A DNA stretch of 53,340 bases from Thraustochytrium aureum (Eukaryota), in the NCBI GenBank assembly GCA_012862495.1, contig BLSG01000348.1:8404-61743 (forward strand), given 5' to 3'. Positions 1 through 53,340 of this stretch are shown in pieces. The notes under the pieces are model-generated. The model saw nothing but the letters and a program-made list of their open reading frames with translations, made no database searches and had not been told where the DNA came from. The number at the start of each line of letters is the position of its first letter. The first letter of the stretch is position 1. The position numbers and the translations under genes are program-made.

Positions 1-26
1 TCTACAGCTGGACGCGGTCTACGCTT

Positions 27-48
27 TGATTGATTGATTGATTGATTG
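27..48. repeat. (GATT)n microsatellite
   Basis: About 5 GATT units just downstream of the ferric reductase gene. Confidence 0.9.
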
Positions 49-141
49 AATGACGAGAGTGAGCTGGACCCTGAACGACCCTGTTTGGGCCTGTCCGCCG
101 TCCTGCCGTGGAACTTTGCTCCACCCGGTCCGCGCATCTAG

Positions 142-2779
142 CTAGAGCGCAAAGGTCTCTGCGCGAAAGTCCATTGCACGCCTCGCAGCCGCCACCTGAA
201 CCGCGTCGACAAGGCTTTGCGGGCCGCACGCAAAGGCCGCTGCAAGGGGAGCTGCAGACTGTGGCCAAGCGCGCCTGTGGCCGTCGAGCAACTCGTCCAA
301 AACAAGGTCGACGCTCGGCCGCCCCTGGCGCAGCGTGAGGCCCGAAACCTCCGGCGCGGGCCCATCCTCCAGCTCGCTCTCCCCAAGCGTGGCTTGGGCT
401 TGGCCCTTTCTACTTGTGAGGAAGAGGGAAACACAAAGCCAGGACGGCAAGCCCTCCTCGGTTCGCAGCGCGAGCAAGCGGTCCGCGAATACTTGCAACA
501 GGTTGATGCTTGCAGCAGTCCATACAAAGTGCACAAGCGCGGGCCGCTCCTCGGGCGCCAGCGCCGCCAGCTCGCTCAGCAGCGCAAACATTGGTGTGCA
601 GCCAATGCCGCCGGCAAAGAGCGCAAGCACGTCGCGCCCGATATAGTCGGCGACGAAGGGCACCCCGTAGGGCCCGTCCACGCGCACCAAGCCCACAGTG
701 CCCTCGCGCGCACGTAGGTGCAGCATTTCTGTAAAGTCGCCGCAGGCCCGAACATCAACCCGGACAGCGCCAGGCCACACCGAGCTGAGCGAGAACGGGT
801 GCCACTGAAGCCGAGACACTGAAGGCACATTGAGAAAAACGTACTGGCCCGCAGCGCAGGCGCCAAGCTTGCGCGGTGCAAACACGAGCGAGGTGACGAC
901 CGCCCCCGGCCCACGTGGGCCTTGGTCTCGGCCAGCTCGATCGGCGCTGCGCCGCTGAGGAAGCGCACGACGCGGTCCACGACCCAAAGAAACACGGGCA
1001 AAGCCAGGAAGAACCAGGACGAACTGGCGTGCCAGAGAACGACGACCAAGAGGACCAGGAAGGCGTGGTGGGCGTAGTAGAAGAGCTCAAAGTGCCAGCG
1101 GCGCACAGCGTTGAGAGTGAGCAGGCCAAACACCGGCAGGCCCACAAAAAATCATAAACAGGTTGGCCAGCGGGATCGTCCAGTTGTCTGCGCCCGGGAC
1201 CTGGTACTCGGGGTCGAGACAGGCGAGCCATGAGCACTGGCCCGGCTTGGCGTGAAAGTTGAGCGGAAAGTACATGTTGACCGCGAACGCGTCGTGCGGA
1301 AAGACGCCCTGCTCGGCGAAGACAACCCACCATGCGAGGCCGTGCGCGAGCGTGCAAAGCAAGAATGCGTACGCGCCAAACCGGTGGAGGCCGATCAGGA
1401 CCTCCCACGGCACCTCGTAGAGAAGGACCCACATCGAGTTGCGCGTAGCAGGGAGAAGTAGCATTCCTAAGAGCATATTTCCGAGCTGTCCGAGCGTGCG
1501 CGCGAGCTTTTCGGCCGTCGAGGGAGGCTTGACCCACGGAAGCGTCTGCGGCCAGTAGCTGTGCCAGTTGTGGTCTACATACCAGTGCCACACAAAGAGG
1601 CTCACGGCAGCCGAGACGAGGGCAGCAAGGCTCACTTGAAGGGCCGACGGAGCGAGCCAGGCGCCCCCCGGGGCCCACCATGCACCTCTTGTGCAGCATT
1701 GCCCGGACGCGCCACGAGGTGGCGCTGAGGCCGCCCACCAAAACGAGGGCCTGCAATAGTCCGTAAAAGATGAGCACGTCCGGGTACAGCTTGGCAATGA
1801 CGCGGTGACTGTTTTGCCTTTCCTCGCGGAGGAGGAATGCCGAGGTGCGGAACGATGCGCCGGGAAGCTCTGGGCACGTGACGCGCTGGAATGGGAAGAG
1901 CGGCGGGGCCGAGCTCGTGGCGGCCGCAAGGTGGCACTCTCGTGCCGTGGAGGCTACGTCCATGGACGCCACGGTTGCCACCTTGGTCCGGGTCATCTGC
2001 AGCCACGAGGACGGGAGCAGCGCTGTGAGGGCCACGAAGGCGGCAGGAAGCGTCGCTCCCGCCAACAGCGCGAGGGCAACTTTGCGCCGCTGCCGGCGGC
2101 GCTGTCCTGTCGAGTAGGCGAGTCGCGCGACGGGCACGTCGGCAAAGCCAAGTAGCGGCTCGTGGCCGCCCCCGTCGTCTCTCGGCGCAATCTCTCCGAA
2201 CTCGGCTGCGGATCGGCGCTGGGCGTCGCTCTCCTCGGCGACAAGCGCCAGTGCTAGCAACAAGCTGAGCAGGGCAAGCAGCGTGCAGACCAGCACGCAG
2301 ACCAGGCCCAGCGTGGGCAGAAACCCGTTCGGAAGGTCCGTCTCTTTCTCGAGAAGCGAGTTGGATGTAAACGCGCAGCCTGCGCCGGCGCAGTCGAGCA
2401 GGATGCGGCCGTTCCAGTCGTCGTACGCGAGCGCCGCGAGCGCCACGAAGGCGGCTGTCCATGCGACTAGCAAGCAGAAACGCGCGATCCGAGGCAAGCT
2501 GTACGCCGCAAAGGTCTCGCCAATCCCGAGCGTGGCCGGGACGACGCTGAGCGGCAAGCACACGCAGGCGAGGGCAGCGCCCCAAAAACTCGTTCGCGCT
2601 GTAGCCCCCCGAGAAACCCCGAGTCCGGGCGCTAGCGCAGGCAGCCCAGTTTTGACAAATCCGCTCTCCGCGAAGACGTTGACGCCATGCACGCCCAGGC
2701 CAACGAGCGCGGCGAAGGCTGCGCCATCGAGCAGGAGGGCCGCGGCTTGCCCCTTGGCGGCTTGCTGCCGCGCTCCCAT
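142..2779 (-). CDS. Ferric reductase / NADPH oxidase-like flavocytochrome (FRE/FRO family) with an extra N-terminal multi-pass membrane region; split by 3 apparent frameshifts
   Basis: Stitched from ORFs 755..2779, 1087..1929, 576..1145 and 142..987. Heme His pairs in LHRFGAYAFLLCTLAH and YYAHHAFLVLLVVVLWH. FAD motif GQYVFL...QWHPFS. NADPH motifs VDGPYG, AGGIG, FACGP and terminal ETFAL. Shifts near ~1665 (C/G run), ~1148 (A run) and ~905 (C run). Confidence 0.92.
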
Positions 2780-3486
2780 TCCGGTGAAGCTGAGAGCGCA
2801 ACTCTAGCTAGCTAGAGAGAGACCCGCACGACCCGAACACCCGGCTCTAGGGCCAGCCGGTTTTTGCCGCAGCGCGTGCCGCCGCGAAGCGACAGGCTCT
2901 CCCGCGGGGCTCTCGCTGCTGTCGCTCGCTCGGGAGCTGAGCCAGCCTATGCTCGACGCCCGGGACCGCTCTGGTTTTCAAGACTGCTCGCGGCTTCGTG
3001 ATGTACGAAAACAAGTCGGGCAAGAACAATTCTAAAGGTGATGATGGACATCGACGCGCCACCACTGGCGACAGGCGTCCCGCGCCGCCCGCCCGGGCCG
3101 AGTTCGTCAGGGCGCAAGACTCGCAAGTGTAAAGGGAACGCGACTTTGGTTTGGCCATTACATACGGTACCGCAAGAAAGCAGGGCAAGCGGGGACCTCC
3201 GCGGACCTCGACGCCTCGCTCTGCGGCGCCGCCCTCGCCGCCGCCGGATGCCCTCAGGAAGAACGAAAGGTAGGCCTATTCATCACGCTGTCGCCGTCCC
3301 GGTGCGAGGGACCTGACCCGGCCGCGAAGAATGGCACCAACAGAAGGGAAAAGGCACCACACGCCATTCCTGCTCGAGCGCGCCGGTAAGAAGATGACGG
3401 CCAGACGCGCCTGGCAGATGACGCCGTGCCTCGTGATTCGTTGAAACCAATGCACAGCCCAGACTCAGATTCGGAAGGGCACAGGT

Positions 3487-4191
3487 TTACAGGAGAAGGG
3501 CAGCGGCCGCGGCAGCGACGGTGGCGAAGAGGCCCGCCATGGTCGTGCCCGCAGCGTTGGGGTTGAAGTCAATCGGAACGTTCTTGGGCGGCGGGGTGGT
3601 CGGTGAAGTGGGGGCGCCAGTGATCGTCGAAAGGTCGACAAGGTTGAGCGCAACGTTGGCGAGCTGGCCGTCGTGCTGCTCGGTGGCTGAGTTGGCACCG
3701 CCGTTGGTTTCCGAAGACTTGCCGTAAGCGCAGTACGCAGACAGGGCGCCGCCAGTGGTGGGAAAGTTAAAGTCTGCTCCGGTGATGCCGCGCTTCATGA
3801 TGACCGTGCGGTAGCCGTCTTCCTCGCTATGGCTGAGAAGCTCGGCCGCACTGGGGTCCTTCTTGGTGCCGGCGGTGGTCGCAGTGAGCTCGACGCGCTC
3901 GCTGACCTCGCCCTTGGCGTTGTTGGCAGTTGTGCCCTCCCAGAGCATCGCGTATGAACCTGGGCCCTTGGTGCCGGTGCCAAATCCGATGCCAACCCAG
4001 CCGACGCCAATAGGCATGGAAAGGGTGACCTCGGCGTCGTTGGCAACGCCGTTGTCGACCTGGACCTTGACGTTGATCGTGAAACCGTCGGCCTCGAGGC
4101 CGTCGCCCTTGCACTCGAACTCGCTTTGGAAGACCGCAGCGGAGGCTTGCTGGGCCGCAAGGAGGACCACGAGGGCAGAGGTAGACTTCAT
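3487..4191 (-). CDS. Secreted, probably GPI-anchored DOMON-domain protein
   Basis: Signal peptide MKSTSALVVLLAAQQASA, DOMON-like GWVGIGFG and RTVIMKR strands, late His (EQHDG), T/P-rich linker, hydrophobic C-terminus with no cytosolic tail. Confidence 0.75.
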   Translation of the reverse strand: MKSTSALVVLLAAQQASAAVFQSEFECKGDGLEADGFTINVKVQVDNGVANDAEVTLSMPIGVGWVGIGFGTGTKGPGSYAMLWEGTTANNAKGEVSERVELTATTAGTKKDPSAAELLSHSEEDGYRTVIMKRGITGADFNFPTTGGALSAYCAYGKSSETNGGANSATEQHDGQLANVALNLVDLSTITGAPTSPTTPPPKNVPIDFNPNAAGTTMAGLFATVAAAAAALLL

Positions 4192-6077
4192 GGTTGCTTG
4201 CTGAGTTGGCTGCGCGCGTGCTGCTCCTGCTAGTGCTCGAAGCGGCCTGTTGACTAGCACGAATCGGAAGATGCCAGCTCTTGCACGATTGGGGTTTGGC
4301 GGAGCCCGAATATCGTCGCGCCCGCGTCAACAGCAAGGACTGTGGTCAAATGCGGCGAGCGCCCAATCCTGACTCGGCCTGTTACCTCACCTCGCAGCGC
4401 AGAGGAGAGAGAATTCATGAATTAGGTATTTTCTCAAACAAAAAATGTTTTTCTGTGCTGCAGCTCTGGCCAGAACGAGAGCGAGCGAGCGCCGAGCCGC
4501 TCGCACACAGTAGGCGGCCGGGCGAGTTGGTCTGCCGCCTGCCTCCTCAGGATGCTCGTTGTTGCGTTGGAGCCAACGCGTCTGCCACCTCGCTGCCTCC
4601 TTGAGCAGCACCAAGCAGGTCCTCCGGGCAGGCGGGCGCCCGCAGTCTATTTTTGTGAGGAGCTGCTAGCCAATTCGCCCACACACGCGGCGCCTCACCT
4701 CGCTGCTCTACATACACATCTCGTGCGGCAAAAGTGGACCCGTGCTCGCTCGAGTCTCGCACCTATCCCACCAGCTCAAGGCGTCCTGTTCACCGGCAGC
4801 CGAGCAGCGCGCTCAGCGCGGCCTTGCTCTTTGCGAAGAGTTTGCTCGCTCGCACTCGCTCACCGACTCGGAGAGGATGATGAGGATTCCTGCTGCTGGA
4901 CAAGCAGCAACGCTCTCCCTCCGCTCGCTCGCTCAGCACAGCAGCCCAGTGGTCGTCGTGGTGGTCGTCGTGCAAGACCAACTAGCTCTTCATCACCAGG
5001 TCAACAACATGGGCGCGCGCCCCGTGGCACGGGTTGAATGCCGGATCACCTCGGAGGAACACCAGACTCGAATCAACCGCGATTGACGCCAGCGCCTCGC
5101 CAGAGAAGCCGGGAAAACGTGCCGTGGGGAGGCGCACGCCACCCCGCTCCAATGCCACAACGCTCGCTTGCAGTGCATCAATCACAGTTCAGGCTCACTG
5201 GTGAAGAAGACCTGGATTCTGCAGGTTGGCATGGCATCATGGGGTTTGCACAAAGGCGGATCCAACACCAATTTGCACTCGGCGAGCTGTCGACCGTGAG
5301 GTGCACACCAATCGTGGAGGCGAAGGCAAGAACAAGAAAAGTGGTCTTGCGTCACGGGGTGCACCAGGGCTGTGATGTGTGGTCGTTTTCGCGTGTCATT
5401 TCGCCGATGAACCACGGTTTGTCGCAAGCTGGTCCAGGCCACGAGCCCAATTCGCATCCACGCCGAAAAAAAATCGAGAGGCCAACAACGCCAATCTCCT
5501 CGCCAAAGTAGGCGACTTGGCTCCAGCTCGAGGCAGGCGCGTGGCTCCGGCTCGAAGCCGTTCGAGTCCGGCTGCTTCGTGCAATCGAATCACACTTCAA
5601 CGTGCTCCAACACAGTCCTGCTCGGCTACGCTATTACTCGAAGGCGCTCGAAGGGGCCCTCCGTCGTCNNNNNNNNNNNNNNNNNNNNNNNNNNNNNNNN
5701 NNNNNNNNNNNNNNNNNNNNNNNNNNNNNNNNNNNNNNNNNNNNNNNNNNNNNNNNNNNNNNNNNNNNNNNNNNNNNNNNNNNNNNNNNNNNNNNNNNNN
5801 NNNNNNNNNNNNNNNNNNNNNNNNNNNNNNNNNNNNNNNNNNNNNNNNNNNNNNNNNNNNNNNNNNNNNNNNNNNNNNNNNNNNNNNNNNNNNNNNNNNN
5901 NNNNNNNNNNNNNNNNNNNNNNNNNNNNNNNNNNNNNNNNNNNNNNNNNNNNNNNNNNNNNNNNNNNNNNNNNNAACCAACTGGCGATCACCGAGTTGTT
6001 CGGCGCGAGGAGCACCACCATGCAAGGCCTGGGCAGCGAGCAGCGCAGGCCCCGAGGCGCTGGCTCCCGAGAGGAAA

Positions 6078-7162
6078 ATGTCGGTCAGGCGGGCCAAGGC
6101 AGGCCCTGTCGTGGAGCTGCTCACCACACTTGTCCAGCATGGACTGCCCTTTCAAGTGTGCGAGACGTCGGGCGTCGGCGGCGGACGCGGCCTCTTTGCG
6201 ACGAGGAAACTGGCCAAGGGCGAGCCCGTAGGGCCGATCAGGCCGCTGGCCAGCGCCATTACTGATAGCAAGGCCTTGCTAGCGCGGCCCATGATTGAGT
6301 TTGCTGCCAGCCGCGGCAAACGCCGCCACGGGCGCGCGCCACCGCGGGTCGTGCCTCCATACGCCTGCATGTCCTGCTTCGCGCACCGCGCCCCGCTGCC
6401 AGACTGTGCGACGTGCAGGAGCCAGAACACCGCGCGGAGGTAGAGCGGCTCGATCGCCTGCTTGCCACGCATGTGCAAGTGCTGGCCAACGAGCAGGTTC
6501 AGCCAACAGCATTTACCCTGCTTGGGGAACAGGTCATGCTGCGCATCGCAGACGAGTGGCTGAGCGGCAACCTCGTCAATACGATGGTCCTCATGTGCAA
6601 CCTGGTGGCCCCCGAACTTGGCGACGTGACGCGCAACGAGGAGTTTGGCATGGTCTGGCTTGGCTCGCAAACGCGCATCAACATGGCGCTCAGGCGCGCC
6701 GGCTATGGGAATGCGGGCACGCATACCATCGGTGAGGCTTTTGCGCTCCTCGCCGCCAACCAGGCCGACGACGCTGTCGCCGCGGAGCTAGAGCAGCGCA
6801 TTGCTACGAGGTCCTTTACGCGCGAGGACGGCGAGCGCCACGCTCGGGAGCTCTTCATTCGGGCTGCAAGCGCGATCCACCTCAACGCGCTAGGCGGGCC
6901 AGAGACCTGCGCCATTTACCCGGCCGTGTCGCTGATCAACCACGCGTGCGTTCCAAGCGCGGGCGTCTTTTTTCAGGGCGCGGCGGTCTACATCGTCCCA
7001 GACCGCGACCTGGACGAGGGCGAGGAGATCACCATCCACTACGCCGAGACCCTCAACTTTCCCACCAACAAGCAACTGCAGCGGTACCTGTCGCACAACT
7101 ACGGGTTTGAGTGCCCTGTGGACTGCGACTGCGGGGTGCAGCGCGGCGCAGTGGAAACCTAG
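6078..7162 (+). CDS. SET-domain lysine methyltransferase, SMYD-like; one frameshift ~6425
   Basis: N-SET GRGLFATRKLAKGE, CMSC...CATC (MYND-like remnant), YPAVSLINHACVP, EGEEITIHY, post-SET YGFECPVDCDC. The true start could lie further upstream in the gap. Confidence 0.88.
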
Positions 7163-7791
7163 CAAGAACTGCGCCGGTCGAGGCGGGCGAGTCGAGATGG
7201 GCCAGGTCGAGGAGGACCGAGTGGACGAGGGCTGGTTGGGTGAAAGAAGGCCCATGCTGAGGCCGTTGAGTGTCGACGGGGACCTCGGCTGGCTGGTCGC
7301 AGCAGCTGCGCTTGCGCCACGGCCTTGCTTTCGCTGAGCGCCCATTTCGGTGCAGAAAACAGAAGGACGACTGACCGGAGACTGACCGGGGCGGCGAAAC
7401 GGTACGTAGAGTACTCGAGTGAAGTACCGGAGAGCACCGAGGCTCAGATGCCTGCATCGAAGACGGCGGCGCCGCGATCAAGCGCTGCCTGCGCAAACGC
7501 AAAAAGGGGGTCCAGGAAACTTTAGCTTGGTTTCNNNNNNNNNNNNNNNNNNNNNNNNNNNNNNNNNNNNNNNNNNNNNNNNNNNNNNNNNNNNNNNNNN
7601 NNNNNNNNNNNNNNNNNNNNNNNNNNNNNNNNNNNNNCTATTGGTTTCGCTAATGCTGCGGCAAAACAAAACCCTATCCTCCCATTCTACAACTTCCTCC
7701 GGCGCTCCGACTCCACCGTGAGCGGTACCCCAGGGATTCCCTGCAAAACGCGAGCAGAGCGCGATCGCACCGTGTGCTCAGCGGAGCCGCC

Positions 7792-8649
7792 ATGGCTGCT
7801 GAGGAGGGAGTGCTGGCCTGGCCAGCCGTCGCGGCCCGCGTCGAGGCCTTCCTGAACGAGCGGCAACTTGTGTTGGACGGCGTGCCACTCGGCGACGACC
7901 GCAAGCCGCTGAGCGTCGCCAATGCAACGCGCGAGCTGCAAGCTGTGCTAGAGGCGTTTCGCGGCGCAGGCGAGCCTGGCAAGGAGGCCCCGCCAAAGTG
8001 GAAGCGGACGTATGACAAGGACGGAGCGCGGGTGTTCTGCGGGCGCTTTGGGGCCAACCCAGTCGGCACTGCGGTGTCGACGACGACGGTGAACTGCAGC
8101 ATGCGCAACTTTGGGGTGTTTGCCAACCACGCTCGGACTGGGGACGCCGCCAAGCTGTGGGACCCCACCTTTACTCACTTCGAATCTCTTGCCGAGTTTG
8201 CACTCTACGATGGCGAACCCGCAGGGGATCCGTCCGCCACTGGACGGCTTGTGCGCTGGTGTGTCAAGTCGTCGCCTCTCGCCTCGCGCGAGCTGGTGTA
8301 CCTGATGATCCCCTTGAGGCATGGCGTCGGCGCTGTCTCACGCGTTACCTATCTGTACCTCAGCGTACGACAGGCGAAAGGTGCTGAAACGTCGCGAGGT
8401 TTTGTGCGAGGCAGACTTTTGTTTCCTTGTTTCGACGACGTGGAGGAAGTAAACGCTGGGAAGGACTCGCTCCGGCTTTTCCACTTTGTGACTTGCCATC
8501 TGCGAGGCTGGGTGCCGAACGCGCTGCACCGCTCGTTCGTGGACCCGGCTGTCGTTCGCCACACGCAGGAAGAGGTTCATGCAATCAAAGCTGTGCTGCA
8601 GAACTCCGCGTTCGAGGCGATTTGCGGCGAAGCTTTGTCGTCCGGCTAG
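7792..8649 (+). CDS. START/SRPBCC lipid-binding domain protein
   Basis: Intact ORF with START-like pattern: WKRTYDKDGARVF, WDPTF, SPLASRELVY, GFVRG, LRGWVP, C-terminal helix. Confidence 0.75.
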   Translation: MAAEEGVLAWPAVAARVEAFLNERQLVLDGVPLGDDRKPLSVANATRELQAVLEAFRGAGEPGKEAPPKWKRTYDKDGARVFCGRFGANPVGTAVSTTTVNCSMRNFGVFANHARTGDAAKLWDPTFTHFESLAEFALYDGEPAGDPSATGRLVRWCVKSSPLASRELVYLMIPLRHGVGAVSRVTYLYLSVRQAKGAETSRGFVRGRLLFPCFDDVEEVNAGKDSLRLFHFVTCHLRGWVPNALHRSFVDPAVVRHTQEEVHAIKAVLQNSAFEAICGEALSSG

Positions 8650-9870
8650 TTGCTTGGCGTCCAGCGGGTTCCGGGCATCCCATGAACTAGCTCGTCCGGG
8701 TTGCTAAAAGCGAAAGTGAGGCGACTTCGCTCTATTCCTAGTTGCCTCAGCGCGCCGCCGTCGCCCCGGTTGCCGCAAAGCGGAGCAACGTGAGCACTCC
8801 CCTTCGGTTCAGCCCTGACTGCCTCGCATGTAATTTCGCAGGTACCCCACCAGCACGCGAACACACCCGATTGGTGCGGAGCGTCATCAGCTTCGCCACG
8901 CATCTGTGGCAGGCCGTCTCGCGCAAGCTGGTCGAACCACGGGGTCAAAACCAAGGCGCTTCACGAGCTTTGCTCGTGCTCACTCACTCCCGCCAACAAC
9001 ACGTTGCGTTGTGCAATTTGCCTCGGNNNNNNNNNNNNNNNNNNNNNNNNNNNNNNNNNNNNNNNNNNNNNNNNNNNNNNNNNNNNNNNNNNNNNNNNNN
9101 NNNNNNNNNNNNNNNNNNNNNNNNNNNNNNNNNNNNNNNNNNNNNNNNNNNNNNNNNNNNNNNNNNNNNNNNNNNNNNNNNNNNNNNNNNNNNNNNNNNN
9201 NNNNNNNNNNNNNNNNNNNNNNNNNNNNNNNNNNNNNNNNNNNNNNNNNNNNNNNNNNNNNNNNNNNNNNNNNNNNNNNNNNNNNNNNNNNNNNNNNNNN
9301 NNNNNNNNNNNNNNNNNNNNNNNNNNNNNNNNNNNNNNNNNNNNNNNNNNNNNNNNNNNNNNNNNNNNNNNNNNNNNNNNNNNNNNNNNNNNNNNNNNNN
9401 NNNNNNNNNNNNNNNNNNNNNNNNNNNNNNNNNNNNNNNNNNNNNNNNNNNNNNNNNNNNNNNNNNNNNNNNNNNNNNNNNNNNNNNNNNNNNNNNNNGT
9501 CTCAGCCCCGCCGAGCCTTTCCATGCAGCGTGTCGTTGCCTTCGCACCCACCGTGAAGCCCGCATACACTCACTACCAATGCCCACGTCTCTCTAGCTAG
9601 CTAGAGACCCCAAAAGGGCCCTGGTCCCACACGAAAGCAGTCGCCGTTCCCACTCGGGAACCCCGCCGCCAGTCACGCAAGTTTGGGAACCACAGCGAGT
9701 GCGTGGGCGTATCAGGTGTGGTTCCCGCATTGGGAACGCATCGTTTTTGACGGGCGCGGCAGACGCGGCAGAACCGCAACGCACGCGGGCAAGAGAGGGA
9801 GGGAGGGAGGGAGAGAGCTGTCGTCGCCGTGCTGGTGGGCGCGCGACCGATAGGCGGCCCTGGCATCGAG

Positions 9871-12800
9871 ATGGCGGAGCAGAGTTGCCGCGTGCAGGTG
9901 CCGGATGACGCACTGGCCTGCCTCCCGAGGGAGCTGAACGCGATGCAGCGGGTGTGCAGCCCGATGGTGCTTGGCACGGATGGATCGTTTGTGCTCTCGG
10001 CACCGACAGGCGCTGGCAAGACGTGGGTGCTGGCGATGGCTATGCTTCGTAAGTGAGGCAGGCCGCTCGACAGCTTGGTGAGATGCGTGCGCGGTTTGGT
10101 CGGCTTGCGCTGACCGCCCCGCCGAAGGCTGCTGCCGCGCCCTGCGACGAAAGTCGATCTACGTCTGCCCGACAAAGGCCCTCTGTCGGCAGCAAGTGGA
10201 TGACTGGACCGCATTGTTCAGGTGAGTGAGCCAGGCAAGACAGCCTGCTGGCAGGACCGCGCTTGAGCAACACCGCACTCACCTCGCAGCAACCACACGC
10301 AGCAAAACGGGGTTGAAGTGCTTTGTTTTAACTGGGGACGAAGGCACCGTCAGGGAGGCGAAAGGCTCCGACGTCCTGTTCACAACCCCCGAGAAACTCG
10401 ACGTTCTAACAAGGCGCTGGGCCCTGCACCGCGAGTTTTTCGGCGCGCTCGGGCTCGTCATGATCGACGAAGTCCACCTGCTCGGAGAAGGCCGGCGAGG
10501 CGCCGTCCTCGAGGTCGTCGTCTCTCGGCTTCGGTTCATCGAAACGCAGCTCGCATCGGCGATACGCATGGCGGCCGTCTCGGCCACCGTGCCAAACCTT
10601 GCAGCGCTCGGAGCCTGGATCGGAGCCGAGGTACCCGCTGGAGTACTCTCCTTCGGGCCCGAGTTCCGCCCATGCCCTCTCAGCACAGTTGTTCTGGGAT
10701 TTGGGAGGCACGAGAGCAACGACGGCCCAGGCGCGCGCAGCTCGTTCATGTTTGACCGCGACCTGAACGCCGCTGTTGGCGGCGTAATCAGCGAGTATTG
10801 CGAAGGGAAGCCGAGCCTCGTGTTTTGCACGAGCAGGAAAAACGCGCGCGAGCTGGCCGAAAACCTCGCGCTTCAAGGCCTCGGGAACCAGCTCGAGCTG
10901 AACAGCTCGCAGGTCGCCCGCCGTCGCGCGCTAGCTGCGCAGGTGCAAGCCGACGAGGCGCTGCGGCGCAGCATGCTGGACGACGGCGTCGCATGGCACA
11001 CTGCCGCTGTCCCTCCGCACAACCTGCGCCTCGTGGAAGCCGCCTTTCGCGAGGGCCTGCTTGGCGTCCTCACGGCCACCACAACGCTGGCTCAAGGCGT
11101 CAACCTTCCGGCACGGCTCGTCGTCGTCAAGAACACGCAAGCCTACCGCGGGGCGGGGCGCGGCATGGAGGATATCAGCCCCACGACCCTTCTGCAGATG
11201 ATCGGCCGGGCAGGGCGCGTGGGGTACGACGACCGCGGCGTCGCCGTCATTATGACTCGCAGCGGGCACGAAGGGCGCTTCCAGGCGCTCCTGGAGGGCC
11301 TCGAGCCTGTTCGAAGCGGCCTGCTGCAGGAGATCCGCGAGGTCTTGGTGAACGAGATTGTCGTCGGCTCGATTCGGTCCACCGCAGACGCCTTTCGCTG
11401 GCTCGACACAACGTTTCTCATGCGATGCGCAAGTGCACACGCGTCCTTGGAGGCCCGCAGAGCGGCCCGCGAGAGGGCCCGCTGCAGCCTGTTGGCGGCG
11501 CTCAAGGCAGTTCGAGCTGCAGGGTGCGCCGAGACTGGGGCAGATGGGAACCTAGCCGCCACGCCGCTAGGCACGCTCGTGTGCCAGCAGTACCTGCGCC
11601 TCGAGACGGCCATGTCTTTCAAGCAAGCCGCGAACGAGATGGACCATGCTGAGCTCCCCGCAGCCGCGTTCGCTGACGAAGACACGGGGATTCGAACGGT
11701 GCTGACGGCGTTGAGCAAGGCTCAAGAGTTCTCCGACATGGTGCTTCGGCGCGACCAAAAGCGGTGGCTCAATCTCGTCGCCTGGGAGCTTGGCCGATTC
11801 AAGCTGCGCAAGAACAAGGACCGCGTTGCGAGCGTCTCGGACAAGGTCTTTCAAATGTTCCAGGCCATGCTGGGCGGTGTGCCCGCACCCGATCAGTCCC
11901 TCAGGCTCGAGCTCGGGTCGCTGGCCGTTGAGGCGCCGCGCCTTGCTCGGTCTCTGCTCGTCTTGCTCCGCGACCACCTCGCAAGCGGGCTCGCAGTACC
12001 TGCGCAAATTGTGTTGCGGAGCTTGGAGTCGCGGACGTGGTCTGGCGCCGGCGAGCTCTTGCAGCTTGAACAGTTTGGCCCAAAGGCTGTCCGCCGCCTC
12101 CGGGAGATGGGCGTTCGAACGCTCCCCGAGTTCCTCGGCATGGCGCAGCGCCAACTCGAGACGCTGCAGGCCGAGCTGGGCCGAGCCCGCGTCGTCAAAG
12201 CGCTTGCGCATGCGCGCCTCATCGACGCAAACCGGGTTCACTTGCGCGTGAACGTAAGCGGGTCGGCTGCGCAGCGGGTCGCCGCGGTGCACCTCGATAC
12301 TGCCAGCGCAAGGGGCGCCGAGAGCTCTGGGGTTCCGGGGTTTCTCCTCTACGCTGTCGTTGGGACCGATCTCGTGCACACCGCCTACGTGCGGCCTGGC
12401 GAGATCTGCTCCCTGCCCCTGGACGCCGACCACGACGCGAGCAAGCTCGTTGTGTACGCGCTTCACCCGAAATTCCACGGCATCGACGCCCAGTTTCCCC
12501 CTGGGCAGGGCCAGGTGACGGTCCCCGAAATTCCCGCAGCCGTTGCGTCGAGTCGCGAGCAAGGACTTCGCCCCGGAGTCCGGGAAGATTCCATCTTGGC
12601 GCGTGCGGTGCGCGGGGTTCCTTCAGAGGTGACTTACGCGGGAACCTCCACCTCGGTCCTCAGCGGCGGGGGGCGCGCGGCGCACCTGATAACGCGCAAG
12701 CGCACCAGCCATCAACTACGTCGCGCGAGACCAAACGTGTGCTGCCCCGCAACCAGGCTGTGCTTCCGAGCTACTTTTCCTCGCGGGCCAAAAGCGCCAG

Positions 12801-13050
12801 CTCAAGGCCGCAGGCCTTGGCCAAAGGATCGCAGTCGCCGGGGCTCGATGCGCCGCGCTCGCCCCTGAAACCGCGTTCTGGGGCTCCGCTGGTGCCTCAG
12901 CAAACTATGGCAGGCAGGGTCTCGGCGACCGTGGCCTCGCCAGGTCGCCCCGAGCAAGCAAAACCAACTCGTGTTGCGCCGGATTGCGCTGGGCCGGCCT
13001 GCCCTGCGCCGGTTTCGACGACACGAGCGTTTGAGGACGTGTTTTTCTGA
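9871..13050 (+). CDS. HFM1: Meiotic DExH helicase MER3/HFM1 (Ski2-like helicase plus Sec63 domain); 2 introns
   Basis: APTGAGKT, IYVCPTKAL, TTPEK, DEVH, SAT, FGPEFRPCPL, FMFDRDLN, GKPSLVFCTSRK, TTTLAQGVNLPA, QMIGRAGR. Introns begin gtaagt at ~10049 and gtgagt at ~10222. An extra base lies near 10157. The 3' end is 12868 or, with a frameshift, 13050. Confidence 0.88.
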
Positions 13051-13271
13051 ACAAAACAATCTGCGCAGACCGCTCGCGGCGGCAGAAGGCTTTTGCGTTG
13101 CGCTTGGCACTGCCCTGGAGCGACGGTACGCAGCACTGCGGCGAAAAGCTGCGCTGTGAGCGCTTTGCGCAAGCATCGCTCCAAGAGCTTTGCAGAAGCG
13201 GCACTCTGGGCGCTCCGCGCATGCTGCGCAGATAAGGCGAGACGAGAAACAGTGTTCCACGCATCCAAACC

Positions 13272-14385
13272 TTAGAACGGCGCCAGGCGCGTTGCGCCTC
13301 CGTTTTCGGCGCTGTTGGCGCCCTTGAGCTGGCCTGGCATCAGATTGCCTCGGCAAGGCGCCGCGCGGCCTGGGATGCGCTGGCTTTGCCGCGCAAACCA
13401 CGCGTGCGGCTTGCGGGCTTCGTCGAACCGGAGAGTACCCCACCGCGTGCTCGCACCGCGAAGGACCGGCGGCGCGTACTTGTGCGGTTGGCGCGGAAAC
13501 TTTGGCTTCAGCTCGAGCAAGGCGCCTTCGCGCGGGTCGCCGGCAGTGTGCACCTGGACGTGCGACCGCGGGATCCGGCAAAGCCGCTCGATCTCTGGCT
13601 GCTTGGATGCGCCAGCGCGCACTGCTGGAAGCGCGCAAAGTTGCACGGCACGAGCGAGGTCGCCATGAGTGATAGCGCCAGTTGGGATGCCGCAGTCGAT
13701 CCGGCTCTGGCCTGGCCGAGCCACGAGGCGCCCACCGGCCGGCCCGGTCACGACGTGATCAAGCTGGAGGCAGGTGTAGTCCAGGGCCGACTCGTCCAGT
13801 AGGGCCTCCGCCTCGTCCTGCTGGGCGCCGAGCGTGGCTTGCGCGCCGGAGACGTTGTCGNNNNNNNNNNNNNNNNNNNNNNNNNNNNNNNNNNNNNNNN
13901 NNNNNNNNNNNNNNNNNNNNNNNNNNNNNNNNNNNNNNNNNNNNNNNNNNNNNNNNNNNNNNNNNNNNNNNNNNNNNNNNNNNNNNNNNNNNNNNNNNNN
14001 NNNNNNNNNNNNNNNNNNNNNNNNNNNNNNNNNNNNNNNNNNNNNNNNNNNNNNNNNNNNNNNNNNNNNNNNNNNNNNNNNNNNNNNNNNNNNNNNNNNN
14101 NNNNNNNNNNNNNNNNNNNNNNNNNNNNNNNNNNNNNNNNNNNNNNNNNNNNNNNNNNNNNNNNNNNNNNNNNNNNNNNNNNNNNNNCTGCGCGGGCGCC
14201 CCGCGGCAGCGCCACGAGCGCCCGCATGTCTTGCCGCGCCGCTAGCGCATTCTCGACAAAGTTCTGAGCGGCTGCCCACGTGTCCTGGCCTCGGGCGCCC
14301 TGCTCCCACGCATCGGCCACGACGACCAGCCGCGCCATCGCCGCGAGCACGCGGGCACCACCTCTGCCAGCGCCTCCTCCGCCAT
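13272..14385 (-). CDS. Possible atypical SDR / NAD(P)-binding (NmrA/TIC62-like) protein; middle in gap
   Basis: ENALAARQDMRALV, then EAEALLDESALDYTCLQ and GAITHGDLA resemble the AE.LL..SGLDYT / I.R.DVA pattern of atypical SDRs. Start is uncertain. Confidence 0.45.
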
Positions 14386-14576
14386 GCGCGCGAGACGGTT
14401 CTGCTCGAGTCCGCGCCGGCACAGAACTAGATCGGACGCACGTTGGGCAGCCCGCTTGGGGCGATCGACGACAAGCGCTTCACTCCGTCCTCGCAAGTGG
14501 CCTGGCCGACTCGCTGGTCGGGAGGAGCGCCCGCCGGTGTGTGGTTGGTCAGTGGGTGGCGGCTGGGAGGCGGCAA

Positions 14577-14696
14577 GGGAAGGAAGGAAGGAAGGAGGGA
14601 GGGAGGGAAGGAAGATCGTGCGAGTCGAGCGAATGCCTCGGAACGGATGCCTTGATGGACGCCATGCTGCCGGCCTGCCTGCCTGCCTGCCTGCCT
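14577..14696. repeat. (GGAA/GGGA)n and (GCCT)n microsatellites
   Basis: Direct reading of the sequence. Confidence 0.85.
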
Positions 14697-17175
14697 ACCA
14701 GTGCCTGCCAGCCGCGTCCTTGATCCTGGCGGATCCTGCCTGGCCTCACGAGTCACACGATTGACGGGCGTTTTTGTGATTGATTGACTCTGCATGGCTT
14801 CAATCAAGTTGTTCTCGTCCTGTTCTTCTCTGTTGGACGAGCGAGCGAGCGTGGGGGTTGGACATTGGGGCCGCGAGGGAAAAAGAAAAGACAGGACTGA
14901 GCGCATCGCAGAGCAGCCCGGTGCGCACCGCAGATCGGGGAAGCCTCGCAAAGCAGCACCGCAGAACGGGCAGCGGGCGCATCTTGGGGCGGGGCGAGGC
15001 TCCGGAAAGCGAAACTGTGCTGCTGTCGCGGGCGGTAAAGATGCGCCTTGGATGCGACGATGCGCGCGGTACTCCCCCTGAAGGATGTCTCGCGGATACG
15101 CTTTCCTGCGCGTCCCTGAATTGCCAGCAGCTGCGAAACCCTGACGCAGACTTTCGCGCGCCCGACGGCATGTACACGCGGTGAAGGTGCTCTCGCGGCG
15201 CTTGTGCGAGGCTTGCGCGCGTGGATTCCGTCAGGCAGTTTGTTGTCGTTTGGCAGACCGTACGAGACGGCCTTGGCGGTACGAACGGAGGACTGACGCT
15301 CGCTCGCCAACAACTGCCTTGCCTGCCTCTTCTGCCTGTGGACGAACAGGCGTTACGACGATCAGCGACAACCGAGCCTCCCTCCAGGTCTCGTCCTGCC
15401 AGCTTGCTTGCTCGCTCGTGCCCTCCTTCTTCGTTGGGCTGGGCTGGGATGGGCCGGGCTGGGATGGGCCAATCGAGAGAGAGGACCGACGGCCTGGCTT
15501 TGCTGCGCTCGTGGACCACCGCCACACGGGCCTGCTTGCCCTGTCCAAGATCGAGCGGAAAGTACTCGACTCGGCAGCGCAGATCAGGCAGGTGCGAGGC
15601 CGCCTTGGACCAACGGCACCATCGAAGTGCGGACTGACGGGCGTGGCGGTGGCCCATTTGCTGTCGCCACGGCTCCTTCTGCGTTCGCTCCCCGCCGAGC
15701 GGCCCCGGATTCAAGGCGGGGGCGGTGATCTGCGCCGGATGGGGCGTCTACCGTATCTTGCGAGTTCGGACGGAGCCGCTCGGCAGGGCGTGCTTGCAGA
15801 GCGGAGGCGGCCAACGCAGCAGCGCCCGCCGCGCAGCTCCGCTCTCCCTTCGTCGAGCTGGGCCGAATTTCGCGAGGGTTGAGAGCGTTTGGGCCTGCTC
15901 TACTACAATCTCCGGGACAGCTTCAAACCTTGCCTCACTCACACTCGGCAAGAGGAAGGTATGCCCCAGCCAGCTCTGCCGCAGAGCCAGCCGGCCGGCC
16001 AGCCACGCACAAGGCGCCCGCCTTTGGTCTCTCTGGTGAGCTCTCACGCCCTGCTCGGAGGCCAGCCGCGTTTTGGCGTGTTTTTCGATTGTTTTGGCGT
16101 TCGAGACCGTTTTTGTTCGGGTTCTTCGCCTTTGACCGTGTGCCTTTCAGAGTACCGAATTGGCAGAATGGACGCGGCACCCGCAACTCGATTTCGACGC
16201 GGTGGCCGAGCACTGTTGGTTGCGAGTTGACGCGGGGAGGCGTGGAGTTGTCAGAGCCAGGCGAGCCGTGGCCGTCTGGCTGACGATGGCCTGCCCTCCG
16301 CATTTGAATTCCGATGCGTGCTCTGGCAGGCTGGGTGGGATTCCTCTGTCGGCCTGCATCGACTCGGAAAGAGGATCCGACCTCCTCAACGTCGATCAGC
16401 TGTTGAATAGACGGATCTGCGTACTCTATCTGCTCTGATGAGAATGCAAGTGTGCCGGGCGTCCGGTTGAACAGCGGACTGGGGCCCTCGGTTGCCGTTT
16501 TGCGATTGGCGTCGAAAACCTCGGGCAACAGACGCTGCGAGCAGCACACTCCCTCCACTACACGGGCGATCGGCGTCGACGGCGGTCAGTCCCTACACAG
16601 AATTGGTCTGGCACCCGAGGCTGGCCGGCCTGGCATCGAGCTCGAGTCCACTGAGCGACCTTTGCCAAGCGCCGAGTCGTCGCTTGCTAACTTGCTTGAC
16701 TCTGCTTGACGGCGTAGCGTATCAGAAGAGCGGCGCAGCCCAAGGAGGAGGAGGCAAGGGCTCTGAGAGAGAGGCGAGCATCCGAGTCCGTCAGCGAGTG
16801 AGTGGACTGAGAGCGTCTCCACCTGGCGGACGTGGGCCACGTGCTCGAGCCAAAAGCCAAGCTGGCCCCGCACGGTCACCTTCCGAGCAATCGCACATCG
16901 GTAAAGGCGTTTAGCCACCACAACGACGCCAGGCCCAGCCAGTCGCACACTGACCGGGGCGACGCGCAGAGCATCGACTCGAGTGAGGACGCACCCCCAC
17001 GCATCATCATTGCTGTCGTCGAATTGCCAGCCTCGATCGAGACTCGAGCGCAGTCCTGCAAGAAAACAGAACTCAAAAGCCGCGACCGGCTAGCTAGCTA
17101 GCGTGCAGCAGTACCCAAACGCAGTGCAACCGCAAGAGCGCTCGCTGCCCAGCGACGAGAAATCAACGAGGACCC

Positions 17176-17176
17176 C

Positions 17177-17208
<32 letters not shown>

Positions 17209-17218
17209 CAACAACAAC
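17176..17218. repeat. (CCA)n-(CAA)n trinucleotide microsatellite
   Basis: ccaccaccaccacca followed by about 9 caa units. Confidence 0.9.
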
Positions 17219-17251
17219 CCAGCGCCAACCGGGCGCCGAACGAGCAACAGG

Positions 17252-18535
17252 ATGTGCAACGCACTTTGCGGAGCGGAGGCCGGCTGCAAAGCAGAGCCCG
17301 GCCCCGCCTCGAACTGCGATGCCGCCCACACCGTGCGCTTTGTCGAGACAGACTTTAGGGAGATTTACCAGCGCAACAACAAGCGCGGCGGGCTGAAAAA
17401 CCTGCGGTGCTTCCCCAACTGCGCTGCCGCGCACAAGGAGCGAGGATTTTGCGGCCGGTCCGTCAAGGTCGACGTTTCGGGGATCCCGGCCGACCGCGTC
17501 CTCTGCTTTGCCCAGTTCCTGCGTGCAGATCAACACGACGACACCTCCGCGGGCCTCAACCCGCGCGTCGGCGACACTGTCTCGCTCAGCCAGCTTGCGG
17601 CGCTCGAGCGCTCACCAAACGAGGTCACCAAGCCCCTGATCCGCGGGGAGGGCCTCCAGCGACGGCGCCATGCACGAGTTCAACCGCAAGCTCAAAGGTT
17701 GGCACTACGGCTGGGCCGCCAACAAGCACTCTTGCAACGCCGAGCACTGCTTCAAGGTGTACGCTTTCGAGAGGCTCACCGCGGCCGGTGACGAGGACAA
17801 GCTGGTGTGCCGCGCCACCTGCATTTCGCGCTCGTTCATGCTCTTTTGCCGCCGCCGCCGACGCTTCCAGATTGCCCCGTCGGCGCCCATCGCCAAGCCC
17901 AACCAGTCGCGACGCAACCAGCGCGCAAACCTGACCCGAATCAAGGCGAAGGCCGCGGCCGCTGCCGCGGCCGCCGCCACCGCGACCGTCATCAACGCCG
18001 ACTGCTCCTCGCCCACGGCGAGCGCGTCGGCAACCTCGTGCCTCGACTTCCCTATCGATGCTCCAAAGCACCTGGGTGCGACTGCAAAGCGGAAANNNNN
18101 NNNNNNNNNNNNNNNNNNNNNNNNNNNNNNNNNNNNNNNNNNNNNNNNNNNNNNNNNNNNNNNNNNNNNNNNNNNNNNNNNNNNNNNNNNNNNNNNNNNN
18201 NNNNNNNNNNNNNNNNNNNNNNNNNNNNNNNNNNNNNNNNNNNNNNNNNNNNNNNNNNNNNNNNNNNNNNNNNNNNNNNNNNNNNNNNNNNNNNNNNNNN
18301 NNNNNNNNNNNNNNNNNNNNNNNNNNNNNNNNNNNNNNNNNNNNNCTCGTCCGAGGCAGAATCGCTTTCAACGTACTCGTCTGAGGAAGACCGCGAGCTG
18401 CTCAGCTTTGATCTGTTTGATGACCTCGAGCCGCTTCCGAGCAGTTCCCAGATCCCGGGCGACGACGAGGACGAGCTGATTGTGCCAGGTTTTGACCTCC
18501 GCGACTTTGAGTTTGACAGCCTCGTCGCCGCATGA
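17252..18535 (+). CDS. Uncharacterised Cys/His-rich protein, putative transcription factor; frameshift ~17650, gap inside
   Basis: YQRNNKRGGLKNLRCFPNC..H...GFCG continues, after removing one G, into GWHYGWAANKHSC..EHCFKVYAF...SRSFMLFCRRRRR. Followed by poly-Ala and an acidic C-terminus. Strong GC3 codon bias. Confidence 0.7.
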
Positions 18536-18824
18536 CGGCCGGCGCCCGTTTTGAAACCCAAGCCTGCACCTCGTGCCCGAGTGTCTCTTTTTTGTCGGCG
18601 TTGTGCCTACGTCATTGTCTCCCGGTCGCACGTGTGGCCTACTGAAAAAAAAGCTCATCTATTTATTGTGTCACTTATCCACCGCGCTTCCACCGCGCTC
18701 GTAGAAGCTGCGGCCTTGGCCTGCCAGTGCTGTCAAAAGCAAGCTCTTGCTCTAGCTTGAGCCAGAGACAGAGAAGAGCTGCATCCACGCTTGCCAAGAA
18801 AAACAAGAAAAGGTCGTCGGAATC

Positions 18825-19814
18825 TCAATGCTGCTTTTGCTCAAGCTCCTCGGCGCCACCGGCGCTTCGCGCGTTTACGACCTCAGCGCCAGCAGCGCCC
18901 ACACCGGCAGGCTTTGAATGCAAGACGCGCACGCCAAGGTACAGCTTCTTTGCGCTCTCGAGGCGGAACGCTTTGCGCGCGGGGTCGATTGGCTTTTGGT
19001 ATATCTCCAACAGCTTGGGCCCCGCCTTGGTCACCTCATCCATCTCGAGCAGCGCCCAGCACTTGGTACTGTTCTTGCGTTTCTTGGGCTTGTAGTGCAC
19101 AAACTCCAGAAAGATCGCCGCGTCTGCTCGGGCGAGCTCCTCCAGCGGCGTTTGGACATGCACGATCGTGTTTAGGTCGACTCGATACCGCACCTGCTTT
19201 TCCGCGAAGGGCGTTTCCTGTTTGGGCTCCAAGCTCGCCCCGTTGCCGTCCAAAACGGAAACGCGGACAAATGCGTTGATAAACTCTTCGGCGTTCTTGA
19301 TCCCGATGCTCCCGACGTCGATGGAGACGAGGACCTGGCCTGGCTCGCCCTGCGGCCGTGGGATGAGCAGACCGCCAGGCTTGGTGCGCTGGTCCAGCTT
19401 GAGCTCGCTCGGGTCCGCCCAAAACCTCGTCGAAAAGCAGGGCAGGGCGCTGGCGTTGACGGGAAAGGGCTTGCGCTCGCGCCCTGGGCTGGCGAATAAG
19501 TCGTCCACGGCGCGGACAACCAGCTTCATGTCCTCCGACGAAACAAGGCCGTCCGCGTCGGTCGCAGTCAGCGCTCCGCTCCTCGTCTTCAATACACAAA
19601 CAAGCGAGTGCAGCAGATCGTTGTCCTCGGCGCCGAGGCCGAGCTGCGGTGCCGCTTCGACCATCGTCGTGGCCAGCTGCTCGTACCCGTCCACAGCCTC
19701 AATCACCTGGCCCCAGAGGTCTGACTTGACATACTCGGCCAGCTGCTTTAGCCATAGCTCGCGTAGCTTGACGCGCTCGCCGTCGCTGCCCTTGGCCCCC
19801 ACGTCGTCCGCCAT
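18825..19814 (-). CDS. AIDA: Axin interactor, dorsalization-associated protein (AIDA; N-terminal helical plus C2 domain)
   Basis: DLWGQVIEAVDGY (Aida_N); AIFLEFVHYKPKKRKNSTKCWALLEMDE and LEIYQKPID (Aida C2). Confidence 0.9.
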   Translation of the reverse strand: MADDVGAKGSDGERVKLRELWLKQLAEYVKSDLWGQVIEAVDGYEQLATTMVEAAPQLGLGAEDNDLLHSLVCVLKTRSGALTATDADGLVSSEDMKLVVRAVDDLFASPGRERKPFPVNASALPCFSTRFWADPSELKLDQRTKPGGLLIPRPQGEPGQVLVSIDVGSIGIKNAEEFINAFVRVSVLDGNGASLEPKQETPFAEKQVRYRVDLNTIVHVQTPLEELARADAAIFLEFVHYKPKKRKNSTKCWALLEMDEVTKAGPKLLEIYQKPIDPARKAFRLESAKKLYLGVRVLHSKPAGVGAAGAEVVNARSAGGAEELEQKQH

Positions 19815-20825
19815 CGCCGGCAGCCCGAGCGCGGCAGCGTTTTCAGGGCGGCCTGCTGCCTTTGCACTGCGGTATCCAACCTGCGGCTTTCGCACTGCTC
19901 CCAGGGCGCTCGCCGAAAGGGCGCGCGCAGCTCCAAAGCAGAATGCGCAACGATCGTCAGCGACCGCTCGAGGCCTGCAGCCCGCTCGGCGGCCTTTGTC
20001 GCATGCGTCAATCGCCCAATCGGCCGCGTCCGAGCAGCGCATTTGACCGTTTCACTGGGACAGTGGCCGGACGCCCTCCGTCCGGCCATGGTGCCCGAGC
20101 CTCGAACGAACGAGTGCGGCCGACGCAAGCTGAGCTTGAGAGGCGGGCCTCCTTGCCCTGTGGAGCGAGCGCTTCACTGNNNNNNNNNNNNNNNNNNNNN
20201 NNNNNNNNNNNNNNNNNNNNNNNNNNNNNNNNNNNNNNNNNNNNNNNNNNNNNNNNNNNNNNNNNNNNNNNNNNNNNNNNNNNNNNNNNNNNNNNCTCCT
20301 TGCCAGTGGAGCGAGCGCTTCACTGCGCTACGATGGACTGGAGGAGACGAGCCGGCCGGTCGGCTGATGCGTGCGACGAGTGCGGACAAAGCATTTTTTA
20401 ATACTGCAGCGGGCCTGCCCTGCTCGGGAGCTTGATTGGTCCCGCAAGGTTGGAGCTTCGCAGCGTGCGGGCTTGCAGCTGCTGCCGGGGCGATTGTAAG
20501 GACACCAGGAGTACCTCAGTGGCCTCAACCTTTTCTTGGGCCAGCCCGGCGCTTTCTTTGGTCGGATTCTTGTTCTTGTCGTCAAATCAAAAATGCGCCC
20601 AACGCTGGGCAAGTAGGTAGCCCACGGGTCGGTGCCCCGAATGCAGGGCGACAAGCTCTGCCGGCAGGTTTGCGCCTGCTCGATGCTTCATCCTGCCGGA
20701 CGAGCGGCCGGGCGTCGCCAATTGTAGCTCTGTTGAAAATTATAGAAATTGTTTTTGGCTCGCTCGCGCGCGCCTCATTCGCCGCGGCCCGCTCTCTCTA
20801 CTAGAGAGACTCTGTGGAGTACCGC

Positions 20826-21216
20826 CTAGAGCCTGCTGGCTACCGTATCTGCGACGATCTCGCCCACGCAAAAGTGGCGCATATGGGCCCTGGCGCGCTC
20901 AGAGTGCCGAACAAGCTCAAACTCGGTCGTCAAGTCCTCGCCGTGGTGCTCGAGTAAAAAGTCTGCGCGACAGTGTCAGTCGGGCGTCTCGTACGATGCG
21001 CCAGCGCGGCCCACTCACCTCCACCAGGGTGCTCGTCGTTCCAAGCCGCAAGGTCAAAGATCCTGCCTGCGATCACCACGAGACACTCGCCCTCGCGGGC
21101 CCGCCGGCTCTGGCCTGGAACTCTGCCTTGGTGAGACGTCCCACGCTCGGCAGCGAGCCTGCTTCGGGCGCCCAAAGCTGCTGCTCCGAGCGATCCTCGT
21201 CAGCACCGCGCGCCAT
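20826..21216 (-). CDS. Small cytochrome b5-like heme-binding protein; intron 20963-21018; probable frameshift ~21100
   Basis: Spliced product CLVVIAGRIFDLAAWNDEHPGG|DFLLEHHGEDLTTEFELVRHSERARAHMRHFCVGEI has both axial His. The intron reads gtgagt...ctgac...cag. Confidence 0.88.
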
Positions 21217-21261
21217 GGTCCCCATGGTTTTGGAGGTTCAATGTGGCTTGGCGCCCAAGTC

Positions 21262-22032
21262 CTACCCTTCGGTTTCAGGAATACGCAACACCAACTCCAC
21301 GCGAGTAGAGTACTCCTGTTGAGTCCCTTGTGGTGGGCCTTCTCCTGCTGGTGCAGGACGGAGCTCAACGTCTGCAGAACAAGTACAGGCACTTGCTTGG
21401 TCCACCGCGGCAATCGGCAACGGGCCGGCCGCAGGCTTGTCTACTAGTAGTGGGTCGCGGTAGAGGACGTCGAAAAAATGCCACACGCTCAGCTCACCGA
21501 CAAATTGAGTGCAATCGATCAGCTCGCGGTGAGTACCGGTACTCGGAGCGCTCCAGTGTTGTGCGGCTCGCCTGAGATGACCATCTCTTATGCAGTAGAA
21601 TCAAACAAGGTACACTGGATGGTGGCTCTTCACGGGCGCGAGCGACGCGACCGAAGGCAAGACGGACTGCATGTACGTGTGATGCAGCTCCTCGCTCTCG
21701 CCCCACACGTGCGGCCACCACTTGAACAGGGCTGGCTGCCCGTGCTTCTGGGCAAGAACTTGCAAGTGCAGCTCGAGTTGCGCAGTCACTGCTCGCTTGG
21801 GGAACACCGCGCAGCCACCTGCAGAGCCGTACCCGAGCGCGGCATTGTCAAAGCGGCATGGCACCACCTTGGCCGGGGCCGGCTTTAGAGAGGCGAAATC
21901 GCGACTCAGGACGCGAAAGTCGGCAGGGATCCCGAAAATGCAAGCGTCCGCGAATTGTTTGACGGGGCGGGCCATGGAGGCGCTGTTGCTCGCAGACGAC
22001 TGCAAGTGGATCGTCCCGCCGTCCTCGCCGCC
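21262..22032 (-). CDS. Unknown ORF, 5' end in gap, interrupted by an in-frame TGA at 21601-21603
   Basis: About 255 codons open in one frame apart from a single TGA; no family recognised. Confidence 0.35.
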
Positions 22033-22805
22033 NNNNNNNNNNNNNNNNNNNNNNNNNNNNNNNNNNNNNNNNNNNNNNNNNNNNNNNNNNNNNNNNNNNN
22101 NNNNNNNNNNNNNNNNNNNNNNNNNNNNNNNNNNNNNNNNNNNNNNNNNNNNNNNNNNNNNNNNNNNNNNNNNNNNNNNNNNNNNNNNNNNNNNNNNNNN
22201 NNNNNNNNNNNNNNNNNNNNNNNNNNNNNNNNNNNNNNNNNNNNNNNNNNNNNNNNNNNNNNNNNNNNNNNNNNNNNNNNNNNNNNNNNNNNNNNNNNNN
22301 NNNNNNNNNNNNNNNNNNNNNNNNNNNNNNNNNNNNNNNNNNNNNNNNNNNNNNNNNNNNNNNNNNNNNNNNNNNNNNNNNNNNNNNNNNNNNNNNNNNN
22401 NNNNNNNNNNNNNNNNNNNNNNNNNNNNNNNNNNNNNNNNNNNNNNNNNNNNNNNNNNNNNNNNNNNNNNNNNNNNNNNNNNNNNNNNNNNNNNNNNNNN
22501 NNNNNNNNNNNNNNNNNNNNNNNNNNNNNNNNNNNNNNNNNNNNNNNNNNNNNNNNNNNNNNNNNNNNNNNNNNNNNNNNNNNNNNNNNNNNNNNNNNNN
22601 NNNNNNNNNNNNNNNNNNNNNNNNNNNNNNNNNNNNNNNNNNNNNNNNNNNNNNNNNNNNNNNNNNNNNNNNNNNNNNNNNNNNNNNNNNNNNNNNNNNN
22701 NNNNNNNNNNNNNNNNNNNNNNNNNNNNNNNNTGCGCTGAGAGGCGCGCTGCTCGCGTGAGAGGGGCCTGAGAGGGCGCGCCTGCCCGGCTGACGGCGCG
22801 AGCGG

Positions 22806-23060
22806 ATGCATGCATGCACGCACGCATGCATGCATGAATGAATGAGTGAGTGGATGAGTGAGTGAAGGAAGGATGCATGCATGAATGAGGTTGCGGTTTT
22901 GCTTTCGCGAAACGCCTCTTTTCCCCTCCTGCGCAAGGAGGTTTTGGCGTCGAGTTGGCAGACTTGCACGGCGCTGTCAAACAGTCCATCAGCAGCATCA
23001 GGCACGCAGTCGCTCTCGCTGGCAGGCACGCAGGCAGGCAGGCAGGCAGGCAGGCAGGCA
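22806..23060. repeat. (ATGC)n, (TGAA/TGAG)n and (GCAG)n microsatellite cluster upstream of G-beta
   Basis: Direct reading of the sequence. Confidence 0.85.
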
Positions 23061-23255
23061 CGCAGGCAGTTTGCTTGTTTGACGCGGCAGACGCGGCAGG
23101 GCTGGTTGGCGTGGCAGCGTACGGGCTGTGTCGCCAGCGTGTTGACGCGAAGCGCGCGGGTGGTTTCGTCGGACGCGGTCGGGCGAGGTTGTGGCCGGGG
23201 CGGCCAGATCGAGCGCGAGTAGCAGAGTCGTGGCAAACGCGCGAGGGTAGACAGG

Positions 23256-24547
23256 ATGGACGAGACGAAGAGCAAGCTCGCCGCGCTCAAGGATGAGCTG
23301 CAGGCGCTCAAGGAGCAGGGGCAGAACGGCTGCTTTGAGACGCAGCCGATGCCCGCGCTGAGCAATGGCAACATGAAGGCGCGTCGGCAACTCCGCGGCC
23401 ATTTCGGCAAGGTGTATGCAATGCAGTGGGCCGGCGCCAGCGCCGCCGAAGAGGTTGTCTCCGCCTCGCAGGACGGCAAGCTCATCGTGTGGAACGCCAA
23501 CACGACGCTCAAGAAGCAGGCTATCCCTCTCCGCTCGTCGTGGGTGATGACGTGCGCTTTTGAGGAGAACGGAAGTAAGTTTGTTTATTCTTGCCGCGCG
23601 CGGCTTGCAGGCGGGGGCGCGGCTTGCAGGCGGGGCTTGCAGAAGCCAGAGGGTCCGCGCTAACAGATCTGGTCCCTCCTGCGGCACTCCTTCGCGCCAA
23701 CAGACCAAATGGTCGCGTGCGGTGGTCTTGACAACCTGTGCTCAATCTACAAGGTCGACCCCGAGGCAGTGGCGGGGCGCGCGCACAAGGAGTTGCAGGC
23801 CCACGACGGGTACCTCTCGTGCTGCCGGTTCATCGGCGACAAGAACATCATCACCTCTTCGGGCGACTCTACCTGCATCTACTGGGACGTGGAGAGGGCA
23901 GAGGCGCTCACGACCTTCAACAACCACAACGGCGACGTTATGAGCGTGGCCGTGCACCCAACCGACTCCAACCTCTTCATTAGCGGCAGCGTCGACGCGA
24001 CCTGCAAGCTCTTCGACATCCGCAACGGCAAGTGCGCCATGACCTTCGCCGGCCACGAGTCCGACATTAATGCTGTCTCGTTCTTCCCGAACGGCCTCTG
24101 CTTTGGCTCTGGCTCCGACGACTCGTCGTGCCGCCTCTTCGACTTGCGCTCGTACCAGGAGCTCAACAGCTTCATGTCGGACCGCATTCTCTGCGGAATC
24201 ACCTCCGTGGCCTTTTCCAAGTCGGGCCGCCTTCTCTTTGCCGGGTACGACGACTACTCGTGCCACGCCTGGGACGTCACCAAGCCCAGCGCTGGCAGCC
24301 CGCTCTTCTCGCAGGAGAAGGGCCAGGGCCACGAGAACCGCGTCAGCTGCCTCGGTGTCAGGTACGTTTATGCTTTGCTTTTGGAGTGTCTGCGCCTTGT
24401 CGCGCTTGCTCGACCTCGTTTGCCCTCGCTGCTCGCTTGATCGCGTGCCGATACTGACCGACGCTCCACTGCCTCAAACACTATAGCGCCACTGGGGACG
24501 CCCTCTGCACGGGCAGCTGGGACACCCTCCTCAAGGTCTACGCCTAG
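23256..24547 (+). CDS. GNB: Heterotrimeric G-protein beta subunit; introns 23575-23703 and 24362-24486
   Basis: [79 protein letters not shown]. Splicing both introns keeps the frame. Confidence 0.98.
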
Positions 24548-25664
24548 CTCTGAGGTGCGGTTGGCGGATGGCCGTCATTGGATCGTGCGCCAAACGCGTT
24601 CTGAGCTCTGCTTATCTGCAGCGCTGCGGCGACAAAACCCGAGCTCGGCCGAACCAAGCGATACATGTGATCATTCGACCCTCAACACAAAACATAGTTC
24701 TTTCATCTCCGTCTCCGCCCATTGCACTTTGTTGGCTTGCTCAGCGCGCTGCACTCTCTGGACAAGCTCTTGCTACTTTGGTACCACTTGGGATCGCGTT
24801 GTTGCTTCGCTTCATGGAGGGCTTGACGGGGGGAATTACCTCTGCTACAGATCCGAGCCGCCGCAGAGCTCCCAACTGCTACACCAGGGGCTCCGCTTTG
24901 ACCGAGGACCAAGCTCGCAGAGTACCGCGGGGAGAAAGACGCAGGAGCCGCTTTGTTCTCGAAACCACACGCCGCGAGGAACGGGCGCGCGCCCGGCACA
25001 CGCTCTAGGTCGGCAACCAAAGCCTTCAGCACAAGCAGCCACCGAGGCGTCAGCCAGACCTGCCAAGCCAAAAGCCAACCGCAAAACACGCAGCTAAGCG
25101 ACCATAGTGTTTGAGACGACAGGTGGACAGGCACTGGGAAGTAAGACCCGTACGGCCTGCCCGTTTATTGCCTCTATCTGCTCTTCGCCGCCAGTGCAGG
25201 CTTGCCCAAGCGTGAAAGCCAGCCCATGGTTAAGAAAAAGGGCCGGCGCGCCTGGACTGCCAAAGGCACACGCGGCGAACCCCGTCGCTATCCGCCCCGC
25301 CTGGCAAGCAAATGCATCACCTACCATTTCATGGCGGAATCCTGGGCGGGAGAGCAGGTCCAAGTCCACCGCCCGCCGCCACGCGTCGGCGGCTCATGCC
25401 CGCGCCATCCGCAGCTGTCCGCGCATGCAACGATGCGGCACTGCCGTGTTGGAGGTTTCGGGCTCGCGAGAGCCACACAAAAAACCTCGTGGACTCGAAC
25501 AGCGCGAGCTTCGTTAGCGCACGTTTTTCTTCCCCATCAGCTGCCGGAGCAGCCGCAGACCCAGCCAGACAGACCGCGTGCTGGCGAACGGCGGCCCGCC
25601 GGGGCAAACCTCGCGCGACCGTCTGCAGGCGGGCCCGGAGGGCGCGCGGCGCGCTTCGAGCGGG

Positions 25665-28600
25665 TCAGGCCGAGGCCGCTTCGACGATGGCAAGCACGTC
25701 CGCCACGAACTCGAGCAAGTTGAATTGATTCTCCAACAGGACGCCCGGGCGCGCCGCCTGCGAGCCTTGGGCCCCGGCCCTGCTCGTTCGACGCTTGGGC
25801 GTCTCCACAATCCCGCACACGAGTTGGCTGTCGCGCAGGCCACCGGTCACCTTGAGCGCGAATGAAAACTCCGTCTCGGGCCGGTCGATGTACTTGGAAA
25901 GCAGCGCGGTGATTCCGCGCAGGAGGCGGTGGCCGCCGCCCGTCTGCGTGTCCTCGTCCTCGTCCCTCGCGGCGGGCGCAGACTCCTGCATTGGGTGGCG
26001 GCGCCGAGCCTGCTCGGCCGTGTACTCGGCCCAGCCGTGCACGTAGTGATAGATGTTTCGCATGCTCCCCGACACCTCGAAGCGCTGGGCAGCTGCCCGC
26101 ATGGTGGTCAACTTGTCCGTTTCGACGCGAAATAAATACTTGTTCTCGCTCTCGTCGTGCGCGTCGAACCGAGCGCTCAAGACAGCATGGCCCGGCTCGT
26201 TCTGCTCGTCGCCCATCTCCTCGAAGAGGTGCCGCATGAAACGATCGAGCGCGTCGCTGCCCTCCATACCCGCGCCACCTCCGGGCTCGCCCGTCGAGAA
26301 CTGGTCCTCGGAAAGCGGATCAGCAGCCCCCAGCAGCTGGTCGGCATTGCGTCCGAGTCAAACCCATCTTCGGACAAGAACGCCCGCGCATCGAGCTCCT
26401 CTTCTGCGGCTTGCGCACTCGACGTGTGCGAAGAGGAGGGGCCAAGGCCAACTTGAAGGGCTGTCGCTCCCTCGCAGGCGTCCTCGCCGCCGTCCAGTTC
26501 GGACTCTGAGCAGAGCGTCGAGGTGGCCGTGTTGGTGGAGGACTGCCTCNNNNNNNNNNNNNNNNNNNNNNNNNNNNNNNNNNNNNNNNNNNNNNNNNNN
26601 NNNNNNNNNNNNNNNNNNNNNNNNNNNNNNNNNNNNNNNNNNNNNNNNNCCTCTGCGGAGTGCTCGGTGCCTGTGGCGCCGGGTCGCCGTCCGCGTCTTG
26701 GCGGCGGCGGTCTTCTGCGTGCGCTCCGCTTTGCGCGCTAAATGCCCCAGCCGGCGCCGCCTCCCCCTCGCTGCCGCGCGTCGGCCAGGAGCGCGAGCGG
26801 GTCCTAGCGAGGGCGCGCCTCGGCAACCCCAGCAGCGATTTCTTCATGTGCAGCCGAGCGCGGGCTTGCTGCGCTTTGCGCGATGCAAACTCTGCGCTTT
26901 TGAATTCGAGCATTCGGCTGCACAGGAAGGTCTTGGCGTCAAAGTAGATCCCTGTCGTGACTTGCCGCAGAGACAGGCGCAACATTGGGCCATCCATCTT
27001 GCCCTTGGGGTCCAAGTGAGGAGCAAGGAGCAGGGAAATATCGAACGCGCCCTCCTCCTGGCTCACGCACGTGCTGATAGCAAAGTGCTCGGGGGGTACA
27101 AGCTCTCCTCGAAGGGGAGCGAGAGCGACACGGGGCCAGCGAACTTGACGTCGTGGCCGCTAAACATAAAGTCCCCAGCCGTGCCGTGGCCTTGGACCAC
27201 CGCGGACACGTCCTGCACCGTCTGCTTGATGTACTCCACCGGCTCGCGGGCCTGCGCATGCCAGGCAAGGATGTCGGCCTCCTCCTTCGGGAGCGACTTG
27301 GTCAACCGAACGCGCCGCTTCGTGCGGTCACTGTGCCGCTCCTTGGCCGACCGGAGAAGGAAGTCGCGCGCCATATCCAGCGCCGCGTCCACAGACCCGC
27401 GCAGCCGCACGTTGCGGATCTCAGTGTGCTGCTTCATCGGCTTTTGCGTGAGGTTGCGAACGCGCTCGAACAGCGCTGCAACGCACACACCGGCGCCCCC
27501 CGAGGCGCGGGCAAACTTGTCGACGAGTTGCTGGAATGACCCCACCAAAGCCTCCCACGTCTCCCGGCCTGGATCTGTTGTCGCGGCCGTTGGCGCGCCC
27601 GGCGCGATACCCTGCGCGCGCATTCGCTGGGCGGCCTGGCGCGCCATCTCCGCCGAATGGCTCGCGTCGCTGAACCTGTTGAAGAATGCCACCAGGTCGG
27701 ATGCAGTGTGCAAGGGGCCAGCCCATGCTGGCTTGCCCGAGCGCGACGCGGCGCATGTTGCAGAGATCTGCGCAGCGACTGCGTCGGAGGCCGCCACAAA
27801 CGTGCGAGACTGCTCGCGACTGAGGTGGAGGAAAGCGCGCATTGCAACAGCAGCGGCGTCCGCGTCTGGCGCTGTCAAGGCTGCCTCGAACGCGTCGAGG
27901 TTGCCCGGAATCCCTGCAACGCCAATGTCTATGTCTATGTGCATCGCTCTTGTTTGGCCGTCCTGCGCCCCTGGCTCCGGGGAGGTGTACGGGCGCGACA
28001 GATACCGTCCCAGCTCGGGTGGGATCGCCTTGAGCACTGCGCTCTTCACGACGCTCGGCAGCACGCGGTTGAGCACCATGCGCAGCAGGCTTCGCGGGAT
28101 GGCCAAGGTGCCTTTGAACTGGCGCTCAATTCGCACAATCCGCAGCTGAAACCCCTTGGAGGCGCTCCAGGCATTCTTCACGCGGCTGAACTCTACCGGC
28201 ATCGTCACGCTCAGCTCGACGAGCAGCTTGAGCTGCTTGGGCCGAAGCGTTGGCACCTTGGTGCCCTTTTCGCCTGTGAGACCACAGTCCTGCAGCATGA
28301 ACGAGACCACGGCCCCGCGGCCGCTGCCGGCCCCGCCTCCTGGCGAGTTTGTCGCCCCGCTTGGGCCGTGGTGAGAGGGCGACCCCGGTGGCGTGCTTGG
28401 GGACTGGTCGAAGCTGAGCTTGGAGGTCCACTTTTCCACCGCCGAGCCACCTAGCGTGACTAGTACGCGGGGCTCTGGCACGCGGTCTAGAATGCTCAGA
28501 GACAGTGTGCTCGACAAGCTCTCCATCCAAAAGTCCTTCATGCCAAAATAGACGCCTTCTGCGCCGTGCTTGAACCGCCAGCCCTCCGCCAGTGGGAAGA

Positions 28601-29137
28601 AAAGCTCTCGCTTGACACGCTCAAGCTCTTCGTTTGATCGCTGAACGAGCTCTTCGACGCGCGCGACTTGCTCCCAGAGGTCGTCCTTCTTGCGCGCCAA
28701 CTCGACGAGAAGGAGATCACGCCCGTTCTCGATACCGGCTGCCTCCAAGGCGCCCGGGTCGACGCTAACGCCGTATCTTTCCTGGAGCTTGTCCAGAATC
28801 TCGTGCTCGCGGCCCGTAAAGTGCCGAAGCAGCTGGTCCACGTCGCGCAGCTTGGCCGGGTTGTGCTGCACGTAAAACTCGGCCAAGGCGCCNNNNNNNN
28901 NNNNNNNNNNNNNNNNNNNNNNNNNNNNNNNNNNNNNNNNNNNNNNNNNNNNNNNNNNNNNNNNNNNNNNNNNNNNNNNNNNNNNNNNNNNNNGCTTCTC
29001 GTCGCCCACTCTCGCCGCACGCCATCCTCGCGCTCGGCAGTCTCTCTCACCAAGGCCGTCCACGACCTGCGTCGATCACGAGGNGCTCAGAGCGAGCGTC
29101 TCGCGCGATGGCGCGGTACGTCGGCCGCGTCCGCCAT
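25665..29137 (-). CDS. Large uncharacterised protein: FY..HNP.K helical module, coiled coil and possible TULIP (BPI/SMP-like) domain(s); frameshifts and gaps
   Basis: Successive protein-like minus-strand ORFs 27063..29063, 26320..27066 and 25665..26267. Both ends are uncertain. Confidence 0.6.
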
Positions 29138-29615
29138 CGTCACGGTGCGCAAAAATCCCGAACCGCAATTTTTTCGCCAGCCGGTTTCGCCAGCCGGTTT
29201 CGCCAGCGCCGTGCACGCCGCCCGCAAGCTCCTGGGCCCTCGCGCGCACAGAGCGTGTGCCTCGTGGGCGGCGCCGGCGGCCCGCGCCTCGAGACTCGGG
29301 GACTGCCACCTGCTCGACGGCCGCAGCATCGCCATTATTCCGCGCCAATCGAGACTCTATGAACCGTCTCCACCTACGCGCCGCTATACTAATACCGCGA
29401 TCAAGCAGGGCATTTTTTCCCGCTCGCTCATAGAGGTCAGAGTATTGGCCCGACGAGCAGCGCTGTGCGGAATCCATCCAGACGCGCAACGGCCCTCGCT
29501 GCCGCGGAGGAGAAAGCAGACGGGCGGAAGCGCGCGGGGAGCGGGGGGAGCCGAGCTGCCGCGCGGCGCTGCTGCGGCAAACCGCGAGCGGGCGCGAGGA
29601 ACGGCCTCGGCAGGG

Positions 29616-32600
29616 ATGGCGGCGCGGCGCGAGGTGTTCGTGCGCGTGTTTCGCGTCGACGGCCTCGACGGCCTCGACGGCCGCGCGGCGCAGGATGGGG
29701 CGTGGTTCGTGGAGGCTGCGCTGGACGGCGAGCTGAGACGCTCGAGCGCTGCCGCGGAACAGGGCGGAGCGCTCGTGTGGAACGCGGAGGAGGCAGGGAC
29801 GGTGGCGTGGGCCGTGGACGCCGAGGCGCTTGCGAGGCTCCAGGCGCACGAGCCGAGGCTGCGCGTTGACCTGGTCGGGCCCGAGGGGCGGGGCGGGTTT
29901 TGGTCGTTCGACTTGCGAGACGTGGCGTTTTCTGAGGGGTCGACGGCGACCTTGCGGAAGCGCTTGCAAGCGAGTCCGTGGCCGGCCGCCGAGATGGAAG
30001 TGCAAGTCGCCACGCGAGCCGTGGCGAAGGCAAGGCGCGCAGGTGCGGCAATAGGGGGCGACGAAGCCGTCGCGGCTGCCCCCTCGGCGAGCGGGCCGCT
30101 CGGCGTCGCCATCGGCGAAGATCACGTGCTCATCGGATCCAGCGGGGACTTTGACATGACCTTGTACATAACAATGCAGAGCGCCGGCGGGCTCCGCGCT
30201 TTTGAAAGCGCAGATGCGCCGCTGGCGCCCCCTCCAAGCGACGCCTCCGCCGCAAAGCGGTTCTGGCTCAAATACACGATCTTCGGTGTTGAGGTGGAGA
30301 CGGACGCGTTCGCGTCTCTCAAGCACCCGCGTTTCTCGCCTATCCGAGATTCGTTCAAGCTCCGGACGACTCGATCCGACGTCCGAGCCTTCTTGGAGAG
30401 CTCGCCCGTGAGGGTCTACCTTTGCCAGTCTCCCATGGGTGAAGCGAGGGGCGGGGCGGCTCGCCAGCGGCACCAGGTCGTGGCCTCCGCACTGGTTCGC
30501 TTCGATGCGCTTTTCTCCGGCGCAAGCAATTTTGTTCAGGCGACGAGCTCGTGCGCGTTCGCGCTGGAGCCGCACGCTCCGTGGTCTGTAAGCGAAAGCG
30601 AGGTCCGGGCCGCAGGGCTGGCGCCCGCGTCGGCGTCGGCCTCGAGCTTCACGTCGATGGCAAGGTCGACAAGGTCGTTTGCGACGAGGCCACCTCTCCG
30701 CCGCGCGCCGCGGCCGTGCAGACCGAGCCGCCGGTCTCTGTAGCAGGCGAGGGAGTTGCCGCAGCTCAACTGGCCGCGCCTAGCGCAGCGCCGCGTGTTC
30801 GCGTGCAGGCCGTGTCGTTCGACCTGGATCCAGCAGACGACGACGGCCAAGACGCAGGCATTTCGGTCGCGCTGTGCATTCTCATGCGCGACGGCGACGC
30901 GCAAGCGATGACGCCGACGTGCTTTGTGCTGGACGAGTACGGCCAGCTGGACCAGACCCAGGTCCAAGGATTGTTTTTGTCGATCGAGGGCGACGCGTTA
31001 GAGCACGCTCGCGTCGTTTGCGTTGCCGCTGGAGGCCGGGAAATCGCTTCCGCAGCTCTCGGCGCTGCGCCGCTGCTCGGCGAGGAGCGTGTGCTGGAGC
31101 TCGCAGAGCCCGACGGCGCTGTGCGCGGGAGCGTGAGGGTGTCTCTCGCCCCTGAAGCGCCGCCTTCTGCGCGGGACGTCCCAAGTCCTGCGAGAACCGC
31201 ATCGGAGGCCTCCCCGCGGCCAGCCGGCGAGGCGGCCAAGTTTCGCGTGACCATTGACCTTCGGTCGATCAAAGGCCTCGAGAACGCGCACAACGTCTAT
31301 CTGCAGTATTCCAGCCCAATCTTGGGCACCGCGCAGGTTGTGCAGACCCGGCCGCCCATCCTCATCGACCGGTTCTCAGAGCGAATCGTGCCTCACGGCC
31401 TGCGCGTGTTTCAGTTTGAAATGTCGCGCGAGGAGCTCGCTCACCGCGCGGAGGCCGAGCCGCTGGTTGTCGAGATGTGGCACAAGGACCGGTACACCTC
31501 GGACACCCGGCTCGGGTTTTGCGTCCTCCCGCTTCGCAAGCTCCTCGACGCCCGGCCGTACTTTCAGTGGGCTGGGCAGACCTTTGCGACCTTGCGCGCC
31601 GTCGAGCTGCACCGAGCGAGGGTGCTGGCGGAGCACGACGCCGGCTCGGGGCCGCCGGCGAGCGGCGGCCCGGGTCTGGCTACAGCCAAAGGAAGGCGAT
31701 GCGCTGCGACGGCAGCTCGACGTTCCCGTCGTCCAGGTGCAGGCGCTCGAGTCGGACCTCTTCGTGTGCGCGTTCGGAGGCGACGGGGCTGCCTCTGTCA
31801 AGCGGCTCGCTGTTGTGNNNNNNNNNNNNNNNNNNNNNNNNNNNNNNNNNNNNNNNNNNNNNNNNNNNNNNNNNNNNNNNNNNNNNNNNNNNNNNNNNNN
31901 NNNNNNNNNNNNNNNNNNNNNNNNNNNNNNNNNNNNNNNNNNNNNNNNNNNNNNNNNNNNNNNNNNNNNNNNNNNNNNNNNNNNNNNNNNNNNNNNNNNN
32001 NNNNNNNNNNNNNNNNNNNNNNNNNNNNNNNNNNNNNNNNNNNNNNNNNNNNNNNNNNNNNNNNNNNNNNNNNNNNNNNNNNNNNNNNNNNNNNNNNNNN
32101 NNNNNNNNNNNNNNNNNNNNNNNNNNNNNNNNNNNNNNNNNNNNNNNNNNNNNNNNNNNNNNNNNNNNNNNNNNNNNNNNNNNNNNNNNNNNNNNNNNNN
32201 NNNNNNNNNNNNNNNNNNNNNNNNNNNNNNNNNNNNNNNNNNNNNNNNNNNNNNNNNNNNNNNNNNNNNNNNNNNNNNNNNNNNNNNNNNNNNNNNNNNN
32301 NNGATAGCTCAGCTGCACGACCAGCTTGAGCAGGAGAAGGAGCGCACTGCTGGCGAGGTGCTGGCCAAGGAGGCCGTGAAGGCTCGGATGGTGGAGCTGG
32401 CGCGCGAGCTGGAGCGCGTGCGTCGCGTGGAGGATGGGCGCGCCGGGCGGCAGCTGGACAATCTTCGCCTCGAGTACCTGGCTCGGGAGGAGCGCTACGT
32501 GCTCGACGGCGACAGGCAGCGGCTGCAGGACTTGCGTTTGGAGCTGAACGACCTCCGCGCCGCGACGCTGCGTGGGCCAGCAGCGGCAGGGGCGCGAGAC

Positions 32601-32849
32601 CGGCCAATGCAGGTCGCCTTGTTTGACGAGCTCCCTGGCGATCACGGCGTTGGCGAATCCCGACCTGAAGAGGAGGAGCCCGCCGGCGGCTCCGGCGTCG
32701 CGCCTGATGCAGCCAGGCGCGCGGCGGAGCTGGCCCGTTTGGCGCGCGAGAAGGAGGACCTCTTGCGAACGGGTTTGTACGAGGACGGCCACCCTCTACT
32801 CGAACAGCTGGATCGTCACATGCGACTCTTGCGCGAGCGCGCTTTCTAA
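29616..32849 (+). CDS. CEP120: Centrosomal protein CEP120-like (multiple C2 domains plus coiled coil); frameshifts ~30630 and ~31680, gap
   Basis: N-terminal C2 ending in FDLRD, FWLKYTIFGVEVETDAF, C2 with VTIDLRSI...PLVVEMWHKD, coiled coil, C-terminal EKEDLLRTGLYEDGHPLLEQLD. Confidence 0.85.
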
Positions 32850-33366
32850 TCGGCTGAGGGCCGCGCATCGGTCGGGTCGGTTTGTTGTCAGGGAGTAAGT
32901 AACATGTATGTCAACATTGTGCATTCGTTTTCAGCCTACGGCAAAAACCTCCCGAGCCCTCTTTTGATCTTGATCTTGTCACATGTGTCACGAAAGCGTA
33001 CCTTAAGTGCGTGAGTGTACAGGTTCCGTCTTCGTAGTGCGCCAGTGCTTGAGGAGCGCTTCTGCCCTCGCACCCGAAACTGCTGCCGTGCGCGCGCGCA
33101 CCGTCCATTCCAGGTTGCGAGGCCTTGCGGTCCACCTGGGAGCCCTAATGCATCCCAGCGCAAGAGCGCACCCAGACCGCCACCAGGCCGCCACCAGACG
33201 TTTGCCGCACGCGAGCCTCGGCAGAGCATGCTGTAAAGGAAAGAAAAACGCCAGAAAGCACCAGGGTAGCGCGAGGGAGGCGACCCCCAGGCTGGGCCCC
33301 CAGCACTTGCCTCGGCACTCTGCCAGCTGCTTCGGTCGCTCTTTGCTGCGGCAGGCGCTCGCGATT

Positions 33367-33758
33367 CTAGTTGCTCGAATTCTTGTTGACAGCGAGAAAG
33401 ATGATGAGGCCGAGAATGCCGAGCAAAATCAGCAACGCGAAAACCATGAGAAGCTTGTCGGTTTTGACGCGCTTGATGAATGAGGTCATGATCTCCTTCG
33501 CCTTGTCGAGCTCGCTCTGAATGTTTGTCAAATCTTCGTCGATTTTCTTCAGCGTCTCAGTCTGCTCCGCCATGCTCTGCAGAATCGCATCCCCCGTATC
33601 GTTGGCCTCCTGTATGCTCTTGAGCGTTCGGCCCAGACTGGCCTCCGTCTTGTCCTGAATTTTGTCGGTGGCGTCGAGGATGTCGACGCGAGTGACCTCG
33701 GCCTGCGCCGGCGCGGCAGCCCCGGCCTGGCCGCCCCTGTCGCCGAAGAGCGCCGCGC
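33367..33758 (-). CDS. Q-SNARE (NPSN-like), 3' part; 5' part in gap
   Basis: Heptad SNARE motif with central Q (MAEQTETL), then KTDKLLMVFALLILLGILGLIIF as C-terminal transmembrane anchor. Confidence 0.85.
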
Positions 33759-35275
33759 NNNNNNNNNNNNNNNNNNNNNNNNNNNNNNNNNNNNNNNNNN
33801 NNNNNNNNNNNNNNNNNNNNNNNNNNNNNNNNNNNNNNNNNNNNNNNNNNNNNNNNNNNNNNNNNNNNNNNNNNNNNNNNNNNNNNNNNNNNNNNNNNNN
33901 NNNNNNNNNNNNNNNNNNNNNNNNNNNNNNNNNNNNNNNNNNNNNNNNNNNNNNNNNNNNNNNNNNNNNNNNNNNNNNNNNNNNNNNNNNNNNNNNNNNN
34001 NNNNNNNNNNNNNNNNNNNNNNNNNNNNNNNNNNNNNNNNNNNNNNNNNNNNNNNNNNNNNNNNNNNNNNNNNNNNNNNNNNNNNNNNNNNNNNNNNNNN
34101 NNNNNNNNNNNNNNNNNNNNNNNNNNNNNNNNNNNNNNNNNNNNNNNNNNNNNNNNNNNNNNNNNNNNNNNNNNNNNNNNNNNNNNNNNNNNNNNNNNNN
34201 NNNNNNNNNNNNNNNNNNNNNNNNNNNNNNNNNNNNNNNNNNNNNNNNNNNNNNNNNNNNNNNNNNNNNNNNNNNNNNNNNNNNNNNNNNNNNNNNNNNN
34301 NNNNNNNNNNNNNNNNNNNNNNNNNNNNNNNNNNNNNNNNNNNNNNNNNNNNNNNNNNNNNNNNNNNNNNNNNNNNNNNNNNNNNNNNNNNNNNNNNNNN
34401 NNNNNNNNNNNNNNNNNNNNNNNNNNNNNNNNNNNNNNNCAGCAGCAAGGCCAGCAGAACGGCCAGCAAGAGCCACGAATGCGCGCCGCGCAGTGCCGCA
34501 ACGCCCAAGAGCCACGACCAACGCGGCTCTGCTCGGCTGCAAACGGCGCTCCCGCAGTGCCTCCCAGAGCGTTATTCGACTGCAAGCCCCCTCTGTCGTC
34601 GCGCTCCCCGCGTCATTTTTCCCTCTCCGCCTCGTCACAGGGGACTCTACTGTCACGCGCTCGCTTGACTGCGCTTCCACGCTGCAGAGCGTCTTACGAG
34701 GGCGATTGTGCAAGGAACAAGGAACGAGGCGGCAGCGAGGAAGTCGCTCGTTGTTCGTTGGAAGAGGGCTCGCGTCACGGGGGGGGCGATGTGCGTCACT
34801 AGAGCGGGTTGGACGGTGTCTGGGGGGGCGGTGCACACTGCCACTGTGGCGGGGCAGGCTGCGATTGTCCGCCGCGCGCCGTGCTGCAGAGTGCCCGTTT
34901 GGCGCAGGGAACGCAGCGCCTGCGAGGCCGACATTGCGCGCAGAGGTCTGCGGCACTCCTGCCGCGTTTTGGGACGGCGCGCTAGGTGTGCTCCATCACG
35001 GCCCAGGAGCCTGAACAGGCACATCCAGCAGTCAGTCGAAGGCGGTACGTACGTTGTGCGGGTCGGGCGGAGCTGCAGACCAGTGTCGAACTGTGGCGTG
35101 CAGACCAGCGCCGAACTGCGGCTTGCAGAACAGCGCCGAGTTGCGACGGGCTGCGACGCTGGCCAAGAACCCGGCCAGGAGGTCAGACACCTGCTGCCTG
35201 GCTGCCTGGCTGCCTGGCTGCCTGGCGGGTGCGACTTGGTAGCGGCGGCGCGGCGACGCGCGGGCGGCGGCCACG

Positions 35276-38073
35276 ATGGCGGGCGGCCAGCTGTGCGATA
35301 CACTCGAGAATGGCACGGTGACGAACTGCATCGAGGTTCCCGTGCCATACATCTCAATGTACTTTCTTTTTATCGGAATGACGCTGGGAGCCCTGACACT
35401 CTGGGCACAGGTGAAGCTGGCGCCCTGGTTCCCCTACACGGCTATCATGTTCGTGGAAGGCATCGCTTTGGGCAGCGTGCACTTTGCCACCGACCAAGGC
35501 TTGGGCGACCTCAGCAAGTCGATGCAGTCCTGGATCGAGATCGACCCGTTCCTCCTGATGGCCGTCTTTCTGCCCGCGCTGATCTTTGCGGACGCCATGC
35601 GCGTCAACATCCACCAGTTTCAGACCAACGCGTTCTGGCCGTCCGCGCTGCTGGCAGGGCCCGGCGTGGTCGCGAACACGCTCATCATGAGCGCGGTTGC
35701 AAAGTACTTTTTGGGCTACGATTGGGACTGGTACGCGTGCCTAATGTTTGGCGCCGTGCTGGGCGCCACCGACCCGGTCTCGGTGGTCGCGCTGCTCGAG
35801 TCCTCGGGGGTCCCCGCGCGGCTGACGCTGCTCATGTCCTCGGAGAGCCACATGGCCGACCTGACGGTCCTCGTCCTGTTCAAGTTCTTCCTCGACCTCA
35901 TCACCGAGGGCGGCGTGCTCCTCGAGACCCCGACGACGACGGTCAAGTTTTTCGCGAGGATGCTCCTGATCGGGCCCGTCGTCGGCCTGGTCTTTGGCTA
36001 CGCGGCCTACTACCTTATCAAGCTCAGCGTCTCGCCCACGCGCAGCACGGACACCATGGTGCAAATCACGGTGACCGTCGTGTGCGCCTACCTGAGTTTC
36101 CTCGTGTCCGAGCACAACTTTCATAGCAACGGCATCCTCGCTTCTGTCGTGAGCGCCTGGATTATCGCCGCCTACGCCTGGCCAAAGTTCGCCAAGAGGG
36201 AGACCATGGAGCACGTCTGGTCAGCGATAGAGTACTTTGGCAACACCATGATCTACCTGCTTGCCGGCATCATCCTGGGGTCAAGCTTGTACTCGTCCGT
36301 GCAGTCCGAGCTGACGGCCAACGACTGGGTCAACGTCTTCATGGTTTGGGGCTTCCTCTTCGCAAGCCGCGCCGCCATCATCGGCGTCGGCTACCCGGCC
36401 CTCTGGATCGCGAGCAAGAGAAAGTTCACCCCTGGCGAGGCCGTCTCGCTCGTCTTCGGGGGCATCCGAGGCGCTGTCACAATCACGCTCGCCATCGTTG
36501 TCCTCAACACGAGCGAGAGCGGCAAGTACGATGCGGAGCTCGCGCTGCACTTTGGGCCCGAGTTCCGCTCGGCGCTCGGCAAGTTTTTCTTCCTCGTCGG
36601 CTCGGTCACGCTCCTGACGCTGCTCGTCAACTACACCTTGTTCCCCTTCCTGGCGAAGCTGCTCAAGGTCACAACCAACTCGAAGAGCAAGGAGCAGCTG
36701 CACGACCACGTGCGCAAGCGCGTTCGCCAGAACGCCGTCAAGGTCTTCCACGAGATCCGCGAGCGCGACGACGGCTACGACCACATCGACATCTCCGAGA
36801 TCCAGGAGCTCGTGTCCACGGCGCGCGCGAACCGCCGCTCCCTGACTTGCCCCTGCCGGGGCCGAGCCCGCGGACTCGACGCTGGTCGACCCGGACAAGG
36901 TCCAGCTCNNNNNNNNNNNNNNNNNNNNNNNNNNNNNNNNNNNNNNNNNNNNNNNNNNNNNNNNNNNNNNNNNNNNNNNNNNNNNNNNNNNNNNNNNNNN
37001 NNNNNNNNNNNNNNNNNNNNNNNNNNNNNNNNNNNNNNNNNNNNNNNNNNNNNNNNNNNNNNNNNNNNNNNNNNNNNNNNNNNNNNNNNNNNNNNNNNNN
37101 NNNNNNNNNNNNNNNNNNNNNNNNNNNNNNNNNNNNNNNNNNNNNNNNNNNNNNNNNNNNNNNNNNNNNNNNNNNNNNNNNNNNNNNNNNNNNNNNNNNN
37201 NNNNNNNNNNNNNNNNNNNNNNNNNNNNNNNNNNNNNNNNNNNNNNNNNNNNNNNNNNNNNNNNNNNNNNNNNNNNNNNNNNNNNNNNNNNNNNNNNNNN
37301 NNNNNNNNNNNNNNNNNNNNNNNNNNNNNNNNNNNNNNNNNNNNNNNNNNNNNNNNNNNNNCGAGGGCAAGCTGCCGCGCAAGAGCCGGGCCGCGCTGCA
37401 ACTTTTGAACTCTGTCGACATTGCCTTCGACGACGTCGCGCACAAGCTCGACGATCTGGCACCGCTGCGCCTCAACGAGATGCTAGAGTACGTCAGCTGC
37501 CCCGAGCGTGCGTTTTCGTGCGTAGACCGGGTGCTACCAGAGTGCGTCACTATCGACAACTACCTTTTTTTCCGCATCAAGAACGCGCGGCGGGAGGAGG
37601 CCGTCTACCTGGCCACTTGCTTTGTGGAGGCGCACTTGCAGGCCGAGAAGCGCATCGCAGAGTTCGTTGGCGAGGACGAGACCATCGACACGCCCGAGGA
37701 GGCGTATGTAATCAAGGAGAGCCGCGCTCTGCGGCAGGAGGTCGCCACCTTTCTCCGGCTCGCGAGCGAGGACGACGAGGAGGTCGTCAAGCAGGTCCAC
37801 GTCATCAAGATGACCAGCTCCATCATCGAGAAGCAGCGCCTCTTTATCGAGCGCCTCGCCGAGCAAGGCCTCATCGACGAAAAGTTCCTCGAGGAGCAAA
37901 TGGAGTCGGTGCGCTCCGACCAGACGCGGCTCGAGCGTCGTCGCGTCAAGCGCTTCCGCAAGCTCGCTGCAAACCGCGTCTCGACCAAGCTTCCGCGAGG
38001 ATTCGGTGCCTCGAGCAGCGCCAGGCCTGGCGAGAATGACGCCCAGGTAGCCCCCTCGGAATCGGAGCCCTGA
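35276..38073 (+). CDS. CPA1 Na+/H+ antiporter, SOS1/SLC9C-like; gap inside
   Basis: FLPALIFADA, LLAGPGV, FGAVLGATDPVSVVALL, GGIRGAVTITLA, about 12 TM helices and an SOS1-like helical cytosolic tail. No cNMP-binding domain is visible. Confidence 0.93.
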
Positions 38074-38177
38074 GGCCGCGCCGATCGAACCATTAAAGCA
38101 CCGTGTTTTCGTTGCTGGAGCACGCTCTCTCGCGTCGGGGCTCTTGTCACAGTCGTCGGGTCAGTGTCCGGCAAGAC

Positions 38178-38258
38178 TCAACAACAACAACAACAACAAC
38201 AACACAACAACAACAACACAACAACAACACAACAACACAACAACAACAACAACAACAA
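38178..38258. repeat. Imperfect (CAA)n microsatellite
   Basis: About 80 nt of caa units with ca slips. Confidence 0.95.
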
Positions 38259-38530
38259 GTACTGATTGTGTGAGGTCCTGCGTCCCTCGTGGAACCAAGG
38301 CGACGTCGTAGGAGATTCTCATCAACGCCTCTTGTTTTCTGGCTCGCGCCGATTCGATTTCTTCTGCAAGCGCACTCTTCAATCTCGTGCTGCGCGCGTC
38401 CCTTGTCAACGACAGCACGCTGAAATGCAGGGGGCGGGGGGCATCACTGCACTGCACGATCTGCCGCTTGGCCCTGGCGCAGCCGCCCTCGTCTTCAGGA
38501 CGCGAGTAAGTAGAGTACTCTTACTCTACT

Positions 38531-41500
38531 CTACCTATCAGCACTCTTTTCCTCTGCGGACGAGATTTCACCCCCAAGGTCGCGACGTTCAGGCTCCACG
38601 CGCTGGTCACCCCCTTGCGAGCCAGTGAGCGTCGCACTGGCGTTCCTCAGCAGCTCCCGGACTCGCGTCTCCACGTGCCCAGCGTGGAAGGTGTGGTTGC
38701 TCTGCACGGTCCACGCGGCGAGGCCCACCGACGCCGCCGAGCCGCTCTGGGCGTACTCGCACAGCTGCACACATTGTCGCAGCGTGCCTGCGTCAACGGT
38801 GCCGTGGCCCAGGAGCAACTCGACAAGCGCGACGTTTTGCGTTTGCACAGCCACCGGGAGCATGATGCGCATGTTGTGGGCCACCTTGCAGNNNNNNNNN
38901 NNNNNNNNNNNNNNNNNNNNNNNNNNNNNNNNNNNNNNNNNNNNNNNNNNNNNNNNNNNNNNNNNNNNNNNNNNNNNNNNNNNNNNNNNNNNNNNNNNNN
39001 NNNNNNNNNNNNNNNNNNNNNNNNNNNNNNNNNNNNNNNNNNNNNNNNNNNNNNNNNNNNNNNNNNNNNNNNNNNNNNNNNNNNNNNNNNNNNNNNNNNN
39101 NNNNNNNNNNNNNNATGAGGGCGAGGGCGGCGTCGTTCCCGCAGCTCGCAAAGTTGCGCAAAGCCGTGTCAATCTGCTCCACGCCCGGCGCAAAGTGCTC
39201 GAGAACCATTCCGAGCACGACCACGGCTTTGGACTGGCACCTGCTCAAAGAGAGATTCACGAGCGCCAGCTCGCACGTCGCTGGCATCGCTGCAGGCGCG
39301 CAGCCTCGCATCCGCGCGTCATAGTCTAGGAGAACGCGCGTCGCGTTGACAAACGGTCTCTTCACGGCGAGACCGAGAGCCGACTCGCCGCGGCGTGACC
39401 GGGTCGCGTGCGCCGCGTCGTCGCGGTCCAAGAGCACCTCGAGCACCTTGGAGCGCCCGTGTAGGGCTGCGACCAGAAGCGGAGTGAGGCCCAGCTCGGT
39501 GTCCGGGACGTCCAAGCGGGCGCCTGCAGCAACCAGGGCCCTGAGGGACCGCACGCCGTTTTGCTTTGCTGCGAGCCAGGCCGGCGATAGCGGCTCGCCG
39601 TTCACCGTGAATGGTTCATTCGGGTCGCCCCCCGCAGCGAGGAGGTACTCGGTGACGCGAAACTTGTTGAAGCGGACCGCACTTGCGAGAAGACTCAACG
39701 TCTCGCGACGTCCAGCCCCGAAGGTGAGCGACACGCGATGCGTCAGCAGAATATCTGGGCTTGCGCGCACCGTGCTGTAGTGCTCGCGCAGGGCCTCGAG
39801 CACCTCAATGGACCCGCTTTTCACCGCGACATACAGGGCCGTGGCGCCCGATTTGCTTTTCGCGAGGACGTCGGCGCCCATGCCTAGCAGGCTCCTGACC
39901 ACGCTCGCGTGCCCGTTCGAGCACGCGGCCATCAGCGGGGTGAAGCCCTTGCTCTTGCTGGCATTGATGTCAGCGCCGTGGCCAACCAAGAGCTCGACGA
40001 CGGCAAGATTGCCGGAGCGGCAGCTCTCGTACAAAGCAGACCGTCGCTCGCTTGACGTGGCAAAGTTTACTGCGGCGCCGCGGGAGAGCAGCAGCTCGAC
40101 GCGCTCGGGGTGCCCATAGCAGGCCGACGCGTTCATCAACGCCGTCCAGCCCGTGTGGGGCGACACTGTGTCGGCGTGGACGCCCATGTCTAGCATCATC
40201 CGAAGTGCTCGCGAGAACGACCCCTCTGGAGAGCCGGCCAGCGTGCAAAAAAGGTGCTCTCGCAACGTCGGGGGCAGCACGTGCACCACCAACGCGCGAC
40301 CCATCGCCGAAGGCAGCTTTTCGATGAGAAATGCGAGCATCGCGTGCTCCACGGTGATGAGGGACAGCTGCCGCGACTCGGGGTCGCCGAAGCGCCGCAG
40401 AAGCAGCGCAAGCTCTGCCATTTCCTTGCGATTGGTCGAGTTCTTGAGAGAACGGGCCAGGTCATCGGCGCGGCTAGCGGCCGCCGCGCCGGCTCTGACC
40501 GCCGCCCCAAACGCGGCGGCATCTGACTGCGCAACCATGCGCCCGCCGGCGCTCGGGCCGGTTGCACATTGGAGCGCGTCGAGTGCCGCTGTCGCGGCGA
40601 CGCAGAGCTGGTCCATCTTGGACCGGACGGCGTCTGAAACGAGCTTGCTCGCCAAGCGGCGCAAAAGCGTCCTCGCTCGCTTGATCCGCTCGAGGCCCAC
40701 GACGTCTTCGACGCCCTCAAGCAGGGCCATGTATGTTTCGGTGAGCTCCTCGACGGACCCAGCGCGGCGCTCCACCACATACTCGGCGCACAGGTACGCC
40801 TCGACCGTCGGCTGGCAAAACTCAAACTTGCGCTCGCGCAAGCAGCTCGAGCGGTTGACGCACCGCAACAGCGGGCTCTCGTCGCGCTTGACACTGGTGA
40901 AAAGCAAGTTGAAAGTGCGCGCCAGCCACGCCGTCGCGAGCACGCAGCTCTCGTCCCTCACGACGTCGCAGGCCGCGCCATTCGCGCGAAGGGCAAACTC
41001 GCTCGGCGAGAAAAACCAGAGCTCCTCAACGACGGCGCGCAAGACGGTTTCGGCTCCAAAATACGCTGCCTCGTAGGATCGCGAGCAGCGGCGCTCCAGA
41101 GCCACGCGGGCGAGAACGCGCCGCAGCGAGGCGGAGAGCGCAGGATTGGACGACAACCGAAGCGGCGCCATGGTAAACTTGATCCAGTCCTCCAACAGGG
41201 CTGTGCGGCTGACCACCTGATCGCCGTCAAAGCACGGCAATGCGGTCGACTCGCTCAACTTGCTCTCTGCCTGAAGCGACCTGGGGCTGGCGCCGGCCGC
41301 AAGGGCAAGGCCAGAAGGGTGGGTGCCGCTCGTCCACCGACTCTAAAAGGATGCCACCAAGACAGACAAGAGAAGCGGGCTCCGCGCAAACTGCTGGTGT
41401 TTCGGCGAGATGCACAGCTGTTCAAGAGCCTCGTGCTCGGCGCTCTCCTTGACGCGCGCGCTGACGATTCGGGCCACCTGGTTTCGATCGAGGTCGTGAA

Positions 41501-44346
41501 GCGTGCACACCACTGTTCGTCTCCGCTCCACGAGCTCGGAAATGNNNNNNNNNNNNNNNNNNNNNNNNNNNNNNNNNNNNNNNNNNNNNNNNNNNNNNNN
41601 NNNNNNNNNNNNNNNNNNNNNNNNNNNNNNNNNNNNNNNNNNNNNNNNNNNNNNNNNNNNNNNNNNNNNNNNNNNNNNNNNNNNNNNNNNNNNNNNNNNN
41701 NNNNNNNNNNNNNNNNNNNNNNNNNNNNNNNNNNNNNNNNNNNNNNNNNNNNNNNNNNNNNNNNNNNNNNNNNNNNNNNNNNNNNNNNNNNNNNNNNNNN
41801 NNNNNNNNNNNNNNNNNNNNNNNNNNNNNNNNNNNNNNNNNNNNNNNNNNNNNNNNNNNNNNNNNNNNNNNNNNNNNNNNNNNNNNNNNNAGCAAAGCAC
41901 CGTTTTGCCGCTGCCCCCAGGACCAATGACAGCGAGGCGAGCGGGCACCTCGCCACCGGGGGCGCGAAGGACTGCATCGATGTCGCACGCCGCTGCGGCG
42001 TCCTCCGAGTCGTCTTCCTCGGGCAGCAAGAGCTCGCCTGTCAAGGGAAACTCGAGGTCGACCGAGAGCCGCTGGCAGGTCACTGCGTCAGTGTAGACGC
42101 CGTGCTGCATTCGAAGCAGCGCCAAGTACTTGCGCTGCACAGCCCCGATGCGCTGCCCGTTTGCCGAGAAGTGGCCGCGACGCAGCGGGGGGCGCCGCAC
42201 AGTCGGGATTGGGCTCAGCACGTCGCCATCCGCTTGCTTTAGCTCGCGTAGGATCGCCTTGCAATGCTGGAGAGCGCAAGCGAGGGCCCAGAGTTTGCCG
42301 AACTCGTTCACGTCGCGAAAGCGGAGCGCGTCCAGGGCGTAGGCAAGAAGCGCGTAGTTGTACTGGCAAGAGGGGCCAATGAGGGTGCCAGAGTCGTCTC
42401 TGGCGTACGCGTCCGCGAACTGGCGCAGCCGGGACACGGTGCTCAGCGCTTGCGAAAAGCGACCTGCGTTGCACGCCGACGAGGCCGCGCCAAACGCGAG
42501 GGCGGCGGTTTGCTGCGGCCGCGCAGCCTGCCTGCACAGCGCTTCAGTTGCTTGCAAGGCCGTGACCAAGTCAGCGGTGCAAGTCAAGGCCGTGTACTCA
42601 AATAGCACGCACGTCTCGAGCTTGGCCAGGTCCCGCAGCACGTGCGACCGGCCCCACATGGCAAAGTCGATTATCCATGACACGCCCATGCTGTCGACGA
42701 GCAGGTTCATTCCGTTCAAGTCGCCATGTTGGTCGGCCATGAACACCGGATGCGGCGCCGAGGCTTTTCCTGCGGCTTGGGCAAACGCTTCGAGAAACCG
42801 AACCACGGAGGCACGCGACTCAACAAGCGCGTCGATTCCCGGCACGACGCCCTGCAAGAGCTCTATCCTGAGGCTGTCGAGCTCTGGGACGGCGCGTCGG
42901 GCTGCGCGAGCGAGGTCGTACTCCTCATAGAGGCGGGTGGGCTCGATTTGGCGCGTTTTCTCATAGGCGCCGCCAAGGATCTCCCCAAACACTGTTCCAA
43001 GGAGGTCTTCAATATCGACCAAAGCCGCGCTGTCGTCGGCCAGCGATCTGCTCGTGCCGTCGCGCTGCGCCTGCGCGCGATACAGCTCCTTGAATGTCCG
43101 GATCACCGACGTGCCTGATTTGATAAACTGCGGAAGCGTCCAGCAGGCTCCGCAGAGCTGGATCTTCATCCCGGCGCGGTCGCCGCTCCGCACAAATCCA
43201 AGAACGCTCGGCGCGTTCTCTCCGAGCAGAGGTTCTGCGGCCTCCATGCGCTCGGCCTCGGCGCGTAGGCTGCTGGCCTTGTCAACCTTGACCACGGTTT
43301 GCTCTTGCTGGTCGCCGTCCTTTGCCCAGCTGTCGCATCGTAGCACAACCGCTCCCGAGAACCCGCCCTGCAGAAGGTGCGCCTCGACCTGTGAAACGCC
43401 GGGAAATAGCCGCGAAACGATTCCTCGCACAGTTGCGAGCTCGCGCTGCTCTGCATCGGCGATATCCTCCTTGGATTCCAGGTGCATGCCGGACTGGTGG
43501 ACGGAGCGTACGAGCGCTTGCACGGCGTCTTCGCCAAGGCGCACCCTTGCCCGGCGCGAGTTGGCTCTTGGTCTCTCGTTCGTTGTGAGCCTGCTGCTCT
43601 GGCCCTGTTTGCTCTCGGGGTCGCGCCAGCTGTCTCCGCCGTCGCCTGGCGCGCCGTCATCGTCCTCTAGTGAGAGCCCGCTTGTGCCCCGCCGGACGAG
43701 GACGCGGCTTTCGTCAACCCAGGCAAAGACGGACGCGGTCGATCGGGACAGGACCACAACAGGCTCTTGCACGGCGCCGAGGTGCGGGCCGTGTCTGGGC
43801 GAGAGCAGGATGTCGTCCGCGCCGAGGCCGTCGCCCCGGCCGGAATGCAGAGTCGAAGAGGCGCTGCATCACTAGCTGCACATCCGTTTCGTCGAGCATC
43901 TCGGTGCCACAGAGCCACTGGTCGTTCTGGACTCCCACGACGGGAACAAGCGCCCGCTTGCGACCAGATGGCGCTGCCCGAGCCGCATGTGGACTTGCGC
44001 TTCGCGACGCTGCACGCTCGCGGTCCGCGGCAGCCTTGCGTCTAAGATGCGATTGTGCAAACGCGGCAAAGTCTTCGGCCTTTTCGCGGAAGGCCGCCTG
44101 CACGAGCTCGAGAAGGACGTCAAACGTGCACTGCTTGACGAGCTCTTCTGAGCATTCGTGCTGCGGCGCGCCAGTGGGTTTGCATCCTCGCTCAAACCAC
44201 TCGCGCACGAAGGCCTCGCCTGGCTGGCCTGCGCGGAGGTGCGACCGCGCATCTTTCACGAGCGCGCTCACAACGTCCTCGACCCCATGCCGTCGCATGA
44301 ACGCCCTCAACGACGCCGCATGGGCTCGCCGCGTCGCATCTTCCAT
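38531..44346 (-). CDS. NLR-like STAND protein: APH/TCAD9-like kinase, NACHT NTPase, ankyrin repeats; frameshift ~43848, in-frame TAG at 41343-41345, two gaps
   Basis: GGFSG..V, VVKVD, HGDLNGMNLLVD, WIIDFA, RDLAKLE; Walker A VIGPGGSGKT; ARSPLLLSVL; FEFCQPTVEAYLCAEY; roughly 7-8 ankyrin repeats (GWTALMNA, GFTPLMAAC, GATALYVA, GLTPLLVAA). Confidence 0.85.
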
Positions 44347-44879
44347 GCTTCACGTGGATGTCCTTCAAGCCGACTCTGCCAGTCTCGAGAGTCAACCCAG
44401 CGCGGCCGCCTGCGCGCCGTGCCAAGCCAGCCAGGGCAGGGAGCCGCTGCCGCCCGAGCGAGGAGCACAGCAGCTGCAAGGNNNNNNNNNNNNNNNNNNN
44501 NNNNNNNNNNNNNNNNNNNNNNNNNNNNNNNNNNNNNNNNNNNNNNNNNNNNNNNNNNNNNNNNNNNNNNNNNNNNNNNNNNNNNNNNNNNNNNNNNNNN
44601 NNNNNNNNNNNNNNNNNNNNNNNNNNNNNNNNNNNNNNNNNNNNNNNNNNNNNNNNNNNNNNNNNNNNNNNNNNNNNNNNNNNNNNNNNNNNNNNNNNNN
44701 NNNNNNNNNNNNNNNNNNNNNNNNNNNNNNNNNNNNNNNNNNNNNNNNNNNNNNNNNNNNNNNNNNNNNNNNNNACGCATGCACGCCGCTCACTGGCAGG
44801 TCGCACTGGCAGGCTGATCGCACTGGCTGGCTGGCTGCCTGGCTGGCCTAGCGCTGATCTGAAGATGCCTTGCGGAAGC

Positions 44880-45155
44880 ATGTTGTTCTTTACTGTTCAT
44901 TTCTGTTCTGGTCTCCACTGTTCTTCATTGTTCTTTAGCTAGAATTCCGTTATTCGCGGACGTTTCCGTTTTGATGAAATGATGAAAAGTGCAGCATAAC
45001 GGATATTTCCATTTACAGTGGTTATTTGTTTCTTTTCTTTTGAATTTGGATACTCTCGTGTAGAACGGTTATTTCCCTACGTAATGTTTATTTCCGTTGA
45101 TGGCAAGTATTTCCGTTATAAATGTTTTTTATAATTGCAATCTGTGAACGGTCAT
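44880..45155. promoter_or_regulatory. AT-rich island with 7 AACGG/CCGTT motifs between divergent genes
   Basis: Motifs start at 44947, 44966, 44998, 45064, 45094, 45113 and 45147; GC is clearly lower than in the flanks. Confidence 0.5.
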
Positions 45156-45252
45156 CATCGCGACAGAATCGGCCGTCGTTGGTGCCGCTCGCTCGGGGCA
45201 GAGCACGGCGCAGGGGCTGGCAGGAGCTGGCAGGAGCTGGCTTGAGCGAGCC

Positions 45253-46746
45253 ATGAGCGATGCCAGCGGGTACGTGGCGCTGAGCGACGCTCGCGCGGAG
45301 GCCAGCGAGCTGGACGCCATGCGGCGCGTGGACGACGACTCCGACGCCGGCGAAGCGCCTCACCACGTCCTCCCGCTCGGCCCAGCGTACGGCCTTGAAG
45401 CCGAGTTTTGGATGCACGCGGGCTTGGCTGCCGCGTTCGGTCTGCTGATGGGCGCCGTCGGGTACATGTACCTGGAGGCGGTCGAGCGCGTGCAAGAGGC
45501 GTGGTGGGGCGACGAGTACGGGGAGACCCGCGAAACCGCAGGGATCGGCAAGGGCAGAGCGCTCTGGGTGCCGGTCATGGCCGGCGGCGGTCTGCTGGTC
45601 GGCCTTACCAAGCTGGCCGTCCGGTTTCCGCACACTGTGCATGGCCTGTTCCACGAGGTGCGGGAGCAGGAGACGAGCTCCGCGGACTCGCCCAAGGTTT
45701 TGCTCGTGTCCATCTTGAGCCTCATGGCAGGGACAAGCCTTGGTCCCGAGGCGGCAATGGGCTCGCTTGGCGGTGGGCTGGCGCAGTTCTGGTCCGAGAA
45801 GCGCGGCTTGAGCAAGCGCATCTCGGGCCGGCACGTGATCAACGGAGTTGCAGCAGCGATTGGGCCGCTGTTCCCTTCCCCAGCCATCGTCGTTCTCTAC
45901 CTCAGCGAGATCGGGCGCGCGGAAAACATGCATTACATGTACATGCGCTCGGTAATCATGATGACTGCGGGAGCCTCGAGCAGCTTTGCGGTGTTCTTCG
46001 CGCTCAAGGGCGCGGCGTACCTTCCGTTCGATCCGCTCAAGCTCACGTACTCGTTCGAAACCGGGGACCAGGCCAAGGCGATCCTGCTCGGCGTCTTTGG
46101 CGGTTGCGTAGGCGTCCTGCACATCGTCATCGCGGGACTTACCAAAAAGGCGTTTGCGCGCCTCCAAGCCCGCTTGCCAGAGCGCGTGGCGACAGTCGTC
46201 CTGCCGGTTATCGGCGGCGTGCTGGCCGCCCTCTTGGCTCTCTGGGCGCCTCTCACGCTGGGATCCGGCAGTTTACAGACGAAGCAAGTGCTCGTACTCG
46301 TGGCCAAGGGTCACTTGGGCCCCTCGGCCATGTTCCAGACCGCTCTGGCCAAGTCGCTCGCCTTTAGTGTGGCCAAGGCGTCGGGCTTCATTGGCGGCTC
46401 CATATTCCCGATGATCTTTATCGGGTCCGCCGTCGGGTGCGGGGTCTGGGGGCTCTTGAACGACGGTGAATCACTCGAGATCCACAAGGACGTGCACGCG
46501 GCCGGCCAGCTCGTGCTGTACAGCGCGTGCATGATGGCCGCCGTCCCCGCGAGCGCGATGCCGGCTCCGTTCACCTTGGTTTTCATGGTGGCCTTCACGT
46601 TCCAGCTGGGCGCCTACCAGGCGACGCCGATCTTCGTCAGCTGCACGGTCGCCCACCTCGTCACCGCTGGGAGTGGCCTTGTGTTGCGTCTGTTGAACCT
46701 CGTCCACCGTGGCCAGCCGCACGCACGCGCCTCGGCCTCCATCTGA
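45253..46746 (+). CDS. CLC-family anion channel/transporter, prokaryote-like (EriC/YfeO-type), no CBS domains
   Basis: Intact intronless 497-aa multi-TM ORF; AGTSLGPEA, PLTLGSG, LAKSLAFSV, SGFIGGSIFPMIFIG. Confidence 0.9.
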   Translation: MSDASGYVALSDARAEASELDAMRRVDDDSDAGEAPHHVLPLGPAYGLEAEFWMHAGLAAAFGLLMGAVGYMYLEAVERVQEAWWGDEYGETRETAGIGKGRALWVPVMAGGGLLVGLTKLAVRFPHTVHGLFHEVREQETSSADSPKVLLVSILSLMAGTSLGPEAAMGSLGGGLAQFWSEKRGLSKRISGRHVINGVAAAIGPLFPSPAIVVLYLSEIGRAENMHYMYMRSVIMMTAGASSSFAVFFALKGAAYLPFDPLKLTYSFETGDQAKAILLGVFGGCVGVLHIVIAGLTKKAFARLQARLPERVATVVLPVIGGVLAALLALWAPLTLGSGSLQTKQVLVLVAKGHLGPSAMFQTALAKSLAFSVAKASGFIGGSIFPMIFIGSAVGCGVWGLLNDGESLEIHKDVHAAGQLVLYSACMMAAVPASAMPAPFTLVFMVAFTFQLGAYQATPIFVSCTVAHLVTAGSGLVLRLLNLVHRGQPHARASASI

Positions 46747-47771
46747 GTGGGCCGCGCGCGCATCAGTGAGGTGGAGAAGGCAAGCTCTCGGAAGATGCAC
46801 GAGGCGGGATGGGCGGGCCCAGCTCTCGCTCTGCGGTCGGCGAGCGCCAGTTTAGACCTAGCAAGCGGAAGGGGGATGGCCCAGCACTGCCCTCAATCCG
46901 CTTACTATCACCGCTGTACCGACGGGCTCGCCGCCTCCCGGATTGGCGGCGCCCAGCAAGCACAGCATCCGCGACCTTGGCTGGCGTTGCATCGCAAGGC
47001 GACTCCGTCTCCCAAAGTCTGACGAGGGACTCGCCAAAGCCCATCTGCGCAGATCTGCGAGGCTATACCGTCGTCATCAATGTCGAGTAGAGCAGTACCC
47101 CGTGAGTCGTGAGTAGGGTCGACTCGAGCAGATGCACCATAGAGCAGAGAACCGTAGAGAGCCATAGTTGCTCGCAGCCAGTACGCAGGTGGCCATCCTC
47201 GTTGAGCACGTTCTGGTCTTTGAGCCCATCCTGGATTCATTCAATTCGTTTCCTGCGGTCCTCCTGACGGGCTCGTCGGGTTCATGGGATGTACCAGTAG
47301 CAAGCAAAAGCGATAGCGTCCGATTGTGCGAGTTTCAAACAGCCCGCCGCGCAGAGGTTCAGTAGCTAGCGATAGCCTCCGATTGTGCGAGCTATCTGTT
47401 GACGCGCGGGTGTTTCGTGGGCATTGAGCCCCCGGAATACGTGCCACCGCCGACGCGGGCCGCATTTCAAAAAAAGTCGGCTGCAAAAAGTTGAGCACGC
47501 AGAGCAGAGCAGAGCCCCAACGCAGCGCGCGAGAGAAGAGCAGCAGCGCGCCGTTGGGCTGACGCAGCGGCGCCGAACGCAGCGCTGGCCGGACGCCGCG
47601 TGAGCAGCAGCAGCNNNNNNNNNNNNNNNNNNNNNNNNNNNNNNNNNNNNNNNNNNNNNNNNNNNNNNNNNNNNNNNNNNNNNNNNNNNNNNNNNNNNNN
47701 NNNNNNNNNNNNNNNNNNNNNNNNNNNNNNNNNNNNNNNNNNNNNNNNNNNNNNNNNNNNNNNNNNNNNNN

Positions 47772-50700
47772 GACGTCAAGATCAAGGACCAAGGAAAGGA
47801 CTGGATCGAGGTCTCGGACAACGGCAGAGGCGTCGACAAGGCCAACCACGACAAGATCGCGCGCAAGTACTTTACGTCCAAGATCAGGTCCTTTGAGGAC
47901 ATCGACTGCGTCAAGACCCTCGGGTTTCGCGGCGAGGCGCTTTCGGCCCTGCTCGACCTGTGCCCGGCAGGCGGCGTCGAAGTGTTTACGCGCACGGAGG
48001 CGGACGCCGCCGGGACCAAGCTGACTTTCAAGCGCGACGGTGCTGTCGCGACTGCGACGCCTTGCGCGCGGCCGGTCGGAACCACCGTGACGCTGCGCGG
48101 TCTGTTCCGCCCGCTGCCGGTGCGGCGGCGCGAGTTTGAGCGCACGATCAAGACGCAGTATGCCAAGCTCCTCTTGGTTTTGCAGGGGTACGGCGTGACG
48201 AGCTGCGGCGTGCGCATCTCGTGCACGCAACTGGAAAACTCTGGGCAAGCGCAAGGTGGTTTTGCAGACCCCCGGCTCGGACTCGATGCAGGCCAATATC
48301 ATGAGTGTCTGCGGCGTGTCTGTGTCCGGCAACCTCATCCCCGTCGCCTTCGAGTTCATGGACGAGGCCCAGCTGCGCGCCTCTGCAGGCGCAGCCAAGC
48401 CCCACTCGTTCGAGCCCGGGCGGGAGAGCAGCGCCGACGAGTCCGGCGACGAGGGCACGGGCAACGACGATGCACGAGAGGGTGGAGCGGGGGCGGCGGC
48501 AGGGGCGAGCAAGGAGCGCGTCAAGCTGACTGGGTTTGTCTCCAAGTTCGGCGAGGGGATCGGCATGACCAGCGCAGACAGGCAGTTCTGGTTTGTGAAC
48601 GGACGACCCGTTGACTACAACAAAGGTTCCAAAGTGCTCAACAAAGTGTGGAGGCAGCGCGAGATGAAGCACAAGCCGGCTCTCTTCCTCAACTGGACTG
48701 TGCCCGCTGGCGGCTTCGACATCAACCTCGCCCCGGACAAGCGCGAGGTTTTTCTCACGAACGAGGCGACGTTGCTCGCCCAGCTCCAGACCGCCTTCGA
48801 GGGCCTCTGGCAGCGCGAGCCCGAGCAGGCCAAGTCGCAGACCATGAGAGACTTGTGGGCCACAGCAGGAGCAAGCGGAGGGAGCGGCGCTGCACTGTGC
48901 GCAAAAGGAGAGGGCGAGGAGAGGGAGGGCGAGGCCGAGCCCTCCTCGAGCGTCGGCGCAGGCGGCGATCTGGGCGATCTGGGCGGAAGCGATGATTTAA
49001 GATGCGAGGTCGCCACAGGGCAGAACCAAGACGGCGTCGAGGGCGACGGGGTTGCCTCCGCCTCTGAGNNNNNNNNNNNNNNNNNNNNNNNNNNNNNNNN
49101 NNNNNNNNNNNNNNNNNNNNNNNNNNNNNNNNNNNNNNNNNNNNNNNNNNNNNNNNNNNNNNNNNNNNNNNNNNNNNNNNNNNNNNNNNNNNNNNNNNNN
49201 NNNNNNNNNNNNNNNNNNNNNNNNNNNNNNNNNNNNNNNNNNNNNNNNNNNNNNNNNNNNNNNNNNNNNNNNNNNNNNNNNNNNNNNNNNNNNNNNNNNN
49301 NNNNNNNNNNNNNNNNNNNNNNNNNNNNNNNNNNNNNNNNNNNNNNNNNNNNNNNNNNNNNNNNNNNNNNNNNNNNNNNNNNNNNNNNNNNNNNNNNNNN
49401 NNNNNNNNNNNNNNNNNNNNNNNNNNNNNNNNNNNNNNNNNNNNNNNNNNNNNNNNNNNNNNNNNNNNNNNNNNNNNNNNNNNNNNNNNNNNNNNNNNNN
49501 NNNNNNNNNNNNNNNNNNNNNNNNNNNNNNCCGCGGATCAAGTCCGCCGCGGCAAGCGCGGCCATTCCAGGTCGCTCCTCGACGCAGACGGCGTGGACGA
49601 GGCGGACGCGCTTAGCGAGACTGATGGCGCGACGCGAGGAAGGTCGCACTCGCGCTTGGACCAGTTTCGCTCTCTTTTCCAGCGGCGAGTCAGAGAGCGA
49701 GGAGCCGCGCTCGCAAGGCGTGTCAAAGCGCAAGCCGCGCGGCGGCGGCTCGAGCTTTGCCGACCGCATCGAAGACGCCGCTCTGGAAAAGGGTACCCGC
49801 CGTGCCGTTGGCGACGACAGCGACGAGGCCGACGAGGCCGCCGAGATGGAGCAACTCGATGGCGTCGAAGACGACAGCGACGACGGCCAAGACGATGGAG
49901 GGGCCGGCGACAGCGAGGCAGGAAGCCCTGGCGCAGATGCTGTGCGCCGCGGCAAGCGACCTGCCGCCGCTGTGCGGAGGGCGGAACGGCGCCTTTCAGC
50001 AGACAGTGACGAAGAGCCCGTCGAAAAGCGCAAGCGGAAAGCGCATCGGCGCATCGAGCGGGCAGACGACCGCGAAAATCGCGGTGTGACTGAAGTTGCG
50101 CTCGACGCGAGCCCAGCGCCGAGGTCGCCGGCCGATCCCGGGCCGAAGAAGCGCGCTCGCGTAGCTCGCAAAGTGCCAACTTCAACGTCTGGGGACGGCC
50201 GGTACCTGGTCATGCGCGGCACGAGGCTGGAGGAGATTGCTGCTGGGCTGGATGCTGCAGCAAGCGCCGCAGGCGGGAGCGCCGGCGAGGACCTCGCGGC
50301 TGGGCGCGGCGATGCAGAAAGCGAGCAAGCGAGCGGAGGCACCTGCCTGAAGGGCGTCGACGGCAAGATCTCCGAGCGCGTCTTCGCCAAGGCAGACTTT
50401 GGCCGCACGCAGGTTCTGGGCCAGTTCAACAAGGGTTTCGTGATCGGGCGCGCTGGCAACGACATGTACATTTTCGACCAGCACGCCTGCGACGAAAAAT
50501 ACCGCTTTGAAACGCTCCAGAAGACGACCAAGATCCGCCAGCAGCCGGTGATTCGACCGCTGCCGCTCGACCTCAGCGCCACTGACGCGCAAACGATCCG
50601 GGACAACTTGGATATTTTTGAACACAACGGGTTCAAGATTGAAGAGGTGACATTTGGCGCCCCCGGCGAGCTGCCCGCTGGCCCCGACGAGGGCGACCCT

Positions 50701-51117
50701 GGGTCGTCGCAGGGCGCGGAGGGCTCCGCTTCGCGTGGGCCCTCCGTCAAGCTGTGCATTAAAGCGCTGCCGAACAGCTACAAGACGCAGTTCGGCGCGG
50801 AGGACGTGCGCGAGTTGGCCTCGCTGCTTCGCGAAAGCCCGCCGCCGCCTGTAGACCTGCGCGAACGCCTCGGCTACGTTCCGCCGCGCCTGCCAAGAAC
50901 GCGGGCGATGTTTGCTTCCCGCGCCTGTCGCAGCGCGATCATGATTGGGGACGTGCTGGACACGCCAAAGATGCTCAAGGTGCTTCGCAACATGGTCGGG
51001 CTCGAGCAGCCCTGGAACTGCCCGCACGGTCGGCCCACCATGCGACACTTGCTGGACCTCGGCGCTGTCTATCAGAAGCGCGGCCAGCAGGCGCACGAGT
51101 ACATGACGTTTCAATGA
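47772..51117 (+). CDS. PMS2: MutL homolog PMS2 (yeast PMS1) mismatch-repair endonuclease; 5' end in gap, frameshift ~48245
   Basis: IEVSDNGRG, TSKI, TLGFRGEAL, GTTV, LPVRRREF, DINLAPDKREV, GQFNKGF, DQHACDEKYRFE, ASRACRSAIMIG, PWNCPHGRPT. Confidence 0.97.
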
Positions 51118-51185
51118 GCGATGCCGCCATCTTTTTTCATGAACAAAACAAAACAAAACACGAGTTGTCTGTTCTTCGGGACGGT

Positions 51186-53340
51186 TCACGCCTCCGCCCC
51201 GTCCTCGTCGCCCGCGCTGTCGCCTTGCCCGAAAGGGTCGTCCTCATCAACGTCAAAGTCCAACATGTCGACACCCGCTGGACCTACGGCGGCCTCCTCC
51301 CGAGCCGCGACTTGCAGTTCGTCGACACCGCCTGGCAACGGAGGCTCACTTGCGCTTTGTTCAGGCTCTGGATGCACAGACTCGTCTGGCACACTGCTGG
51401 TGGCGATACCGCTGCTGGCCACCGCTTCGGCGGAGGCGCTTTGGGCCGAATCCGGCGACGCCGCGGCGAGGGTTTCGGGGCCCGAACGCAGCGCGAGCAG
51501 GCGTCGCTGGAGCTCCGCCACCGGCAAGAAAGTCCGAAGGTCAGAGGAGAAGAGGCGCCGCCCGAAAAGGGTGNNNNNNNNNNNNNNNNNNNNNNNNNNN
51601 NNNNNNNNNNNNNNNNNNNNNNNNNNNNNNNNNNNNNNNNNNNNNNNNNNNNNNNNNNNNNNNNNNNNNNNNNNNNNNNNNNNNNNNNNNNNNNNNNNNN
51701 NNNNNNNNNNNNNNNNNNNNNNNNNNNNNNNNNNNNNNNNNNNNNNNNNNNNNNNNNNNNNNNNNNNNNNNNNNNNNNNNNNNNNNNNNNNNNNNNNNNN
51801 NNNNNNNNNNNNNNNNNNNNNNNNNNNNNNNNNNNNNNNNNNNNNNNNNNNNNNNNNNNNNNNNNNNNNNNNNNNNNNNNNNNNNNNNNNNNNNNNNNNN
51901 NNNNNNNNNNNNNNNNNNNNNNNNNNNNNNNNNNNNNNNNNNNNNNNNNNNNNNNNNNNNNNNNNNNNNNNNNNNNNNNNNNNNNNNNNNNNNNNNNNNN
52001 NNNNNNNNNNNNNNNNNNNNNNNNNNNNNNNNNNNNNNNNNNNNNNNNNNNNNNNNNNNNNNNNNNNNNNNNNNNNNNNNNNNNNNNNNNNNNNNNNNNN
52101 NNNNNNNNNNNNNNNNNNNNNNNNNNNNGGTCAGAGGAGAAGAGGCGCCGCCCGAAAAGGGTGTCGTAGCAGTGCTGCACGAACGGGAGGAGGACGGTCG
52201 CCAAAAGGTTGCAGAGCTTGTCGAAGCGCTCACGAGTGGGCGGCGCCGCCTCCGCGTTTCGTGGCGCCGAGGCCCCTGCCGCCGCATCGCTTTTCCAGGC
52301 CGCCGCAGCGCCAACCTTGAAGGAATCGAGGCAGCGGGAATGGCCGCGAGCCGCGCTATGAGAACTTTGCCAAGGTCGAGCGCAAAAACCGGCGACGCGC
52401 ACTGCCGAAGCTCGTTGAACGAGCCGAGCAGCACGTTGACGAGCTCGGCCGCCACGGGAAACTCGAGGATGGCGGTTGGGGGAGACAGCGAGGCCTCGGC
52501 TGCGTCTGTCCCGTTGGCGAGGGCGCCGTCCGCCTCCTCCGCACTGTGGCCCGCTGAGGAGCCTTGGCCAGGGCCCTCAATCGCAATCGCCGCGCCCGCC
52601 GACGCGCTCTGGCGCGGTATGGGAAGCGGCGCACCCCAATCGCCGCTCGCGATCTGCGGCGCGGCGCGCTGACCCCCTGTTGCCAGAATTCGTCCATGAC
52701 AGCAAACACGCGTGTTCTGAAAGGCTCCATGAGCAGCGGGCGAAAGTCGGCTCCCACGCGCGCAAGGCTGAGCCCAAACTTCATGGCCTGCTCGAGCACG
52801 TTCGAAAGGGCCCCAAAGTCGTCAATCAGGGCCACCGCTTTGTTGAGCGTGAGGAGGAAATCGATCATCTTGCCCGACACCCAGCGGGCCAGAATCCCCC
52901 CGTCCTCGTCCAGCTCTTGCAGCACGTTGTCCCCCGTTGCAAAAATGGCCTTGTACTGGGTGATGACATCGAACCAGTTGACGCGACAGCGCTCGATGAG
53001 CTTGAGCGAGCTCTGGTACGGCCGAGCGGCAAACGCGGCCGGGTCCTCGGTGACGAGCGAGTTGATGAACGAGTCGCGGCAGTCCAGAAACTCGAAGCGC
53101 AAGTGCACTTCGGCGCCGCGCGCCTCCGTGGATGCCGAGGCGGCCGCATGAGCACCAGACGCCAAGTCGCGCTGGCCCGAAGGCACATCCGACGCGAGGC
53201 TCTTGCGCACGCGCTCTTGCGCGTCCAGCCGCCGCAGGTAGGAAATGTACCGCAAGCACTCTGGCAGGCTGATCTTCTGGCGCAGCTGCTGCAGCAGCTG
53301 GTGCCTCATGTGCGATGACAGCTCGTACACCTCCTCGGCT
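51186..53340 (-). CDS. COG8: Conserved oligomeric Golgi complex subunit 8 (Dor1); 5' end outside the window, frameshifts ~52670 and ~52390
   Basis: LLQQLRQKISLPECLRYISYLRRL, RVNWFDVITQYKAIF, GLSLARVGADFRPLL, LLGSFNELRQC. Confidence 0.92.

Follow-up and report, generated by a model that had tools for sequence, protein, structure and literature searches.

The arrangement of an enzyme, a NACHT module and a repeat array is already known from fungi and bacteria, with kinases among the enzymes. How stramenopiles and dinoflagellates sense pathogens inside the cell is, to our knowledge, almost unexplored. Fungal NLRs, according to the available part of Dyrka et al. (2014, PMC4986451), include proteins with an N-terminal PKinase domain (PF00069) and ankyrin, WD40 or TPR repeats, and ankyrins are the commonest annotated sensor. 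Bacterial NACHT proteins related to NLRs act against phages and possess domains that include protein kinases and ankyrins (Kibby et al., 10.1101/2022.07.19.500537, available excerpt). TCAD9 (PF19974) is named as part of the vWA-MoxR-VMAP ternary systems in the legend available from PMC10910872, and the accessible text of Kaur et al. (2020, PMC7159879) describes APH-like effectors in ternary systems. No mention of APH-like kinases is made in the accessible part of PMC9503650, and no TCAD9 substrate is given in the literature searched.

The gene considered here occupies the minus strand at 38531..44346 of the window, a stretch of 53,340 nucleotides from Thraustochytrium aureum. Stitched together, it comprises about 1,870 codons with no evident intron and is colinear from end to end with two orthologues, P0001 and P0002 (1822 and 1924 aa, the latter from Hondaea fermentalgiana). 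From N- to C-terminus it encodes a helical head, a TCAD9 kinase, a NACHT-lineage module, ankyrins and a helical tail. Each orthologue is one continuous chain in which the domains follow in this order, and both share the entire layout, the head included; they cluster with the window gene at a support of 1.0. The single-chain kinase-NACHT-ankyrin layout put forward by the original prediction is thus found in both, and its assignment to a protist host is supported. The gene probably encodes a kinase-NACHT-ankyrin chain acting as a STAND/NLR-type switch. As far as the available text on fungal NLRs extends, the predicted chain shares with them the effector-NACHT-repeat order with a kinase as effector; the fungal kinase, however, is an ordinary protein kinase, whereas that of the window is an APH-like TCAD9, and near-identical internal repeats, in contrast to fungal NLRs, are absent from the ankyrins of the window gene. 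With the bacterial antiphage proteins, in the excerpt available, it shares a NACHT hub and an N-terminal enzyme effector. In those proteins defence has been demonstrated and the acidic signature D[GAS]hDE is defining, whereas for the window gene defence is a candidate role and its orthologues lack this motif.

The reading frame starts with the ATG at 44346, ends with the stop at 38531-38533 and is divided in the window sequence into five pieces by one frameshift, two gaps of Ns and one in-frame TAG. The original prediction, which mentioned a gap only and neither the frameshift nor the TAG, proposed one long gene of about 1,900 codons. This does not hold for the window as written; both orthologues are single chains, and in sequencing run X1 the frameshift and one of the gaps are mended. 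At 43842 (no strand) the window has an extra base that is absent from one independent X1 contig (depth 4.3), which restores the frame. The frame also changes across the 223-N gap (38892-39114) as written, which one X1 contig (depth 4.4) bridges with 21 letters, and is restored there since 202 mod 3 = 1. Most of the NACHT core, Walker B among it, falls within the 346-N gap (41545-41890, no strand). From both flanks the reading frame continues into this gap, and an Arg stands at the sensor-1 position, as judged by eye from loose ends of X1; a metagenome scan for a filler of this gap gave 25 pattern matches, none of which was confirmed.

The TAG (41343-41345, minus strand) belongs to the called sequence and falls in a linker of low conservation, between NACHT and the ankyrins; it may be an assembly error, a rare allele or a true break. 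Should it be real, the window allele would be broken or split into a sensor-less kinase-NACHT protein and a separate or untranslated winged-helix-ankyrin part. This reading, which we regard as quite improbable, draws on the presence of the TAG in the called sequence and on its coverage by none of the four sequencing runs aligned to the window, one of which (X4, presumed to be an RNA run) covers three short stretches. It draws also on the candidate in-frame donors nearby (GTCTTG, GTGGCA and GTCTGT), which are unlike those of the G-beta gene (GTAAGT and GTACGT); for this reason an intron removing the TAG, for which there are 12 in-frame GT-AG candidates, none with such a donor, is disfavoured. 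Against a break, however, stand other defects of the assembly (the extra base at 43842, the missized gap and an apparent frameshift near 36845 in the next gene) and the single chains of both orthologues. Beyond the TAG, moreover, the frame is kept open with a GC3 of 0.78-0.83, and in runs X1 and X2, which come from related strains, synonymous changes make up 8 of the 11 coding differences there (P 0.011, transition-only null). In all, these runs show 19 distinct coding differences, of which 13 are synonymous (P 0.0025, same null). The gene is under purifying selection, and the chain is likely to be single in the window strain too.

The TCAD9/APH-like kinase domain (42255..43442, minus strand) was identified by Pfam, alignment and model. 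Window pieces match TCAD9 (PF19974) at E 4.7e-28 with 98.9 bits against a cut-off of 40, and APH at E 3.4e-6. The predicted motifs GGFSG (43353-43367), VVK, HGDLN (42714-42728), IDFA and RDLAKLE are all present; the Gly loop, Lys, helix-C Glu, HGDLNxxN and DFA are intact. Among the best kinase matches listed, 42 of 44 NACHT-flagged rows retain the catalytic Lys, Asp and Asn, as do 93 of 93 others. The domain model (pLDDT 88.9) has a putative APH as its top structural match (Z 18.0, rmsd 3.5, 270 aligned), tied with methylthioribose kinases (Z 17.8 and 17.4), and indicates an APH-like fold. Together with the Pfam score and the intact catalytic residues, it bears out the proposal of a TCAD9/APH-type rather than a eukaryotic-type kinase. 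A PDB sequence search with the domain returned no matches. Solved APH-like kinases (methylthioribose kinase, APH, choline kinase and maltokinase) have the modelled fold in common with the window kinase at 9-20% identity. Such a fold leaves the substrate undefined, as the match list mixes small-molecule with peptide/protein kinases; a protein and a small hydroxylated metabolite, akin to ribose or ADP-ribose, appear about equally likely. The kinase family and its invariant residues are shared with TCAD9 of the ternary systems and with prokaryotic isochorismatase-TCAD9-DSP phosphatase and STAS-TCAD9 proteins; this clade of 80, unlike the window gene, has no NACHT fusion. The suggested tie to bacterial ternary systems extends to the TCAD9 family in common. 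Among the nearest NACHT-less relatives found, these isochorismatase-kinase-phosphatase and STAS-kinase proteins, a ternary-system setting is indicated for one only, a protein adjoining a MoxR-like AAA gene.

A conserved linker (about 41960-42150, minus strand) leads from the kinase to the Walker A motif GPGGSGKT (41901..41924, minus strand), in which the Lys is present. The end of the NACHT core and helical domain 1 (HD1) with RSPLLL (41346..41543, minus strand; PLLL itself, as predicted, at 41367-41378) match a family NACHT profile at E 1.7e-4 (Z=1000). This profile was built from nine Pfam-positive relatives with the window subfamily left out, and matches P0001 and P0002 at E 7e-10. With the core buried in the 346-N gap, no window piece matches Pfam NACHT; P0001 and P0002 have no match to it at E<=1 either. 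In trees of 40 proteins without outgroup rooting, kinase and NACHT have 19 of 37 splits in common, and 16 of the 20 well-supported ones, against at most 2 in shuffles; this congruence points to joint inheritance of the two domains. The family profile, the congruent trees, Walker A and HD1 argue for descent of the window module from NACHT and for its membership in the STAND class, as originally proposed for the P-loop.

A working ATPase cycle is another matter, since Walker B of the window falls within the gap and the two acids after Walker B are missing in both orthologues, which read DGISQ and DGLSQ in place of D[GAS]hDE. The orthologues retain Walker A, the Mg-binding Asp and the sensor-1 Arg, and the window subfamily is therefore likely to be a slow or non-hydrolysing switch. 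It may even use its NACHT module only as a scaffold, because the orthologues have no Pfam NACHT match, are devoid of the acidic signature and the HD1 proline, and form a long branch in the NACHT tree. Such decay underlies a rival explanation that we hold to be unlikely, though less so than a broken allele, namely a housekeeping signalling or metabolic kinase in which NACHT has degenerated into a scaffold, a constant cellular partner is held by the ankyrins and the head serves as an anchor through docking of RIIa/Dpy-30 type. The degenerate Walker B and the long branch of both orthologues fit it; the retained Walker A, Asp and Arg, the HD1 proline kept in the window copy, and a canonical Walker B in 33 of 44 family members (31 by pattern and two more by alignment) do not. 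Folding of the kinase-NACHT part from a 5-row alignment reached a pLDDT of 37.5 only.

RIIa/Dpy-30-type docking occurs in flagellar proteins. The head (44038..44328, minus strand), a conserved region missed by the original prediction, consists of two short helical-hairpin-like segments and matches P0001 by BLASTP at E 1.9e-7; among the proteins compared, its profile matches the three subfamily members only. A weak resemblance to RIIa, the docking/dimerisation domain, in P0001 only (E 0.019) agrees with anchoring by a housekeeping kinase, but it is below the cut-off, and the head in the window piece has no Pfam match, RIIa included. A tandem duplication of the two head halves was rejected (hhalign probability 0.3%, no significant alignment), and a PDB sequence search with the head returned no matches.

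Behind the NACHT module, the winged-helix region and the next helical domain (40200..41222, minus strand) are 31% identical to both orthologues. They include FEFCQPTVEAY (40794-40826), found as predicted and conserved in the orthologues, which we take to be the winged-helix motif. The predicted C-terminal ankyrin repeats, found at about 39320-40185 and delimited at 39318..40184 (minus strand), match Ank_2 at E 2.8e-37. Their identity to the orthologues is 47% and 42%, against 43% and 44% for the kinase, and between the orthologues 52% against 66%. In this weak test with three distant sequences, conservation is as high in the ankyrins as in the kinase, a finding that speaks against the suggested ankyrin diversification and is in keeping with a housekeeping kinase. 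The C-terminal helical tail (38531..39317, minus strand) spans the 223-N gap, equivalent to 21 bases in X1.

The TCAD9-NACHT layout appears, from the sequences compared, to be common to a little-noticed protist protein family. NACHT is present in 44 of the 150 best kinase matches listed (9 of the 44 by construction of the profile), and among 21 long matches picked for a Pfam scan, 15 contain NACHT, 13 ankyrins and 9 both. HEAT, RCC1, WWE, LRR and DUF6829 form other tails, a variety that by analogy would correspond to the exchange of sensors characteristic of NLRs. The window gene has its kinase, linker and NACHT lineage in common with GBG27114.1, GBG29183.1 and GBG26260.1 (Hondaea), CAK9092772.1 (Durusdinium trenchii) and CAK0894799.1 (Prorocentrum cordatum), records already in databases under automatic names only. 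The other subfamilies have heads and tails unlike those of the window gene, and in most of them Walker B is canonical. Hondaea possesses at least four TCAD9-NACHT paralogues, and the window gene is one branch of a family, which speaks against rarity. These paralogues are spread over three or four distinct subclades that all have members elsewhere, and for that reason look like old stable orthogroups, not a recent expansion, as would suit a housekeeping kinase. A single lead under 0.9 came from the ESM Atlas, a cluster with nSTAND_NTPase5 (52%) and TCAD9 (32%). The original prediction knew of no characterisation of the architecture, and the literature searched likewise holds no description of the family, though such proteins could figure in the supplements to Kaur et al. 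(2020) and to Kibby et al. A fixed kinase-NACHT core with swappable sensors, at least four times in one cultured thraustochytrid, provides a concrete candidate family for protist pathogen sensing and a handle on TCAD9 kinases.

Under the preferred reading as a STAND/NLR-type switch, the ankyrins are predicted to bind a ligand, upon which the closed, nucleotide-bound NACHT module would be released, and the APH-like kinase domains would be drawn together and phosphorylate a target. Autoinhibition, ligand sensing and oligomerisation are inferred here from the workings of NACHT proteins. Given a switch, stress or pathogen surveillance has a slight edge over ordinary cell signalling. An immune function is no more than a candidate role: the ankyrins show no greater variability than the kinase, and the gene has housekeeping neighbours. 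The kinase domain is found in association with isochorismatase/nicotinamidase-family, ADP-ribosylglycohydrolase, Tpt1/KptA, WWE and weak NUDIX domains. On the basis of these partners and of the ribose kinase among the tied structural matches, a highly speculative extension would be an old, undescribed protist class of NLR type whose kinase, of prokaryotic type, phosphorylates a metabolite of NAD+/ADP-ribose type and so makes or removes a second messenger, the window subfamily being one-way and non-hydrolysing.

No paralogue of the gene is found within the window, and no vWA, MoxR or VMAP partner among the 22 other ORF stretches scanned. These match transporter, repair or trafficking genes or have no match, and such housekeeping neighbours accord with a housekeeping kinase. 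One neighbouring gene has an apparent frameshift in the assembly, near 36845.

The gene at 38531..44346 on the minus strand appears, from its sequence, to be a real gene of the NLR/STAND kind, with a predicted function, and to belong to a protist family that is undescribed but visible in databases. It encodes a helical head, a TCAD9 kinase, a NACHT-lineage module, a winged-helix region, ankyrins and a helical tail, and the motifs named in the original prediction (GGFSG, HGDLN, GPGGSGKT, PLLL and FEFCQPTVEAY) are all read in their predicted places on the minus strand. The kinase is, as predicted, of TCAD9/APH type, with a TCAD9 score of 98.9 bits (Pfam cut-off 40), an APH match at E 3.4e-6, and intact Gly loop, Lys, helix-C Glu, HGDLNxxN and DFA. 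Its model, built from a 72-row alignment (pLDDT 88.9, pTM 0.90), is APH-like: Foldseek matches include maltokinase, APH(3') and choline kinases, and in VIA-align a putative APH (Z 18.0, rmsd 3.5, 270 aligned) is tied with methylthioribose kinases (Z 17.8 and 17.4), with peptide and protein kinases sharing the fold lower in the list. Because these same-fold kinases are also among the matches, the fold leaves the type of substrate unfixed. Other family proteins (P0010, P0086, P0120, P0122, P0129 and P0003-P0005) fuse TCAD9 to WWE, ADP-ribosylglycohydrolase, Tpt1/KptA, weak NUDIX and isochorismatase-family domains, and this recurrence of NAD+/ADP-ribose-related partners may offer a lead to the substrate. 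The closest named relative is a protein of the thraustochytrid Hondaea fermentalgiana, with 35% identity across the kinase region, and judged by this single protein the host would be a labyrinthulomycete-like protist.

A profile search of 1.84 billion representatives identified 1074 proteins at E<=0.001, and NACHT is carried by 44 among the best 150. The 21 long matches chosen for a Pfam scan include 15 with NACHT, 13 with ankyrins and 9 with both; HEAT, RCC1, WWE, LRR and DUF6829 form other tails. Most of the 30 proteins checked are nameless, and the named ones with a NACHT are an entry each from Durusdinium and Prorocentrum/Polarella and three further Hondaea paralogues. Among the listed kinase matches, Lys, catalytic Asp and Asn are all kept in 93/93 rows without a NACHT flag and in 42/44 rows with one, the latter counting the weak P0144, the model of the window protein and two cluster duplicates. 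P0022 and P0144 are dead kinases, with catalytic Asp and Lys replaced.

The kinase phylogeny suggested with the original prediction (FastTree, 134 domains, midpoint root; two duplicates and P0144 dropped) groups the window kinase with the full-length orthologues P0001 and P0002 at support 1.0. All NACHT-bearing kinases other than P0022 fall to one side of this tree. A clade with support 0.98 unites 80 NACHT-less kinases, made up of 22 isochorismatase- and/or DSP-phosphatase fusions, 6 STAS fusions, 1 ADP-ribosylglycohydrolase fusion and 51 unlabelled members. Prokaryotic origin within this clade is established for only two, one from a bacterial MAG and one an archaeal cluster member. A Nitrospinota MAG encodes a related TCAD9 protein (L002:4001-7435; 44% to P0003 across residues 1-611); a MoxR-like AAA gene comes immediately after it, then an unknown ORF, an arrangement that resembles a ternary system. 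For 40 proteins, kinase and NACHT trees have 19/37 splits in common, as against <=2 in 500 shuffles, so the two domains are, judged by their trees, inherited as one unit with heads and tails exchanged. The helical head is confined, among proteins compared by profile, to the subfamily of the window protein, P0001 and P0002, and its RIIa likeness reaches only E 0.019, in P0001.

The P-loop module had been predicted to be NACHT/STAND. A profile of nine Pfam-NACHT-positive relatives, excluding the P0001/P0002 subfamily, matches both orthologues at E 7e-10 and, at E 1.7e-4, the window RSPLLL stretch. NACHT is defined by D[GAS]hDE in Kibby et al. (10.1101/2022.07.19.500537), and this signature is present in 33/44 family members. 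P0001 (DGISQ) and P0002 (DGLSQ) are the only two of the 44 without any acid after the Mg-binding Asp; both lack the HD1 proline and any Pfam NACHT match, and they sit on a long branch in the NACHT tree. The window copy keeps Walker A, sensor-1 Arg and HD1 proline, and its Walker B position falls inside a 346-N gap (41545-41890). Since the profile matches and both orthologues lack the signature acids, the module is, by sequence, NACHT by descent, with strict membership failing in P0001 and P0002 and the window protein a candidate strict member. That the protein is a housekeeping kinase on a decayed NACHT scaffold is a tentative alternative, to which we give the lesser weight.

The 'one long gene' of the original prediction held in part. 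As assembled, with 19 N runs in this gappy eukaryotic window, the region comprises five reading-frame pieces, two of whose breaks are mended by sequencing run X1. Without the base at 43842, as in one X1 contig, the kinase is in frame with the ATG at 44346. One contig spans the 223-N gap (38892-39114) with 21 letters, which brings the tail into frame. Each repair comes from a single contig at depth about 4, in a run that is possibly the window's own sample. Loose ends from X1, by eye, run in frame into the 346-N gap from both sides. The two orthologues form one chain each (P0001, 1822 aa; Hondaea P0002, 1924 aa) and match the window protein in the same order from head to tail. A window allele that is itself broken or split appears improbable. 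An in-frame TAG at 41343-41345 (minus strand), known from the window assembly and reached by 0/4 runs compared, is located in a linker over which the orthologues cannot be aligned. An intron removing it is unlikely, because the donors of the 12 in-frame candidates differ from GTAAGT and GTACGT, those of the two short introns in the G-protein beta subunit gene (23257-24550, plus strand). The TAG is more probably a private allele or an error in the assembly, since the next gene is also apparently frameshifted and synonymous changes are in excess in runs X1 and X2, at 13/19 distinct coding differences (P 0.0025, stricter null) and 8/11 downstream of the TAG (P 0.011, stricter null) where 26-34% are expected, counts that leave out non-coding differences above 44346. 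The apparent frameshift in that next gene, a Na+/H+ exchanger (35243-38073, plus strand), lies near 36845, right ahead of an N gap, and is probably another assembly error.

The reading that we moderately favour is a STAND switch with an ankyrin-controlled APH-like kinase, in which ligand binding at the ankyrins would open the nucleotide-bound NACHT module and opened modules would cluster active kinases; autoinhibition, oligomerisation and ligand sensing would here follow other NACHT proteins. The ankyrins are clear (Pfam E 2.8e-37). The diversification expected of them was not borne out in a comparison of three distant sequences, and several observations count against a fast-evolving immune receptor: identity to the two orthologues is 47% and 42% in the ankyrins as against 43% and 44% in the kinase, the window protein has no near-identical internal ankyrin repeats, the Hondaea paralogues fall in separate old subclades of the kinase tree, and no gene cluster is seen around the gene in the window. 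Genes for a DEAD/Sec63 helicase (10226-12865, plus), an AIDA-family protein (18828-20051, minus), a CLC channel (45148-46746, plus), a MutL-family protein (48199-51114, plus) and Dor1/COG8 (52359-53339, minus) also lie in the window, and a CAA-type microsatellite (38180-38255) separates the gene from that of the exchanger.

Proteins of enzyme-NACHT-repeat layout that carry an ordinary protein kinase are listed for fungi in PMC4986451, and likewise for bacteria, whereas the window gene carries a TCAD9 APH-like kinase. TCAD9 is named as vWA-MoxR-VMAP-associated (PMC10910872), Kaur et al. report rare active APH-like effectors with possible small-molecule action (PMC7159879), and a 2026 preprint mentions TCAD9 only as an excluded profile (10.64898/2026.09.18.752743). 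A full-text literature search, covering main texts with a minority of the subscription papers, brought up no description of a protist TCAD9-NACHT family, in keeping with the original prediction, which knew of no characterisation of this architecture. One large TCAD9-NACHT-ankyrin-DUF6829 subfamily (P0065, P0077, P0088, P0123, P0134, P0059, P0048, P0076 and P0119) has one member named from dinoflagellates, and five of its members have EGLED instead of DGLDE at Walker B.
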